Source: an uncultured Candidatus Binatia bacterium (GTDB lineage: Bacteria > Desulfobacterota > Binatia > HRBIN30). From it: a stretch of 64,000 bases of DNA. The notes beneath the pieces were generated by a model, which did not search any database, was not told the DNA's origin, and saw only the letters and a list, made by a program, of their open reading frames with translations. The DNA lies in NCBI GenBank assembly GCA_964524885.1, contig CAZGEJ010000026.1, positions 1,302 to 65,301 on the forward strand, in the 5' to 3' direction. The position numbers and the translations under genes are program-made. Position 1 is the first letter of the stretch, and each line of letters begins with the position of its first letter. This document shows positions 1 through 64,000 of the stretch, piece after piece.

Positions 1-807
1 CCGCGCCGTCTCCGCGATCCCGGCCGCCGCAACCGCCGCCTCGCCCTCGTCTACCACTCGCGCGCCACCGCCGTGCAGCAGCGCCAGCGCGTTCGCCCGG
101 CGCGCCAACGCCCGCACGAACTCCTCCGGCCGGATCTCCGCCCGAACCCGGCCGCCATGCTTCAACCGTAACGGCGTCCGCAACTCGACGACCACCGCCT
201 CCGGCGCCACCTCCTCCACGGGCGCCGGCACCACCGCCGCATGCACCTCGTCGGTGTCGCCGTCATAGATCAGCGCGCCGCTGGGAACCGTCTCAATGCG
301 CTCCAGCCGCATCGCTGCCGCCGCATCGCCGTCGCCGGCCGGATCGCACGTAGCCTGCCGCAATGCCGCGCCCAAACCGCGTCGCGCCACACCCTGCAGC
401 GCCACCACGAGCACCGGCAATTCCTCGATCGCAGCACCAAGCAGCGTCAGCCGCACCTCGACCGACGTCCCCGTCGGAATCTCCACGGGCGCGCCGTCGC
501 CACGCCAGAAGCGGCTCAGCGGCGCCAGCACCAGCCCACGCGGTGCCTGGTCCCGTACCCCGGGGATTGCTACCGTCGCTGGCGTCTCCATCAGCCGCGG
601 GTAAGCGCAACGCCCGAGCAGGACACACCCTTCGCAGGTTGTGCGCCGCGGGAACACACAGACCAGTCGGTAAAGACTACGTCCGAGCGCGCCGTGCGCC
701 GCCGAGCCCAGAAACGCCGGCAGGCGCCGCGGCGCCAGCAGCCGGAAACGCGCTCGCACCACCAGCGCCGGCGGAAGCGCCGCCGCATTCACGATCGGAT
801 CGTTCAC
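1..807 (-). CDS. Cas6-like RAMP endoribonuclease candidate with a Cys-rich insert (PRRTTCEGCVLLGRCAYP). The N-terminal 269 aa are in the window; the gene continues past the left edge.
   Basis: The minus-strand frame is open over all 807 nt; I checked every triplet for stops. It starts with GTG at 807-805, overlapping the TGA of the upstream csx1-like gene (GTGA). The translation begins VNDPIVNAAALPPALVVRARFRLLAPRRLPAFLGSAAHGALGRSLYRLVCVFPRRTTCEGC..., which resembles the Cas6 N-terminal ferredoxin-like motif. It is the last gene of the csm operon. It is not in the ORF track because it runs off the edge. Confidence 0.45.
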   Translation of the reverse strand, partial: MNDPIVNAAALPPALVVRARFRLLAPRRLPAFLGSAAHGALGRSLYRLVCVFPRRTTCEGCVLLGRCAYPRLMETPATVAIPGVRDQAPRGLVLAPLSRFWRGDGAPVEIPTGTSVEVRLTLLGAAIEELPVLVVALQGVARRGLGAALRQATCDPAGDGDAAAAMRLERIETVPSGALIYDGDTDEVHAAVVPAPVEEVAPEAVVVELRTPLRLKHGGRVRAEIRPEEFVRALARRANALALLHGGGARVVDEGEAAVAAAGIAETAR

Positions 808-2498
808 GCCGTCCCCTCGTCGGTCTTCCCGTCGTCGAGCCACACCAACTCACCGCGGGCCCAAGGATCGGCGCGTTGCTCCTCCGGCGTGCGCCGGTCG
901 ATCAAAAGACAGCGCCGCACCGGTACTCCCATCCGTGCCGCACTCGAGGCCAGCTTCTCAACCACGAACTGCATCGCACTCGTTCCACCGGTGAGGTTCG
1001 CCACCAGTTCACCGGCCGTGGCGAATGACAAGAGCAACTGCCGATCCGTCGCGAATCGCCCGGCGGCATCGAAGTCGCGGTAGGCATCGACGAGTCGCAA
1101 CACCCGATACTCGATGCCGCGCCTCCCCGACCGCTCGAGCGCGGCTTCGAGCCCGGACTCCGCCTCCGCCGAGGTCACCACCAACACCGCGTCCGGTTCG
1201 GCGCAGGCAAGCGCCGTCGCGACCGCGCCGGGCGACATACCCAGCCCGGTCAGCAGCAGCCGTCGGGGAGCGGGTGCGGCCGCGGCAAGCGCCTCCACCT
1301 CGGACCTGACATCGAGACATGTCTCGACATAACGCATGACGTCGATGCCCGCGTCGACGTCTTCCTTGCGCATCCCGGCGTGGGCGAAGCGGTTGCGGGC
1401 ATCGGCGATGTCCTTCCAGGCGCGCCCGACCTTTTTCTCTATGCCGTTGGCGACGCCTTGTTCGACGCGCTGCAGGAGGCTGCCGAAGAACCACTCCGCC
1501 GGACGCCTTGTATGGGAAAAATCGAGCCAGCGATCCGCCGCGCCGCGAGCGAGAACGGCGACGTTCACGAGCCACTCGCGCAGCAAGAGCAGGGCCCGGG
1601 GCGCGTCGCGGCGCTGAGCATACCATCGAACGAGGTCCATCTGGCGTTCCAGTTCCTTCTCGTTCAGCGCCAGCGATGCCTTCCCCGTCTCGCGATCGAC
1701 CGCGAATCCTTGCGCGAGGTCGCGCAGATCGGCAACGGCAATTCGCAGCACATCGGGAACTCCGGCACCGTCGATGCGCTTCGTCTCATTCACCAGGTGG
1801 AAAGCTGCGCGGCCGGCTTCGAGCGGCAGTCCCGCGGTCAGCGCGCGCGACAGTTTTTCGATGTGCGAAGCGGTGTTGCGCATCTCCCGGCCGTCCCAGC
1901 CGAGGCCCCGCAGCCGCTCACGCTCGTCCGCGAGGCGGCGTGCCAGCGCCGAGCCGTCGCCCGCCTCGCGGAACTGCTCCAGCGCTTGGTACCAACGCAG
2001 CAGTTCGAACAAGGAGGTGATGTCGAGGATCGGATGCGAGCCGTCCGCGTCAGCCACCTCGAAGGCGCCGTAGAAGATGCCGTCGACCACGACGGCGCGC
2101 TGGCCGACGAGATAGGCAAGCGACGCCAGATAGACGAACGGCAGATGACGCAGCGCGAACGTGACGTCGAGGGTAACACGGGCCCGCTCCGGCACGGCGG
2201 CGGCTATGCGGGCGAAGATGTCGAGAATCTCTCCGGCGGAGCGGCCGAGCGGCACGTCGAGGGCATCGACCTCGAGACCAGCTTCACGCATCTCGGCGCC
2301 GAACGCGCCGAGCCACTTCTCACGCGCCTCGGCGGTGACGAGCACGAGGCAGCGGGCGCCGGCGAGTCCGCCGAGCCGCGCCAGCGCCACCGGCGCGAAG
2401 CGCGTACACCACGTATCCGTCCCAAAGCGGTAGCTGGTTTCCTCGTATTTGCCGGCACCGATCGAGCAAAGCAGCAACCGTTCTCCCTGCGCCATCAT
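804..2498 (-). CDS. csx1: Csx1/Csm6-family cOA-activated RNase candidate with domain order CARF - HEPN(RNTASH) - HEPN(RNRFAH) - CARF (564 aa).
   Basis: N-terminal CARF-like segment: LLLCSIGAGKYEETSY ... LDVTFALRHLP. Two R-N-x3-H HEPN motifs at residues 207-212 and 368-373. The C-terminal ~150 aa carry CARF hallmarks: LLLTGLGMSPGAVATAL ... NLTGGTSAMQ. Its ATG overlaps the csm5 stop (ATGA). Confidence 0.8.
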   Translation of the reverse strand: MMAQGERLLLCSIGAGKYEETSYRFGTDTWCTRFAPVALARLGGLAGARCLVLVTAEAREKWLGAFGAEMREAGLEVDALDVPLGRSAGEILDIFARIAAAVPERARVTLDVTFALRHLPFVYLASLAYLVGQRAVVVDGIFYGAFEVADADGSHPILDITSLFELLRWYQALEQFREAGDGSALARRLADERERLRGLGWDGREMRNTASHIEKLSRALTAGLPLEAGRAAFHLVNETKRIDGAGVPDVLRIAVADLRDLAQGFAVDRETGKASLALNEKELERQMDLVRWYAQRRDAPRALLLLREWLVNVAVLARGAADRWLDFSHTRRPAEWFFGSLLQRVEQGVANGIEKKVGRAWKDIADARNRFAHAGMRKEDVDAGIDVMRYVETCLDVRSEVEALAAAAPAPRRLLLTGLGMSPGAVATALACAEPDAVLVVTSAEAESGLEAALERSGRRGIEYRVLRLVDAYRDFDAAGRFATDRQLLLSFATAGELVANLTGGTSAMQFVVEKLASSAARMGVPVRRCLLIDRRTPEEQRADPWARGELVWLDDGKTDEGTA

Positions 2499-3817
2499 CC
2501 GTCCGCCTTTTTCAGGAACGGCTTGAGCACAGCGAACTTCGTGCCGATCTCCTTCAGCTTCTTGCGGTCGAAGATGCCGGCGAGCCGCTCGCCGAGAGCC
2601 GCGAGGGCGGCTTCGCGCTTCGCGTGGCGCTCGGCCTCGCCGACGAGTTGATTGAGTTGGCCGAAGTCGCGCGCCTGAAACCGGCGCAGCCGGTTGAGGA
2701 ACACCTCGTCGAGATCGACGACCGGGGCGCTCGGCCGCTCGGCAACCAGCGGTGCGGCGACGGGGGCCGGCCGCGGCGCGTCCGGCATCAGGGTCCGGGC
2801 CGCGGCGGCGTCGACTGGCTCGAGCACGATCCAGCCGAAGAGGTCCGTCGGCTCGCTACGCTCGCTGTGTCCGCTCAGGGCCACCTTACGCGTCTTGCCA
2901 AGGCGCATCCGCAACTGACTGCGTTCCCGTTCGTCGAGGATATCACCCGTCATTCCCGTCCAGCCGATGCCCCAGCCGAGCCGCAGCACGATGGCCTGGG
3001 GTCCGAGCGCGTCCACGGTCTTCAAGAGGCGGTCGCAGCGATCCGTGAGAGCGGCGACGTCGTTGCGGCGAAAGTAGTCGCGGTCGCCACGCAGCAGGTG
3101 TGCGGCGTGCTGTTTCGACCACACCGACAGCTGTGCCAGGCCGGGAAGCTGCTGCGGGAAGGCCAGCCCGGGCAGTGCGCCCGGACGCTCGAGTGTGAGC
3201 CGCAGCGCCGAACGGGCATCGCTCGGCAGCACCTCGACCGCGTTGAGTGTGTTGCGCTTGGTGCCGATGGCTTTGGCGCTGCGGACCTCGACCGATTCCA
3301 CTGCGAAGTGGGCGTCGCCGACCTTGAGTCCACGTAGTATGTCCCCCTTCGGCTCGCGCAGTTCGGGGGCACAGAAGACAGCGCCTTCGATGTCGCGTGC
3401 GCGCAGTTGATTGAGGCTTTCGCGCCAAGGCGTCGCCAACGCTGATCGTCGCCTACCGTGTGGTTCATCCGCCGTCCAAGCGACGAGGAGCAACGTTCGC
3501 AGCGCGCCCTTGAGTGACGACCCGGGCAGCAAAGGTCGGCCGTCGCCGGCGCGGACCGCGAGCCTCAGCTTCGAGGCTTCGATGAATCCGGTACAACTCG
3601 ACGAAGAGACCTGCTGCGGGTCGATCCGGCGACGCCCGACGATCCTTTCGATCGACTCACCACGGGCGATCTCGTCGGCGAATGCGTCACCGACCCGCTC
3701 CGGGGAAACGAACCATGTTCGACCGCTGGCGGAGAAATAGTCGGTCCCCCGCACCCACTCCTCGCCCGAACCGACATGGACCGGCGAGAGAGTCCTGACC
3801 TGGAACCACTGGTTCAT
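2495..3817 (-). CDS. csm5: Csm5 (type III-A RAMP, Cas7 family).
   Basis: The real start is MNQWFQVRTLSPVHVGSGEE, 81 codons inside the track ORF. It carries the RAMP G-loop GSSLKGALRT. ATGA overlap with the csm4 stop. Size (440 aa) and operon position fit Csm5. Confidence 0.85.
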   Translation of the reverse strand: MNQWFQVRTLSPVHVGSGEEWVRGTDYFSASGRTWFVSPERVGDAFADEIARGESIERIVGRRRIDPQQVSSSSCTGFIEASKLRLAVRAGDGRPLLPGSSLKGALRTLLLVAWTADEPHGRRRSALATPWRESLNQLRARDIEGAVFCAPELREPKGDILRGLKVGDAHFAVESVEVRSAKAIGTKRNTLNAVEVLPSDARSALRLTLERPGALPGLAFPQQLPGLAQLSVWSKQHAAHLLRGDRDYFRRNDVAALTDRCDRLLKTVDALGPQAIVLRLGWGIGWTGMTGDILDERERSQLRMRLGKTRKVALSGHSERSEPTDLFGWIVLEPVDAAAARTLMPDAPRPAPVAAPLVAERPSAPVVDLDEVFLNRLRRFQARDFGQLNQLVGEAERHAKREAALAALGERLAGIFDRKKLKEIGTKFAVLKPFLKKADG

Positions 3818-4827
3818 ACAGCCCTCCCCGCGGCACCCGCAGGAACGGCGATCGGCACCGCGATCGCGACTCCCGAGCGGTAGACGTCGTGACCCAGGCC
3901 CAGTTCGGGGCACGCTTCGAGCACCCGCGGCGCGGCGCCGACCCGATCGGCACCGAGGTCGGCCACCAGTGCGCCCTCGGCCAGCATGCGCACATCGCGC
4001 TTGCGCAGCGAGTTCGCGCCGGGACTGGTGATCCAGCCGCCGCGCACGACCGTATCCCAACGCGCCGGCTCGGCGAGCAGGCCGCGCGCGATCTCGTCAT
4101 GCGTCGGCCGGCAGAGGGACAGACAGAGTCGCATGCCGCTGCCGAGCGCGGGGGCGAAGGAGTCAACGGCCTCGACCGCGAAACGGCCGTAGCCGGAGGA
4201 GCGATCGGCGCCGAGGCCCTCTTCTCCGAGCAGCGCCAAGGCAGCCTCGAAGGCGCGGCGGGTGCTTTCCTCGGCGAAGTCGGCGGCGATGCCGAGACGG
4301 ACACCGTCAGCGAAGCGCACGCCGCCGAACTCGTAGAGCAGGCCGGGAATCGGCCCGCCGCCGAGGCGGTTGACGGCGAGGCGGACGCGGCTCTCACGGT
4401 GCCAGAGCCCCTCGCCGTGGACCGCGGCCAGGGCGGTCGGCAGGAGCACGCCGTCGACGACGTCGGCATCGGGCGCGCGGCTGGCGATCAGGTCGCGCAG
4501 CAGAGCGGCCGGCGCGAAGCGGGCGCCCTTCCAGCGCTTGCGGTCGGCACCGGCAGCTGCCTCGGCGAGGCCTGTCGGCAGCGGCAGCGTCGGCAGCCAG
4601 GTGTCGCCGTTCTTCACCACGGGCAGCGCCGACGACACCGCGAACGGCGGTGCCGCGGCGAGCGCGCCGATGTCCGCGCCGGGCTGCACATGCCGCCAGA
4701 CGGAGCACAGCGCCGCGGCGAGCGTATCGGAGCGCGGCAACTCGTCGAGATCGGCGAGGTCGTCGGCGCGTCCGGTGCCGAGGTGCAGCGGTGCGAGGGG
4801 ACGCAGACGATAGAGGATCAAGCTCAT
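3814..4827 (-). CDS. csm4: Csm4 (type III-A RAMP, Cas5 family).
   Basis: The start MSLILYRLRPLAPLHLGTG is a typical Csm4 N-terminus. It lies inside a longer track ORF (3814..5343). ATGA overlaps on both sides. Length is 337 aa. Confidence 0.85.
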   Translation of the reverse strand: MSLILYRLRPLAPLHLGTGRADDLADLDELPRSDTLAAALCSVWRHVQPGADIGALAAAPPFAVSSALPVVKNGDTWLPTLPLPTGLAEAAAGADRKRWKGARFAPAALLRDLIASRAPDADVVDGVLLPTALAAVHGEGLWHRESRVRLAVNRLGGGPIPGLLYEFGGVRFADGVRLGIAADFAEESTRRAFEAALALLGEEGLGADRSSGYGRFAVEAVDSFAPALGSGMRLCLSLCRPTHDEIARGLLAEPARWDTVVRGGWITSPGANSLRKRDVRMLAEGALVADLGADRVGAAPRVLEACPELGLGHDVYRSGVAIAVPIAVPAGAAGRAV

Positions 4828-5612
4828 GCGGCGACGGTGTTGCGGGCGCCGAAGGCGATCGGCTGGGCGAGCCTGCCTTCGTCGGCAGCGGCGGTGGCGA
4901 GCCCGGCGGCATCGCGCCGCACGATGTGCGTCAGGGTGATCTCGACCTGTCCGTAACCGCGCGAGCCCTGACCGCCGATGGCGTCGTCGGCGACGAGTTG
5001 CAGGCCGCGCTGCAACAGCCCGAGCATCTCCTCCTCGTCGTCCTTGTCGTAGACGTTGAGCGCGACCTCGAAGCCGAAGCGGGCTCCGGCCGGGACGCGC
5101 TCGAACTGGCGCGGATTGGCCTTGCTCGTGAGGCGGTCGATCGCGACCTCGGTCTTCACCTCCGCGTAAGGAAGGTCGAGACCCGACCAGTTCGCCATTT
5201 CGGCCGCGCTTGCCGGCGTCATATGGGCGTCGCGGAAGAGAGCACGCGCGGCGCCGGCGTACGGTTTGTCGGGGTCGTAGGGGCGCGACTCGTCGGCGGG
5301 CACGCCGAAGACGAGGCACACCGCACAACCGCCACATTTGCAAGGAGCAAGTGTGATTCCTTGGACCGCGAAACCGTCGCAGCCTAGGCGGGCGCAGTCG
5401 ACCCGTTCGAGTAGGCTGCGCATCTTGCCCTTGAGGGAAGAGCCGGGGATGTACGGCCGGCGGGTCTTGGGATCGCGAACGACGACTTTATCGGCACCGC
5501 CGATGCCGAGGCCGGTGTCGTTGCCGCCGATGTGCATGCCGGTGAGCGCGGTGATCTCGCCGCGCACGAGGATCTTTTTCACCAATCGGGGAGGCTGGAT
5601 CGAAGTGCTCAT
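4824..5612 (-). CDS. csm3: Csm3 (Cas7 backbone subunit).
   Basis: Start MSTSIQPPRLVKKILVRGEITALTGMHIGG. It has the G-rich loop GSSLKGKMRS and the Csm3 zinc-knuckle-like CKCGGCAVCLVFG. There are 5 nt between the csm2 stop and its ATG, with a GAGG Shine-Dalgarno sequence inside csm2. Confidence 0.9.
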   Translation of the reverse strand: MSTSIQPPRLVKKILVRGEITALTGMHIGGNDTGLGIGGADKVVVRDPKTRRPYIPGSSLKGKMRSLLERVDCARLGCDGFAVQGITLAPCKCGGCAVCLVFGVPADESRPYDPDKPYAGAARALFRDAHMTPASAAEMANWSGLDLPYAEVKTEVAIDRLTSKANPRQFERVPAGARFGFEVALNVYDKDDEEEMLGLLQRGLQLVADDAIGGQGSRGYGQVEITLTHIVRRDAAGLATAAADEGRLAQPIAFGARNTVAA

Positions 5613-5617
5613 GGGTC

Positions 5618-6082
5618 TCACCCTCTGCGGTCGGCCTGACCGCTCTTCTCGTAGAACTTGTGGTACGCGACAACCGCTTCGGCGAAGTCGCAGAAGGCCG
5701 CAACCTGCGCCGGTTGCACTTCTTTCGTCAGCGGCCCGAACACAGCCCATAGGTGATTCGCGCTGTCCCGCTTTTTTTCGTTGGAGCGAGCGGTGAGATA
5801 GGCGAGACGCGAGCGCGTCATGCGGATCTGGGCGATCTGCCGCGCCGGGTCGGAGATATCACGGATCTTCGCGACCGATCCGTAGAAGTTGCGCACCTGA
5901 GAGGTCGTAAAGCCCGCTCGCGACAGGGCCTCGGCGAGTTTTTCTGCGCCTTCGTCGATTCCAGCCGGATCCCCGGCGAGCACGGCTTTCCGGATCGTCG
6001 CAACATCGAGCGTCGTCGGCGGCGGCGCGTTAGACCCGCGTCGAGCGTCAGGACTCCGTGTGTCCCTGAAATCGGCACTCAT
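5618..6082 (-). CDS. csm2: Csm2 (Cas11 small subunit).
   Basis: A 154-aa helical small protein sitting between cas10 and csm3. ATGA overlap with the cas10 stop. Position and size are typical of Csm2. Confidence 0.75.
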   Translation of the reverse strand: MSADFRDTRSPDARRGSNAPPPTTLDVATIRKAVLAGDPAGIDEGAEKLAEALSRAGFTTSQVRNFYGSVAKIRDISDPARQIAQIRMTRSRLAYLTARSNEKKRDSANHLWAVFGPLTKEVQPAQVAAFCDFAEAVVAYHKFYEKSGQADRRG

Positions 6083-8652
6083 CCTTCACTCCTTTTCTCT
6101 CGGCTGGCGAGGTCGGCCCATAGAGCAGCCGGCTGCAGCAGCCAGATCAGGTCGCGCGTCGCGCTCCAGCGGCGATCGCCCGACTCCCATTCCCTGCCGG
6201 GCAGGGCATGCATCAGTTTCTCCAGACGCGGTCGCAACTGGGGGTCGCTCATGCGGGCCAGTGCGTAGGCACGGTTCCAGGCCCAACGACCGCGGCGCAC
6301 CCGGTCCTCGACTTCACGTAGCGAGGCAGTGGGGCGTTCGCGGTGATCTCCTTCGAACGAGTCGCGGTAAAGACCAGCGATGCGCGCCAGACGGTGAATC
6401 CAACTGCGCGCGAGCGGCGAAACGACCGGCGCCGCCCGAGCATCCGTCGGAAGGTCGTCGGCGTCCCTGCCGCAGAGCGCCAGGATCTCGCGCGCAAGCG
6501 CCGCGACGACGTCGAGATCCTCCCAGCGCAGAGCATCCTCGAGGAAGGTCAGTCGGTCCTTGCCCTCGTGCTGCTTGGCGCGCTCTTCGAGTTCGCCTGC
6601 CGCCTTCGCCGCCGCCGCGATGGGCTGCCCTGAGCGCACCAGGGCCAGCCCGCCCGAGATGCCCCAGTTCGGGTTACCGGCGGTGAACTGGCTAAAGGCG
6701 CGTCGGATTTCTAGCGCCATCGCCGGCAGCACCGACCAAGCGCCGACGAGAAAGAGGTCGTCGCCGCCGGTGTAGATGATTTGGACTTTTCCGGCCCACG
6801 GCTCCCTTCCTGCCAGTACCGGCACGTGCCCACTGAAGTAGTAGGCCAGCAGCTTCGACAAGTTGGTGATGCGCGAGAAGGTGCGCTCACTCTCCGGCAG
6901 CCCCTCGCGAAAAATGCGGCCGAGCGAGTCGACGTCCATGCGCAGGACGCCGAGCCGTTCGATACCCTCGGACTCGTCGGCCAAGGTCTCGAAGTCCGGC
7001 GCTCGGCCGCTGCCGGCCGAGCCGAGGAAGAGTGCCACCGCACCGGTCGCCGCCGGCTGGAGGTTGGCTGGGGCGAAAACGTGGACCACGTGACGTGATC
7101 CGGCGTCTGCGAGGACGTCGGGGAGAGGCGCGCGTGAGACGAGGAATCCGCGGCGAAGACGCGGCGGTAGCGCGGTGTACCAGTTGCGCTCACGGCCGCC
7201 GAAGTGCTCGCGCAAGTTGTCGAGTTGAGCCCGCCAATCGTCACCGGCGGCAGCAACGAGGCACGTCGCATCGGGCAGCAGCCGGCCGAGTTGGATGAGT
7301 TCGCGACACTCCGGGCACGAAGTCCGCCCGTTCTCGGCGTCGTCGACGACATCGGCGTCGAGCTTACCGCAGGTGCCACAGAGGGTTCCCAGGCCCGGTT
7401 CGCCGAACGGAGCGAAGACCGCTTCGTAGTCCGCCTCGGCGGCACGAGCGAAGCGGCGGCGACGCTGATGCAACAGGTCGGCGGAGGCGGCCTCCCAGCG
7501 AGTCGCCACCCTGCCGGAGACGAAGTCCTCGCCGGACATCGCCGCGGCACCGACGGCAAAACCGAGCCGGCCGCCGTAGTGACGCTGGAGGTCGAGATCG
7601 ATTTCCGACGCGAGCGTGCGCAGCCGTTCCTCGGCGCGGCGCGGCAGCAGCAGCCAGATCTTGCCGCCACCGTTGTAAAGCGCGTTCACCGGCGGCAGGC
7701 CGAGTTCGTCGAGCAGGAACGACGCAATCCCCTCGGCGAGCAGCTGCAGCATGAACGAACGGCCGCGCAGGGCCCGCGCCGCGTTCTTCGAGGCGATGGT
7801 GTAGAGAAAGCGCTGGATCCCGGTCAGATCAGCGACGGCGAGCAGGTACCGCGTGTCGCCGCGGCGACGCACCTCCGCCTCGGCAAACCCGCCCGGTGAC
7901 CCTAGCAACTCGGCCGTCATGGCGGCGGCAATCGCGGCTGCGGCACGGCTGTGCTCGAAGAGCGAAACGTCGCGCGGCAAGGCGTTGGTAGCCGCCGGCA
8001 CACACCAAGCGTAGCGCTCGTACACAGCCAGAAAGGTCCGCAGGAAAACGCCGACGTCGCCGCGAGGAATCTTGCTCGTGTCCTGGCAGAGGGGATCGAA
8101 TAAGGAGCGGTACTCGCGCGCCGCCGCAGCAGCCGAGGGCTCGGCCGCGGAGATGGGAAACAGCGTCGGGCCGAAATCGAGCGCGGCGAACGGGACCGCG
8201 TAAGCGCCGGCATCGCCGCCGCTTACGCGGCCGAGAAGTGGCTCGAGGCGGCACGTCTGGACGAAATGCCAGCCTGCCTTGGCAGCGACCTCGTCGGGGT
8301 GACCGCGATCCATACCCGCGGAAAGACCGTCGGCCTCTGCGACGACGGCGTCGCCTACGTAAGTAGGCTTGTGGTGCCGCGCCGCCCAGCCGGCGACGCT
8401 GTCATCGTCGCCGCGACCGACGGCAGTGAGCCAGTCCGCGTGGTCGGCGATGAACTGCCATGTGTAGGCCGCGTGATGGTACTGCGCCCGCCCGTCCACC
8501 GTGCGAGTGAATAGGTGCTGGTTGGCGAGGCTCTTGTAGCGCTCGGGATCGGCCTCGGCGCGCTGGGCGAGTTTGCCGACGTCGTGGAGAAGGGCCGCCA
8601 AGGCGACCTGTTGCACCAACTCGCGCTGCTCTGCGGTCAACATCCGCTCCAC
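6079..8652 (-). CDS. cas10: Cas10/Csm1 with an intact HD nuclease motif and GGDD cyclase motif.
   Basis: N-terminal HD motif: ALLHDVGK. Treble-clef zinc-finger region: CGTCGKLDADVVDDAENGRTSCPECREL. Palm-domain GGDD: IIYTGGDDLFLVGAW. 857 aa. Shine-Dalgarno GGGAGGTGGAGCGG immediately 5' of the ATG at 8652. Confidence 0.92.
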   Translation of the reverse strand: MERMLTAEQRELVQQVALAALLHDVGKLAQRAEADPERYKSLANQHLFTRTVDGRAQYHHAAYTWQFIADHADWLTAVGRGDDDSVAGWAARHHKPTYVGDAVVAEADGLSAGMDRGHPDEVAAKAGWHFVQTCRLEPLLGRVSGGDAGAYAVPFAALDFGPTLFPISAAEPSAAAAAREYRSLFDPLCQDTSKIPRGDVGVFLRTFLAVYERYAWCVPAATNALPRDVSLFEHSRAAAAIAAAMTAELLGSPGGFAEAEVRRRGDTRYLLAVADLTGIQRFLYTIASKNAARALRGRSFMLQLLAEGIASFLLDELGLPPVNALYNGGGKIWLLLPRRAEERLRTLASEIDLDLQRHYGGRLGFAVGAAAMSGEDFVSGRVATRWEAASADLLHQRRRRFARAAEADYEAVFAPFGEPGLGTLCGTCGKLDADVVDDAENGRTSCPECRELIQLGRLLPDATCLVAAAGDDWRAQLDNLREHFGGRERNWYTALPPRLRRGFLVSRAPLPDVLADAGSRHVVHVFAPANLQPAATGAVALFLGSAGSGRAPDFETLADESEGIERLGVLRMDVDSLGRIFREGLPESERTFSRITNLSKLLAYYFSGHVPVLAGREPWAGKVQIIYTGGDDLFLVGAWSVLPAMALEIRRAFSQFTAGNPNWGISGGLALVRSGQPIAAAAKAAGELEERAKQHEGKDRLTFLEDALRWEDLDVVAALAREILALCGRDADDLPTDARAAPVVSPLARSWIHRLARIAGLYRDSFEGDHRERPTASLREVEDRVRRGRWAWNRAYALARMSDPQLRPRLEKLMHALPGREWESGDRRWSATRDLIWLLQPAALWADLASREKRSEG

Positions 8653-8786
8653 CTCCCTGCCACCGAAACCAATGCCGTCTCCGGTCGGATTAATCGCTTC
8701 GCGCTGCTCTCGTCAACACAGCTCGCCCAACTTGCGGCGCCGACGAAACACCTTGTCAGTAGCTCCGCCATCCGCCACCTCTTCCC

Positions 8787-9062
8787 TCAGTGCTCCGCCC
8801 CACCAAACGCCGCCGCGCCAACAACCGACCAAGCCGTCGGCGGCTCCGGGTAGCCAGCAAGGCAGAGCACCTGGGCATCCTGATGGAAGCAGACGGCCAC
8901 CACTTTTCCGTTCGTCATGCGCGAGGAGACGCTGGAGCGGGCGGATATCTGACAGCGATCCGCACTGAAATGAGCGAAGGACATCGCGAGCCCGCGACCT
9001 GTTCCCACTGCCTCCATTAGAAGCGGTGTGAGAATCGGCACCCTCGCATACGATTCCCACAC
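8787..9062 (-). CDS. Possible small ORF (91 aa) in the divergent leader between cas10 and the helicase; no recognisable domain.
   Basis: ATG-initiated ORF: MWESYARVPILTPLLMEAVGTGRG... The GC3 bias is weaker than in neighbouring genes. It could instead be a non-coding promoter/leader region. Confidence 0.2.
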   Translation of the reverse strand: MWESYARVPILTPLLMEAVGTGRGLAMSFAHFSADRCQISARSSVSSRMTNGKVVAVCFHQDAQVLCLAGYPEPPTAWSVVGAAAFGGAEH

Positions 9063-9122
9063 GGCCTGTCAGACGACAACGCTTGTCGCGTCTCTACGAG
9101 CAGCAACACCAAAGGAGACGCC

Positions 9123-11708
9123 ATGAACACCTCGACGATCCGCAAACACCCGCCCATCCTCGATCCAACACCGGTCAGTCCCGACCAGATCGCCGCTCTC
9201 GCCGACTCGCTCGGCCTGCCGATCGTCAACCGCGTCGCTCTGCCCGAGCGCAGCGCACACCACGCTCCGGTGCCGGCCACACTCGCCGCTCCGTTGCGCG
9301 ATACTCTGTCGAATCGCTTCCCGGCCGGGCTTTATGCCCACCAGTCGGCGGCGATCGAGGCTTCGATTGCCGGCAATGACCTGTGTGTCGCCACCTCGAC
9401 CGCCTCGGGCAAAAGCCTCATCTTCATGAGCGCTGCCGCCCATCGGCTGTGCGCCGACCCGAAGGCTCGCGTCCTCGCGCTCTATCCGGCCCGTGCCCTC
9501 ATGCAGGACCAGATCGAGAAATGGCGGACCTTCCTTGCGCCGCTCGGACTCTCCGTCGGGCTCATCGACGGCGGCGTCGACACGCGGCAGCGCGCCGAGA
9601 TCGTCGAGCACAACCACGTCGTCTTGATGACCCCGGACGTTGCTCACGCCTGGGCGCTGTCGCGCGCCGGGGAGCGGCCCGTGCGCCGGTTCCTCGAGCG
9701 GCTCGACCTCGTCGTGCTCGACGAGGCGCACGTCTACGAGGGCGTGTTCGGCACCAACATGTCGTACTTCATGCGCCGCCTGGACATCGTCGCCGGCGGC
9801 TTCGACCTGATCGCCGCCACCGCGACCATTGGCAGGCCCGGCGCGTTCATCGAGAAACTCACGGGCAGGCAGGTGCAGACCTTCGCCGCCGACAGCGACG
9901 CCTCGCCGGCGCCGGCCCGAACCCTGCTTCTCGCCGACGGCCGGGGCAAGAAGCGCTTCCAGCGCATCGCCGACCTGCTCAAGGGCATCGCCCAGCAGCG
10001 CCTCGGTCGCTTCATCGCCTTCGGCGATTCGCGCCGCCTGGTGGAGCGCATGGTGGCCGCCGCCCGCCGCCCGGCCGATGCCGACACGGGCGCGGACCCT
10101 GATGACGCGGTCGACAACGAGGCTGATCTCTCGTTGGACAGCGACGCCGGCGAGATTCTGCCTTACCGTGCCGGCTACGAGACCGAGGACCGCAACGACA
10201 TCCAGAAGGCGCTGGCGCAAGGCCAACTGCTCGGCGTCGTGTCGACCAGCGCGCTCGAGCTCGGACTCGACATCGGCGACATCGACGTCGTCGTCCTGCT
10301 CAATCCGCCGACGAGCACCAAGGCCCTGTGGCAGAGGCTCGGCCGCACCGGGCGTGCCCGTCCGGGGGTGTGTATCGTCATCGACGACCGCGGCACGCTG
10401 GTGGCGCGTCCGCACGGGCTCGAGAGCTACCTGGCCCGCGAGGTCGAGCCGAACTGGCTCTACCTCGACAATCGCTACATTCAGTACGGCAACGCGTTGT
10501 GCGCGGCACAGGAGGCGCGCGTCTGCGGCATCGAGGCGGGCGCAGCGAAGGCGCTGGCGACGTTGCCGGAGAAGTTCCGGGCGATGGTGGAGAACGAGCT
10601 TCACCCGACGGAGGTGGTGCCGGACGATCTCTATCCGTTGAAGCAGCGGGCACAGGCCGGGCCGCACTACGAGTTTCCCCTGCGCAGCAGCATGGAGATG
10701 AACTTCAAGGTGCAGGGTCCGTTCGGCCGCTCCCTGGGCGAGCTGACCTACGGCCAGGTGCTGCGCGAGGCGTATCCGGGAGCGGTCTACTATTACATGG
10801 CCAAACCGTTCCGGGTGATTGCCTTCCGCTACCGGCAGCGCGAGATCCAGACGCGGCGCGACAAGCACCTGACGACACACCCGCTGGCGCAGACGATGGT
10901 ATTCCCGCGCTTCGCCGGCGGCACGCTGGCGCTGCGGCGCAGTGCGGGGGCGTTCGTCGCCGAGGCCGAGGTGCAGGTGAGCGAGCGGGTGATCGGCTTC
11001 AAGGAGATCCGCGGCAGGAACGAGGAGGAGCACCTCTACGGGCCGGAGTCCCCGTGGTCCCAGCGCGACCTGACGCGGTTCTTCCCGACGACGGGGGTGT
11101 GCTGGTTCTCGCCGCGCAAGGCCTTTCTCGCCGAGCGGGTGGGGGACGCGATTCTCGAGGCGTATTGCTCGACCTTCGGAGTGCAGCCCCGGGATCTCGG
11201 TGTCGGATTGTTCCATGCCAACGTGTCGCCGCTCGGCGGGGAGAAGGTACAGGGGCTGTGCGTCTACGACGCGACGCACGGCAGTCTGCGGCTGACGCAG
11301 CGGCTGGCAGAGAACTTTTCCGAGGTGATCGAGGCGGCACGGGCAACGGCTGCGGCGGAGGGAGAGCGCGAGCTCGCGCTCGAGCTCGAGGCCTTCGCCG
11401 CGGAGGTCGCCGGCCTCGCGCCGGCGCCGGTGGAGCACGTAAAGCTGCCTCTCGGCGAGGCCGTTGCCGACGAGTGGGTGACGGTGGTGGCGGCCGGAGG
11501 GCCGGCGATGTTGGTGACCGACGCCCGGACGGCGGAGGTGGTGGTCAAGGATCACCGCTATACGCCACGCGGACTTCTCTACGAGCTCGAGCCGGAGCAG
11601 CCGGGCGTGCGGTGGCTGGTGGCGGCCCGCGACGTGCAGCCGATCTTCGGCCGCAGCCCGCTGGCCAAGCTCAACCTGGAGACGGGAGAGATCCGGGAGG
11701 TGGAGTGA
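9123..11708 (+). CDS. SF2 DEAD/DEAH-box helicase (861 aa) with a ~300-aa C-terminal domain of unknown function (MrfA/DUF1998-like architecture, but no CxxC cluster).
   Basis: Helicase motif Q (YAHQSAAI), motif I (TSTASGKSLIF), motif II (VLDEAHVYEGVFG), motif III (ATATIG) and motif VI (QRLGRTGRAR). Shine-Dalgarno AAAGGAGA 5 nt before the ATG. Divergent from cas10. Confidence 0.85.
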   Translation: MNTSTIRKHPPILDPTPVSPDQIAALADSLGLPIVNRVALPERSAHHAPVPATLAAPLRDTLSNRFPAGLYAHQSAAIEASIAGNDLCVATSTASGKSLIFMSAAAHRLCADPKARVLALYPARALMQDQIEKWRTFLAPLGLSVGLIDGGVDTRQRAEIVEHNHVVLMTPDVAHAWALSRAGERPVRRFLERLDLVVLDEAHVYEGVFGTNMSYFMRRLDIVAGGFDLIAATATIGRPGAFIEKLTGRQVQTFAADSDASPAPARTLLLADGRGKKRFQRIADLLKGIAQQRLGRFIAFGDSRRLVERMVAAARRPADADTGADPDDAVDNEADLSLDSDAGEILPYRAGYETEDRNDIQKALAQGQLLGVVSTSALELGLDIGDIDVVVLLNPPTSTKALWQRLGRTGRARPGVCIVIDDRGTLVARPHGLESYLAREVEPNWLYLDNRYIQYGNALCAAQEARVCGIEAGAAKALATLPEKFRAMVENELHPTEVVPDDLYPLKQRAQAGPHYEFPLRSSMEMNFKVQGPFGRSLGELTYGQVLREAYPGAVYYYMAKPFRVIAFRYRQREIQTRRDKHLTTHPLAQTMVFPRFAGGTLALRRSAGAFVAEAEVQVSERVIGFKEIRGRNEEEHLYGPESPWSQRDLTRFFPTTGVCWFSPRKAFLAERVGDAILEAYCSTFGVQPRDLGVGLFHANVSPLGGEKVQGLCVYDATHGSLRLTQRLAENFSEVIEAARATAAAEGERELALELEAFAAEVAGLAPAPVEHVKLPLGEAVADEWVTVVAAGGPAMLVTDARTAEVVVKDHRYTPRGLLYELEPEQPGVRWLVAARDVQPIFGRSPLAKLNLETGEIREVE

Positions 11709-11709
11709 G

Positions 11710-12249
11710 ATGGAGTTCCTTCATCCGACCTGTCCGCACGCAGGACGTAGATCCACCGACTCTCCAGAAACGCATCAGGAAAGGATAGAGGACATGCATC
11801 GACGTGGATCCACCTCAACATCGGAACCCCTCCAACGGGATGACATTCCACGCCAACTCGAGCCCGGATCGCACATCATGGTGAAGAGGACGCTGCAGTA
11901 CTCGCATCATGGAGTCTACATCGGCGACGGTCGGGTCATTCACTTCTCAGGCGAACCCTTCGACATGGCCAATGCGTCGATCTGCGAAACGACCATTGAG
12001 GATTTCCTGAACGGCGGCGTTCCGCGGGTGGTTCTGCACGGCGACGAGCAACTGGCCGCCGATGTCGTCGTCCAGAACGCGAGCAAGCGACTCGGCGAAA
12101 CCGGCTACCGTCTGACGGCGAACAATTGCGAACACTTCGCGACCGAATGCTGCACAGGAAAGCCGTCTTGCAAGCAGTTCCAGGCCTTCATCTGGGGTGG
12201 TCTGATTGGTCTGGGGTTGCACAACAACCTCAACGGAGAAAGGTCCTAG
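11710..12249 (+). CDS. LRAT / H-box-NC domain protein (NlpC/P60 superfamily acyltransferase/phospholipase-like).
   Basis: The segment LEPGSHIMVKRTLQYSHHGVYIGDGRVIHFSG aligns with the PLAAT/LRAT His box. The C-terminal NCEHFATECC matches the NCEHF catalytic-Cys motif. It starts 1 nt after the helicase stop. Confidence 0.7.
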   Translation: MEFLHPTCPHAGRRSTDSPETHQERIEDMHRRGSTSTSEPLQRDDIPRQLEPGSHIMVKRTLQYSHHGVYIGDGRVIHFSGEPFDMANASICETTIEDFLNGGVPRVVLHGDEQLAADVVVQNASKRLGETGYRLTANNCEHFATECCTGKPSCKQFQAFIWGGLIGLGLHNNLNGERS

Positions 12250-12251
12250 AA

Positions 12252-12446
12252 ATGAATGAACACGATGCGCAGGCGAAAGGTGCTGTTGCAGGCGGCGAGT
12301 CAGTCAAGCTGGTCGCTGCCACGGCGGCAGCGGGAGTCGCGGCCTTCATTGTAGGGGGAATCGTGCTGGCGGTTCCGGTGACCGCTGCCGTTGGGTGTGT
12401 CGCCTATCGACAAATCAAGAACAGCAGCCTTGGCACAACCGTATAG
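12252..12446 (+). CDS. Small membrane protein (64 aa, one Ala/Gly/Val-rich transmembrane helix).
   Basis: MNEHDAQAKGAVAGGESVKLVAATAAAGVAAFIVGGIVLAVPVTAAVGCVAYRQIKNSSLGTTV. Shine-Dalgarno GGAGAAAGG upstream. 2 nt after the LRAT-like stop. Confidence 0.45.
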   Translation: MNEHDAQAKGAVAGGESVKLVAATAAAGVAAFIVGGIVLAVPVTAAVGCVAYRQIKNSSLGTTV

Positions 12447-12547
12447 GACCGCCCGCTCCTCGGAGTCATTGCGGCGCATAGCTTCTCCCGCATCCTGGAG
12501 GACTCACCCGCCGCCGGGAGTCTGCTCTTGAACCTGCCACCGGGTCG

Positions 12548-13318
12548 GTGGCAGACAGCCTAGAGCATGGTCGTTCAGCCAGCCTTCGAGCTCGAGCAGG
12601 GGTTCCGATGAACCTCGGCGAGGCACTGCGGATTCTCGGGCCCGAGAAAGCGGCCGGCGACCGGGAGTTGGCCGCGGAGGTGCTGCGCGCCAAGATTGCA
12701 CAACTCGTGCGCGCCAAGGGAACCTATCCGGCGGGCCGCGACGACGCGGACGACGCCGTCCAGCGCGTCCTGCTGCGCATGCTGCGCCGGCTACGTCCTT
12801 TGCAAGGCGATGCGGAGGGCGTAGCCGCTTCGTACCTGCGGTCGGCCGTCGACCACGATTTCGCCGACCAGCTCAAGCGCAAGCGCACCCGCACTAAGGC
12901 GCGGCCGACGGCGGTCCACACGCCGACCGCGCTGGACGCAGACTCCGGCGAGGACCACCCCGATCCGGTCATCGTCGACCCGGTGTCTCCCGAAGAGATC
13001 GCCGCGGGCCGAGCCGAGGCCGAGCGGATCCAGAAGATCTTCCTCGACCAGATCGTTGCCGGGCTCGACGCCCGCAACCCCCAAGGCCGCGGAGCCGTAA
13101 TCGTCGCGCAACTGCAACGCATCGCGCGCGGCGAAACTACGGTCGAAGAAATCATCGAGGCCGAAGGCGGGGACTTCACGAAGGCACGCAACCGCTTTTA
13201 TCAAAACGTGCACCGACTCCGAGAGAGGATTGCGGCCGAGATCGACAGGTGCCACCCCGACGATCGGCCGGCCCTGTACGACGTGCTCGAGCGTCTGAAA
13301 ATCCAGAGGACCCGATGA
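12548..13318 (+). CDS. ECF-type sigma-70-like protein (putative). An alternative ATG start at 12608 is possible.
   Basis: Region-2-like DDAVQRVLLRMLRRLRPLQGDAEGVAASYLRSAVDHDFADQLKRKR. C-terminal region-4-like HTH EEIIEAEGGDFTKARNRFYQNVHRLRERI. The sigma assignment rests on motifs only. Confidence 0.45.
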   Translation: MADSLEHGRSASLRARAGVPMNLGEALRILGPEKAAGDRELAAEVLRAKIAQLVRAKGTYPAGRDDADDAVQRVLLRMLRRLRPLQGDAEGVAASYLRSAVDHDFADQLKRKRTRTKARPTAVHTPTALDADSGEDHPDPVIVDPVSPEEIAAGRAEAERIQKIFLDQIVAGLDARNPQGRGAVIVAQLQRIARGETTVEEIIEAEGGDFTKARNRFYQNVHRLRERIAAEIDRCHPDDRPALYDVLERLKIQRTR

Positions 13319-13541
13319 ACCGGAGGGACAACAACCGGTCGGTCGCCCGCTTCGACTCGCCCCCACGAAGTCGGCACGCCGCGGCAATCGCGGCGCGGGA
13401 AGATTCCGCGGCGGGCTGCGCCGCCCGCTTTGTCTCCCGGCGGGAGCGGGCCAGAACTTCGAGCTCGCATGTCAGACGCTCGGCCCTCGCGCGTCCGTAT
13501 CGCCATGCCATCTTGCTACGCCGCCCAGGAAAGCTCCCACG

Positions 13542-14633
13542 ATGACCCTCCGGCTGCCCCCCGAAGAGCGCGCCCGTCTTGGCCTTAGCGACACCGCCCC
13601 CGGTGATACCGAAGTTCTCGAGATCGCCGCCCCTGCCGCCGATCAGGGCCGTGGCACCCTCACCGCCTTCACGACGGTTGGAGTCATTGCCGGCGGCGCC
13701 CCGTCGCTGGTAAGCCTCGTGGCGGATCTCTTCGCTCAAAAGCAGCCGACCGCCGAGTTCGCGTCCGTCTCCTCTCGCATCGCGCGCAACGCAAACCTCG
13801 CCATCTCCCTGCACCGGCAGAACCACGGCCTGGTGCTGGTGGAGTCGCCGCGGCACCGCCTCCACGGACGCGGCGTCGTGCCTGACGCCGTCGTTCATCC
13901 CGACAGCGATCCCGCCGCCGTCGTCGCCGACCTCAACGCCGGCCCGGCGGCGATCGAGTTGTCCGACGGTAGCCGCATCGTCCTCCAATTCCGTCAAGGC
14001 AAGATCATGCTCGACTGGCTCCCAGCGCACTCGGACGCACCGCTTCCCACTACGATTTCCCCACCACTGCTCCGGCTGATGCACGACACACGAGACCCAT
14101 GGGCGCACGGACTGATCCACGCGGCGCTCACTGCCACCGACGCTTGGACCCAACTGGTCGCCGCCGGAACCTTTTGCCGCCTCTGGGAGCCCACCTCAGC
14201 CGACGAGATCCGTGACGCCGTGCAGCGCGCCATCGCCGGAACTCCGGAGCCGCACCAGACGGAACTACGAACCTGGGGGAGCACTCTGTCATCGGACGAC
14301 AAGGCGGCGCTCCGCCGCACCTGCCTGACCCGCATCGACGGCATGCATCGCCTCCTCGACGACCTCACACTCGAGATGGCGCCGGACGATACCGCGTGGA
14401 TTGCTCGCTTCGAGCAGGCTTGCCGCGAGCGCGATGACCTCGAGTCGGTGCGGGCCGACCTCGCTGCGGCCGGAGTTGTCGACGAAGTCGACATCGCACT
14501 CGAGGGGCTCGACGCGCGTGGGCGCTCTCTCGTGACGGCACTGCCGGTCGTGATCCGGATCGACGACGAGCGACTGCAACGGGCGGCACGCGTCGATCCG
14601 AACGCTTGGTGGGCCGAGCCGGCGCTCGCCTGA
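13542..14633 (+). CDS. Hypothetical protein (363 aa) between the sigma-like gene and the Lon-like protease; possible protease substrate, anti-sigma or sensor.
   Basis: Long ORF with good GC3 bias. Shine-Dalgarno AGGAAAG before the ATG. Mixed beta/alpha-looking sequence with no recognisable motif. It overlaps the next ORF start by 28 nt. Confidence 0.6.
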   Translation: MTLRLPPEERARLGLSDTAPGDTEVLEIAAPAADQGRGTLTAFTTVGVIAGGAPSLVSLVADLFAQKQPTAEFASVSSRIARNANLAISLHRQNHGLVLVESPRHRLHGRGVVPDAVVHPDSDPAAVVADLNAGPAAIELSDGSRIVLQFRQGKIMLDWLPAHSDAPLPTTISPPLLRLMHDTRDPWAHGLIHAALTATDAWTQLVAAGTFCRLWEPTSADEIRDAVQRAIAGTPEPHQTELRTWGSTLSSDDKAALRRTCLTRIDGMHRLLDDLTLEMAPDDTAWIARFEQACRERDDLESVRADLAAAGVVDEVDIALEGLDARGRSLVTALPVVIRIDDERLQRAARVDPNAWWAEPALA

Positions 14634-16483
14634 AGCCACCCGTGAATCTGACCCGATCCGAACGCGAACGCCGGACGCGGAGTCTGCGCGCGGCTCGATG
14701 GTGTTGGCCGCAAGCCGGCACTCATGAGTTTCGCGAGGCGCTCTCCCTCGTCTCCGAAGGCCCGCCCGCACTTTCTCCCGGCGAAGTGCCGCTGGTGACC
14801 GTCGACGCCCGCGGCTTCGCCGGCAGCCTGTGGTGCCTACGCATGGGAGCAGCGGATCACGAACCCGGACTCGCATCCTTCGAGGGTAGCGCCCGGCGCG
14901 CCTGGCAGAATGCCGCGCTCGCGGTGCCGCGCTCCCTACCGCTTCTCTGGTCCGACGTGCGGCGAGTCGCGCAACGCGACCTTCACGCCGAGCACCTCGC
15001 CCAACACCTCCTGCGTGACGGCGCCGCGCCGCCGGCCCAAGAACTCACCGGAACGTCATTCGGTCTATCCTTCGTGCTCGCGTTGACGTCTCTGGTGATC
15101 GATCGGCCGCTCCCCGACACGTGGGTGGCAACAGCGGAAGTCAGCGCCGACGGCGCCATCGGTCCGGTCGAAGGGCTCGAGGCGAAGATCGCGGTGATCG
15201 AGCGGCACGCGCCGCACCTCAGCCAACTACTCGTCGCCGCCGCCCAGGAAGAAGCAGCGCATAGTCTGGCTGGGCGCCTGGAAATCGTGCCCGTCCGCAG
15301 CGCGGCTCAGGCGATCCGGCGGGTCTTCGGAGACGACGCCTTCGCGGCCTGTCTCGGTGCCTATGCCGCCGACGCAACGCAGCGCTCCGAGGTCGTCGAC
15401 TTCTTCTTCCGCCAAGCGCTGGTCGGCAGCCGTCGGGTCTATGTCGACTGGGGACCCATCGCGCGGGCGGCAACCACGGCCCTCGAGACCTGGACCGGCC
15501 TCGACGCAAACGACCGCTGGCGGCTCGAGCTGGCGCGCGGCATCGCCGACCGCCATGCCGGCGGCCGGACGGCGATCAGCGCCCCCAGCGACAGCCAGCT
15601 ACGGCGTTTTCCACGTTCACTTCGAGTGTCGCTGGTGGCGCAGTTGGTCCAACACTGCCATGACGTAGGCACACCCAGTCCCAAGGAGATGGAGCCCTAC
15701 CTCGCGGACACGAGCATCTTCGTACCGCTCGAGGACGCGTTCGCGCAGCATCTCGCGGCATGGGGCACGCGGGCGCGACTTTTGGCATCGACGGGGAAAC
15801 CGGCGGAGGCACTGCGCCTCCAAGAGAACCTCGCCATGGCCTGGGTAGAGCGGCTGGAATACGCCCAGACGACCTTTCCACTCTCGGAGTGGTTTCGCCT
15901 GGGCGGCGCCCTCGCTACACTGCCGCACGGCTGTACCCGGGCGGAGGCGACCGCCGCTGTCGATCGCGCGGAGCGCCTTTACGGAGAGTTGGCCGCCCGC
16001 GTCGGCTTCGACCCGCAGAGCGCAGGGTACGTGGACCTTGCCCGCACACGCGCCAGGCTCGTGCGGCTCGGCGACAGTTCCGGACGAGCGGCACCAGCGG
16101 ACGACGCGGTCGCAGCTGCCGACACGGTTCTCGCGCGTCTCGCGGACGACGAAGTCTATGTACCGTGGCACGTGCGCTTCGCGGCCCTGCGGCTGCGGAT
16201 TGCCTTGTGCGAGAGCAGCGGCGACAGCCGAACGGCCGCGATTCTTGGTCGAATGCTCGCCGACGCTGATTCCGGCGAGAACAGCGAACGCACCCGCGCG
16301 GCACACCGGGCGGCGATTCTAGTCCGTCTCGACCGCGCGCTGCGCCATAACGACGACGAAGAAGCAGCGATCGCCGTCGACTTGCTGACGGCGGACGACC
16401 CGGGGCCGATGGGTCACCTACGCGCCGTCGCCGACCCTCCCCGCGGTAGGGCTGCGTACGTCGCGGCTTACTACCCGTACTGA
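14606..16483 (+). CDS. Lon-like (S16) Ser-Lys protease domain fused to a ~390-aa Ala/Leu/Arg-rich (probably helical) C-terminal domain.
   Basis: ELTGTSFGLSFVLALTSLV ... VATAEVSADGAIGPVEGLEAKIAVIERH. Putative Ser151 (GTSFG, like GPSAG) and Lys194 (GLEAK, like GGLKEK) are 43 residues apart, as in E. coli Lon S679/K722. The start is uncertain; an ATG at 14843 is also possible. Confidence 0.65.
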   Translation: MVGRAGARLKPPVNLTRSERERRTRSLRAARWCWPQAGTHEFREALSLVSEGPPALSPGEVPLVTVDARGFAGSLWCLRMGAADHEPGLASFEGSARRAWQNAALAVPRSLPLLWSDVRRVAQRDLHAEHLAQHLLRDGAAPPAQELTGTSFGLSFVLALTSLVIDRPLPDTWVATAEVSADGAIGPVEGLEAKIAVIERHAPHLSQLLVAAAQEEAAHSLAGRLEIVPVRSAAQAIRRVFGDDAFAACLGAYAADATQRSEVVDFFFRQALVGSRRVYVDWGPIARAATTALETWTGLDANDRWRLELARGIADRHAGGRTAISAPSDSQLRRFPRSLRVSLVAQLVQHCHDVGTPSPKEMEPYLADTSIFVPLEDAFAQHLAAWGTRARLLASTGKPAEALRLQENLAMAWVERLEYAQTTFPLSEWFRLGGALATLPHGCTRAEATAAVDRAERLYGELAARVGFDPQSAGYVDLARTRARLVRLGDSSGRAAPADDAVAAADTVLARLADDEVYVPWHVRFAALRLRIALCESSGDSRTAAILGRMLADADSGENSERTRAAHRAAILVRLDRALRHNDDEEAAIAVDLLTADDPGPMGHLRAVADPPRGRAAYVAAYYPY

Positions 16484-16560
16484 CTCCCGCCTTGGGTGTC
16501 AGACAGGAGCGACGCGCGCGTCTTTCCACCCGGCAGCAAACGCCGGAAAGGGAGGACGCC

Positions 16561-16782
16561 GTGAACGCTCATCATCGAAACCACAAGCGCCTGTGCCGCG
16601 GCTGCGGCGACCACTGGGCCCGCTACCAATACCGCGGGCGTGTGCGCTGGGACCGACGCCACGACGTCTGCTTCCGCTGCTGGCGGTCGCTGATGGATCG
16701 CCACAGGCCGGTCCGCTCGCGCTTCAACGTGCCGGCACCGATTCACGTGCCATGGCAATCGCCGCTACGCGAAGCTGCCTGA
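16561..16782 (+). CDS. Possible small basic zinc-ribbon protein (~73 aa) with two CxxC pairs.
   Basis: Shine-Dalgarno GGAAAGGGAGGA, 4 nt, then GTG. VNAHHRNHKRLCRGCGDHWARYQYRGRVRWDRRHDVCFRCWRSL... Lies in the gap after the Lon-like gene. Confidence 0.3.
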   Translation: MNAHHRNHKRLCRGCGDHWARYQYRGRVRWDRRHDVCFRCWRSLMDRHRPVRSRFNVPAPIHVPWQSPLREAA

Positions 16783-17106
16783 TGTCGGAGTTCGGTTCCG
16801 ACGTGCCTCGGCAAGCAAAACCGATGACGTTCCCCGAAGCTCTCTTCGTCGATCTTCTCAGAAAATTCCTGGGCCACCCGGAGTGTTTAGTTGCACTCGA
16901 AACCTCCCAGCGCCCGGCGTCGGGCGCGGCCCGCCACCCTTCTCTCCGCGAGGCGCAGGAGATCCCCTCAAAGCTCCGTGAGGGAATCCTGGCGACAGGT
17001 CTGCGTTCACCCGCAGCGGGCCCGCCGAGTACAACTCGGCGCTCCAGGGCGCTGCGCGCCCCTCTTCATCTGGCTTCAGCCGAGGCTACTGTTAACGGCG
17101 ACGTCT

Positions 17107-18666
17107 CTATCTCGGCGTCTCTGCGTCGCGGCGTTGGTCCGCATCGGCGCGCCGCTCCCACACTTGGAAACGAGCGCCGTCCCGATGCACGCGATAGTCG
17201 CGGCGCACCAGCGGCCACCAGCTCTTGGCCCGCGCCGTGAGATAGCGGCGATCGACGAAGATGAACCGCGCCTCACGCCGGATCGTTTGCCATGCTTCGT
17301 CACGCTCGGCCGGGGTGACGGATTCGTCCTCGAAGCGAATCAAGCGCGTCGGGTTGCGGCGTTGCGTCAGGTGCAACAGCCCAGCCGGCCAGCCGAAGAC
17401 CACCGTCGGACCGCCATCATCCGGCAAACTCCGCAGCTCTCGCTCCAATCGTCCGACCGTGCCGGCCCACTGCGGCTCGACGTAAATCGTGCCGCCATGT
17501 GGCAACTGGAACGGTACCGAACGAGTGAAGCGCAGCGCCGCCGTGCCCGTGTACTCCGCCGGCAAGCCGATGTCCCAACCGCGCCACAACCCCAGGGCCA
17601 GGGCCAACGGCGCCAGTACCCCGAACGCCGCCAGCACCCCGCCAAAGCGCGGCATCCGCCGCACGAACTCGGCAACCGCGGCGAACCACAACAAGAAGAT
17701 CACCGGACCGCCCTGCAGAAAGCGCGCGACCATCGAAATGCGCACCACCTGGTTCGCCGCCAGCAAGCTGAACACCGCCACCATCGCCAACACGCCGGCC
17801 CGCCGATCCCATGGCTCGCGCCAACCCTTCGCCACGAGATAGACCGGCCATCCCCCCGCGCTCGCGAAGGCGACCGACGGCAGCGCCAACGCCGGCCAAC
17901 CACCCGAAGCCGCGGCGACCCGCATCAGGTCGAGACGCCCATGCCCCTCCTGCATCGCCCGCAAGAACAACTGCTCGATCCACAGCCGAGGCTCGATGTC
18001 TCCGACCAAGTACCAACCCACGACGAACGCACCGGCCAACCCGCCGACGGCAACACACACCATGCGCTGCAACGCCTCGCCCCAAGCGCCGCGCCGGCTA
18101 CCGACTTCGTGCAACAGCGGCAGGAGTCCGGCGGCGCCCCAGGCGAACAACGCGACGTCGTGACGGAACCAAAAGCCGACACCGGCCAACACGCCGGACC
18201 ATACGAAACCCGCCATCTGCGCGCGCGCCAACGCTCGCGCCGCGGCCGACAACACCGCCAACGGCACGAGGGCATAAAAGGTCTTGTGCCACGGGCCCGG
18301 CATCAGCACGACGGCGATCGCCGCAGCAGCAGCCCAAGGCCACGGCATCAGGCGCCGCCCGAGCGCCAGGGTCAGCCCGACGACCACACCCCGCAGAAGG
18401 GCCCACATCCAGCGCACCGCACGCGCATCGCCCGCCGCTGCATCGAGGGTCGCCTGGGCCAAATGAAACTGGCCCGGCGGGTAGATCGAGACGAAATCAC
18501 GGTGGGCCACTTGCCCGGAACCGACCCGCGCCGCGCACTCCAGCAGCCACGCCTCGTCCTGGGTCAGATTGCCGTACGCCGCGTAGGCAAGGTGAAGGCC
18601 AGCCGCGGCAACGATGGCAGCCACGGTCACGACGGCGGCGAAGCGTGGTTCCTTTCCCGACGACAT
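17107..18666 (-). CDS. Polytopic membrane glycosyltransferase, GT-C fold (ArnT/PMT/GT39/GT83-like).
   Basis: 519 aa with many hydrophobic helices, Trp/Arg-rich loops and a C-terminal soluble domain. This is the typical dolichyl/undecaprenyl-phosphate-sugar transferase architecture. The 670-aa plus-strand ORF across the same region is Arg-rich shadow. Confidence 0.65.
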   Translation of the reverse strand: MSSGKEPRFAAVVTVAAIVAAAGLHLAYAAYGNLTQDEAWLLECAARVGSGQVAHRDFVSIYPPGQFHLAQATLDAAAGDARAVRWMWALLRGVVVGLTLALGRRLMPWPWAAAAAIAVVLMPGPWHKTFYALVPLAVLSAAARALARAQMAGFVWSGVLAGVGFWFRHDVALFAWGAAGLLPLLHEVGSRRGAWGEALQRMVCVAVGGLAGAFVVGWYLVGDIEPRLWIEQLFLRAMQEGHGRLDLMRVAAASGGWPALALPSVAFASAGGWPVYLVAKGWREPWDRRAGVLAMVAVFSLLAANQVVRISMVARFLQGGPVIFLLWFAAVAEFVRRMPRFGGVLAAFGVLAPLALALGLWRGWDIGLPAEYTGTAALRFTRSVPFQLPHGGTIYVEPQWAGTVGRLERELRSLPDDGGPTVVFGWPAGLLHLTQRRNPTRLIRFEDESVTPAERDEAWQTIRREARFIFVDRRYLTARAKSWWPLVRRDYRVHRDGARFQVWERRADADQRRDAETPR

Positions 18667-18695
18667 AGTGCTAGCTCGTTCGCCTTTCGCATCGC

Positions 18696-19619
18696 ATGGA
18701 CACCCCCCGGCTGCAAATTTCCGTCGGCGTCTTCGCCAGTAATGAGCAGGATTCGATCGTCGATTGCTTACGTTCGATCCAGCGCGCCCGCTTCGAGCGC
18801 ATCGAACTCGCCGAGCTGTTCGTCATTTCGTCAGGCTCGACCGACGCGACGAACCAGCGTGCGGCGGCGGCGATCGCCGGCATCCCCGGATGGCACCTGC
18901 TGACGCAACCGACACGCGAAGGCAAAGCGAGCGCCGTCAACCTCTTCCTACGGCAATCGCGGCATGCCGTATGTGTCTTGGCCAACGCCGACACGCTGCT
19001 GCACGAGGACGCCCTCGAATCCCTTTGTCGTCCATTGCTCGACGACGAGGTCGGCATGGTCGGCGGACATCCAATTCCGATCCCGTCGCGTCGCGGCCAT
19101 CTCGACTTCGCCATCCAAGTCTTCTGGGAATTGCATCACGAACTGTGCCTGCGCGCGCCGAAGATGGGCGAACTCGTTGCCTTCCGCCGCGTCTTCGCGC
19201 AGCTGCCGCTCGACGAAGCCGGCGCCGACGAGGACTGGATCCACAGCGAGGTGGAGAAACGCGGTCTGCACGCGGTGTACGCGCCCGACGCGATCCTCTT
19301 CAATCGCGGCCCTGGGCGGCTGTACGATTTCTTGACGCACCGGCGGCGGATGGCGCTGCAACACTTGGTGCTGGCGCGCCGCCGCGGCTTTCAGCCGGCG
19401 AGTCGCGACAGCGCGCCTATGCGTCGAGCGATCGCGGCCTATCTCGCGGCCAACCCGCGACGACTGCCGCAGGTCGTCGCCGCCGCCTGCCTCGAAGCCG
19501 CGGCAAGGGTGTGGGCGCACGCGGAATTCGCCCTGCTCGGCACGACCCAAACCAATTGGCGCCGCCTGGCCTCGAGCAAGGGATTGACCCAAGCCGACGT
19601 CGACCGCGAGCGCTCGTAA
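18696..19619 (+). CDS. Family 2 glycosyltransferase (GT-A).
   Basis: ISVGVFASNEQDSIVDCLRSI ... SSGSTDAT ... DAD/DxD-like region. Divergent from the GT-C gene with only ~29 bp between the starts. Confidence 0.75.
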   Translation: MDTPRLQISVGVFASNEQDSIVDCLRSIQRARFERIELAELFVISSGSTDATNQRAAAAIAGIPGWHLLTQPTREGKASAVNLFLRQSRHAVCVLANADTLLHEDALESLCRPLLDDEVGMVGGHPIPIPSRRGHLDFAIQVFWELHHELCLRAPKMGELVAFRRVFAQLPLDEAGADEDWIHSEVEKRGLHAVYAPDAILFNRGPGRLYDFLTHRRRMALQHLVLARRRGFQPASRDSAPMRRAIAAYLAANPRRLPQVVAAACLEAAARVWAHAEFALLGTTQTNWRRLASSKGLTQADVDRERS

Positions 19620-19679
19620 CCACGCCCCGACACCCTCCGGCGCTTGCCCCTCACCGGCGCCCGGGGGGATGATTGGAGC

Positions 19680-20966
19680 ATGACTCACGCGCTCGACTGG
19701 CCTTTTCGTATCGCCTGCGACTCCCTCGTGGCCCTCGGCAACAGCACTCATGACGGCAACACCCTATTCGCCAAGAACAGCGACCGCCCGGCGATGGAGG
19801 CGCAGCCGCTGACCCTCGTGCCGGCGGCACGGCATGCGCCTGGGGCCAGCGTCCGCTGCACCTACATCGAGATCCCACAGGTGGCGGCGACGGCACGTGT
19901 CCTCGGCTCGCGACCCTACTGGTGCTGGGGTTTCGAACACGGCCTCAACGAGCACGGCGTCGTCATCGGCAACCATACCATCTTCACCAAGGATCAGCCG
20001 GGCGGCGTAGGCCTCATCGGCATGGACCTGCTGCGCCTCGCCCTGGAACGCGCTGCCAGCGCCGAGGCAGCCGTCGAGGTCATCTGCGGACTCGTCGAGA
20101 CGTACGGCCAAGGAGGCTCCGGCTTCGCCGACAAGGACTGGGCCTACAACAACTCCTTTCTCATCGCCGACCGCACGCATGCCTTCGTGCTCGAGACGAG
20201 CGACCGCCATTGGGTGCGCCACCGCGTGCGCGATGTCGCCAGCTTGTCGAACCACGCCAGCGTCGGCACCGACTGGGACCGCACCTCGACCGGCCTGCTC
20301 GGACACGCCGTCGAGCAAGGGTGGTGGCCGGCGCAGGCGACACAGCGCTTCGACTTCGCCGCCGCCTACCGCGACACATCGCTGGTACCGGAAGCCATCT
20401 CCAGCGGCAGGTATGAACGCACGTGTGGGCTGCTCGGCAGCAACCGCGGCCACCTCGACGTGGCGACGTTGCGCGGCGCCCTGCGCGATCACTATGGAGA
20501 CCTGCTGCCGAGCCGCGACATCAGCGCCCTGCGGCCGATCGACGTCAGCGTCTGCATGCACGCCGAGCCCATCGGCACGACGACGGCGAGCGTGGTGGCG
20601 GCGTTGCCGCAAGACGACGAGGCGCCGCTGATCTACCGCGCCAGCATGGGTTCGCCCTGCAGCAGCCTGTTCGTCCCCCTGCTCCTCGACGCGGACTTGC
20701 CCGCCGTGTTCACGCGCGGCGGCGCCGAACCGAGCGCCGATTCCTTCTGGTGGCAGTGCAAACGCCTCGCGCAATGGGTGGAAGCCGACTGGGAAGCGCG
20801 CGCCGTCGACGCCCGCGACCTCCTCGACGCCGAGGAGCACCGCCTCGAACAAGAACTCGCCACGATGATCGAGTGCGGCGAAACCGACCGCGCCGGCGCC
20901 TGGGCCGCCGAAGCAGCACAACGGCTGATGGCGACGATGGAGGGGATACGAGAACGGAATCGGTAG
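19680..20966 (+). CDS. Peptidase family C69-like dipeptidase (Ntn-hydrolase); N-terminal region MTHALDWPFRIACDSL.
   Basis: RIACDSLVALGNSTHDGNTLFAKNSDRP resembles the C69/PepD N-terminal nucleophile region. The track ORF starts at TTG 19644; the ATG at 19680 is preferred. Confidence 0.65.
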   Translation: MTHALDWPFRIACDSLVALGNSTHDGNTLFAKNSDRPAMEAQPLTLVPAARHAPGASVRCTYIEIPQVAATARVLGSRPYWCWGFEHGLNEHGVVIGNHTIFTKDQPGGVGLIGMDLLRLALERAASAEAAVEVICGLVETYGQGGSGFADKDWAYNNSFLIADRTHAFVLETSDRHWVRHRVRDVASLSNHASVGTDWDRTSTGLLGHAVEQGWWPAQATQRFDFAAAYRDTSLVPEAISSGRYERTCGLLGSNRGHLDVATLRGALRDHYGDLLPSRDISALRPIDVSVCMHAEPIGTTTASVVAALPQDDEAPLIYRASMGSPCSSLFVPLLLDADLPAVFTRGGAEPSADSFWWQCKRLAQWVEADWEARAVDARDLLDAEEHRLEQELATMIECGETDRAGAWAAEAAQRLMATMEGIRERNR

Positions 20967-20990
20967 GGCCAAGGTTCAAGGGCCAAGGGC
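20942..20990. repeat. Direct-repeat copy A, GGGGATACGAGAACGGAATCGGTAGGGCCAAGGTTCAAGGGCCAAGGGCC; it overlaps the last codons of the C69 peptidase gene.
   Basis: 45/49 identical to copy B at 23880-23930 by eye alignment. Contains the GGGCCAA heptamer units. Confidence 0.8.
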
Positions 20991-21203
20991 CGCAAGCTCG
21001 CCGCCAGCGTGTGAGACGGAGCGGCGCTAGAAGCAGCACCCAGCCTGGGCTGCAGTCTCAGCCGTCGTTCGACGAAGTCGTCGCCTTATCGCTGTCTCGA
21101 ACGAATTTCCGATTGACAGCGGCCGCACCCGTCGTGGTAAGCGGGGTCAGCAGAACGGGGTGGGGGCCCCGCGCAGCATCCATCGTCGCACAGGAGGGGT
21201 ACG

Positions 21204-22493
21204 ATGCGATTCGCAACCATCGTGATCACACTTGGGCTGCACGTCGGCATCGCGGTCGCCGCGTCTACGCCGGAGCAGAAATGCGAGTCCGGCAAGCTCG
21301 ACACCGCTGGCAAGCTGTCGGCCTGCTTGGCTAAGGCGGAAAGCAAGATGATCAAGGGCGACGCCGCCGGCTACGGCGAAGCGATCGTCAAATGCACCGA
21401 CAAGTTCAGCGGTCAGTGGGCGAAGCTCGAGCAAGCCGCCATCGACGCGATGGCCAGCTGCCCGAGCACGATGGACGTCGCCGCCGTCGAGTCGTTCCTC
21501 ACCGCCTGCCACACCGCGCTGATCTCCAGTTTTGCCGGCGGCACGCTGGTCGACGATCCGATCAGTTGCGACGGCGACTACACCACTTGCGACACCGACC
21601 TCAACGACTGCACCACGGATGTCGATCTGTGCACCGCAGGCACCGCGGTCGCCGCCGACGTCGTCGCCGGAGCGACCTTCTCCAGCAGTGCCGGCATCGG
21701 ACTGACCGGCACGGCGGCGCTGCGCGACGACGTCATCGGCACGGAGGGCGCGCTCAGCTTCGCCCTGCCCGACGGCTACTACGAGGGAAAATCCTGCACT
21801 GCCGGCGACACCGACCTGCTGGCGGCCAACCTCAAATCGGGCGTCGAGATCTTCGACGTCTTCGGCAGCGCGCCGGATTACCAACCATTGAAATCGGCGC
21901 AGACGCTCTGCCACGACAGCAGCGGCTCAGCGGTCGCCTGCGGCGGCACCGGCCAAGACGGCGAACTGCAACGCGGCGCCGCCCGCCTCTACGTCACCAA
22001 TCCCGACGGCACAGTGAGCGATGTGCGCACCGGCCTGGTGTGGGAGAAGCTCAGCAACGACGGCGGCCTGCACGACAAAGACACGACCTTTACTTGGGCC
22101 AACGCCTTCAAGAAGGTGATGGTGCTCAACGGCGATGCCGCCGGCTGCATCGGCGCCGGCCACCCCGACGCCTGCTGCACCGGCGCCGGCACCGGCAGTT
22201 GCAGCTCGTTCGCAGGCGCCAGCGACTGGCGTCTTCCCAATCTCCAAGAGCTGCGCAGTCTGCTGGCCTACAGCTCGATCAATCCGGCGATCGACGCCGC
22301 CTTCAACTCCGGTTGCGTCGCCTCGTGTGCGGTGACCGCCTGCAGTTGCATCGTTCCGGGCCACCATTGGTCGTCGACCACCTACAGCGCCACGCCGGCG
22401 TCGGCCTGGTTCGTCGAGTTCAACCTGGGCGAGGCCAACCGCACCGCCAAGTCGGCCGCCTATCACGTGCGCGCCGTGCGCGGTGGCATCTGA
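21204..22493 (+). CDS. Secreted Cys-rich protein with a C-terminal DUF1566 (Lcl C-terminal) domain.
   Basis: Signal peptide MRFATIVITLGLHVGIAVAAS. C-terminal DWRLPNLQELRSL...WSSTTY...AWFVEFNLG...YHVRAVRGG. Shine-Dalgarno AGGAGG before the ATG. Confidence 0.8.
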   Translation: MRFATIVITLGLHVGIAVAASTPEQKCESGKLDTAGKLSACLAKAESKMIKGDAAGYGEAIVKCTDKFSGQWAKLEQAAIDAMASCPSTMDVAAVESFLTACHTALISSFAGGTLVDDPISCDGDYTTCDTDLNDCTTDVDLCTAGTAVAADVVAGATFSSSAGIGLTGTAALRDDVIGTEGALSFALPDGYYEGKSCTAGDTDLLAANLKSGVEIFDVFGSAPDYQPLKSAQTLCHDSSGSAVACGGTGQDGELQRGAARLYVTNPDGTVSDVRTGLVWEKLSNDGGLHDKDTTFTWANAFKKVMVLNGDAAGCIGAGHPDACCTGAGTGSCSSFAGASDWRLPNLQELRSLLAYSSINPAIDAAFNSGCVASCAVTACSCIVPGHHWSSTTYSATPASAWFVEFNLGEANRTAKSAAYHVRAVRGGI

Positions 22494-22516
22494 GCGTTCT
22501 CAGCATGGAGGGAGAC

Positions 22517-23815
22517 ATGATGAGAAAGTCGATCACACAGGTACTCGCACTGCTCGCCACCGCCAGCGTCGCCCTGGCGGTCACGCCGGAAGAAAAATGC
22601 GAGATCGGCAAACACGCCACCGCCGGCAAGCTCGCCGCCTGCCTAGCCAAAGCCGAAAAGAAGTTCGTCATCAGCGGCGATGCCGGCGCCTACGGCGAGG
22701 CACAACTCAAGTGCGCTGCAAAGTTCGAAACCAAGTGGCAGAAGCTCGAAGCCGCTGCCACCGCCGCGATGACCAGTTGTCCGAGCACCATGGATCAAAC
22801 CGCGGTCGCCGAGTTTCGTAACGCCTGCCACCAGGCAGTGGCCACCGCCCTCAGCGGTGGCACGCTGATCGCCGATCCAATCGCCTGCGCCGCCAGTTTG
22901 ACGAGCTGCACCACCGACCGCGATAGCTGCGCCAGCGACCTTGCCAGCTGCAACGGCGGTTCGGCGACAGCGGCCGACGTGTTGGCGGGCAAGACCTTCG
23001 CCAGTGCCGACGGATTGTCGATCACCGGCACCGTACCCGCTGGCGGCGCCGTCGTCGGCGCCGACGGCGAACTCGCCCCGGAGATTCCCGACGGCATCTA
23101 CAGCGGCAAAACCTGCACCGTCGCCGACTCCGATCTCGACGCCGCCAACGTCGTCGCCGGTGTCGATCTGTTCGGCGTCGCCGGCCAACACGCCATCGCC
23201 AAATTGCTGAGGTCCGGGCAGGCCGCCTGCCACGACAGCGCCGGCGGCAGCATCGCCTGCAGCGGCACCGGACAGGACGGCGAGGTGCAGGCCGGCGGCA
23301 CGCGCGCCTACACCGTCTCTGGCGACGGTACGCTCAGCGACGATCGCACCGGGCTGGTATGGGAGAAGCTCGGCGACAACGGCGGCATTCACGACAAAGA
23401 CTCCGTTTACTCGTGGCTGAACGCGTTCAACAAGATCCGCGTGCTCAACGGCGATGTTGCAGGCTGCCTTGCCACAGGCAATCCCTCGGCGTGCTGCACC
23501 GGCGCCGGCACCGGCAGCTGCACGCCTTTCGCCGGTTTCACCGATTGGCGGCTGCCCAACGTCGAGGAACTCGCCAGCCTGGTGCACTACGGCGCGGCCA
23601 ACCCGGCGATCGACGCCAGTTTCTCCGCTCCCTGCAGCGGCGGTTGCGCCAACACGAGCTGCAGCTGCGTCGCCACCGGCTCGGCCTATTGGACATCGAC
23701 GACCTTCCGCAACTCGCCGGCCTCGGCATGGTACGTGTCGTTCTTCGACGGCCAGATCTTCGGCTTCATCAAGGTGAATGGCCTGCACGTCCGCGCGGTA
23801 CGCGGCGGCGCGTAG
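22517..23815 (+). CDS. Secreted Cys-rich DUF1566 protein, paralogue of the preceding gene.
   Basis: MMRKSITQVLALLATASVALA signal peptide. The same CESGK...ACLAKAE N-terminal module and a DWRLPNVEELASL...YWTSTT...LHVRAVRGGA C-terminus. It sits in-frame inside the track ORF 21392..23815. Confidence 0.8.
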   Translation: MMRKSITQVLALLATASVALAVTPEEKCEIGKHATAGKLAACLAKAEKKFVISGDAGAYGEAQLKCAAKFETKWQKLEAAATAAMTSCPSTMDQTAVAEFRNACHQAVATALSGGTLIADPIACAASLTSCTTDRDSCASDLASCNGGSATAADVLAGKTFASADGLSITGTVPAGGAVVGADGELAPEIPDGIYSGKTCTVADSDLDAANVVAGVDLFGVAGQHAIAKLLRSGQAACHDSAGGSIACSGTGQDGEVQAGGTRAYTVSGDGTLSDDRTGLVWEKLGDNGGIHDKDSVYSWLNAFNKIRVLNGDVAGCLATGNPSACCTGAGTGSCTPFAGFTDWRLPNVEELASLVHYGAANPAIDASFSAPCSGGCANTSCSCVATGSAYWTSTTFRNSPASAWYVSFFDGQIFGFIKVNGLHVRAVRGGA

Positions 23816-23879
23816 ACCACGCCAGCCGCAAGGGCGCCGCACACCAGGTTGGGAGTGGTGTCTCCCGGGCAAGTAGGGA

Positions 23880-24002
23880 GGGGATACGAGAAGGGAACAG
23901 GTAGGGCCAAGGTTCAGGGGCCAAGGGCCAAGCACTCCATGACGTCACGCCTTGCGGTCGGCACGCGGTTCTGACCCCCAAACTGCCTTGGCCCTTGGCC
24001 CC
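23880..24002. repeat. Direct-repeat copy B (23880-23930) plus a downstream inverted partner CTTGGCCCTTGGCCCC (23987-24002) forming a long hairpin; 3' of the DUF1566 pair.
   Basis: GGGGCCAAGGGCCAAG at 23917-23932 is reverse-complementary to 23987-24002. Read directly from the sequence. Confidence 0.75.
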
Positions 24003-24011
24003 GTGACCGTC

Positions 24012-24039
24012 TTGATTCTTCGAGTAATTACTCTAAGAG
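24012..24039 (+). promoter_or_regulatory. Candidate promoter with an embedded 12-bp palindrome GAGTAATTACTC for the merR/men operon.
   Basis: TTGATT, then 16 nt containing GAGTAATTACTC, then TAAGAG. The merR ATG is 9 nt further on, implying a near-leaderless transcript. An operator palindrome inside the spacer is the MerR style. Confidence 0.35.
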
Positions 24040-24048
24040 TCAAAACGC

Positions 24049-24801
24049 ATGGAATACACGGTCCTCGAACTGGGACGGGCCACCGGCGCCAGCGTCGACA
24101 CCATCCGCTACTACCAGACCCTCGGCCTGCTGCCGGCACCGCGCCACGTCGGCCGTAACGCCGTCTACGACGACGCCCACGTCGAACGCCTCGAACGCAT
24201 CCAAGCCCTCTCCCAACGCGGCTTCTCCCTGAAGGCCATCCAAGCTGTCCTCGAAGCCGGCGACGGCCCCAGCTCCGATCGCGCCCTGCTCGCCGCCATC
24301 GCCGACAGCTCCGCCGAACCGCACTTCTCCAGCGCCGAACTCGCCGAGCAGCTCGACCTGCCGCGCTCCCTCGTCGCCATGATCGAGAAGTCCGGCCTCG
24401 TCGACGACACCCTCGCCGAGGAGCCCGACAAGAAATTCTCCAAGAGCGACGTCGACGTCGCCCGCGGCGCCCTGCGGCTGCTGCGCTACGGCTTCCCCAT
24501 CACCCGGCTCCTCGGCCTGGCGGTGAAACACGATCGCGCCGTGCGCCGCGTCGTCGACGAGGCCATCGACCTCTTCGACGAACACGTGCGCAAGGCCGCC
24601 GGTGGCGATGAAGACCCCGAAGCCGTGGCCGAAGCCTTCCGCGAATTGCTTCCCGTCGTCACCGCGCTGGTCGGCCACCACTTCCAGCGCGTGCTCGTCC
24701 ATCGCGCCATCAAACGTCTGAAAAAGAGCGGCAGCAAAGGCGCGCTCGAAACCGCCGTGCGCGAAAGCAAGCGCACGCGCATCGGATTCCGCTGGAAATG
24801 A
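24049..24801 (+). CDS. MerR-family transcriptional regulator.
   Basis: N-terminal HTH: YTVLELGRATGASVDTIRYYQTLGLLPAP (MerR signature). It overlaps the ubiE start by 4 nt. Confidence 0.85.
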   Translation: MEYTVLELGRATGASVDTIRYYQTLGLLPAPRHVGRNAVYDDAHVERLERIQALSQRGFSLKAIQAVLEAGDGPSSDRALLAAIADSSAEPHFSSAELAEQLDLPRSLVAMIEKSGLVDDTLAEEPDKKFSKSDVDVARGALRLLRYGFPITRLLGLAVKHDRAVRRVVDEAIDLFDEHVRKAAGGDEDPEAVAEAFRELLPVVTALVGHHFQRVLVHRAIKRLKKSGSKGALETAVRESKRTRIGFRWK

Positions 24802-25532
24802 GCCTCCCCGCACCCCAGGAAAAGCGCCAGTTCGTCGAGCAGATGTTCGACGAGATCGCGCCGCGCTACGATCTCATCAACCGCATCATGACGTTCGGCA
24901 TCGACCGCGCCTGGCGTCGACGTGCCGTGCGCGCCCTGCACGTCGGACCCGGCAGCCGCGTCGTCGACCTCGGTTGCGGCACCGGTGACCTGATCGCCGA
25001 CGTCGAACGCACCGGTGCTGCCGTCGTCGGCATCGACCTCTCGGCCGAGATGATGGCCTACGGGCAAAAGCGCCTCGCCGGCCGCGCCTTCGTGCGCGGC
25101 GACGCGCAATGTCTGCCGTTCGCCGACGCCACCTTCGACGGCGTCGTCTCCGGCTTCGCCTTGCGCAACTTCACCGCCATCCCGACCGCCATGGCCGAGG
25201 CGGCGCGCGTCCTCAAGCCCGGTGGGCGCTTCGCCTTGCTCGAGGTCAATGTCCCGCAAGCGACGCTGTTGCGCACGCTGTTCTCGTTCTACTTCACCCG
25301 CGTCGTGCCGCTGATCGGCGGCCTGCTGTCGCGCGGCTTCGCCTACAGTTATCTCGCCGCCTCCCTGGAGTATCTGCCCGATTTCCCGCGCTATCGCGCC
25401 ATCCTCAGCGAGGCCGGCTTCGTCGACGTCGAGCAGCACATCCTCTTCGCCGGAGCGGCACAGCTGGTGACCGCCGTGCGTGATCCAGGAGCACGCCGCG
25501 CCGCCGACATTCCTCTCGCCGCGGCCTCATGA
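24798..25532 (+). CDS. ubiE: Demethylmenaquinone/ubiquinone C-methyltransferase UbiE/MenG.
   Basis: EQMFDEIAPRYDLINRIMTFG start. SAM motif VVDLGCGTGD. First gene of the men operon. Confidence 0.85.
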   Translation: MSLPAPQEKRQFVEQMFDEIAPRYDLINRIMTFGIDRAWRRRAVRALHVGPGSRVVDLGCGTGDLIADVERTGAAVVGIDLSAEMMAYGQKRLAGRAFVRGDAQCLPFADATFDGVVSGFALRNFTAIPTAMAEAARVLKPGGRFALLEVNVPQATLLRTLFSFYFTRVVPLIGGLLSRGFAYSYLAASLEYLPDFPRYRAILSEAGFVDVEQHILFAGAAQLVTAVRDPGARRAADIPLAAAS

Positions 25533-26797
25533 ACTCGCCACGAACCAACCCGAGCGGTGCCGTCCACCTGCGCCACGAGAGCTTCGCCGACACCGGCGAC
25601 CTGCTCGCCTGCGCCGACGCCGCGGCGCTCGATGACGACGGCAGCGACGCCACTTTCTTCTGGCATGACCCGAGCACCGGCCGCTCCCTGCTCGCGGTCG
25701 GCGCGGTGCAGCACTTCATCGCCGATGGACCGAGCCAGCTCGCAGCGGTCGCGGCCCACGTGCGTGCCGCCCTCGGCGACGCCGACAGCCTAGGTTGCGG
25801 CGGCCTCGCCGCCGTCGGCGGCTTCGCTTTTGCCGACCCGTCGTCGAACCACGGCGGGCCACTGCCGGGTTGTTGGTTCTTCTTGCCACGACGTTTGTGG
25901 CGACAGGAGCACGGTACGACCCATGTCGTCGAGATCGACGCGCCGGCCGCACCTCTCCCACCGCTGCATCCGGCCGAGGTCTGCTCGCGCGAGGATGTCT
26001 GGGAGCCGCGGGTCGCCTCCGCCCTGGATCACATTCGCCGCGGCGACCTCGACAAGGTCGTGCTCTCGCGCCGGCGCCGCCTCCCCCTTCCCCAAGCTTC
26101 GCTGCGCCGCATGCTGCGGAGCTTCCGCGCGGCGCGTCCGGCCTGTGTCACCTTCGCCGTGCGACTCGGCGCGACGGCGTTTTTCGGTTCGACCCCCGAA
26201 TGGATGGTGCGGCTCGATGCGCGCGGCCTGCACGCCCCGGCACTCGCCGGCACCTACCCACGCGGCGACGACGCGTCGGCCGACGACGCCAACGCCGCCG
26301 CCTTGCTCGCCTGCATCAAGAATCGCCGCGAGCACCGCGCCGTCGTCGATGGCATCGTCCGCTCGCTCAAGAGCGTCGGTGTCCAGCCCGAAGTCGACGA
26401 CACGCGCGTCCTCCGCTTGCCCGAAGCGATGCACCTGCGCACCGAGATCACCGGGCGGGTGCCCAACGGCATCGATGCGCTGCGCCTGGCCGCCGCCTTG
26501 CACCCGACGCCCGCCGTGTGCGGCACCCCGCGCAGCACGGCCGCGGCGTTCCTCCGCGAGCATGAGGCCGAACGCGGCTGGTACACCGGCGGTGTCGGTT
26601 GGATGGACGGTCGCGGTCACGGCGAAGTGGTCGTCGGCCTGCGCAGCGCCTTGCGCGACGCCACGGGCCTGACGGTGTTCGCCGGGGCCGGCATCGTCGC
26701 CGGCTCCGACGCCGGTAGCGAACTCGCCGAGACGGAAATCAAGATGAACGCGTTACTGGCGCCGCTACGCACCCTCGAGGCGGAATCGGGCGACTGA
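25529..26797 (+). CDS. menF: Isochorismate synthase MenF.
   Basis: Chorismate-binding C-terminal core: FFGSTPE...GTYPRG...PTPAVCGTP...GWYTGGVGW...RSA. ATGA overlap with ubiE. Confidence 0.8.
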   Translation: MNSPRTNPSGAVHLRHESFADTGDLLACADAAALDDDGSDATFFWHDPSTGRSLLAVGAVQHFIADGPSQLAAVAAHVRAALGDADSLGCGGLAAVGGFAFADPSSNHGGPLPGCWFFLPRRLWRQEHGTTHVVEIDAPAAPLPPLHPAEVCSREDVWEPRVASALDHIRRGDLDKVVLSRRRRLPLPQASLRRMLRSFRAARPACVTFAVRLGATAFFGSTPEWMVRLDARGLHAPALAGTYPRGDDASADDANAAALLACIKNRREHRAVVDGIVRSLKSVGVQPEVDDTRVLRLPEAMHLRTEITGRVPNGIDALRLAAALHPTPAVCGTPRSTAAAFLREHEAERGWYTGGVGWMDGRGHGEVVVGLRSALRDATGLTVFAGAGIVAGSDAGSELAETEIKMNALLAPLRTLEAESGD

Positions 26798-28596
26798 TGG
26801 ACCTCGGGCGGCTCAACTACGAGGCGGCGGCCTTGCTGTTCGACGAATTCGCGCGCTGCGGCGTGCGCCACGTCTGCATCTCTCCCGGCGGTCGCTCGAC
26901 CCCGTTGGCCGCAGCCCTGGCCCGCTCTTCGTTGCGCCCTTGGGTGATCACCGACGAACGCGCCGCCGCCTTCTTCGCCCTCGGCTTGGCCCAAGCCGGC
27001 GGCGCGCCGGTCGTGCTGGTGTGCACCTCGGGCACGGCAGTCGCCAACTACGCCCCGGCCATCGCCGAAGCCGCCTTCGCCGAAGTGCCGTTGCTGGTGC
27101 TGACGGCCGATCGACCCGCGGAACTGCGCGACTGCGGCGCGGCTCAGACCATTCGCCAAGACGGCATCTTCGGACAGCACTGCAAATGGTCGCACGAAGC
27201 AGCGACGCCCGCCGACGGGGTCGATCTGCACGACTACTGGCGCAGTCTCGCCTGCCGCGCCCATGCCCGCGCCAGCGAAGGCCCCGCCGGCCCGGTGCAC
27301 CTCAATCTGCCGTTTCGCGAGCCGCTGGTGGCGGAGGATCCCGCACCGTCGTTGCCGCCAGGGCGCGCGGACGGACAACCCTGGGTCCGCATTCGCACCG
27401 GGACGCATCGAGCGAGCGGCGGCGATGTCGAGGCGTTGGCCGACATCCTACGGCACCGGCGCGGCTGCATCGTCGCCGGGCCACGCACGTCGGCGGCAAG
27501 TGTCGACGCCATCGCACGCTTGGCCGACCACCTCGGCTGGCCGATCCTCGCCGACCCGCTGTCCGGGCTGCGTCACGGCACCCACGCCGGCGCAGACTGG
27601 ATCATCGACAGCTACGACGTCTTCCTGCGCGACGCCGGCTGTGCCGAGTCCTTTGCGCCCGAGGTGGTACTGCGTTTCGGAGCTTTGCCAACGTCGAAGG
27701 CGCTGCAACGATGGCTGGCGGCGACGCCGGCGACGCAAGTCCTCGCCGGCGCCAGTCACAGCTGGGGGGATCCGTCCTTCCGGGTTGCCGAAGTGGTGTA
27801 CGGCGACGCCGGCGTCCTCTGTGACGACCTGCGCCGGAACCTTCCGGCCCACGCAACGACCGGCGGCTGGGCAAGCGCGTGGATCGAACGAGCGCGAGAG
27901 ACACGCCGCGCCATCGACGACCTATTGCTAGACGTTAAGGGGACAGTCCCCTTAACGGGACTGTCCCCTTCTCTGTGCCGAGGCGAGACACTCTTCGAAG
28001 GAGCCATCGCCGTGCATCTGCTGCGCGCCATGCCCGAGGGGGCGGCGCTCGTCGTCGGCAGCAGCATGCCCGTGCGCGACATCGACACCTTCGGCGGCGC
28101 GCAACCGCGCGCCCTGCGTCTCTTTTCCAACCGCGGCGCCAACGGCATCGACGGCGTCGTCGCCACCGCCCTCGGGGTCGCCGCGGCGCTCGACGCGCCC
28201 ACCTACTTGCTCATCGGCGACCTCAGCTTCCTGCACGACATCGGCGCCTTGCAAATCGCCGCGCGGCACCGGCTCGACCTGTGCATCGTCGTCCCCAACA
28301 ACGACGGCGGCGGTATCTTCTCGTACCTGCCCCAGGCTCGACTGACCGACGCATTCGAACCCTTCTTCGGCACCCCGCACGGGCTGAGCCTCGAACCCGC
28401 CGTGCGCATGTGCGGCGGTACGCATGTCACCGTCGACCATCTCGACGGCCTCGATGCGACGCTGCGGTCGTTCGATCGCGGCAGCGGCTTGCGTGTCATC
28501 GAGCTACCGACCGATCGGGCCTACAACGTCGAGCGCCATCGCCGCATCGTCAGCGATGTCGCGGCTAGGCTGCAACCGTTGCGCGAGGTCGCGTGA
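26797..28596 (+). CDS. menD: SEPHCHC synthase MenD (ThDP-dependent), carrying an in-frame palindromic insertion.
   Basis: MenD N-terminus: YEAAALLFDEFARCGVRHVCISPGGRSTPL. ThDP motif: GDLSFLHD...NNDGGGIF. 599 aa. Confidence 0.88.
   Translation: MDLGRLNYEAAALLFDEFARCGVRHVCISPGGRSTPLAAALARSSLRPWVITDERAAAFFALGLAQAGGAPVVLVCTSGTAVANYAPAIAEAAFAEVPLLVLTADRPAELRDCGAAQTIRQDGIFGQHCKWSHEAATPADGVDLHDYWRSLACRAHARASEGPAGPVHLNLPFREPLVAEDPAPSLPPGRADGQPWVRIRTGTHRASGGDVEALADILRHRRGCIVAGPRTSAASVDAIARLADHLGWPILADPLSGLRHGTHAGADWIIDSYDVFLRDAGCAESFAPEVVLRFGALPTSKALQRWLAATPATQVLAGASHSWGDPSFRVAEVVYGDAGVLCDDLRRNLPAHATTGGWASAWIERARETRRAIDDLLLDVKGTVPLTGLSPSLCRGETLFEGAIAVHLLRAMPEGAALVVGSSMPVRDIDTFGGAQPRALRLFSNRGANGIDGVVATALGVAAALDAPTYLLIGDLSFLHDIGALQIAARHRLDLCIVVPNNDGGGIFSYLPQARLTDAFEPFFGTPHGLSLEPAVRMCGGTHVTVDHLDGLDATLRSFDRGSGLRVIELPTDRAYNVERHRRIVSDVAARLQPLREVA
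27935..27970. repeat. Perfect 21-bp palindrome TTAAGGGGACAGTCCCCTTAA followed by CGGGACTGTCCCCTT, located inside the menD coding sequence.
   Basis: Read directly. It encodes ...VKGTVPLTGLSPS... in the menD frame, with AT-ending codons (CTA TTG CTA GAC GTT AAG) that are atypical for this genome. Confidence 0.85.
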
Positions 28597-29515
28597 TGCA
28601 TCCTTGGCGCGAGCATGCGCTCGAAAACGCCGCCGGCAGCCTCGTCGTCTTCGAGCGCCCTGGGCCGACACCGACGGCGCCGACGGTACTCCTCCTGCAC
28701 GGCTTCACCGGCTGTCACCTGGGCTGGCGGCGCGTGAGCGAATACCTGCCCGAGGCGCGCGTGTTGGCGCCCGACCTACCAGGACACGGCGCCTCGCGCT
28801 TCGCCGACGAAGAGCGAGCGTGTCGCATGGACGAAGCGACGCGTCGTCTCGCCATGGCCCTCGATCGACTCGACGTGCACCGCTGCGCGCTCGCCGGTTA
28901 CTCGATGGGCGGACGGCTTGCTCTGTACTTCGCCCTGACGCAGCCTTGGCGCTTCGACGCCTTGCTGCTCGAGAGCGCCAGTCCCGGCCTGGCGAGCGAG
29001 AAGGAACGCGCCGAACGCCGCCGGGCGGACGAAGCGTTGGCAGGCGCGATCGAACGCGATGGTGTCGCCGCTTTCCTGGCGCGCTGGCAGCAAACACCGG
29101 TGCTCGCCTCGCAACGAGAACTCCCCGTCCCACTCCAACTCGAGGCGGATGCGGAGCGGCAAGGCAACCGTGCCGCGGGCTTGGCGGCGAGCCTGCGCGG
29201 CATGGGCACGGGAGCCCAGCCGTGGCTCGGTGACCGACTACACGCATTGAACCTGCCGGTGACCTGTGTCGCCGGCAGCTTGGACGCCAAGTTCACGGCC
29301 ATCGCCACGCACATGGCGGAACGCATCCCCGGAGCGCGGCTGGAGATCATTCGCGCCGGGCACAACGTCCACCTCGAACACCCCAAGCTCATCGCATCGC
29401 TCATCTTCTCCAACGCAGAGTCACAGAGACGCCGAGTCGGTCGAGCCATGGACTCGCATACGGAAGACGGACGCCACGTCTCTGCGTTGCAACCCACACG
29501 AACGGAAAGGCACGC

Positions 29516-29519
<4 letters not shown>
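28593..29519 (+). CDS. menH: SHCHC synthase MenH (alpha/beta hydrolase).
   Basis: LLLHGFTG...[10 protein letters not shown] (GxSxG) ... GHNVHLEHP. Operon position between menD and menB. Confidence 0.7.
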
Positions 29520-30334
<815 letters not shown>

Positions 30335-30335
30335 C

Positions 30336-31217
30336 ATGCGACCGACGAGCCCCGCGCGGGCGTGGTGGATGGCGCTGCGCCCGCGCACGCTCGGCGCGAG
30401 CCTGATGCCGGTCTTGCTCGGCGTGACCTATGCCGGGCGCACGGTGGAGGTCGACCTGGCGATCGCCGGGCTGACGGCGATCGCGGCTTTGGCCCTGCAG
30501 ATCGCGACGAACCTGGCGAACGACTACTACGACCATGCGCGCGGCATCGACACTGCCGAGCGCCTCGGACCGACGCGTGTCGTGCAAGCCGGGCTGTTGC
30601 ATCCGGCGGCCGTGCGCCGCGCCGCGTTCGCGGCGGTCGGCCTGGCGCTCGTGGTCGGCGTGATCCTGGTGATGCATGGCGGCTGGCCGATCGTCGCCAT
30701 CGGCGCCAGCGCCGCGGCGTTTGCTTTGGCCTACAGTTCCGGGCCGGCGCCGTTGGCGGCCTTGGGCTGCGGCGAAGTGCTCGCCTTCCTCTATTTCGGG
30801 CTGATCGCGGTCGCCGGCACGGCGTGGCTGCAGGGAATCGCCCCGAGCCGCGAGCTTCTGCTCGTCGCCACCCCCCTCGCAATGCTAGTGACGGCGATCA
30901 TGGTGGTGAACAACCTGCGCGACATCCCGACCGACCGCGCCGCGGGGAAGCGGACGCTGGCGGTACACCTCGGCGATGCCGCGACCCGCCGCCTCTACGC
31001 CGTGCTCGTGTTGGGCGCCTTCGTCATCCCCGTTCTGTTGCAGGCCAGCCTCGGGCTGGCCTGCCTGGTGCCGCTGCTGCTGCTGCCGCTGGCGTGGCGT
31101 GAAGTGGCGCACCTACGCCAACGCAGCGGCGCGGCGCTCAACCAATCCCTCGCCGGCACGGCTCGGTTGCACCTTCTCTTTGGCCTACTGTTCAGCCTGG
31201 GAACGGCGATGACATGA
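30336..31217 (+). CDS. menA: 1,4-dihydroxy-2-naphthoate polyprenyltransferase MenA.
   Basis: UbiA-family membrane prenyltransferase with NDYYD and DxxxD motifs. The start MRPTSPARAWWMALRPRTL lies inside the track ORF 30255..31217, 1 nt after the menB stop. Confidence 0.85.
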   Translation: MRPTSPARAWWMALRPRTLGASLMPVLLGVTYAGRTVEVDLAIAGLTAIAALALQIATNLANDYYDHARGIDTAERLGPTRVVQAGLLHPAAVRRAAFAAVGLALVVGVILVMHGGWPIVAIGASAAAFALAYSSGPAPLAALGCGEVLAFLYFGLIAVAGTAWLQGIAPSRELLLVATPLAMLVTAIMVVNNLRDIPTDRAAGKRTLAVHLGDAATRRLYAVLVLGAFVIPVLLQASLGLACLVPLLLLPLAWREVAHLRQRSGAALNQSLAGTARLHLLFGLLFSLGTAMT

Positions 31218-32236
31218 GCTGGACGATCACGCGCTTCGCGACGCCGCTGCGGCAGCCGGGAGGGCTCGGCGTGACGACGTTGGCCGAGCGCGTCGGTTTC
31301 CACGTCAGCCTGCGCGACGATCACGGGCGCGTCGGTCGAGGCGAAGCCAGTCCGGCCTATTGGATCGATGGCTGCGATCTCGAGGCGCTCGGCGCCGAAC
31401 TCGCTGGTTTCGCGGCACAGGGCGCGCCGGAACAGTGGCTCGCCGCCAGCGAGAACGATGCCTTGGTGCACCTGTCGCCGGCGGCGCGCTGCGGCATCGA
31501 GACCGCCATCCTCGACTTGGTAGCTCAGCAACGGGAATGCAGCGTCGCCGAGCTGCTCGGCGCCAGGTTGCCGGTGACGATCGAACTCAGTGCCCTCGTC
31601 GGCGGTGCCGAGCCGGCCGACGTCTACGAACAAAGCCTCGCCCGGTTACGACAAGGCTACCGCGTCTTGAAGCTCAAGGTGGGGGGTCGCATCGCCGAGG
31701 ACGACATCGCGCGTATCCAAGCGATGCGCGAAGCGACACGCGGCGCGGCGTTGATTCGCCTCGATGCCAACCGCGCCTGGGACGCGACGACGGCGTTCGC
31801 CGTGCTCATCGCCGTCGCCAACCCCGACATCGAACTCGTCGAGGAACCGTTGCGCGGCAGCCACCCCCTCGAGTTGGCGCGCCTGCGTCGCGCCACCGGC
31901 GTGCCGATCGCCCTCGACGAATCGATCGTCAACCCAGCCGGGCTGACGACCTATGCCGAATGTGGCGCGTGCGACACCGTGGTGCTCAAGTTGGCGCGCG
32001 TCGGCGGACCGCGTGCGGCACTGCACCTGGCACAAGATGCACGGGAGCTCGGGCTGGGAGTCGTCTGGACCGACTCGATCGAGACGCGCGTCGGCCGACA
32101 GGCGACGCTGCACACGGCGGCCGCCGCACCCGGACCCTGCCAAGCGGTCGGTCTGGGAGGCGTCGTCGTGCTGCAGGAAGCCGACGGCGAAGAAGCTCGA
32201 CCACGCGTCGCCGTGAGCGGCCCCGGCTTGGGATGA
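31214..32236 (+). CDS. menC: o-Succinylbenzoate synthase MenC (enolase superfamily).
   Basis: Enolase-superfamily metal ligands: LKLKVGG...IRLDANRAW...LVEEP...ALDES. Operon context. Confidence 0.8.
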   Translation: MSWTITRFATPLRQPGGLGVTTLAERVGFHVSLRDDHGRVGRGEASPAYWIDGCDLEALGAELAGFAAQGAPEQWLAASENDALVHLSPAARCGIETAILDLVAQQRECSVAELLGARLPVTIELSALVGGAEPADVYEQSLARLRQGYRVLKLKVGGRIAEDDIARIQAMREATRGAALIRLDANRAWDATTAFAVLIAVANPDIELVEEPLRGSHPLELARLRRATGVPIALDESIVNPAGLTTYAECGACDTVVLKLARVGGPRAALHLAQDARELGLGVVWTDSIETRVGRQATLHTAAAAPGPCQAVGLGGVVVLQEADGEEARPRVAVSGPGLG

Positions 32237-33708
32237 CTTGGCCGGGCCAGGCCTGGGTGGAGGTGCAGGCGGCGCTCCGCCCGCGGGGTGAAGCAGTCGT
32301 CTGGCAAGACGCCTCCATCGACTGGCAAGAACTGGCGCAGCGGGTCGAAGTGTTGGCCCGGCGCCTGCACTACCTAATCGGCACACGTCCCAGGGTAGTG
32401 GCCGTGTTGGCCGCGCCCAGCTTACGCTTTCTCGAACTGATGCATGCGGCGCAGCGCGCCGGCATCACCCTGGCACCATTGGCACCACGCGGCAGCGAAG
32501 ACGATTGGCGGCGCGTGCTGCGACGCGTCGCCCCGAGCCTGCTCCTCTGGGGCACAGCGTGGGGCGAATCGGGCCCGCGGTTGGCCGACGAGTTCGACTG
32601 TGTTGGGCTGAACGTCGACTCCGGACTGGACGAGGCGCCGACGTACTCCGGCGCGCTGGCGACCGTCGCGCCGGATCACACCTGGCTCTTGGTGCACACC
32701 TCGGGAACGACCGGCGACCCCAAGGGCGTCGGGCTGCGCAACGATCAGTTGCTGGCAGCGGCGACGGCGGTGCTCGAGCGGCTCGACGCTCGCCCCGGCG
32801 AACGGTGGCTGGCGGCGATGCCGATGCACCACGTCGGCGGACTCAGCGTGCCGGTGCGGGCCGCGGTCGGGGGGTTGTCGGTCGTGCTGCACTCCGGCTT
32901 CGACGTCGCGGCGGTGCGCCGCAGTCTCCATGAGCAGTCGATCGCCTGGGTCTCGCTGGTGCCGACGATGCTCGCCAGCCTGCTCGAGGCCGAGTGCGCG
33001 GCGCCGCCGGCGTTACGCGCGGCGATTCTCGGCGGCGGCCGCTTGCCGCCGCGTCTGGTCGAACGCGCCGCACGCCAAGGCTGGCCGCTCGTCGCCACCT
33101 ACGGCATGACGGAAACGGCCGCTCAAGTGACCACGAGTCACACGGGCGATGCCACGCAGCACCCCGGCTCGGCAGGCCATCCGCTGCGTGGGGTCGAGCT
33201 GCGCATCGATGCGCCGGACGATGACGGCGTCGGCGAGATCGTCGTGCGCGGAGCCCAGGTGTTCCGAGGTTACCGTGACGACCCGAGGCGCAGCGCGACG
33301 GTGTTGCGGGACGGCTGGCTGCATACCGGCGATCTCGGCCGTCTCGACGCGGACAGGCGGTTGTGGGTCGAGACGCGGCGCACCGACCTCATCGTCAGCG
33401 GTGGCGAAAACGTGCGGCCGGAGGAGGTCGAAGACGTCTTGGCTGCACATCCGGCGATCGTCGACTGCGGGGTTTTCGGTGTCGACGACGAACATTGGGG
33501 GCAAGTCGTCACGGCGGCGTTGGTCGTTTCGACAGGTGCACCGAGCGATGACGAACTGCGGGCGTGGTGCGGCGCGCGGCTGGCGCGCTTCAAGGTGCCG
33601 CGGCGCTGGCTGCGCCTCGACCGGTTGCCGCGTAACGCCGCCGGCAAGCTCGAGCGGCACCGCCTACGCCAACTCGCCGGCGGCGATGGCGAGACGACGG
33701 CGACGTAG
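32233..33708 (+). CDS. menE: o-Succinylbenzoate-CoA ligase MenE.
   Basis: AMP-binding motifs: LVHTSGTTGDPKGV, YGMTE, GWLHTGDLG. ATGA overlap with menC. The real start is MTWPGQAW inside track ORF 31360..33708. Confidence 0.85.
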   Translation: MTWPGQAWVEVQAALRPRGEAVVWQDASIDWQELAQRVEVLARRLHYLIGTRPRVVAVLAAPSLRFLELMHAAQRAGITLAPLAPRGSEDDWRRVLRRVAPSLLLWGTAWGESGPRLADEFDCVGLNVDSGLDEAPTYSGALATVAPDHTWLLVHTSGTTGDPKGVGLRNDQLLAAATAVLERLDARPGERWLAAMPMHHVGGLSVPVRAAVGGLSVVLHSGFDVAAVRRSLHEQSIAWVSLVPTMLASLLEAECAAPPALRAAILGGGRLPPRLVERAARQGWPLVATYGMTETAAQVTTSHTGDATQHPGSAGHPLRGVELRIDAPDDDGVGEIVVRGAQVFRGYRDDPRRSATVLRDGWLHTGDLGRLDADRRLWVETRRTDLIVSGGENVRPEEVEDVLAAHPAIVDCGVFGVDDEHWGQVVTAALVVSTGAPSDDELRAWCGARLARFKVPRRWLRLDRLPRNAAGKLERHRLRQLAGGDGETTAT

Positions 33709-33778
33709 AGGAACTACCCTGAGCCGCCATGGTCCGGCGGACATTGACGTCGCGCGCAACCTCGGCGAGGTTGACGGC

Positions 33779-34021
33779 ATGGACCAGGACGACACGCAGC
33801 CGATCGAGGTGCCGCACACGGCACTCAGCCCCGAGGCCCTGCGCGGGCTCGTCGAGGAATTCGTCACGCGCGACGGCACCGACTACGGCGAACGCGAACG
33901 GACGCTGGAGGAGCGGGTGCGCGACGTGTTGCGGCAACTCGAACGCGGCGAAGTGAAGATCGTCTTCGACCCGGACAGCGAAACCACCAACCTGGTCGTC
34001 GCGCGTCCCGGGCGCCGCTGA
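33779..34021 (+). CDS. YheU-family (UPF0270) small protein.
   Basis: The 80-aa tail of track ORF 33149..34021: MDQDDTQPIEVPHTALSPEALRGLVEEFVTRDGTDYGERERTLEERV... This matches E. coli YheU (ESFVLREGTDYGEHERTL). Confidence 0.6.
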   Translation: MDQDDTQPIEVPHTALSPEALRGLVEEFVTRDGTDYGERERTLEERVRDVLRQLERGEVKIVFDPDSETTNLVVARPGRR

Positions 34022-34029
34022 ATCGCGGC

Positions 34030-34470
34030 TCAAGCCGGCCGCGTTTGGCGCCAGAGCAGCCAAGTCGGTACGGCGGTCGTGGCGATGGCGATGCTCGCGT
34101 AGCCTACCATGCCGGCGATGCCCCACCACCACAAGGTGTTCGGATCGCTGGCGCTCGAGAGCATGCCGCCGACGCGGTAGAACTCGTCGCTCTGCACGAC
34201 ACTCCAGACGAGCATGTTGAGCAGCACGTAGACGGAGTAGATCGCCAACAGCGGCAGCGCCCAGCGCGCCCCGGCGAGTATCGCGACGGCCGTCACCAGC
34301 ATGAACGAGCCGACCACCAGGGCCGGCAGGAACAAGGCGTCGCCCCGCAGGATCGAACCGAAGAACACCATGACGGCGTCGTCGTTGGTCAACTTGCCGA
34401 AGTTGGTCAGCGAGCGCAGACCGACCAGGATCGCGCAGACTCGGATGTAATTCTTCGCCATGGAAGCCAC
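34030..34470 (-). CDS. Integral membrane protein (4 predicted transmembrane helices), unknown function.
   Basis: 146-aa hydrophobic ORF: MASMAKNYIRVCAILVGLRSL ... LLAIYSVYVLLNMLVWSVV. Confidence 0.5.
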   Translation of the reverse strand: MASMAKNYIRVCAILVGLRSLTNFGKLTNDDAVMVFFGSILRGDALFLPALVVGSFMLVTAVAILAGARWALPLLAIYSVYVLLNMLVWSVVQSDEFYRVGGMLSSASDPNTLWWWGIAGMVGYASIAIATTAVPTWLLWRQTRPA

Positions 34471-34564
34471 CTCTGCGCTCGTCCGTAGGGAGGATCGGCC
34501 TGCAGGTCAAACGGAGGCGGCGTCGCCGGCGGACGCCGGGCACCGGCGACGCTGCGCCTCGAAG

Positions 34565-35092
34565 TCACTTGCTGCAGGGAACGACTTCGCCCGCGGCGTT
34601 GGTGCAGGTGCTGGTGTGGCTGAAGCCCGTACCCTTGTCGAACTCCGAATTGCCCTCGTAGGTGGCGCCGGAGTTGGCTTGTGCCGTGGTGTTGCGTGAG
34701 CCGCTGGCGCTGCCATCGGCGCCCCGCACCATGGAGCCGGAGGTGGTGGCGGTGCCGGCGGCACCGGTGGCCGAGCCGCCGCTTTCGTGCGCGACGCTGC
34801 CGTCGGCCGAACGACTCCACTGTCCCTTGCGCGCCGCCATGGCGCCGTTGGGACCGTTCACGGCCTGACCGCTGCCGCCGGCGGCGTTGCCCTGCCCGTC
34901 GGTGGCATAACCACGCGCGCCGGCGAAGCCGCCGTTGGCGCCCTTGACGGCACGACCGGCACCAGCGGTGACACCGCCGGCTTCGTTCTGACGCTTGAAC
35001 TTGGCACTCCCCATGCCCTGGGCCGAGGCGGCGACGGGCAGCAGCAAAGTCAACGCGAGTGCGGTCAACGAAGACTTGGGAAACGAGTTCAT
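34565..35092 (-). CDS. Secreted Gly/Ala/Ser-rich low-complexity protein (175 aa) with a C-terminal Cys pair.
   Basis: Signal peptide MNSFPKSSLTALALTLLLPVAASAQG. It is the in-frame tail of track ORF 34565..35845. The start coordinate is derived from the track frame (±1 nt). Confidence 0.5.
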   Translation of the reverse strand: MNSFPKSSLTALALTLLLPVAASAQGMGSAKFKRQNEAGGVTAGAGRAVKGANGGFAGARGYATDGQGNAAGGSGQAVNGPNGAMAARKGQWSRSADGSVAHESGGSATGAAGTATTSGSMVRGADGSASGSRNTTAQANSGATYEGNSEFDKGTGFSHTSTCTNAAGEVVPCSK

Positions 35093-35201
35093 GATCGATT
35101 CTCCTCGAGAAAGTTGTGGGAACGGTGGGTGGAAGGAATGCAGGCCTCGAAGTGTCGTGGGGAACGAGGTGGAGAGCGCACGACGGCGTGAGGGGCCATG
35201 G

Positions 35202-35855
35202 TCATCGACCTCGGCGCCGCGGCGTCTCCGCGGGTCGCGGCAGCAGGCCGTTGAGAAAGACATCGACGATGGTGTCGGTGATGCGCGCGTCGCCGACTCC
35301 GTCATCGAGATGCTTGCCGCCCCAGATCTGGCGCGACAGGAACATGGACAAAACCATACCGACGAGGGTGCGGCCGGCGACGACGCCGTCGGTGGGGCGC
35401 AGCCGGCCGCGTTCGGCCTCGACGTTGAAGAAGGTGCTGAACAGCGCGTCGCCCCGCTGGACGACCCGCTCTTGGAACTCGCGTGCCCGCTCGGGCTGAC
35501 GCTGCAGCTCGGCCATGAGCAGGCGAACGACGGCCTCACGTTCGTGCAGGAGGCGCCAGATTTCCTCGACGATGACGCGGATGGTCGTCGCGGGAGGCAC
35601 GTCGCCGAGGGCCAGGACACGTTCGGCGACGTCTTCGAGGAGGCTGTACTCGTCGAAGATGGCGTCGCGCAGGGCATCCTTGGTGGGGAAGTAGAGGTAG
35701 AGGGTGCCTTTGGCGACGCCGGCGGCGGCGGCGAGGGAGTCCATGGAGGTGGCCTCGAAGCCGCGTTCGGAGAAGAGCCGCAGGGCGGCTTCGAGGATTT
35801 GGCTGCGACGCTCTTGGGTGAGCGCCTGACGACGTTCCGCGGCAAGTCGAACCAT
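35202..35855 (-). CDS. TetR/AcrR-family transcriptional regulator.
   Basis: N-terminal HTH: [50 protein letters not shown] at 35855-35853. Confidence 0.85.
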
Positions 35856-35865
35856 GCCTCTTTAC

Positions 35866-35883
35866 TGACTGACTAGTCAGTCA
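35866..35883. promoter_or_regulatory. 18-bp perfect palindrome TGACTGACTAGTCAGTCA, 11 bp upstream of the tetR ATG; candidate TetR operator.
   Basis: A perfect inverted repeat read directly from the sequence, in the classic TetR autoregulatory position. Confidence 0.5.
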
Positions 35884-35890
35884 CATGCAA

Positions 35891-35921
35891 GGGAAAAATT
35901 GCCGGGCGCGAAAATTTTCCC
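35891..35921 (-). terminator. AT-rich hairpin GGGAAAAATTgccgggcgcgAAAATTTTCCC just 3' of the cytochrome gene stop.
   Basis: 9-10 bp stem with an A/T-rich stem/flank inside a GC-rich genome. It sits 9 nt after the minus-strand stop at 35930. Confidence 0.4.
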
Positions 35922-35929
35922 TTCCTGCC

Positions 35930-37786
35930 TCAATTCGCGCCGCAGCCGCGCAACGCCGTGTCGATCGCCCGCACCAGCTCGTCCACGGTCACCGCCCCGT
36001 CGCCGCCACCGTCGAATGCCGGACAGACACCCAATTCGAACGTACCCAAGGCGATCGACACCCCGGTCACGATCTCGTCCACCGTCACCTCGCCGTCGCC
36101 GTTGCAGTCGCCGCCACACGTCGCCTCGCCCACCTCGGACGCCGTCAGCTCCCACGCCCGCTCCAAGTTGGCCACCTCGATCTCGATCGGCCCGCCGTCC
36201 GCCGCCGTCGTCCACCCCTTGGTCACCATCAGTGCACGGAAGGCACGCCGATACAGCAGCCGCGCCGACACCCGCAGCGTCGCGCCGGCCCGCGTGCCCT
36301 CGGGCAAGCGCCACTCGTACTCCGCCGTGCTGGTCGCGCCGGACGGAATCGTCGTATCCGAAAGCACGCGCTCAGCGTCGACGAACAACACCGGACTCAC
36401 CGTCTCCCCTTGCCCATTGATGCGGCCCTCGGAAATCTTGGCGTAACCCTGCCCCGGCCGCCCGCCGTAGTCGCCCTCCTGGAGGCCCTCCACGTCGTCG
36501 TTGGCCCAATCCGGCACGATCGGCCCCGCCACTTGCGTCGCGGCGGTGCCATCGACCTCGGTGTCCAACACCAACAGCACATTGCGAATCGACACACCCG
36601 TCGGAAACGCGTGGCCGGCGCCGGCATTGTGCACACGCGTCGTCGCCAGCACGCGTCCATCTTCCGCCCTCACGTCGAGTTCGACCTCGACCGCCTCACG
36701 CAGCCGCTCGGCCGTCGAGCCGGGGAAGTCGTGCGCATGCCGCTGGTTCGAGGGACGAATCACCTCCACCCCTTCGAACGGCGGCGGCGGATCGGCGATG
36801 GTGCCGATGCCGAGTTCAGGCATGTGGCAATCCTGACAGGTGCGATACTCGGCTCCAGGCACGGCAAAACGCGATGCCAGCCACTCGCTGTAGGTCTTCT
36901 GGCCCGGCGCGCCGGTCTCGACGTTGATGTACTCGTGGCAGCTGGCGCAGAAGCGCGACTCGCGAAAGATCGGCGCATACGCGGGGCGCATGAAGGCGTA
37001 GCTCACGTCGTCGAGCGGCCCCCAAACGTATTCGTGCGTCGCGCTACCGCCGACCCCCGCGAGCGGGAAACGCATCGTCGCGTTGCCTTGCAAATGCAGC
37101 AGCTGGGTCTCGTGGTTGACGTCGTCGATGGTGTGGCACGCCGAACAATTGATGCCCTCCAGCTCCGACGTCCCGGTCACTTCATCGAGGAACAACGTGC
37201 CCGGCGCCCGTGCTTCGGCCACCGGCGTGTGGCAGGTGGCGCAGGAGCCCGTATCGTCGGCATCGTGCGTGTCGCGGAAGACGTAGCCGGCGCTGCCACC
37301 GGCAGTGCCGTTGCCGCTGTACACGTCGAGCACCCACGGATTCACCGCGGCCCGCGCATGCGCGCTGCCGCGCCACGCCAGGTAATGCTCGCTGTGGCAG
37401 TCGCCACAGGCATTTGGCGGCTTCGCCTTGATCGGCACGTACGCGTCATTGTCCTCCTCCGGCATCGGTTCGAGTTCGATGAGCACATCGCTCGCGCCGT
37501 TGCGGGCGAACACGCCGTTGGTCGTGTAGTTGACGGCGGCGGCACAATCGTAGGCGACGCCGGCGGTGATCACCGCGGTGCCGCCGAACTCGACCGGCAA
37601 CGTGAACCGCCCGTCCGCGTCACTGAGCGCCAGCGGATCGTCCTGTGCCTGCAAGCGCACCCGCGCGCCGGCGATCGGCGCCCGGCTACCGGCGGCGACG
37701 ACCCGCCCGGCGACCGCACCCCACGCTGGGCCGCCGCAACACACGATCCATCCGAAGACGAGGGCCACCGACTTCGACCGAGTCAT
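35930..37786 (-). CDS. Secreted multihaem c-type cytochrome (at least 5 CxxCH) with two C-terminal dockerin-like (EF-hand-type) repeats.
   Basis: CGDCH, CATCH, CSACH, CASCH and CQDCH motifs. C-terminal CNGDGEVTVDEIVTGVSIALG and DGGGDGAVTVDELVRAIDTAL. Signal peptide MTRSKSVALVFGWIVCCGGPAWGAVAG. Confidence 0.8.
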   Translation of the reverse strand: MTRSKSVALVFGWIVCCGGPAWGAVAGRVVAAGSRAPIAGARVRLQAQDDPLALSDADGRFTLPVEFGGTAVITAGVAYDCAAAVNYTTNGVFARNGASDVLIELEPMPEEDNDAYVPIKAKPPNACGDCHSEHYLAWRGSAHARAAVNPWVLDVYSGNGTAGGSAGYVFRDTHDADDTGSCATCHTPVAEARAPGTLFLDEVTGTSELEGINCSACHTIDDVNHETQLLHLQGNATMRFPLAGVGGSATHEYVWGPLDDVSYAFMRPAYAPIFRESRFCASCHEYINVETGAPGQKTYSEWLASRFAVPGAEYRTCQDCHMPELGIGTIADPPPPFEGVEVIRPSNQRHAHDFPGSTAERLREAVEVELDVRAEDGRVLATTRVHNAGAGHAFPTGVSIRNVLLVLDTEVDGTAATQVAGPIVPDWANDDVEGLQEGDYGGRPGQGYAKISEGRINGQGETVSPVLFVDAERVLSDTTIPSGATSTAEYEWRLPEGTRAGATLRVSARLLYRRAFRALMVTKGWTTAADGGPIEIEVANLERAWELTASEVGEATCGGDCNGDGEVTVDEIVTGVSIALGTFELGVCPAFDGGGDGAVTVDELVRAIDTALRGCGAN

Positions 37787-37985
37787 GCCCCTCTCGTACT
37801 CCGTCGCCGATGCCCAGGCGAATCCTGATCGCCGCATCGTCCCAACTTCGTGACTGACCGGTCGCCGCGGCCAGCCGAACGTCCCGGCCGGCCCACGATC
37901 TCGCCCCAAGATCACGTTCACCTGCGAAAAGCGCTTGCACCGGAACCGATGCTTGGGTGAGCTTAGGGAGCACGCAAGGAGAGCC

Positions 37986-40226
37986 ATGCAGACCGCCGTC
38001 GCCTACCGCACCCACCATGACCGAACCGCACCGACCTCGCCGACCCGCCGTCGGTGGCAGCGAAGGATGGCGGGCCTCGTAGGTCTGATCGCCCTCACGC
38101 TCGCCGGCTGTGGCGACAGCGACGGCGGCAGCGGCAACGGCGATACCGCCGACGGCTTCGTCGCTGCGAGCTACCAAAGCGCGCGCAACCTCGAGTACCT
38201 GCGCTATGCGACGCAAAGCTTCTCGGCTAGCAGTTCCCTCAACATCCTCGCCCACCTCGAACGCGAGCGCGTCGACCCGCCCTACAAGGCGCCGCTCGGG
38301 GCGGTGGCGGACTCCGTCTTCGACGCCGACTTCGAGTTCATGGATGCCTTGCAGGACACGCGCGACTTCCGCGCCCTCTACTTCCTCAACCTGCTGCTCG
38401 GTTACCGCGGGCACGCGGCGCTGTCACCGACCCTGTGGCAGAAGATCGAAGACGCGCTGGCGCGCTTCAAGACGTGGTATACCCACCCGACGCCCGAAGG
38501 ACGGCGCGACGACAGCTACTACTGGACGGAAAACCATCAGGCCATCTTCTGGACCATCCAGTACCTGATGGGACAGGAGTTTCCGGACCGTCCTCTCAGC
38601 ACCGACGGGCGCCCCGGCCGCGAGCATCTCGCCGAGGCGCGTGCCAGCCTGCTGCGCTGGTTCGAACATCGCGCCCGCTGGGGCTTCTTCGAGTGGCACT
38701 CGAACGTCTACTACCAGAAGGACCTGACGCCGCTGCTCACCCTCGTCGAGTTCGCCGACGACGAGGAGATCCGCACCAAGGCCGCTGCCGTGCTCGACAT
38801 CTTGTTGTTCGACACGGCCATGCACACCCATCGCGGCGCCTTCGGCAGCACCCATGGCCGCTCCTACAAGAAGGACAAGATGACGTCGCTCGACGACGAC
38901 ACCTGGAACGGCGTCAAGCTCCTCTTCGACGAGTCGACCTACCCGTACAACTCGACCAGCGCCGCCGACGCGGTGCTCCTGTCGCGCGCCCAACGCTACC
39001 GCATGCCCGAGGCGATCTTGCGCGTCGCCAAGTCGAAGGAACCGATCCTCGACCGTGAACGCATGAGCCTGCCGATCAAGCTGACCGGCCCGGTCGAGTC
39101 GTCGCCGGTGGGCCCGTTCGGGCTCAGCTTCGGCGAGGAGAACCTCGACATCTGGTGGGGCATGAGCGGACTGTTGGCGTGGCCGGTCGTGCCGATGACG
39201 ATCGACGTCTTCAACCGTTACAACCTCTGGGAGTCGGCCTCGTTCTCGGGCATCGCCGCCGACCTCCAACCGCTGGCCTCCAACGTGCTGGTGGCGCAGA
39301 ACCTCGCCGCCAATCGCTCGACCTTGCTCTCCTTCGCCGTCCTCAAAGAGGTCAACACCTACACCTATCGAACGGCCGACTACATGCTTTCGAGCGCGCT
39401 CGACTACCGCAAAGGCTCGTTCGCCAGCCAGGTGCATGCGTGGCAGGCGACCCTCGACGCCAACGCCCTCGTTTTCACCACTCATCCGTTCCGCCCGCCG
39501 TTGCAGTCGACCAACTGGCGCGACGACGAGGAAACCGGCAGTTACTGGACGGGCGAGGCCTCGATGCCGCGCACGGCGCAGCACGAGAACGTCGCCGTGC
39601 ACATCTACACGCCGCAATACGCCGCCTCGAATCCGGCGCCGTTCACCTTCTTCCGCTACCAGCTCTACACGCACGCCTATTTCCCGCAGGACCACTTCGA
39701 CGAAGTGATCCAAGTGCCCGCCAACCCGGAAGGCACCTGGACCATCGGCCGCTTGGATGACGGCTACGTCGCCCTGTACTCGTACCGACCGGTCGAGTGG
39801 CTCGTGTACGACCCGGCGGTCATCGCCACCAACGGCATGATCAAGCCCTTCGACCTGCGTGCCAACGGCGGGCCTAACAACGTATGGATCGCCGAATGTG
39901 GGCGAGAGGCGGATTGGGGCTCGTTCGCCGCCTTCCGCGATGCCATCGCGGCGGCGCGCGTCGACGTCACGCCGCTCGGGTCGCTGTCGTCGGTCAACAC
40001 CTCGTTCGACGTCGCCTACCAATCGCCCAGCCAAGGAGCGATGTCCTTCGGCTGGGAGAAGCCGCTGACGGTCGACGGCGCAACCATCCCGCAGAGCGAC
40101 TTCCCGCGCTTCGACAACCCGTTTGCGCAGACCGAGTACAATACCCAGCAAGCGACGATCATCGCCGACGGCTACGGCGTCGACCTCGACCTCGAAGCCG
40201 GCACGCGCACGGTCTACGCCCCTTGA
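37986..40226 (+). CDS. Large lipoprotein of unknown function (lipobox LTLAGC).
   Basis: Shine-Dalgarno AGGAGAGCC before the ATG at 37986. ...RRMAGLVGLIALTLAGCGDSDGG. ~745 aa and Trp/Tyr-rich. An alternative start at 38067 is possible. Confidence 0.6.
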   Translation: MQTAVAYRTHHDRTAPTSPTRRRWQRRMAGLVGLIALTLAGCGDSDGGSGNGDTADGFVAASYQSARNLEYLRYATQSFSASSSLNILAHLERERVDPPYKAPLGAVADSVFDADFEFMDALQDTRDFRALYFLNLLLGYRGHAALSPTLWQKIEDALARFKTWYTHPTPEGRRDDSYYWTENHQAIFWTIQYLMGQEFPDRPLSTDGRPGREHLAEARASLLRWFEHRARWGFFEWHSNVYYQKDLTPLLTLVEFADDEEIRTKAAAVLDILLFDTAMHTHRGAFGSTHGRSYKKDKMTSLDDDTWNGVKLLFDESTYPYNSTSAADAVLLSRAQRYRMPEAILRVAKSKEPILDRERMSLPIKLTGPVESSPVGPFGLSFGEENLDIWWGMSGLLAWPVVPMTIDVFNRYNLWESASFSGIAADLQPLASNVLVAQNLAANRSTLLSFAVLKEVNTYTYRTADYMLSSALDYRKGSFASQVHAWQATLDANALVFTTHPFRPPLQSTNWRDDEETGSYWTGEASMPRTAQHENVAVHIYTPQYAASNPAPFTFFRYQLYTHAYFPQDHFDEVIQVPANPEGTWTIGRLDDGYVALYSYRPVEWLVYDPAVIATNGMIKPFDLRANGGPNNVWIAECGREADWGSFAAFRDAIAAARVDVTPLGSLSSVNTSFDVAYQSPSQGAMSFGWEKPLTVDGATIPQSDFPRFDNPFAQTEYNTQQATIIADGYGVDLDLEAGTRTVYAP

Positions 40227-40633
40227 GTCGAGGCCTCGTTCATTGCGGCATCGAGACACGTCCAGGCTTGTGGATCGACCACGACGATGGTTTCGATGGT
40301 GGCCAACAGCAGCACGCGACTTCCCAGCAGGGCATAGTCGCGCCGGTCTTTGGGAAGCAGTATGCGTCCGCGGCGATCGAGTTGGCCGGCATGGGCCGAT
40401 GCGATCTGGAAACGACGATACGCCACCGCCGCTGCATCGGTAGCCTTGGTGTCGGCAGCGAAGGTTGCGAATGCGGATGCCGTCCTGATCTCGAGACAAG
40501 GCAGGTCGCCAACGAGGCCGCGTGTGATCACGATACGGCCGTGATCGACTTCCGGCAAGGCATTCCGGAAGACTGCAGGTAGGAAAACGTGTCCGCTGAC
40601 CGAGACGGACCTTTCGTACGACGCGCGAAACAT
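40214..40633 (-). CDS. MraZ-like (tandem SpoVT/AbrB-type) DNA-binding protein, not in a dcw cluster.
   Basis: Two DxxGR-type repeats: EVDHGRIVITRG and QLDRRGRILLPKDRR. 139 aa. Confidence 0.5.
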   Translation of the reverse strand: MFRASYERSVSVSGHVFLPAVFRNALPEVDHGRIVITRGLVGDLPCLEIRTASAFATFAADTKATDAAAVAYRRFQIASAHAGQLDRRGRILLPKDRRDYALLGSRVLLLATIETIVVVDPQAWTCLDAAMNEASTQGA

Positions 40634-40669
40634 TCTAGATCTCTCACACGCAACGGCTGACCAATCCGA

Positions 40670-41032
40670 TCAGCCATTGACCAACGGCGCGGAGGAGTCG
40701 TGGTCGTCCAGCCCCTTTTCCGATGCGCGGCAATAGAACTCCTTGCCCACGCTGTCGATGTGTTGCCGCAGAGCAGCGTCGTCGATCTGCTCGAGCACGG
40801 AGACGTCGATCATGTAGGGAAGCAGAAGATCGTCGAGTTCGTCCATGATCTGAAGTCGTTCGCGGAGGTCGACCTCGCCGATCAAGGCGAGGTCGATATC
40901 GGACGCCTCCGTGAAGTTGCCCCTGGCGCGCGAACCGTAGAGAACGGCACGCGCCACGCGTGGGTGCCGTCCCAGCACGCCGAGGATTCGCGCCGTCGTT
41001 ACCACGGACAGGCCGAAAGGCGTACTCGTCAT
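40670..41032 (-). CDS. Minimal nucleotidyltransferase (MntA / HI0073-like) of an NTase-HEPN toxin-antitoxin pair.
   Basis: LGRHPRVARAVLYGSRARGNFTEASDIDLAL (GS...DxD NTase motif). The start is inside track ORF 40670..41101. ATGA overlap with the upstream gene. Confidence 0.75.
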   Translation of the reverse strand: MTSTPFGLSVVTTARILGVLGRHPRVARAVLYGSRARGNFTEASDIDLALIGEVDLRERLQIMDELDDLLLPYMIDVSVLEQIDDAALRQHIDSVGKEFYCRASEKGLDDHDSSAPLVNG

Positions 41033-41451
41033 GAGCCTTCCTGCAGAAAGGCCCCGAGACGCGATTCCAGTGCGACGTAGGCGGGCTGAAATCGCGTACA
41101 AATATCACGCCCGATCGCGGCGACGACGGCCTCGTCGTAGGTGTGCGACGTGAGATTGCGGACGGCAATCATGTCCATCCACACGTCACCATCGACGACA
41201 AGTCCGTTGCGGAAAGCCAGTCGCGTCGCGTCGTTGGAGCCGATGACGTCGACGAACCCCTTTTCCTGTAGGAAATCCTTCAACACGTTCCACGCCAGCT
41301 CGTGCGTGAACTCGAACGCCTGCACCAAGCCTTGCTGTTCGAGTTCGGAGAGCGGTCGTCGTGCCGCCAATTCCACCGCCGCCGTCAGCCGGGCAAGCGC
41401 CCTACGAAAGCTATGGAAGCGCTGTACCCAGCGCACGTCGGGACCGTCCAT
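41029..41451 (-). CDS. HI0074-family nucleotidyltransferase substrate-binding protein, partner of the preceding NTase gene.
   Basis: WMDMIAVRNLTSHTY motif (Rx4HxY-like). 140 aa. Immediately upstream of the NTase gene and translationally coupled to it. Confidence 0.7.
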   Translation of the reverse strand: MDGPDVRWVQRFHSFRRALARLTAAVELAARRPLSELEQQGLVQAFEFTHELAWNVLKDFLQEKGFVDVIGSNDATRLAFRNGLVVDGDVWMDMIAVRNLTSHTYDEAVVAAIGRDICTRFQPAYVALESRLGAFLQEGS

Positions 41452-41882
41452 GGGAAAAATCTACTGGAGTCGCCTCCCCGAGGGAAACGGAATCCCTGGG
41501 CACACTTGACGGAAATTCGTATCGTCACGGCGGGCCGAAACGCGCCTCGCCGCGGTCGACCGACTCGACCCCATTCGTTGGCTCGAGACGGCACAGCGCG
41601 AGAGTCGGCGCTGGCGGCAGCGCTTTCACGCCCTCCGGGTCGACGTGCAGCGCTGGCAGGAGCACCTATTGCGCGTGGCACGTGCGGAGCGCGGGGAGAC
41701 CGATGCGACGGACGAAAGTCATCACCGCTTTCGGCTTCTGTTCGACCTACCCGCGGAAATTCTCGCAGCGCCAGATCCCTTAGCCGCCATCCTCGATGCG
41801 CATCCGCCGATCGAGGAACCCTGAGAATCTGCCGCAGGACGGCCGAGACACGTAACGGCCGTCCTGCACACTCTTCCGTGCC

Positions 41883-42365
41883 CTACTCCAGACGCGTCTT
41901 CGTCGCCGCCGGGCGTTTACGGCCTGGGCTCTTCTTTTTGACTGGCGCCGTGTTGTCGACGCCATGGGCAGCGAGGATCTTGCGCGGCGCGGTCATGCGC
42001 CATGCGTCTCGCAGCAAGTGAGCGAGTTCCTCCCAATCGACGTCCTCGACGTCGAGGAAGACACCGATCCAGCCATTCACCCCGACATAGGGAGGGCGGA
42101 AGAATCGCTCCGACGCCGCGTGTACGAGAATCTCCTGCAACCCCGGCGCCGCTTTGCACCACAGGGAGATTCGATCATCACCGTGGTGATCGTCGTTGAA
42201 CATGGCGAACATCTTCTGCGTCGGGCCAACCCGAAAGGTCGGACACCCCCAGGCAACCTTCTCCGAGGTCTCAGGCAAGGCCGCGACGAGAGCGCGGACA
42301 CGTTGCAGCAGATCCGGGCGCCGCACCGGGTGGAGCGGGTGCTTCGACTCAGTCTGGACACTCAT
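41883..42365 (-). CDS. MmcQ/YjbR-family protein.
   Basis: 160 aa: KVAWGCPTFRVGPTQKMFAMFNDDHHGDDRISLWCKAAPG..., typical of the YjbR family. Confidence 0.65.
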   Translation of the reverse strand: MSVQTESKHPLHPVRRPDLLQRVRALVAALPETSEKVAWGCPTFRVGPTQKMFAMFNDDHHGDDRISLWCKAAPGLQEILVHAASERFFRPPYVGVNGWIGVFLDVEDVDWEELAHLLRDAWRMTAPRKILAAHGVDNTAPVKKKSPGRKRPAATKTRLE

Positions 42366-42893
42366 TCAGGAATCCTCCGGCGCCTTGCCCTAGCCCGCCT
42401 CGCCAACACCGATCAAACGGCCGGTGCAGGTTCACGTCGCGTCCGACTGGACACCTCGCCGTCCATTGCGGTTCGGGGGTAACTCCGCAGCAGGGATTGG
42501 GAAGCAGGTAGGGTTTCGCAGCAAGAAAACGGCACGGCTCAGCGCGCGGCGTGTTCGGCGACGAAGGTGCGGATGCGGGTCAGCGAAACGCATCCGCACG
42601 GTTCGGCCGCCGCGCGAAGGCAAGTGCGCCGTCAGGGCAGCGTAGTTGCGTTTTCCGCGGCGGGCTTTAGCCGGAGGGGGGGGCCGGCGTCCGTTCTTCC
42701 TGCTGCGATGCATCGTCGAGTGCCCACACGGGAGCGTCACGGATGCGACCCGAGTCGTTTCCAATGGAGTGCCGCGGCACGTCTCGAGCATGGGGTGAGC
42801 GGGGAGGTTCCTTCCGCGGCGGCTTTGCTCTATGAAGCGGGGTCTTCCGGCAGCCGTCGGCACCGGAGCCGAATTCAATCGAGGAGTCTCGCC

Positions 42894-44057
42894 ATGAGAG
42901 AAGTGGTCATCGTCGAAGCCGTCCGTAGCCCCATCGGCAAGCGCAAAGGCGCCCTCGCCGGCCTGCACCCGGCCGACCTGCTCGGCGCCGTGCAGCGCGC
43001 CGCCATCGAACGCAGCGGCATCGACCCCGCCGCCATCGGCCAGCTCGTCGGCGGCTGCGTCTCCCAGGTCGGCGAGCAGTCCTACAACATCGCCCGCACC
43101 GCCTGGCTCGCCCAAGGCTTCCCCTTGGAAGTCGCCGCCACGACGGTCGACTCCCAGTGCGGCTCCAGCCAGCAGGCCACCAGCCTCGCCGCCGGCCTCG
43201 TCGGCGCCGGCATCGAGGACCTCGTTCTCGCCTGCGGTGTCGAAATGATGACTCGCGTCCCCCTCGGCGCCAACATGAAGGGCGGCTCGCCGCTCTCCCC
43301 CGGCTACGGCGAGCACTACGCCTACGCCTCGCAATTCCAAGGTGCCGAGATGATCGCCGAGGAATACGGCATCACCCGCGAAGACACCGACCGCTTCGGC
43401 CTCGCCAGCCAGCAGAAGGCCATCCGTGCCTGGCAGGAGGGCCGCTTCGACCGTGAGGTCGTGCCGGTGACCGCACCGGTGCTCGCCGAGGACGGCCAGC
43501 CGACCGGCGAAAAGCAGGAAGTGAAGCGCGACCAGGGCCTGCGCGAGACCTCGCTCGAAAAGCTCGCCACCCTCAACCCGGTGCAGCCCGGCGGCGTGCA
43601 CACCGCCGGCACCTCGTCGCAGGTTTCCGACGGCGCCTCCGCCGTCATCCTCGCCTCGCCCGAACGCGCCGCCCAGCTCGGCCTCAAGCCGCGCGCCCGC
43701 ATCGTCACCACCACCCTCGTCGGCGTCGACCCGGTCACCATGCTCAAGGGCCCGATCCCGGCAACCGAAAAGGTCCTGCGCCAGTCGGGTTTGAAGATCG
43801 ACGACATCGCCACCTTCGAGGTCAACGAGGCCTTCGCCTCCGTCGTGCTGGCCTGGCAGAAGGCCTGCGGCGTCGACCCCGAGCGGGTCAACCCGAACGG
43901 CGGCGCCATCGCCCTCGGCCACCCGACCGGCTGTACCGGTGCCCGCTTGATCACCACGGCGCTGCACGAGCTGGAACGCACCCAGTCGCGCTACGCCCTC
44001 ATCGCCATGTGCTGCGGCGGCGGCCTCGGCACCGGCACCATCATCGAAAGGCTGTAA
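42894..44057 (+). CDS. Acetyl-CoA C-acetyltransferase (thiolase).
   Basis: MREVVIVEAVRSPIGKRKGAL ... VDSQCGSSQQA ... NPNGGAIALGHPTGCTGARL ... CGGGLGTG. Shine-Dalgarno GAGGAG before the ATG. Confidence 0.9.
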   Translation: MREVVIVEAVRSPIGKRKGALAGLHPADLLGAVQRAAIERSGIDPAAIGQLVGGCVSQVGEQSYNIARTAWLAQGFPLEVAATTVDSQCGSSQQATSLAAGLVGAGIEDLVLACGVEMMTRVPLGANMKGGSPLSPGYGEHYAYASQFQGAEMIAEEYGITREDTDRFGLASQQKAIRAWQEGRFDREVVPVTAPVLAEDGQPTGEKQEVKRDQGLRETSLEKLATLNPVQPGGVHTAGTSSQVSDGASAVILASPERAAQLGLKPRARIVTTTLVGVDPVTMLKGPIPATEKVLRQSGLKIDDIATFEVNEAFASVVLAWQKACGVDPERVNPNGGAIALGHPTGCTGARLITTALHELERTQSRYALIAMCCGGGLGTGTIIERL

Positions 44058-44062
44058 GAACG

Positions 44063-45730
44063 ATGCCGGCGCAGGATTCGCCCGCGCTCGACGTGCAGGC
44101 CTACGGTCGTATCGCCACCCGCTTCCACGACGCGCTGACCGCCACCCGCAAGGCCTTGGCGGCGCACGCCAAGCTGCTGCCCGACGGTCGCCTGTCGCGC
44201 TTCGACGCGCTCATCGGCGACTTCGAGCGGCGGCGCGTGCGCATCGGCATTTACGGCGAGGTCAAGGCGGGCAAGTCGTCCCTGCTCAACGCCATCGCCG
44301 GCGCTCCCCTGTCGCCGGCATCGTTCGGCCCTCTCACCTCGGTGCCGATCCGCGTCACCTGGGGCCAACAGAACACCTGGACCGCCGGTGGTTTCACCTT
44401 CAACTCGAGCGAAGAACTGGCCGCGGCGATGCGGGAGTCGATCGATGTCGACGAGGTCACCGTCACCACCTACCTCGACCTGCTCCAACTCGGCGGACAG
44501 GTCGACCTCGTCGACATGCCGGGAGTCGGCAGCGAGGATCGCTACGACGAGATCACCGCCAAGGCGCTGTCGCACCTCGACGCGGTGATCCTCGTGGTGC
44601 GCTACCCAGCGCTGTTCACGCGCTTCTCGCGCCACCTGCTGCGTGCTCTCGAAGGCGACGTCAGCAAGCTGTTCGTGGTCTGGAACTTCGATGCATCCTG
44701 CGCCGAGCTTTCGCCCGAGGCGCGAGCTGAGCAGGTCGAAGTCCTGCGGCGTAACCTCGCCGGGGCGCACGAGCTCTTCACGGTCGACGCGCGAACTGCT
44801 TTCGAAGCGGCACGCAACGTCGATCTCGCCGCCCTCGAACGCAGCGGCATGACCGAATTCGTGGAGGGCCTGGCCGCCTTCGCCATTTCGACCAAGCGCG
44901 GCACCGTCGCCTTACGCGAAGCCGCCAAGCGGGTCGACAAGTGGATGCGGCAGGCCGACGAAGCGCTGCACAAGCGCAAGACGACGTTGGCGAGTTCGAT
45001 CGCCCAAACCCACGCCGACATCGACGCCATCGGCGTGCGCGCCACGGCCGACGCCGAAACCGCTCGCGCCGGCTTCGAAGCCTTCCGCACCGCCGTGCAA
45101 AATGCCGGCGCTCGCCGCGCCGAACAGGCCGAGGCCGCCGCCAAGGTGCTGCGCAAGGAACTCGCCCGCGCCCGCCGCTCGTGGATGTGGAGCGGCGACG
45201 AAGATGAATTGAGCGAGAAAGCCGCCGCCGCCAGCCGTGCCTACGCCGACGAAATCGACGCGGCCCTGCGTGCCGCCACCGACACCATGCACGAAGCGGC
45301 CCACACCTTCGGCACCGTCATCACCGCGGCGCCGCGCGAACGCCAGGAACCACACGTCGACGAGGTCGGCCCGGAAGAACGTCTGCAACGCGCCAACAAC
45401 GGCAGGCTGCAACGCACCCGTCGCTGGCTGCGCGCCGGTTGGTATCTCCCCGGCATGACCCAATGGATGGGGGCCAGCATCGACGCCGACCTGCAATCAC
45501 AGGCCGAATGGTTCGAGTCGACCGCGCGTGCCGCCGAAGGCGCGGCGCAAGCGACGCTCGACGCCAAGCTCGCCGCCATCGAACGCGAGGCGACGGAGTC
45601 GACGTCGGAACTACGCATCCGTCGCAACCTCGAAGCCGAGGAGGCGGAACTGGCCACCCTCGAGCGCGACGCTCCGATCGTCGCCCGCCAACGCGCCACG
45701 ATCACCGCCCTTTCCGCCGAAGCCCGGTGA
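44063..45730 (+). CDS. Dynamin-family large GTPase (bacterial dynamin-like protein).
   Basis: P-loop GEVKAGKSSLLNAIAG. DMPG (DxxG). Long coiled-coil/helical C-terminal half. Confidence 0.7.
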   Translation: MPAQDSPALDVQAYGRIATRFHDALTATRKALAAHAKLLPDGRLSRFDALIGDFERRRVRIGIYGEVKAGKSSLLNAIAGAPLSPASFGPLTSVPIRVTWGQQNTWTAGGFTFNSSEELAAAMRESIDVDEVTVTTYLDLLQLGGQVDLVDMPGVGSEDRYDEITAKALSHLDAVILVVRYPALFTRFSRHLLRALEGDVSKLFVVWNFDASCAELSPEARAEQVEVLRRNLAGAHELFTVDARTAFEAARNVDLAALERSGMTEFVEGLAAFAISTKRGTVALREAAKRVDKWMRQADEALHKRKTTLASSIAQTHADIDAIGVRATADAETARAGFEAFRTAVQNAGARRAEQAEAAAKVLRKELARARRSWMWSGDEDELSEKAAAASRAYADEIDAALRAATDTMHEAAHTFGTVITAAPRERQEPHVDEVGPEERLQRANNGRLQRTRRWLRAGWYLPGMTQWMGASIDADLQSQAEWFESTARAAEGAAQATLDAKLAAIEREATESTSELRIRRNLEAEEAELATLERDAPIVARQRATITALSAEAR

Positions 45731-45775
45731 GCGCGCGACGCCACGACGTGCCGAACGTTGCCGGCGTCGACCGAC

Positions 45776-46666
45776 ATGACCGGGTCATCCGAGACGCTGC
45801 GTGGCCGGTATGTGCTGCTGACCGGCGCCAGTGAAGGGCTCGGCGCGGCGATCACCCAAACCCTCGTCGCTGCCGGCGCATCGCTCGCGGTGTGTGCCCG
45901 CCGCGAGGCACCCTTGGCGGCGTTGGTCGAACGACTCGCCCCCTCCCTCGGTCCGGAGCAACGTGTGCTGGCGTCCACCTGCGACGTCAGCCGCGCAGCG
46001 GACGTCGAGGCCTGGGTGACGCAGGCGCGCGATGCCTTTCCGCACATCGATGCCCTCATCAACAACGCCGCCGTGCTCGGCCCCATCGGCAACGTCGAAG
46101 ACAACGATGCCGCCCAGTGGCAGGAAACCTTCGCCGTCAATCTGTACGGCACCGTGACCACCTGCCGGGCCGTGCTCGGGCACTTCAAGGCGCGCGGCTA
46201 CGGCAAGATCGTCAACCTCGCCGGCGGCGGCGCCACCGCGCCGTTGCCGAACGGCAGCGCCTACGGCACCTCCAAGGCCGCCGTCGCCCACTTCAGCGAG
46301 ACACTCGCCGCCGAGGTGCGGGGCAGCGGCATCGACGTCAACGCCGTCAGCCCGGGCACCATGAACACACGCATGACCCGGACCGTACTCGCCGCGGGCC
46401 CGGCACGGGTGGGCGGCGAGCAGCACGCCCGCCTGCTCGAGGCCGTGACGCAAGGAGAGGCGACGATGCAGCGGGCTGCGTCTCTGTGCGCTTGGCTCTG
46501 CTCCGCCGCCAGCGACGGCATCAGCGGCCGCTTACTGGCCGCCGCATGGGATCCGTGGGAGAGCCTGGCGGCGCGGCGCGAGGAACTCGCCGGCACCGAC
46601 ATCTACACTTTGCGCCGCATTCTGCCGGGCGACCGCGGTCGGCAGTGGAATGGGAGAGAAGGCTAA
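45776..46666 (+). CDS. Short-chain dehydrogenase/reductase (SDR).
   Basis: LLTGASEGLGAAI (TGxxxGxG). NNAAV. YGTSKAAV (YxxxK). Confidence 0.8.
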   Translation: MTGSSETLRGRYVLLTGASEGLGAAITQTLVAAGASLAVCARREAPLAALVERLAPSLGPEQRVLASTCDVSRAADVEAWVTQARDAFPHIDALINNAAVLGPIGNVEDNDAAQWQETFAVNLYGTVTTCRAVLGHFKARGYGKIVNLAGGGATAPLPNGSAYGTSKAAVAHFSETLAAEVRGSGIDVNAVSPGTMNTRMTRTVLAAGPARVGGEQHARLLEAVTQGEATMQRAASLCAWLCSAASDGISGRLLAAAWDPWESLAARREELAGTDIYTLRRILPGDRGRQWNGREG

Positions 46667-46691
46667 GGCTAAGGCTTAGGCTGAGGCTCAG
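46658..46691. repeat. AGGCTNA heptamer array GAAGGCTAAGGCTAAGGCTTAGGCTGAGGCTCAG overlapping the SDR stop codon.
   Basis: Tandem 6-7-nt units seen directly. Same family as 48936-49047 and 50499-50571. Confidence 0.75.
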
Positions 46692-46850
46692 ACGCGCCGA
46701 GATGCTTGCTTGGGGCGTGCATTGAGGTGGTGCGCGGCTTGGGAAGGGTCACCTACCCTGGGTCTGGAGTTTGGCCACTTTCATGAATATCTGACCCCTC
46801 TGCCCTGCGGTGCGAGGGTAGGGGTGAGGGGACGTCTAGGAGAAGGGGAC

Positions 46851-46867
46851 AGTCCCCTTTGCTGTCG
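46851..46867. repeat. Intergenic copy of the 17-bp palindrome AAGGGGACAGTCCCCTT.
   Basis: Identical core to the menD-internal copy. Located 185 nt after the SDR stop. Confidence 0.8.
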
Positions 46868-47138
46868 ACCAGCAGCACCGGCACCTTGTCGCGCCGCCCG
46901 TTGGCCCGCACGATCAGCCGCACACCTTACGCGCACCCTCCCGCAGATCCGTCCCGAGTCCGAACTTGTGGTACCGACAGAAATTCCGCAGGAACTGTTC
47001 GAAGTTGAGACAGAGATCGTCGGCCGCTTTGTCGAGCGGCAAATGTTCCGTCTGCGCCAGGATGCACGGAATCTGGGGAGCTCCCGCCCCCCAGACCCCC
47101 GAAAAAATCAGCAAATCGACACATGACCGAATGTGCGA

Positions 47139-48350
47139 TCACGAGCCGCCGCGAACTGCGCGGACGTAGCTTTCGCCGGTCTTGACGTACACGCTCACGA
47201 CGCCGTCGAGGAAGGTGACGACCGACGCGTTGGCTGGACCCGTCCCATAGGTAGAGGCCGACCAGTAACCGTCGGGCTTGGTGCACGAGCACGCCGGGTC
47301 GTTCACGTCGGTGCACGCTGCCCCACACGACGCGCCCAGGAACGCAGCGTCGACGACGGGAGAAGTCGTACTCGCCAGGTCGAGAATCCCCTCCAACTCG
47401 AACCGCGTCGGCACCCGCCAATCATTGTGCCCCCCGTAGTTGGCCGCGTTCAGGGCTGCCACCAGCTGCCATATGGTTCCGTTCGGCGTCACCGTACACG
47501 TGCCCTCGCCACCGGTGCACTGCGCACATCCCGCCGGATCGCCTTCGACGCCGGCCAAACAGGCCGCTTCCGATGCCGCATCCGGCTGACAAAGTTTGCG
47601 CGTGGTCACAGAACAGCTCCCGGACCAACGGTAGGAATTATCCGCGTCCTGGCGGTTGGCGAGGTCAAGCGTAAAGTCCATCTCGACCTTCTTCTCCCAC
47701 GTCAGCCCCGTGTCGTTGTCGGTGATCGTGCCGTTGGCGTTGTCGACGAAGCGGGCGGCGTAACACTTGCTCGTGTCGTAGACGCAGCCGGCGCCGCAGC
47801 CCAGCACTCCGCCGGCGAAACCCTCTCCGGCGCAGGTGCCGCCGGCGAGGTTGCCTTGGTCGCAATCCTCGCCTGCATCGACGACTGCGTCACCGCAGCC
47901 GCTCAACCCCTCGCCCGCCAGCCCAGCGGCGACGTTGGCGACATGCTCGTCGACCGCGTCCTGGATGTCGCTCGACGCCAAACCGTCCGGACACGGATCA
48001 CCGGCATCGACAGCCTTCTGGGTCAACGAGTCCCACTTGCCGTTGAACTTACTCAGACACTTGCCGACCGTCGCGGTGTACTTGTCGGTATCTCCCTGAC
48101 TCTTGGCGCAGGTCTCGCTGATGGGGCAATCGCCGTCGGCGTAACACTCCGTCGCCGTCGTCAGCGAGCAGGTGCCCGCCGCTTTCAGCAGCTTGGCCTC
48201 GGCCTTGGACAAGCAGGAGGCATATTTGCCCGCCTCCTGATTCTTCGCCGACTGACATTTGCGCCCCGGCGACGGCGCCGCCGCCGCCGCACTCGCCCCG
48301 AGCAGGAGCAACATGCCCCCCAGTACAGCCGCACGCATTCCATCTCGCAT
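47139..48350 (-). CDS. Secreted Cys-rich DUF1566 protein, third paralogue.
   Basis: Shine-Dalgarno GGAGGA embedded before the ATG (MRDGMRAAVLGGMLLLLGASAAAAA signal). C-terminal DWRVPTRFELEGIL...YWSASTY...YVRAVRGGS. Same CQSAK...ASCLSKAEAK N-terminal module as the 21-24 kb pair. Confidence 0.75.
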   Translation of the reverse strand: MRDGMRAAVLGGMLLLLGASAAAAAPSPGRKCQSAKNQEAGKYASCLSKAEAKLLKAAGTCSLTTATECYADGDCPISETCAKSQGDTDKYTATVGKCLSKFNGKWDSLTQKAVDAGDPCPDGLASSDIQDAVDEHVANVAAGLAGEGLSGCGDAVVDAGEDCDQGNLAGGTCAGEGFAGGVLGCGAGCVYDTSKCYAARFVDNANGTITDNDTGLTWEKKVEMDFTLDLANRQDADNSYRWSGSCSVTTRKLCQPDAASEAACLAGVEGDPAGCAQCTGGEGTCTVTPNGTIWQLVAALNAANYGGHNDWRVPTRFELEGILDLASTTSPVVDAAFLGASCGAACTDVNDPACSCTKPDGYWSASTYGTGPANASVVTFLDGVVSVYVKTGESYVRAVRGGS

Positions 48351-48935
48351 GAATCGATCCTCCATCGAAGTGAGTTGTGGGACGTAGAAAACCAAGCCGC
48401 TGCCGCAGGGCCGGCGAGCCCTAGCGAGACGGTCCGCACATGGACCATCCCACCCGCGCCATCCCGCCGGACGCTGCAGGGACTTGCATTGAAGAGAAAG
48501 AGCGCGCGCGCAAAACGTGCACCGGGCGAGCGGCGCGGATCGGCGTGAGGCTCGCCGCACCGGCTGGCGCAGGCATGACGATCGCGTCGACGCCGACGAA
48601 CAGGCGCTCGAACCGGTCCAGGCCCAGGCTTCCCCAGGTAACGCCCTCTTTCATATTACTGTTGACTAACCCACCCGTCAGGCCGGCGTCAACGAAGTCG
48701 TCCGCTCGACAGCTGCCGTCTCCGCCAAGGAGGATGGTCGCCCTCCACAGAGCTGTCCTTGGTTTTGGCCATGTTTCCCAGGGCGTTGCCCTTGGCTGTC
48801 ATGGCGCTGCCCCGTTGGTGCGTCTGCACCAGGGATGTTCGTATCCGGGTTGCAGCGCCGGCGCTGGCGCAACGGGCTCAGCCTCGCGCAAACGGCCGCA
48901 GCCCTCGGCACCTGGAGGCGCCATGCTGACGGCAC

Positions 48936-49047
48936 AAGGCTAAAGGCTAGAGGCTAGAGGCTGAAGGCCTATTCCTCATGCCCTGACGTTCGAGCGTTGA
49001 GCCTTTCGCCTTGAGCTTTGAGCTTTGAGCTTTGAGCTTTGAGCCTC
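48936..49047. repeat. Imperfect long hairpin element: AAGGCTAAAGGCTAGAGGCTAGAGGCTGAAGGCC ... (GAGCTTT)x4 GAGCCTC, immediately 3' of the LLM gene.
   Basis: The left arm holds AGGCTNA units. The right arm holds four tandem CTTTGAG units (the reverse-complement class). It ends 10 nt before the LLM stop at 49057. Confidence 0.75.
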
Positions 49048-49056
49048 CAACCCGCC

Positions 49057-49962
49057 TCACTCGAACACCGCCATCACCTCGGCCACGGCGTCGAGCTGGC
49101 CGCCGCGGGTCGAGGACGGCACCAGGATGGGGGTCTTCAGGCCGGTGGCGTACCAGGCCTCGACGCCGTCGCGCACTTCCTTGGCCGAGCCGAAGAGGGT
49201 GCAGTCGGCCAGCCAGCGGTCGCTCATCAAACCCGGCAGGCTGTCGTAATCGCGCTTGGCGATGGCGGCCTGCATGGCGCGCATCTCTTCCTCGTAGCCG
49301 GCCTCGATCCAGTAGTTCTGGTAGTTGGGGAGAATGACGTAACCCGTCAGCGTCTTGCGCATGACGGCCGCCGCCGCGGCGCGGTCGTCGTCGACACAGG
49401 TCGGGATCATGTTGCCGGTGAAGAAGCCGTCGCGACGCCCCGCCTCGCCGAGGAACCCGAGCGAAGTCGGCATGTGCGAGCGCGCCGCGTTGGCCCACAC
49501 CGCGCCGTCGCCGATTTCGGCGGCCAGTTCCGCCATCTTGCGGCGCAGCGTCGCCAACACCACCGGCGGCAGATCCCCCCAACGGTTGGCTCCTTCGCGC
49601 AATTGCGTGACGAAGCTGCGCACGTCCGCCAGCGGCTTGCCGGTGTTGAGGCCGAGACGGCGATTCACCGGGTCGTGGCTGATGCCGATGCCTAAACGGA
49701 AACGTCCGCCCGACACTTCGTGCAGAAAGGTTGCCGTCAGGGCGTAGTCGTGTGGATGGCGGGTGTAGATGTTGGCGATCGCCGTGCCTACGTGCAGGGT
49801 CTGGGTGCGCAGCGCCATCGCCTCGCACAAGCCGATGCCGTCGCCGAAGCTCGGACAGTACACACCGGAAAAACCGCGCCGCTCGATCTCGGCGGAAAGT
49901 TGGATGGTGGCGAGACGACGGCCGCGCATGGCGGCGAGGCTGAGGGCGGGTTTGCTTTGCAT
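49057..49962 (-). CDS. LLM-class (luciferase-like) flavin/F420-dependent oxidoreductase.
   Basis: 301-aa TIM-barrel LLM-like sequence: FRLGIGISHDP...LGFLGEAG. Confidence 0.7.
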   Translation of the reverse strand: MQSKPALSLAAMRGRRLATIQLSAEIERRGFSGVYCPSFGDGIGLCEAMALRTQTLHVGTAIANIYTRHPHDYALTATFLHEVSGGRFRLGIGISHDPVNRRLGLNTGKPLADVRSFVTQLREGANRWGDLPPVVLATLRRKMAELAAEIGDGAVWANAARSHMPTSLGFLGEAGRRDGFFTGNMIPTCVDDDRAAAAAVMRKTLTGYVILPNYQNYWIEAGYEEEMRAMQAAIAKRDYDSLPGLMSDRWLADCTLFGSAKEVRDGVEAWYATGLKTPILVPSSTRGGQLDAVAEVMAVFE

Positions 49963-50498
49963 CGGCGCTCTCTACGGCGCCCGCCGCAGCGAGGCAAGCC
50001 CGCGCGAATGTCGCAGCCGCGCCAGTGTGCCAGGCACGAACTTGCAACTCGGTCATGGTTCGGCCCGAGCGCGCTGCCAGCTGTAAGCGCGACGGCGCGA
50101 AGAAATTGGCACGCGGCGTGCTTTTGATCTGAGTCGAAACGAGGATCGAGACAGCGACGGCCAAGGCGGTCGCCGCCAACTCGGTCCCCCACGCCCAGGG
50201 TGTGCGGCGCGAAAGGAGGAATCTTCTTTCCTATGAGGAGTATCCACGTTTCGAGCTGACGGACGCGGCCTTCCCTGCGTCCGTGAAATCAGGTGCGACG
50301 CGGACTCGCCCGCTTCGCCCGCCCTCCCCCCCACGGTGTCCCGGCGGGCGAGTCCGGCGTCCCATCTGATCTGCCTGCGTCGTCCCCCCTCACGCAGGTC
50401 TGTCGAAGAGGCCCTCGGTCGGCACACACACCCGCCCTCCCCCCCACGGTGTCCGGTGTGCCGCCCCGAGGGCTTCGTCGTGTCCAGCGCTGCGCGCT

Positions 50499-50571
50499 GG
50501 TAGGCTGAGGCTCAGGCTAAGGCTGAGGCTTAGCCTGAGCCTTTGCCTCAGACTTAGCCTTCTTCCCTACC
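50499..50571. repeat. Palindromic heptamer element GGTAGGCTGAGGCTCAGGCTAAGGCTGAGGCTTAGCCTGAGCCTTTGCCTCAGACTTAGCCTTCTTCCCTACC upstream of the cbbQ-like gene.
   Basis: AGGCTCAGGCTAA at 50508-50520 versus TTAGCCTGAGCCT at 50529-50541, and GGTAGG versus CCTACC at the ends, are reverse complements. Confidence 0.75.
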
Positions 50572-50582
50572 TTGACTCGACA

Positions 50583-51458
50583 GTGGAATTCTCGCAGCGT
50601 CAGGCGATCCGTCGCGGCCCGCCGCAATCCCGGATCAGGAGCCGAACCGTGCCCGCATCGCCCTATTACCTCCCCGTCGGCGACGAGGTCGAGGTCTTCA
50701 CCGCCGCCTACAACTGCCGCCTTCCCATCCTACTCAAAGGCCCGACCGGCTGCGGCAAGACGCGCTTCGTCGAGCACATGGCCCACCGCCTCCTGCACGG
50801 CGACGCCCCCAGCAGCGACGACGCCACCGACGTCATCACCGTCGCCTGCCACGAGGACCTCACCGGCAGCGACCTCGTCGGCCGCTACCTCATCAAGGGC
50901 GACGAGACCGTGTGGATGGACGGCCCGCTGACCCAGGCCGTGCGCAACGGCCGCATCTGCTACCTCGACGAGATCGTCGAAGCGCGTAAGGACACCATCG
51001 TCCTCATCCACCCGCTCACCGACCACCGCCGCATCCTGCCGATCGACAAGAAGGGCGAGATCATCGAAGCCCACCCCGACTTCCTCCTCGTGATCTCCTA
51101 CAACCCCGGCTACCAAAGCGTGCTCAAGGACCTGAAACACTCGACCCGCCAACGCTTCGTCACCATCGACTTCGACTACCCGCCGCGCGACAAAGAAGCC
51201 CAGATCGTCGCCCACGAGAGCGGCGTCGACATGGAGACCGCCCTCAGCCTGGCCAAGCTCGGCGAGCGGGTACGTCACCTCAAGGCGAACGGGCTCGAGG
51301 AGGGGGTCAGCACCCGTCTGCTCATCTATGCCGGCCAGCTGGTGAAGCAGGGCCTGGCACCGCGCCGCGCCTGTCGCGTCGCCGTCAGCACCTCGCTCAC
51401 CGATGACGCCGAGGCGCAAAACGCCATCGACGCCATGGTCGCGTCGGTCTTCGCCTGA
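50583..51458 (+). CDS. CbbQ/NorQ/NirQ-family MoxR AAA+ ATPase.
   Basis: YYLPVGDEVEVFTAAYNCRLPILLKGPTGCGKTRFVEHMAHRL ... ICYLDEIVEARKDT ... near-canonical CbbQ. The true start may be a non-ATG codon upstream of the listed M. Confidence 0.85.
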   Translation: MEFSQRQAIRRGPPQSRIRSRTVPASPYYLPVGDEVEVFTAAYNCRLPILLKGPTGCGKTRFVEHMAHRLLHGDAPSSDDATDVITVACHEDLTGSDLVGRYLIKGDETVWMDGPLTQAVRNGRICYLDEIVEARKDTIVLIHPLTDHRRILPIDKKGEIIEAHPDFLLVISYNPGYQSVLKDLKHSTRQRFVTIDFDYPPRDKEAQIVAHESGVDMETALSLAKLGERVRHLKANGLEEGVSTRLLIYAGQLVKQGLAPRRACRVAVSTSLTDDAEAQNAIDAMVASVFA

Positions 51459-51481
51459 GTGCTGCTCGGCTCGCGAACGGC

Positions 51482-54400
51482 ATGGTGACGCGACAGCTTT
51501 GGTTCGATTCGCACCTGCTCGGCGAGCGCGCCGGCAAGCAGGCGAAAGCGGCCGCCGAACAGCTCGGCGTCGAGGCGCACGAGGCGATCCTGCGCCTTGG
51601 CGACGCCATCGCCGAGGTTTCGGCCGCAGTGGCGCAGCGCTACTACCTGCGCGCCGCCGCCGTCTGGGAGGGCCTCGGCGAGGCCGCCTTCCGGCGTTGG
51701 GCCGACGACGGCTACGAGTTTCTCGGCGGCGATGCGCCGCAGCGCGAATCGGCGCTCGCCTACTTCTCCTTGCCGGCGAAGATCGCCGTCGCGGTCGGCG
51801 GCGACACGATCGCCCACTGGTGTCGGCTCGGTCGCGAACTGAGCGCGCTGGGGCGCAAACTCGGTGCCGGCTTCCTCGAAGGCACGGCGCCGTTGCTCGA
51901 TCGGGTCGATCTCGCCCATCTTCAAGCGTGGGCCGACACCGGGCGTGAGCTGAATCGCCACGACGGGTGGCGCGGCGAATTGGCGGCGCGAGCTTTCTTC
52001 GGTGCTGCGCCCGTCGCCCTGCCCGTGCTCGCCGTCGACGAACTCGCCGCGTGGGGCGGGTTGGCGCGCCGCCTTCACCCCGCGGCGCGCGAGAGCGACG
52101 TCTTCGGCGCCTTGCCCGATGGCTTCCATTTGCTGCGCGGCGACGATCGGCAGCACCTCTTCGCCATCACCTATGCCGCCGCCGCGATCAGCCCGAAAGA
52201 CGGCTGGTTCGTCTATCGCGAGTTGCCCGCCGCCGTGCGCCGCTTGCATCCTCCCATCCGCAGCAAGCTGTTGGCGCTGCTGGCGCAAGCGGCCCGCGGC
52301 GCCGCCGCCGAGTTGCGCGACATCGTGGCGGTATCGGCGGCGTTGACGCAGGACATTCCGCGCGCCCATCGGCAAGCGGCTCTCGATCTCGGCATCCGGG
52401 CCGCGACGGCCTTCCCGCTCGGCGGCATCGCCTTGTTGCGGTCGTTGCCGACGGCCTACGAGGATGCCGCGCCCGACGCGGTCGAACGCTGGGTCGAACG
52501 CGGCCTGCAGATCGCCGCCGACAACAGCGAGGCCGGCAAGGCGTATTTCGCGCTCGAATCGCGCACCAGCGTGCAGGTGCTGCACGCGTCGTCGACCGCC
52601 GCCGTGCTCAACGACGTCCAGGGCCTGCTGCGCAAGTACGTGCAGATGATCAGCGGCCGCCCCGCCTCGATCCGCGGCGTCAGCGGCAGCCGCTTGCGCC
52701 CGGAACTCGAGGAGTTCCCGCTCGAAGACGAGATCGCCCTGCCGCTCAAAGTCGATCGTTTCGCCACCCACGAGGACAACTGCCGCCTCTATCGTTTCCT
52801 CGCGGCCCAGGTCGCCGGGCGGCGCGTGCATGCCACCTACGCCGCCAAGCGGCCGGCCGAGGAAGGGCGCAGCCTCTACGACTTTCTCATCGACCCCGAG
52901 AAACCGATGGTGCTCGAGGATCTCTTCTTGCTGGCCGAGGGCTACCGCGTCGCCCACGCCCTCGGGCGCGAGTTCCCCGGCCTCGCCTTCGAGCAGGTCG
53001 ACCTGGCCCACGCCGTCCTCGACCGCGTCGACCCGAACGACCCGCCGCCGCCGGCCATCCTGTTCGACCTCGCCTTGGCCGCGGCGCTCGCCCAACGTCC
53101 GGTGGCCCGCTTGCCGCGCTGGCTCCAGCCCTTCGTCAGCGTCACCGGACCTCTGCTCGTACCGCTGTCGCTGCCCAGCGCCACCGTCGACGACGCGCTC
53201 ACGGTGGCCGAGGCCCTCACCGAGGAACTCGCCAAACGCGGCGAGGTGCGCGGCGAGGCGACGCCCAACGAACTCGCCTTCGAACGCCTCACCGGCGAAG
53301 CGATCTACGACATGTTCACCGACGACGACGGCCCGAGCGTGCAAGGCTCCGGGCCATCGGCCAAGGCGGACACGCCCACGCCGGCGGAACGCGAAGCCCT
53401 CGACATGCCGATGCAACTCGACGACGAGGTCGAGGAAGAACCGAGCGGCACCGGCGCGCCGATGTCCCCCGAGGAGTTGCAGGCGCTCATCGATGCGGGC
53501 GCCGACCTGCGCCTCAAACAAGGGCGCGGCGAAGAGGCGGAAGGCCTCGGCCTCTACATCAGCGACCTCATCGGCAAGCTACCGCAAGATCAGATCCAAC
53601 AGATGCAGCGCCTGCTCGGCGACACCAGCCGCGGCGACAAGGCGACGGCCCGGCGCTGGCTCGATCGGCGCGCCGAGGGCGCGACCTTCTATTACGACGA
53701 ATGGGACTACCACATCGGCGATTACCGCGAGCGCTGGTGTCGCTTGCTCGAAATCCCGGTGAGCGGCGACTCCGGCGAGTTCTTTCAACAGACCCTCGTC
53801 GATCACGCCGAACTCATCCCCGAGGTCCGCCGTCAGTTTCAGAAAATCCGCCCGGAGATGTATCGCGTCGTCCGCGGCCTCGAGGACGGTGAAGACTTCG
53901 ACCTCAACGCCGTGATCGACGCGCGGGTCGACCGGCGCGCCGGCCGTTCACCGTCGCCGCGCCTCTACACCGCGCGTCAACGTGAAGAGCGCGACGTCGC
54001 CACCCTCTTCCTCATCGACCTGAGCGCCTCCACCGACGAACCCTTCGAGAAGGTGCATCCGGAGGAAGTCGAGGAAGACACCCTGAGCGCCTTTCGCGCG
54101 CCCATGGGCGCGCCGCGCAAGAAGCAGCGGCGCATCATCGACGTCACCAAGGAGGCACTCGTCATCATGGCGGCGGCGCTGGAGGAAATCGGCGACGCCT
54201 ACGCCATCTACGGCTTCTCCGGACATGGGCGGAAGAACGTCGAGTTCTACATGGTGAAGGGCTTCAACGAGGGACTCTCGGGCGTCGTGCGCGGCCGCAT
54301 CGGCGCCATGGAGCCCAAGCGCAGCACGCGTATGGGAGCGGCGTTACGGCACGCGACGGAAAAGCTGGCGGCGGTGACCGCCCGATCGCGCCACATGATC

Positions 54401-54658
54401 CTGCTGAGCGACGGCTTCCCGCAGGACTTCGACTACGGCCAAGACCGTCGCAGCAACGTCTACGGCCTGCGCGACACGACGGTGGCCCTGCGCGAGGCCG
54501 AGGCGTCCGGCGTGCAGCCCTTCTGCATCACGGTCGACAAGGCCGGGCACGACTACCTGCGCGAGATGTGCGACACCACCCGCTACATGGTGATCGACGA
54601 CATCGCCTCGCTGCCGCGCGAATTGCCGAAGATCTACCAGCGGGTGGTCACTACCTGA
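51482..54658 (+). CDS. CbbO/NorD-like von Willebrand factor A domain protein (1058 aa), partner of the preceding AAA+ gene.
   Basis: C-terminal VWA: LFLIDLSASTDE (MIDAS DxSxS) ... MILLSDGFPQD. Position immediately after a CbbQ-like gene. Confidence 0.7.
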   Translation: MVTRQLWFDSHLLGERAGKQAKAAAEQLGVEAHEAILRLGDAIAEVSAAVAQRYYLRAAAVWEGLGEAAFRRWADDGYEFLGGDAPQRESALAYFSLPAKIAVAVGGDTIAHWCRLGRELSALGRKLGAGFLEGTAPLLDRVDLAHLQAWADTGRELNRHDGWRGELAARAFFGAAPVALPVLAVDELAAWGGLARRLHPAARESDVFGALPDGFHLLRGDDRQHLFAITYAAAAISPKDGWFVYRELPAAVRRLHPPIRSKLLALLAQAARGAAAELRDIVAVSAALTQDIPRAHRQAALDLGIRAATAFPLGGIALLRSLPTAYEDAAPDAVERWVERGLQIAADNSEAGKAYFALESRTSVQVLHASSTAAVLNDVQGLLRKYVQMISGRPASIRGVSGSRLRPELEEFPLEDEIALPLKVDRFATHEDNCRLYRFLAAQVAGRRVHATYAAKRPAEEGRSLYDFLIDPEKPMVLEDLFLLAEGYRVAHALGREFPGLAFEQVDLAHAVLDRVDPNDPPPPAILFDLALAAALAQRPVARLPRWLQPFVSVTGPLLVPLSLPSATVDDALTVAEALTEELAKRGEVRGEATPNELAFERLTGEAIYDMFTDDDGPSVQGSGPSAKADTPTPAEREALDMPMQLDDEVEEEPSGTGAPMSPEELQALIDAGADLRLKQGRGEEAEGLGLYISDLIGKLPQDQIQQMQRLLGDTSRGDKATARRWLDRRAEGATFYYDEWDYHIGDYRERWCRLLEIPVSGDSGEFFQQTLVDHAELIPEVRRQFQKIRPEMYRVVRGLEDGEDFDLNAVIDARVDRRAGRSPSPRLYTARQREERDVATLFLIDLSASTDEPFEKVHPEEVEEDTLSAFRAPMGAPRKKQRRIIDVTKEALVIMAAALEEIGDAYAIYGFSGHGRKNVEFYMVKGFNEGLSGVVRGRIGAMEPKRSTRMGAALRHATEKLAAVTARSRHMILLSDGFPQDFDYGQDRRSNVYGLRDTTVALREAEASGVQPFCITVDKAGHDYLREMCDTTRYMVIDDIASLPRELPKIYQRVVTT

Positions 54659-54682
54659 GCGAGCGTGCGCTGGCGCTCGCTC
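54657..54682 (+). terminator. GC-rich hairpin GAGCGAGCG-tgcgctgg-CGCTCGCTC overlapping the cbbO-like stop; candidate terminator.
   Basis: 9-bp perfect stem read from the sequence. There is no U-tract, so this is not a canonical intrinsic terminator. It is followed by the GGGCCAA repeat array. Confidence 0.3.
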
Positions 54683-54684
54683 GC

Positions 54685-54721
54685 AGGGCCAAGGGCCAAG
54701 GGGCAAGGGGCAAGGGCCAAG
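54685..54721. repeat. GGGCCAA/GGGGCAA heptamer array AGGGCCAAGGGCCAAGGGGCAAGGGGCAAGGGCCAAG between the convergent cbbO-like and hydroxylase genes.
   Basis: Five tandem 7-nt units seen directly. Confidence 0.8.
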
Positions 54722-54732
54722 AATGAGCGCGC

Positions 54733-55464
54733 TCAGCGGGCTTTTTCGAAGGTGCCGAAGAGTCGGTCGCAGACCGACAGCATGACCGAGATGTTGCGCG
54801 GTTCGCGGCGCGCGTGATGCAGGTCGTGCTCGCGTGAGGTCGCGAAGATCCAGTCGTAGACCGGCAGGCGATAGCCGCAGTGGGTGATCATGTTGACGGC
54901 GGTGACGAGGAACGCCCCCAGCGCGAACGTGAGCGGGTGGATGGGGAAGAGAATCCCGTAGATGTGGAAGCAAGTGAACACCGTAACGCCTTCGACCGGA
55001 TGCACGACCATGGCCGTCCATATCGTCAGGGGCGGCGTGTCGACGTGATGATAGTAGTGCACGTCCCGCATGTACCGCGGATGGTAGTGCTCGAGGCGAT
55101 GCCAGAAGTAGGAGACGAAGTCGCCGAGTAGGAAGTAAAGCAGCAGGTCGCGGCAAAACTCGAGCATCGTCGGTGCGGCGGTCGGGATGTTCGACAGCAG
55201 CGTCAGGGGAACGAGCCAAAGGAAAAGCATCGCCACGACGTAGAACGAGCCGTACCACTTCATGGCGCGCCAGTAGACGGCCCAGCATTGGGCGAGCGTC
55301 AGGCGCTTGCTGACGAAGACGTCGACAAAAGAGAAGACGATACCGGGCAAGTAGACGCCGGCCACCACCGCCGTGAGCAGAAACGCGGGGGAAGCGATGC
55401 CGGCGACGCCGAGGTGGCGCAGGCACCAGTCCCAAAGCGCTTGCAGCAGGCTGTCGGCTCCCAT
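54733..55464 (-). CDS. Fatty-acid hydroxylase / sterol desaturase superfamily membrane enzyme.
   Basis: His boxes HRLEHYH, HYYHH and HDLHH in a hydrophobic protein. The ATG at 55464 lies inside the track ORF. Confidence 0.75.
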   Translation of the reverse strand: MGADSLLQALWDWCLRHLGVAGIASPAFLLTAVVAGVYLPGIVFSFVDVFVSKRLTLAQCWAVYWRAMKWYGSFYVVAMLFLWLVPLTLLSNIPTAAPTMLEFCRDLLLYFLLGDFVSYFWHRLEHYHPRYMRDVHYYHHVDTPPLTIWTAMVVHPVEGVTVFTCFHIYGILFPIHPLTFALGAFLVTAVNMITHCGYRLPVYDWIFATSREHDLHHARREPRNISVMLSVCDRLFGTFEKAR

Positions 55465-55660
55465 GATTCCCTCCGTCCCCGACGTCGTCCGCGACTCCGC
55501 GACGCCGGAACCATACATGGACGCCCAGGAGGTACCTGGTCAACAGAAAACCGGTGGCGGGAACGAAGGGGGATCGATGGATTCCGGGCGGGAGGCGACG
55601 CCTGCGGATCGTGGGTGCATTCGATCCGCAGGCGTCGTCGGTGCTGGAAACGGGCTTGGC

Positions 55661-58600
55661 TCAACGGGCAGAGAATTTCGTATCGCTGTTCTTCGACACC
55701 AAGCCCGGATCGAAGGCATGGGTGAAGCAGAGATCCGCGTCGCTGACGAATTGCATCGTCACGCCTTGTCCCAAGGGCATACGGGCGGGGGCAGCGACGT
55801 TGCTCCCCTTGGCTTTCGCGGAAACCAGGGTCTTGGTGGCGGACTTGAGCGACACGGCGGTAATGCCACCGCTGCTGCCGACCTTGTCCTTGAACTTGAA
55901 TTTACCTGCCCCGGAGCTCGTCCACGCGGCGCTCAGAGGGCCCTCCGTCAACGCAGGCGGTATGGGAAAATCCAGTGCCAATCCCTGGTCATCGTAGACA
56001 CAGAGGGCATAGCTGGTGTGCGTCAGTGGGTTGCCTAGGTTGGCTGCCGGACCGGCCAGCTTGAACTTCATGGAGTTGCGTGTGCTGTCGGTCGGATCAC
56101 GCGCGATGGACAGGCTTCCCTTCGTCGCAACGCAATCTTGGCGCGCGGTGTCGCTGCACAGCGACCGCGGCAGAGTGGCGACGAACGGCGACAGGTGCTC
56201 GACCTGGCCGCAGACGACGTTGTCGTCCAAGTCCTGGCTCGTCGTGACATCCACGAAAGCGCCGTCCCCTCCGTGAAGGAACTTGAGGTCCGCTTCCGAG
56301 ATCTGGCTGCCGTCGACGATGCCGTCGTTGTCGGTGTCGGGGTAGCGTGTGCAGACGGTGACTGGTCCCGTAAACTGCGCCGTGGTCGTGATGTCGAGGA
56401 ACGAGGGCTGAAATCCGCTCTGGCCCAGGGAAAAGCCGCCCAGGGAGTTCGAGTGGTTCGACTGTACGACCACCATGGTTCGCCCCGCCTGCGTGACCTG
56501 ACTGAAGGTCACATCGACGGTGATGGGAACCTGAACCGTAGTGATCGGGTTCAGGAACCCCGTGCGTGACGAGACCGTCACGTTCGATCCGGCATCGGTA
56601 TACTGGTCGACGAAGGCGTTGACCGCGAGGCGGTAGTTGCTGTGCTGCCATACCCCACCGTTCCAAGGGCATCCCGGAATGCGCTTCGGACAGCCGTTCA
56701 CGCAGAACGACCTACCGCTCTCCATGCCGTCCAGTGTGTAGACGACCGTGCTCTCGGGCGGCAAGTTGGTCATGACCTGGTCCTGCAGCAGGCCGGTCGC
56801 TTCCGCCCGACCGATCAACGACCACTTGGTGCACGTCGGCGGGTTGGCACACGTATCCTGGGTGTCGCCGTCGTCGCCACCGCTCAAGGTCGTATCGAAT
56901 AGTCCGTTCTCGACAAGCGTGTCCGGATCGACGCTCTTACAAACATTCGGACCGGACACACCGTTGACCGTCTCCCGCACACATAGAATCGGACCGGTAG
57001 CCACCGGCGTACCGAAGACATCCCATGGCTCCGAACCCGGCACGGGAGCGCCGAAGATGCAGGTTGTGTTGAATTGGTGGGGATAAACGGGGTCGAAGCC
57101 GGTGTCGATGATTCCTCTATAGGAACCGACGATCGCGCCACCCTCGAGGTCGCCCTGGTCGCAATCTTCCCCGGGCGAATGGATGCCGTTGCCACAGCCC
57201 GTCAGGGTGCAGTTGCGATCGCAGCCGTCGCCGTCTTGGTAATTGCCGTCGTCGCAGACTTCGCCGCTGGACACGATGCCGTTGGGGCAGCCGGTCTCGA
57301 CGCAGGTATGGTCGCAGCCGTCGCCGTCGAGATCATTGCCGTCGTCGCAGATCTCGCCGCTCGTCAGGATGCCGTTGCCGCAGCCGGTCGGCGAGCAGTT
57401 GCCGTCGCAACCGTCGCCGTCGGACAGGTTGCCATCGTCGCAGCTCTCGGTCCCGGTCTGGACGCCGTTGCCGCAAGCCGTCACCCGGCAGTTGCTGTCG
57501 CACCCATCGCCGTCGAGGAGGTTACCGTCCTCGCAGTTCTCGACCCCCGTGCGGATGATCCCGTCGCCGCACGTGCTGGCGACGCAGTTGGAACGACATG
57601 CATCGGTTTCGATGAGATTCCCGTCGTCGCATTCCTCTCCGGGCGACACTGCCCCATTGCCACAGCCGGACGCCGTGCAGTTGACATCGCAGCCGTCTCC
57701 GTTGACGGCGTTGCCGTCATCGCAGGCCTCGACACCCTCGCGGATGATTCCATCTCCACAGGCATTGAACCTACATGTCGAGAGGCAGGCATCGGTTTCG
57801 ACGGCGTTCCCGTCCTCGCATTGCTCGTCGATGCTCAGGACGCCGTTGCCGCAGCACGGCGGTCTGGTGGCGCCGAACATGTTCGAGCCCCAGCATGAGA
57901 TTGTCCCATCGGTCTTTAGGCCACAAGTTGTGTCGAAGAATCCGCCGGAGATTTGCGTGAACGTTCCGGCCGGCGGCGTGGCCTGACCGCTGTTGTTCCG
58001 TCCCCAACAGACAACGGACCCGTCCTCGCTGATGGCACAGTTGTGCTCGGAGCCGGCACCGATTCGGGTGAAGACTCCGGCAGGCGGAGTCGACTGCCCC
58101 TGGCTGTTCGAGCCCCAGCACTCGATCGAGCCGTCCGCTCGGATGCCACAAGTGTGCGCGCTGCCGGCAGCGAGTTGCGTGTAGACCCCGGTCGGCGGCG
58201 CTGCCTGGCCCTCGCTGTTCGAGCCCCAGCAGGCGACGGACCCGTCCGTCTTATCGATCCCGCACGTATGGCCTTGCCCGGCCGCGAGCAATCCAAACGC
58301 TTGCGTAGGTGGTGTCGCCTGTCCACTGCTGTTCAAGCCCCAACACTCGGCGGAATCGTCGGCTCGGATGCCGCAGGTGTGGGCCCATCCGGCTGCAAGG
58401 TGTGTGAACGATCCCGTAGGCGGCATGGCCTGTCCGACGTAAGTGGTACCATTGCTGGGGCTCGCGTTGGATCCCCAGCAGGTGACCGTTCCGCTCCCGG
58501 CGGCAATCGCGCAGACGTGCATGCCTCCCGCTGCGACCGTGGTGTAGATTCCGTCGGGAAGGCTGCTCGAATATCCCCAGAGTACGAGGTGCCCATCGGC

Positions 58601-58762
58601 ATAAAGGCCTCCGGTACCATAGAAGCCCGTCGTCGCGACTTCCTTGAATGTCGCGCCGCAAGACTCGAAGCCCGCCGCCGGCGGCGCGGGCAAAAGGAGA
58701 GCAAAGGCCCACAGCAGAAGGGTTAGACTTACCTGGCGTGGAGCCAGGGTGGCGAGATTCAT
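55661..58762 (-). CDS. Large secreted protein: N-terminal RCC1-like beta-propeller repeats, then ~7 Myxococcus-type cysteine-rich repeats, then a C-terminal domain.
   Basis: Signal peptide MNLATLAPRQVSLTLLLWAFALLLPA. Repeated AAGxxHTCGI...CWGSN..GQ (RCC1 blades). Repeated CGNGxxxxGExCDDGNxxDGDGCxxNC units (myxo disulfide repeat). Confidence 0.75.
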   Translation of the reverse strand: MNLATLAPRQVSLTLLLWAFALLLPAPPAAGFESCGATFKEVATTGFYGTGGLYADGHLVLWGYSSSLPDGIYTTVAAGGMHVCAIAAGSGTVTCWGSNASPSNGTTYVGQAMPPTGSFTHLAAGWAHTCGIRADDSAECWGLNSSGQATPPTQAFGLLAAGQGHTCGIDKTDGSVACWGSNSEGQAAPPTGVYTQLAAGSAHTCGIRADGSIECWGSNSQGQSTPPAGVFTRIGAGSEHNCAISEDGSVVCWGRNNSGQATPPAGTFTQISGGFFDTTCGLKTDGTISCWGSNMFGATRPPCCGNGVLSIDEQCEDGNAVETDACLSTCRFNACGDGIIREGVEACDDGNAVNGDGCDVNCTASGCGNGAVSPGEECDDGNLIETDACRSNCVASTCGDGIIRTGVENCEDGNLLDGDGCDSNCRVTACGNGVQTGTESCDDGNLSDGDGCDGNCSPTGCGNGILTSGEICDDGNDLDGDGCDHTCVETGCPNGIVSSGEVCDDGNYQDGDGCDRNCTLTGCGNGIHSPGEDCDQGDLEGGAIVGSYRGIIDTGFDPVYPHQFNTTCIFGAPVPGSEPWDVFGTPVATGPILCVRETVNGVSGPNVCKSVDPDTLVENGLFDTTLSGGDDGDTQDTCANPPTCTKWSLIGRAEATGLLQDQVMTNLPPESTVVYTLDGMESGRSFCVNGCPKRIPGCPWNGGVWQHSNYRLAVNAFVDQYTDAGSNVTVSSRTGFLNPITTVQVPITVDVTFSQVTQAGRTMVVVQSNHSNSLGGFSLGQSGFQPSFLDITTTAQFTGPVTVCTRYPDTDNDGIVDGSQISEADLKFLHGGDGAFVDVTTSQDLDDNVVCGQVEHLSPFVATLPRSLCSDTARQDCVATKGSLSIARDPTDSTRNSMKFKLAGPAANLGNPLTHTSYALCVYDDQGLALDFPIPPALTEGPLSAAWTSSGAGKFKFKDKVGSSGGITAVSLKSATKTLVSAKAKGSNVAAPARMPLGQGVTMQFVSDADLCFTHAFDPGLVSKNSDTKFSAR

Positions 58763-59277
58763 GAGGGCACCCCTTCCCGCGAGGAGCCGTAGAATCCCTC
58801 GCGCCGCATTCGTTGAGAAAAGATGGTCGCCGGCCGGCAGGTTGTTCAGGGATTGCGCCGCACGGAAACCCGACCTTGATAGGCATCGACACAGCAATCG
58901 CTGTGCCATGACAAGGCTTCATACCGGGATGCTTCGTCGACCTGGGGTTTCCGACGACCAGTTCCAAGCCGGGCCGAAATCAAGAGAAACTCCGAGATCT
59001 CGGAGCCAAGCTGCCGACAAGCGCCACGCGGATCGTCGAGACGACGGCGGTGGATACACGGGGATCGTGGCAACCGACGATGGGATGTGCGGCGTCAGTG
59101 CCCGTTCCTCGTTCGTACGCGCCTGCGACGCATGGAAACCTTCCGCCAGCGTCGGCGACGACGATCCGGGGCGCCGGAACCGTCTCGCGCGGGTGGATCG
59201 GAGCGATTTCAGCTCGCAACTGTGGTGACTCGGTGGGCGTGTGAGTGTTGGTGGGGTCCGTGGTGTCGGCTGGGGTG

Positions 59278-62151
59278 CTACGTCCTTGCGTCGGCCAGGC
59301 GCTTGCGGGCGCGACTCAGTAGTTCGAGGTCGGCGCCTTCGTGCCATGTGGCGAGGAGCGGTTCGAATGCGGCGTGCAGCTCGGACGGCGCCGGATCACA
59401 CAGGCGAGCCCACGAGTCGAGGGCGCGCAATTCCCACCATCGTGCTTGCTGGTGGCGCGCCGTGTCGATGGCACGTCGAAGGTGCGACTCCACGTCCGCC
59501 TTGGGTCCGGCCTTGGATTGGGCCGCCAGCTCGGCGCGTAAGCGCCAGAGTTCGGGCTCGACCATGCGGTCGCCGTTCGACTCGACCAAGCGCAGCGCCT
59601 CATCGACGGCCGCGTCGCCTTCCTCGATCCGGCCGGCCGTGAGGAGACAGCCCGCGAAGTGCAGCAGGCTGATGCTGTATTGCATCGCCAACTCGTGGCC
59701 GCGGCACAGCTCGGCTCCCTGGCGCGCCGCCGCCAGCCCGCGATCGATGGCGCCGTCGTTGATCTCGGCCCAGCCGATGATGCCGCCGGCCGCCGTAGCC
59801 CAGAACGGGAAGCCGTGTCGTTCGGCGAGTTCGGCCGCGGCCCGGGCCTGGCGCCATGCCGGCTCGCGCTGTTCGAGGTACATCGCCAATTCGGCGCTCT
59901 GGAACAGGGCCCAAATGCGATCATAGACGAAGCCACTGGCTTCGGCCCGTTCGACGGCGTCGCGAGCGACACGCCGCGCCTGGTCCGGATAGCCCAACAA
60001 CATCAGGGTCTGGGCGAAGGCGCCCAGGCTGGCGGTTCGCATGTCGGGTCGCATCTCGCGCAACAGCACGCCCTCCACCGCGAGGGCGCGTTCGAATCGT
60101 TCCCGCGCTTCGGCAAGGGCGCCCGTGCGGCGCAAGACGGTGGCGAGGCTCGCTTCGGCGTGGAAGATCGCCAGGGGCAGCTGTATCGGTGCCGCCAGGG
60201 CCAGGGCCCGCCGGCAGAGTGTTTCGGCCTGGGCGAAGCGCGCCCGCATGAAGTGAAGGTGCGCGCATCCACCCGCCGCGAGCGCCAGAAACGGGGATTC
60301 CGGGGCGAGGTCGGTAAGACGGCAGGCGGTGGCCACGGCGGCTTCGACGTCGGGGTGGCCGATGCCCTTCGCTTCCTGCAGGGCGCGGGCGTATTCGATG
60401 TGAACGAGAATCACTTCGAGGTCGGCTTCGAGGCGACCGCTCGATCGCAACAGCCGCAGGGCGCGGGCCAGCAGTTCCGCCGCGTTCGCCGGGGCGCTGC
60501 GTTCGATCGAACGCGCCGCCGCCGAACGCAAGTACGTCACCGCCTCGGCGGGACTACCTCCGAGTTCGTAGTGCAGGGCCAGTTGCTCGGCGACCGCATC
60601 AGGTCGCGCGGCGTGCATGTGCGCCAACCACTTTGCCTGGCGCAGATGGAGGCGTGCCGCTTCGGCTCGCGGAATCTGCTGGTAGATCACCTCACGATAG
60701 ACGGCGTGGACGAAGTCGTATGCCGACGCCACCGTACCGTCGGGCAGTCCCAGATCCTCGCGGCGGCACAAGAAGTCGCCGCGCGCGGCCAGAGCCGAAG
60801 CCCGACGTTCGACGGCGATGAGGTCGGCGTCGAGGGTCGCGGCGATCGCCGCCGCCGAGGCCTCGCGGTCGAGGATGCTGGCGGCCATCAGAAGGCCTTG
60901 ATCCTCGCCACCCAGACGGCCGAAGTGTTCGCGAACCAGCAGCTGATTCGTCTCGGGAATGGCGCGGGCTTCGAGGTCGGCATCGAGCCGCCAACCATCA
61001 CCATGCCGGCTGACCACGCCCTCCTGAACGATGTCTTCGAGCAGGTTGAACAGGAACAACGGGTGTCCGCCGCCACGGTCCTGCAGCCAACGGGTCAGTT
61101 CCAACTCGAACGGGGCATCGGGGAAGCGCCGGCGCACGAGTTGGCGAATCGCCGGCGGCGCGAGCAGCGGCAAGGTGATCTCTTCCGCCAGACGGCGGGC
61201 CCGCAGCGATTGGATACGTTCGCGCATGGGATGGCCGCGGATGATCGCTTCGATCGGGCGATAGGTGCAGAGGAGCAACAAGCGCGCGACGCCGCTGCGT
61301 TGCGCCATGAGGGCAAGCAAGTCGACGGTCGAGGGATCCGCCCAGTGGACGTCTTCGAGGACGATCAACACGGGAGCCTGACGGCTTGCCGCTTCGAGCG
61401 CCTCGGCGACCAGACGCAGCGACTGTTCGGCGCGCATGCCGGCCGTGTCCCGCCAGAGGCCTTCGCGCGTTCCGGCATCGAGCGCGGACGGAATGCGCGC
61501 CAGCCAGCCGGGGGCATGGCGCTGCAGAATTTCGACGAAGGCAGGGCGCTCACACATCGACGTCAGCGCTTCGAGGACGGGCAAGAAGGCCTCGCTGCTG
61601 CCGCTCTGGGAGACCGAATGGCCGCGGCCGACCAGCGTTGAGGCCACGCCGGTTTCCGGTAGGGATTCGATGAACGCCGTGGCCAGGGTGGTCTTGCCGA
61701 TGCCCGCATCGCCGCTGAGGAACACGACCTGGCGGCGACCGCCGAGGGCCAGGTTCCACTTCTCCTGGAGCAGCGTCAGCTCGCGCTCACGGCCGACGAC
61801 CGGTGCATCGTCGAAGGTCGGGGCGGCAAGCAACGCGGCGATCCAGCGAAAGCCGCGGCGATGCACCGTCTCGACGAAGCGCGGCTCGCGGGCGTCGTCG
61901 CCGAGAGCCTTGCGTAATTCGTTGATCGAAATCTGCACCATGTGATCGCTGACGGTCACATCGCCCCAGACCGCCGCGAGCAGTTCGTCCTTGCTGACGA
62001 CCAGTTCCGGACGGGCGATGAGGTAGCACAGCACTTCCCACGTCTTGCGGCGCAGGTGGACGGCCGTCGTGCCGCGCCAAAGGATCTGGCGCAGGCGATC
62101 GAGACGAAAGCCGTCGAAGACGAGATCGGTCGGGTGCAAGCTCTGGGTCAT
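59278..62151 (-). CDS. Transcriptional regulator: N-terminal OmpR/CadC-type winged helix, then a P-loop NTPase (AAA/NB-ARC-like), then TPR-like repeats (AfsR/SARP-like architecture).
   Basis: LVFDGFRLDRLRQILWRG...RRGFRWIA (trans_reg_C). FLSGDAGIGKTTLA (Walker A). Long helical repeat region. Start MTQSLHP at 62151. Confidence 0.75.
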   Translation of the reverse strand: MTQSLHPTDLVFDGFRLDRLRQILWRGTTAVHLRRKTWEVLCYLIARPELVVSKDELLAAVWGDVTVSDHMVQISINELRKALGDDAREPRFVETVHRRGFRWIAALLAAPTFDDAPVVGRERELTLLQEKWNLALGGRRQVVFLSGDAGIGKTTLATAFIESLPETGVASTLVGRGHSVSQSGSSEAFLPVLEALTSMCERPAFVEILQRHAPGWLARIPSALDAGTREGLWRDTAGMRAEQSLRLVAEALEAASRQAPVLIVLEDVHWADPSTVDLLALMAQRSGVARLLLLCTYRPIEAIIRGHPMRERIQSLRARRLAEEITLPLLAPPAIRQLVRRRFPDAPFELELTRWLQDRGGGHPLFLFNLLEDIVQEGVVSRHGDGWRLDADLEARAIPETNQLLVREHFGRLGGEDQGLLMAASILDREASAAAIAATLDADLIAVERRASALAARGDFLCRREDLGLPDGTVASAYDFVHAVYREVIYQQIPRAEAARLHLRQAKWLAHMHAARPDAVAEQLALHYELGGSPAEAVTYLRSAAARSIERSAPANAAELLARALRLLRSSGRLEADLEVILVHIEYARALQEAKGIGHPDVEAAVATACRLTDLAPESPFLALAAGGCAHLHFMRARFAQAETLCRRALALAAPIQLPLAIFHAEASLATVLRRTGALAEARERFERALAVEGVLLREMRPDMRTASLGAFAQTLMLLGYPDQARRVARDAVERAEASGFVYDRIWALFQSAELAMYLEQREPAWRQARAAAELAERHGFPFWATAAGGIIGWAEINDGAIDRGLAAARQGAELCRGHELAMQYSISLLHFAGCLLTAGRIEEGDAAVDEALRLVESNGDRMVEPELWRLRAELAAQSKAGPKADVESHLRRAIDTARHQQARWWELRALDSWARLCDPAPSELHAAFEPLLATWHEGADLELLSRARKRLADART

Positions 62152-62404
62152 CCGGATTCGCGGCCGATTATTCCCCGAACGGCACCCGATTATCCAGAAA
62201 TTATCCGTCGCTTGGAGCACTCAACCGGGGCACGTCAGGACGCTCGCTGCGGAAACTACAACCTTCCCTTGCATCCATGGAACTTCGAGGGTGCCGTCTT
62301 CCTCGACCAGGTCGTGACCCCAAGCGGGCTGCCCGACCAGAGCGTCTTCACGTTGCCCGAACCTTGGTTACTGCTACCCGAACCTCTTTGACTCTTCGGG
62401 GACT

Positions 62405-62500
62405 GAGCCAAGGGCGCAGGGCCAAGGGCCAAGAAGTGGACCGGCTCGCGTCCCGCGAGCCGGATGCTTTGTGCCTTATGCCTTGTGCTTTGTGCCTTGC
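62405..62500. repeat. Composite element: GAGCCAAGGGCGCAGGGCCAAGGGCCAAG, then the palindrome CCGGCTCGCGtccCGCGAGCCGG, then CTTTGTGCCTTATGCCTTGTGCTTTGTGCCTTG; 3' of the transglutaminase-like gene.
   Basis: Heptamer units on both arms with a central perfect 10-bp inverted repeat. Confidence 0.7.
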
Positions 62501-62514
62501 GGGTTGGCCCCGCC

Positions 62515-63384
62515 TCAAGCCGCGGCTTCGACGTCGACGGCGACGCGCACCGAATGCTGGCCGCCGCCCAAAGTGACGCCGCGTACGGGCGGGACGTCGG
62601 AGTAGTCGCGGCCCCATCCGACGGTGACGTGATCCGTCGCCGGGATGCAGTCGTTCGTCGGGTCGAGGTCGACCCAGCCGCCTTCGCCGCAATACACCGC
62701 GGCCCACGCGTGCGATTCGTCGCTGCCCGCCAGCTTGACCTGCCCGGGGCGCGGCAACGTGCGCACGTAGCCGCTGACGTAGCGCGCCGGCAACCCGATG
62801 GCGCGCAGACAGCCGACCAACACGTGCGCGAAATCCTGACAAACCCCGCGTCGCAGTTCGAACGCCTCGGCGACGGACGTACGCACGTCGGTCGCCTGCG
62901 GGTCGTAGGTGAAGTCGGCATGGATCCGTTGCCGCAGTTCGACCGCCGCCTCCAAGATCGGGCGGCCCGCCCCAAACGACTCGGCGGCGTATCGCCCAAG
63001 TTCCCCCGATAGCTGGACGTAGGGCGAGGCGTACACGAACTGCTCCACCTCGACGTCGTAGGCCAGCCCACCCAACTCATGGCGGAGCGTCTCCCACGCC
63101 GGCGTGCTCGCCGGCACGATCGGCTCGACGACCTCGACCTCACTCTCCGCCCGCAGCACGAGGCGTCGGTGCGGCGCGTGCACCGCGAAGTACACCACCC
63201 GGTTGCCGAAATAGTCCGTCCGCTGCACCAAGATCTCGGCCTCGGGATCGACTTCGACCGTATGCTTCAACACCGCCTGACGCGGCAGCACACGCGGCTC
63301 GAGGCGTGCCTCACTGTGGCATATCGAGGCATCGTCGCCGTAAACGTACTCGGTCGCATGCACCACGCGCAGACGCATGTTCAC
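62515..63384 (-). CDS. Transglutaminase-like family protein (Bact_transglu_N plus TGase core).
   Basis: MNMRLRVVHATEYVY start. Core GVCQDFAHVLVGCLRAIGLPARYVSGY...SHAWAAVY...DPTND (Cys-His-Asp). Confidence 0.8.
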   Translation of the reverse strand: MNMRLRVVHATEYVYGDDASICHSEARLEPRVLPRQAVLKHTVEVDPEAEILVQRTDYFGNRVVYFAVHAPHRRLVLRAESEVEVVEPIVPASTPAWETLRHELGGLAYDVEVEQFVYASPYVQLSGELGRYAAESFGAGRPILEAAVELRQRIHADFTYDPQATDVRTSVAEAFELRRGVCQDFAHVLVGCLRAIGLPARYVSGYVRTLPRPGQVKLAGSDESHAWAAVYCGEGGWVDLDPTNDCIPATDHVTVGWGRDYSDVPPVRGVTLGGGQHSVRVAVDVEAAA

Positions 63385-63385
63385 C

Positions 63386-64000
63386 TCAGATCGTCACCAT
63401 CGGCACGGCGTGGGTCAGGTATTGGCGCGTCAGCGTATCGCCGACCGCCGTCAGGTCGCCGGCGATCGAATCGAACGCCTGTGCCAACGCCATGCGGCGC
63501 CCCGACACATCCCCCGCCGCCATCAACTCGAGATCCGCCAACTGCAGTCGCGCCAACGGTCGCGCACAGGTCTTGAGCAACGGCTCGCGCGATTCCGACG
63601 CCGGCGGCGGCAAGTGGCCGATGTATTCGGCAATGCGCTGCAGCTGAAACGCCAGCGAGCGCGGGTTGGACTCGTCCAGCACCAACAAGTCCAACACCAG
63701 TCGCGGCGCGAGGGTCGTCTGGTAACGCGAGCGGTAGGTCATGGTGCTGTCGGCGATGTCGAGGGTCGCCTCGAGCACACGCGCTTCGTCGGCGTGGACT
63801 TGCGTCAGCGTCGCGCGCAACAGGCCGATCGTGGCGAAGGCGCGCTCCAGGCGCCGGCCGATGCCGAGAAAGTACCAGCCGTAACCACGCGTCATGCTCT
63901 CCTTCACCAAGCCGGAGAAGGCCGAGATGGCGAAAATCGCCCGGTCGAGACGCCCGATCACGGCGGGCAAGCGGAGTCGGACGCGCGTGTCGACTTGTCC
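63386..64000 (-). CDS. Alpha-E domain protein, C-terminal part (commonly paired with transglutaminase-like and ATP-grasp genes); continues beyond the right edge.
   Basis: GYGWYFLGIGRRLERAFATIGLLRATL ... The open frame reaches the window end. Its stop at 63386 overlaps the start of the transglutaminase-like gene. Confidence 0.6.
   Translation of the reverse strand, partial: GQVDTRVRLRLPAVIGRLDRAIFAISAFSGLVKESMTRGYGWYFLGIGRRLERAFATIGLLRATLTQVHADEARVLEATLDIADSTMTYRSRYQTTLAPRLVLDLLVLDESNPRSLAFQLQRIAEYIGHLPPPASESREPLLKTCARPLARLQLADLELMAAGDVSGRRMALAQAFDSIAGDLTAVGDTLTRQYLTHAVPMVTI

Follow-up and report, generated by a model that had tools for sequence, protein, structure and literature searches.

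Transposons, insertion sequences and MITEs are recognized by terminal inverted repeats, a target-site duplication of 2–15 bp and, if autonomous, a transposase; the target duplications that transposases generate are far shorter than 53–62 bp. For the identity segments of att sites, ~53 bp is within the usual range, and direct repeats of ~50 bp can support RecA-dependent deletion. Tandem repeats with a 7 nt unit have been described as (GGGAATC)n in Xanthomonas and (GGGGAYT)n in Nostoc (Rehm et al. 2015, PMC4692102), and TAACTGA repeats are found in Beggiatoaceae (PMC4679880).

The locus described here joins a heptamer array to a duplicated gene end. In the 64 kb window (the whole stretch of DNA that was analysed), a segment with two tandem DUF1566 genes lies between two direct repeats, copies A and B, directly behind a peptidase gene (Table 1). 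The two copies are probably a 53–62 bp target duplication, left by the lineage-specific insertion of a 2.9 kb segment carrying two already-diverged DUF1566 genes.

Table 1. Features of the DUF1566 loci and heptamer arrays, in window coordinates
Feature	Position	Strand	Remarks
C69-family peptidase (secernin-like) gene	19680–20966	+	Pfam Peptidase_C69; translation; exact protein recorded as P0001
Repeat copy A	20939–20991	+	Head (20939–20966) is the native peptidase 3′ end with stop
Inserted segment, ~2.9 kb	20992–23876	+	212 nt leader, two DUF1566 genes, 61 nt tail
DUF1566-1	21204–22493	+	Secreted, Cys-rich; Lcl_C domain at residues 269–426; Pfam E = 3e-26
DUF1566-2	22517–23815	+	Paralogue of DUF1566-1; Pfam E = 1e-24
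Repeat copy B	23877–23929	+	Non-coding duplicate of peptidase tail and array
Spacer	23933–23985	+	Native DNA 3′ of peptidase; homologous to DNA after the single repeat copy of L125
Inverted heptamer array (CCTTGGC x2.3)	23986–24001	-	Pairs with copy B array; also at end of L125
Palindrome	24008–24047	.	Overlaps promoter region of MerR-family gene 24049–24801; conserved in L117
(AAGGCT)5 array	46659–46688	+	Contains TAA stop of SDR gene 45758–46666; left flank of DUF1566-3
DUF1566-3	47139–48350	-	Pfam Lcl_C; distant paralogue, 35 % aa identical to DUF1566-1
(AAGGCTA)4.7 and partly complementary (GAGCTTT)7.6 arrays	48936–49044	+	Hairpin, fold z = -2.2; right flank of DUF1566-3
Palindromic (AGGCTG/AGCCTC) array	50502–50560	.	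Between divergent genes; 23 nt upstream of CbbQ/NorQ-like AAA gene
(AGGGCCA)5.3 array	54685–54721	+	VWA and fatty-acid-hydroxylase genes converge on it; no DUF1566 gene close by
(GCCAAGG)3.9 and (TGCCTTG)5 arrays	62407–62499	.	Flank a GC-rich hairpin, fold z = -2.3

A repeat search of the window aligned positions 20930–20991 with 23868–23929 over 62 nt at 87 % identity. Within this alignment, 49 of the 53 positions of the core are identical, the copies being offset by 2938 nt. An earlier note on this DNA had claimed direct repeats identical at 45 of 49 positions around the two DUF1566 genes; these repeats are real and correspond to the 53 bp core. The first 16 nt of the repeat match exactly at copies A and B only in the 64 kb, and with up to three mismatches allowed a shuffled sequence yields a mean of 0.36 matches. 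Each copy is made of two parts, a 27 nt head that natively forms the 3′ end of the peptidase gene and, for the remainder, a (GGGCCAA)n array. In copy A the array (20965–20991) reads GGGCCAA/GGTTCAA/GGGCCAA/GGGCC. In copy B it reaches 23932, and weak similarity stretches back to 23868, at about which point similarity to the peptidase ends; an in-frame stop lies upstream. A Logan contig of the source itself (L001) runs through copy A into DUF1566-1.

The true start of the peptidase gene is the ATG at 19680, giving a product of 428 aa. Its last nine codons (EGIRERNR) and TAG stop (20964–20966) are inside copy A; the earlier note had likewise placed the last codons and stop of this gene there. The C-terminal tail varies among peptidase homologues, and Binatia MAGs are among the sources of these. 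A 30-mer of the head, searched with up to six substitutions, matches at orthologous peptidase ends only (L001 and L125–L127; 0.9 Mb of loci). Likewise, the irregular unit order GGGCCAA-GGTTCAR-GGGCCAA together with the 27 nt head is confined, in the window and the 0.9 Mb, to A, B and the orthologous peptidase ends. The head is absent upstream of all 124 arrays examined from other genomes (among the matches listed), and a metagenome scan with a 26 nt pattern conserved across the five known copies gave 0 matches. Since the head is peptidase sequence and occurs, in the 0.9 Mb of loci, at orthologous peptidase ends only, copy B is a duplicated target and not the end of an element. The idea that the repeat is a cassette-borne or dispersed recombination site is thus not supported, its left half being the peptidase's own 3′ end.

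This distribution also bears on the possibility that A and B belong to a dispersed REP/MITE-like or terminator family and bracket the DUF1566 genes by coincidence. The array half is generic: GGGCCAA heptamer arrays are found at more than 100 loci in unrelated high-GC phyla, often as array–spacer–inverted-array hairpins; the GGGCCAA unit is repeated at 54685 and 62407, and these arrays, like the related one at 50502, have no DUF1566 gene; and similar G-rich heptamers are known from Xanthomonas and Nostoc (PMC4692102). However, the head and irregular unit order have the narrow distribution given above, and the single copy in the relative L125 runs into the flank of copy B, as expected of a duplication-linked indel and not of independent elements. 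Coincidental bracketing is very improbable, a dispersed family being largely refuted by the distribution of the head and the L125 junction.

Over 2.7 kb, the relative L125 has ~93 % nt identity to the window, and its peptidase is 96 % identical. Its order is peptidase tail, head, array and then the spacer and inverted array that in the window follow copy B; the 2938 bp unit is absent. By blastn, L125 aligns with window positions 23877–24001 at 80.8 % over 125 nt. The empty junction is spanned by one contig, L125 itself, a 2.8 kb Logan k-mer assembly; L126 and L127 end within the array. In a more distant syntenic relative (L117), the peptidase is followed by a 100 nt gap and MerR-UbiE-MenF-MenD-MenH-MenB-MenA-MenC-MenE (menaquinone operon), with the MerR palindrome present; DUF1566 genes, head and array are all missing there. 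The suspected footprint of an insertion or recombination is supported by this strain comparison for presence or absence of the cassette: the 2.9 kb unit is present here, missing from L125, which has one repeat copy, and missing from L117 too. At 90 % clustering, DUF1566-1, -2 and -3 each form a singleton cluster. Seven flanking genes were tested, and six of them (GT2, peptidase, MerR, UbiE, MenF and luciferase-like) have cluster-mates at 90 % or more in other assemblies. Units in the array at the peptidase end number 3 in L125, at least 4 in L126/L127 and 3.9–4.3 in the window. The left junction falls inside the array, and variation in array length among relatives is typical of slippage-prone repeats.

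Few substitutions separate the repeat copies: four between A and B, five between A and L125, and five between B and L125. At three sites A and B agree and are both unlike L125; at the four A/B-variable sites L125 agrees twice with A and twice with B. This pattern fits a duplication later than the split from the L125 lineage. To judge from the distant outgroup (65 % aa) and this handful of substitutions, the direction would be gain here and not loss in the relative. Loss would require a cassette ancestral to both lineages that L125 later deleted through homologous recombination of A with B, so that one hybrid copy remained; A and B would then have served a deletion as its substrate, and would not be the trace of a recent gain. 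The end product would be identical, a single copy followed by the downstream sequence of B, and direct repeats of ~50 bp can support RecA-dependent deletion. Such a history is nonetheless unlikely: the outgroup L117 has no DUF1566 genes, the difference counts and the three states shared by A and B run against it, and in the left half A differs from L125 at five sites and from B at three, the reverse of what is expected if the left half of L125 came from A following an older duplication. An earlier insertion creating A and B would, moreover, still be required.

The surroundings of the two copies differ. Copy A is without an inverted partner and shows no excess folding (z = 0.03). The copy B array and the inverted array form a long hairpin (MFE -78.3 kcal/mol, z = -2.8); the inverted partner that had been proposed for copy B is thus present, at 23986–24001. 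The palindrome beyond it marks the right-hand edge, still intact, of the ancestral intergenic DNA. A scan for the intrinsic terminator consensus found no site at A or B, and the copy B hairpin has a 54 nt loop and no T-run, where an intrinsic terminator would have a GC-rich hairpin and a U-tract. With Rfam, neither the window nor nine loci bearing arrays gave a known RNA family.

Composition of the insert is host-like (GC 0.666; GC3 0.83–0.86). DUF1566-1 and DUF1566-2 are 53 % identical in amino acids and ~73 % in nucleotides, and both have a signal-peptide-like N-terminus and a CExGK...ACLAKAE module. Pfam and alignment agree with the initial description of the cargo as two secreted Cys-rich proteins with a common N-terminal module and a C-terminal DUF1566 domain. 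All three DUF1566 genes of the window match Lcl_C (PF07603), at 92.3, 87.3 and 79.1 bits against a gathering cut-off of 34.9 bits. DUF1566-1 is 55 % identical to its closest outside homologue. A weak plasmid match (33 % identity, 32 % of the protein) is the one relative of the cargo found among phages, plasmids and viruses. The non-coding DNA at the insert ends has no similarity to the rest of the window or to the flanks of homologues, and the gene 3′ of the peptidase in another genome (L118) is unrelated to the cargo. No recombinase, integrase or transposase is present among the Pfam-scanned genes of the 64 kb window.

These data can be set against the possibility that A and B are attL and attR of a small non-autonomous element, a CIME-like islet or decayed island with its recombinase encoded elsewhere. 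A tyrosine or serine recombinase would then target the peptidase 3′ end and restore the gene. The repeat does begin in the last codons of the target and include its stop, copy B does precede native downstream DNA, and the ~53 bp length is within the range of att identity segments. However, neither the insert nor the 64 kb window has a recombinase, the candidate att would consist of a peptide tail that evolves fast (close relatives differ at 5 of its 27 nt) and an unstable repeat, a poor choice for a conserved target, the A/B differences do not split either side of a crossover point, and the cargo lacks phage, plasmid or viral relatives beyond the one weak plasmid match. An att origin is rather unlikely, and less likely than the break-repair route considered next.

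If A and B are a target duplication, the segment would have entered directly 3′ of the heptamer array behind the peptidase stop codon. This array would have been the 5′ arm of an array–spacer–inverted-array hairpin between the peptidase and the MerR/menaquinone operon, and the duplicated stretch would comprise the last nine codons of the peptidase, its stop and the array. Copy A would have been kept by the gene and have lost its hairpin partner; copy B would be the non-coding duplicate, and would still have beside it the native spacer, inverted array and MerR promoter. As the mechanism we tentatively prefer a one-off illegitimate break-repair or template switch at a hairpin- or slippage-prone repeat, by which the target would have been copied on both sides; we rate this at a little under an even chance. 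No bacterial precedent for such a route was found in the literature searched. Campbell-type homologous integration of a circle already carrying 60 bp of homology is less likely than break-repair, and about as unlikely as a recombinase acting in trans on an att-like site. The four A/B substitutions indicate that the event is old. There is no sign of continuing mobility of the segment: A and B differ at four sites and the cargo genes are 53 % identical, so nothing indicates that it is still moving.

Heptamer arrays called with TRF start at 20965, 23903, 23986, 48936, 48992, 54685, 62407 and 62465, and GGGCCAAGG occurs 9 times in the window against 0.51 expected. The arrays at 62407–62499 lie downstream of a transglutaminase-like gene, with no DUF1566 gene nearby, and the array at 50502 is of the AAGGCT type and likewise without a DUF1566 gene. 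Orphan forward arrays are common in other genomes (48/84 among the matches listed). No arrays are found around DUF1566 homologues in two other genomes (L123, L124) or at the L117 locus, and thus there is no general DUF1566–array association across genomes. The arrays at 54685, 62407 and 50502 and the spread across phyla mark the array half as generic. The exact 14 nt array sequence was not found in the bacterial literature searched, and (GGGCCAA)n array–spacer–inverted-array hairpins have apparently not been described previously.

The third paralogue, DUF1566-3, was also said to be flanked by related arrays. Arrays in the same orientation do lie on both sides (46659–46688 and 48936–48968), but their unit is AAGGCT(A) and not GGGCCAA, and they share no similarity past the array edges. 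The right-hand arrays adjoin the 3′ end of a luciferase-like gene (49057–49962, minus strand), and the singleton DUF1566-3 sits between conserved genes. In L121 the array at the SDR end is conserved with a unit order that differs from the window; L121 diverges completely right where the left array ends, and its 39 nt tail past the array has no match in the window. There is some support for arrays marking variable DUF1566 loci, from the singleton status of DUF1566-3 and the divergence of L121 at the array. The proposal that the repeats delimit mobile DUF1566 cassettes and drive variation is weakly supported: no recombinase was found in the window, A and B differ at four sites and the cargo genes are 53 % identical.

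Both DUF1566 loci of the window are array-flanked, lineage-specific and situated between conserved genes. Breakage or fork stalling at an array could allow foreign or ectopic DNA to be copied in, the array and the adjacent target being duplicated at the same time. The length and content of the target duplication hint that array hairpins are fragile sites that capture DNA. That accessory genes in this lineage are preferentially captured, without a recombinase, at heptamer-array hairpins at gene ends, and that its repertoire of DUF1566 secreted proteins is diversified specifically there, is nevertheless quite improbable.

The locus is a boundary-resolved example of the gain of secreted DUF1566/Lcl-like genes in an uncultured high-GC bacterium, one event being documented in its filled and its empty state and in a deeper outgroup. 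A target duplication of >50 bp with a stop codon and a simple-sequence array inside it is outside the standard scars of transposases and integrases. Candidate roles of the (GGGCCAA)n hairpins are those of a terminator, an mRNA stabilizer, a G-quadruplex or a recombination hot spot. The gene gain is real but fairly ordinary, and a mobile cassette system is not demonstrated; the event is an old, static indel, part of ordinary accessory-genome turnover and not a new mobile system.

Compared with transposons, insertion sequences and MITEs, the locus has no transposase (in the window), no terminal inverted repeats joining the insert ends at 20992 and 23876 (among the 25 of 96 pairs listed), and a duplication of 53–62 bp. 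Integron cassettes are similar in being small, promoter-poor gene units with structured recombination sites of 50–140 bp and variable gene content. Here, however, no site lies between the two genes, neither IntI nor attI is present in the window, part of the repeat is coding sequence of the gene next to it, and inspection of A and B by eye shows no attC cores (RYYYAAC, GTTRRRY). REP, BIME and REPIN elements (PMC3116915) are likewise short structured hairpin repeats at gene 3′ ends and possible terminators, mRNA stabilizers and recombination hot spots. They differ in being dispersed copies of one palindrome mobilized by RAYT, whereas the arrays here have arisen locally as tandem units, and their flanks are unrelated; head and array together occur twice in the window and otherwise, in the 0.9 Mb of loci, at orthologous sites only, and no RAYT-type gene was seen among the Pfam-scanned window genes.

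Islands bounded by att sites, including CIMEs, have a similar layout: accessory genes lie between direct repeats some tens of bp long, the left one covers the 3′ end and stop of the target gene, native DNA continues past the right one, and close relatives either have or lack the insert. Such flanking repeats, one of them over the target 3′ end, are found here; no cognate integrase, and no relaxase, was found in the insert or elsewhere in the 64 kb window. The repeat here is, moreover, target-derived and fast-evolving, and the cargo is two genes of host-like composition. From the published heptameric repeats the arrays differ in their unit, GGGCCAA (and AAGGCTA), and in abutting or overlapping stop codons; in the literature retrieved, the published repeats are discussed as slippage-prone or G-quadruplex-forming and not as insertion sites. 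With those of Xanthomonas, Nostoc, Beggiatoaceae and the cyanobacterial STRR they share 7 nt units in about four intergenic copies, often in inverted stem-loop pairs, that are frequent per genome and differ in length and sequence among close relatives. Tandem intergenic 7 nt units above chance, with unit number and sequence varying among close relatives, are what is found at this locus.

A direct repeat brackets two tandem DUF1566 genes between a C69-family peptidase gene and a MerR-family gene, as had been claimed from the sequence alone. The clean core of copies A and B (20939–20991 and 23877–23929) is 49/53 identical at an offset of 2938; including looser edges, the repeat search of the window gives 62 nt at 87 % (20930–20991 and 23868–23929). 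Exact matches to the first 16 nt of the core occur only at A and B in the 64 kb. Each copy consists of a purine-rich 27 nt head, GGAGGGGATACGAGAA[C/G]GGAA[TC/CA]GGTA, and an irregular heptamer array in the order GGGCCAA-GGTTCA[A/G]-GGGCCAA-GGGCC. The earlier note also held that copy A supplies the end of the peptidase gene and that copy B has an inverted partner, and both points are borne out. Copy A holds the final nine codons and TAG stop of the peptidase (true start ATG 19680; 428 aa; P0001 on record), and the array of copy B forms a long hairpin with an inverted array at 23986–24001 (fold z = −2.8). In the fold test copy A has no inverted partner and no excess structure. Both cargo proteins (53 % aa, about 73 % nt identity) have a signal-peptide-like N-terminus, and the Cys-rich CExGK...ACLAKAE module is common to the two, again as described.

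Coordinates of genes, tandem repeats and array loci in the window
Feature	Position	Strand	Remark
RAMP proteins	2495–4060 and 4824–5750	minus	
Cas10/Csm1-like gene	6079–8652	minus	
DUF1566-1	21204–22493		Lcl_C/DUF1566 gene, between A and B
DUF1566-2	22517–23815		Lcl_C/DUF1566 gene, between A and B
DUF1566-3	47139–48350	minus	between same-orientation AAGGCT(A) arrays
Tandem repeat, 93 nt ×3.9	57181–57542		inside RCC1-repeat/DUF4215 gene
Tandem repeat, 111 nt ×2.6	57965–58248		inside RCC1-repeat/DUF4215 gene
Array locus 1	20965		
Array locus 2	23903/23986		
Array locus 3	46659		
Array locus 4	48936/48992		
Array locus 5	50502		
Array locus 6	54685		
Array locus 7	62407/62465		

The proposed insertion footprint is supported by comparing a filled site in the window with an empty one in L125, a contig of another sequencing project (93 % nt identity over 2.7 kb; peptidase 96 % identical). 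L125 reads from the peptidase tail through one head and one array, then at once into ACTCCATGACGTCACGG...CCCCAAACTATCTTGGCCCTTGGCCC, the spacer and inverted array found downstream of B in the window; the site is empty and holds the repeat once. The more distant L117, a 207 kb JGI contig (peptidase 65 % identical), has the peptidase, a 100 nt gap and MerR-UbiE-MenF-D-H-B-A-C-E, with the MerR palindrome as in the window and no DUF1566 gene, head or array at this locus. In 90 % clustering, GT2, peptidase, MerR, UbiE, MenF and the luciferase-like protein all have mates from other assemblies, and DUF1566-1, -2 and -3 are singletons; the closest outside homologue of DUF1566-1 is just 55 % identical. 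These three independent lines agree that the head is peptidase sequence and the segment an indel. The head, searched as a 30-mer with up to 6 substitutions in 0.9 Mb of fetched DNA, matches only at orthologous peptidase ends. Copy B is thus a non-coding duplicate of the target (peptidase tail, stop and array), and is the end of no mobile element. As duplicated target sequence at a generic array, the repeat lends little weight to the suggestion that such repeats delimit mobile or recombining cassettes.

Of 49 sites, 4 differ between copies A and B, and 5 between either copy and L125. L125 stands alone against a shared A/B state at three sites; at the four A/B-variable sites it matches A twice and B twice. 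This pattern fits a duplication younger than the divergence from the ~93 % relative, with two later substitutions in each copy. An alternative is that the cassette was lost from the relative by recombination of A with B. The head differs between relatives at 5/27 nt versus 6 % over the whole peptidase gene, and by this comparison is fast-evolving; the C-terminal tail is variable in the peptidase family. The cargo genes are far more diverged than the flanking repeats, thus the pair would already have diverged on arrival. Insert composition is host-like, and no relatives of the cargo were found among phages, plasmids or viruses apart from one weak plasmid match. No pairing inverted repeat at the insert ends is among those listed by the repeat search, the end sequences have no further copy elsewhere in the window, and no integrase or transposase was found among the Pfam-scanned genes of the window.

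Because array-only recombination, an att site and known transposases each fit poorly, our preferred mechanism is a single break-repair or template-switch event at the array, a sequence prone to hairpins or slippage; this event would have copied about 60 bp of target onto both sides of the captured DNA. Recombination between arrays alone leaves the duplicated peptidase tail unexplained. The duplication, at 53–62 bp, is longer than transposases are known to leave. A recombinase could have acted in trans on an att-like site, but an att site of long evolution is unlikely in a fast-evolving tail and unstable repeat. Campbell-type integration of a circle already carrying the homology is a further alternative. 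As a consequence, the peptidase gene is now without its 3′ hairpin, which lies 3′ of DUF1566-2, and the MerR promoter is intact.

A 40 nt palindrome, CGTCTTGATTCTTCGAGTAATTACTCTAAGAGTCAAAACG (24008–24047), lies directly upstream of the MerR-family gene heading the menaquinone (men) operon. It is kept in L117 (11345–11376; 65 % aa identity) and is probably a MerR operator within its own promoter. A 48 nt palindromic element, TTAAGGGGACAGTCCCCTTAACGGGACTGTCCCC... (27933–27980), is in-frame within menD (26797–28596), adding 16 residues, DVKGTVPLTGLSPSLC, absent from the L117 MenD. Its GGGGACAGTCCCC palindrome is found again at 46846, within the DUF1566-3 locus (6 motif matches versus 0.47 expected), and the element resembles a small palindromic insertion element that coding sequence tolerates.

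The third paralogue had been described as flanked by related arrays. Arrays do lie on both sides, but their unit is AAGGCT(A) and they have no extended similarity of the A/B kind. The left array includes the stop of an SDR gene, and the right folds into a hairpin next to the 3′ end of the luciferase-like gene. L121, a contig from a relative (94 % identity over 1,246 nt), aligns across the left array and diverges completely beyond it; DUF1566-3 is a singleton between genes with cluster-mates. Together these observations hint at a possible second array-site insertion. Because of the array, the SDR stop differs between these close relatives (TAA in the first AAGGCT unit, window 46640–46690; TGA 9 nt earlier, L121 1195–1246). 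Stop-abutting arrays can thus remodel protein C-termini, the peptidase tail likewise.

The array half of the A/B repeat is generic. The window has 9 occurrences of GGGCCAAGG versus 0.5 expected, and short-period arrays occupy seven intergenic loci, of which six adjoin a gene 3′ end and three have no nearby DUF1566 gene. The sole locus away from a 3′ end is the self-complementary AGGCTGAGGCTCAGGCTAAGGCTGAGGCTTAGCCTGAGCCTTTGCCTCAGACTTAGCC (50502–50560), located 23 nt ahead of a CbbQ/NorQ-like AAA+ gene in the promoter region between divergent genes. Scanning 185,579 species-representative genomes for GGGCCAAGGN5GGGCCAAGG gave at least 114 stretches; the matches listed are from Gemmatimonadaceae, Phycisphaeraceae, Chromatiaceae, Acidobacteriota, Planctomycetes, Verrucomicrobia, actinomycetes and others, and many of those listed have the array-spacer-inverted-array layout of copy B. 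Relatives L117, L123 and L124, the latter two loci with DUF1566 homologues, have no such arrays; array occurrence is thus lineage-specific, and the arrays do not accompany DUF1566 genes across genomes.

The loci matched in this genome scan (L003–L116), from many unrelated high-GC phyla, contain (GGGCCAA)n, which is often followed 20–150 nt downstream by an inverted (CCCTTGG/CCCTCGG)n partner; this spread suggests convergence or a shared structural/functional constraint. Alignment of Gemmatimonadaceae MAGs (L005, L019, L029, L043, L051, L055, L067, L084, L090) revealed a conserved ~150 nt composite: (GGGCCAR)3-4, GGAAAGGC, hairpin, GCTCATCNGATGAGC, hairpin, GCCTTTCC, (CCCTTGGCC)3-4. By eye, the inner hairpin sequences vary, each still self-complementary. 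Several species carry the composite, each genome on several contigs; it has no Rfam match and may represent either a REP/MITE-like element or structured RNA.

Elsewhere in the window, a type III CRISPR-Cas effector module occupies 1–8652 (minus strand), with no CRISPR array evident within the window. The long internal tandem repeats of a 1,082 aa RCC1-repeat/DUF4215 Cys-rich protein gene (55661–58909, minus) are coding and unrelated to the heptamer arrays. A 519 aa protein is encoded upstream of the GT2-peptidase pair (17107–18666, minus); it matches no Pfam family and has no cluster-mate at 90 %. The relative nevertheless has an orthologous fragment of this gene, both L125 and L126 beginning within it; the protein may be fast-evolving, or fragmented in assemblies.

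Intergenic G-rich heptamer repeats with inverted pairs are a class described in Xanthomonas and Nostoc (PMC4692102); the GGGCCAA unit itself was not found in the bacterial literature searched. The locus adds a new case of phenomena already known, namely indels of accessory genes flanked by direct repeats and heptamer repeats between genes; its target duplication is unusually long.
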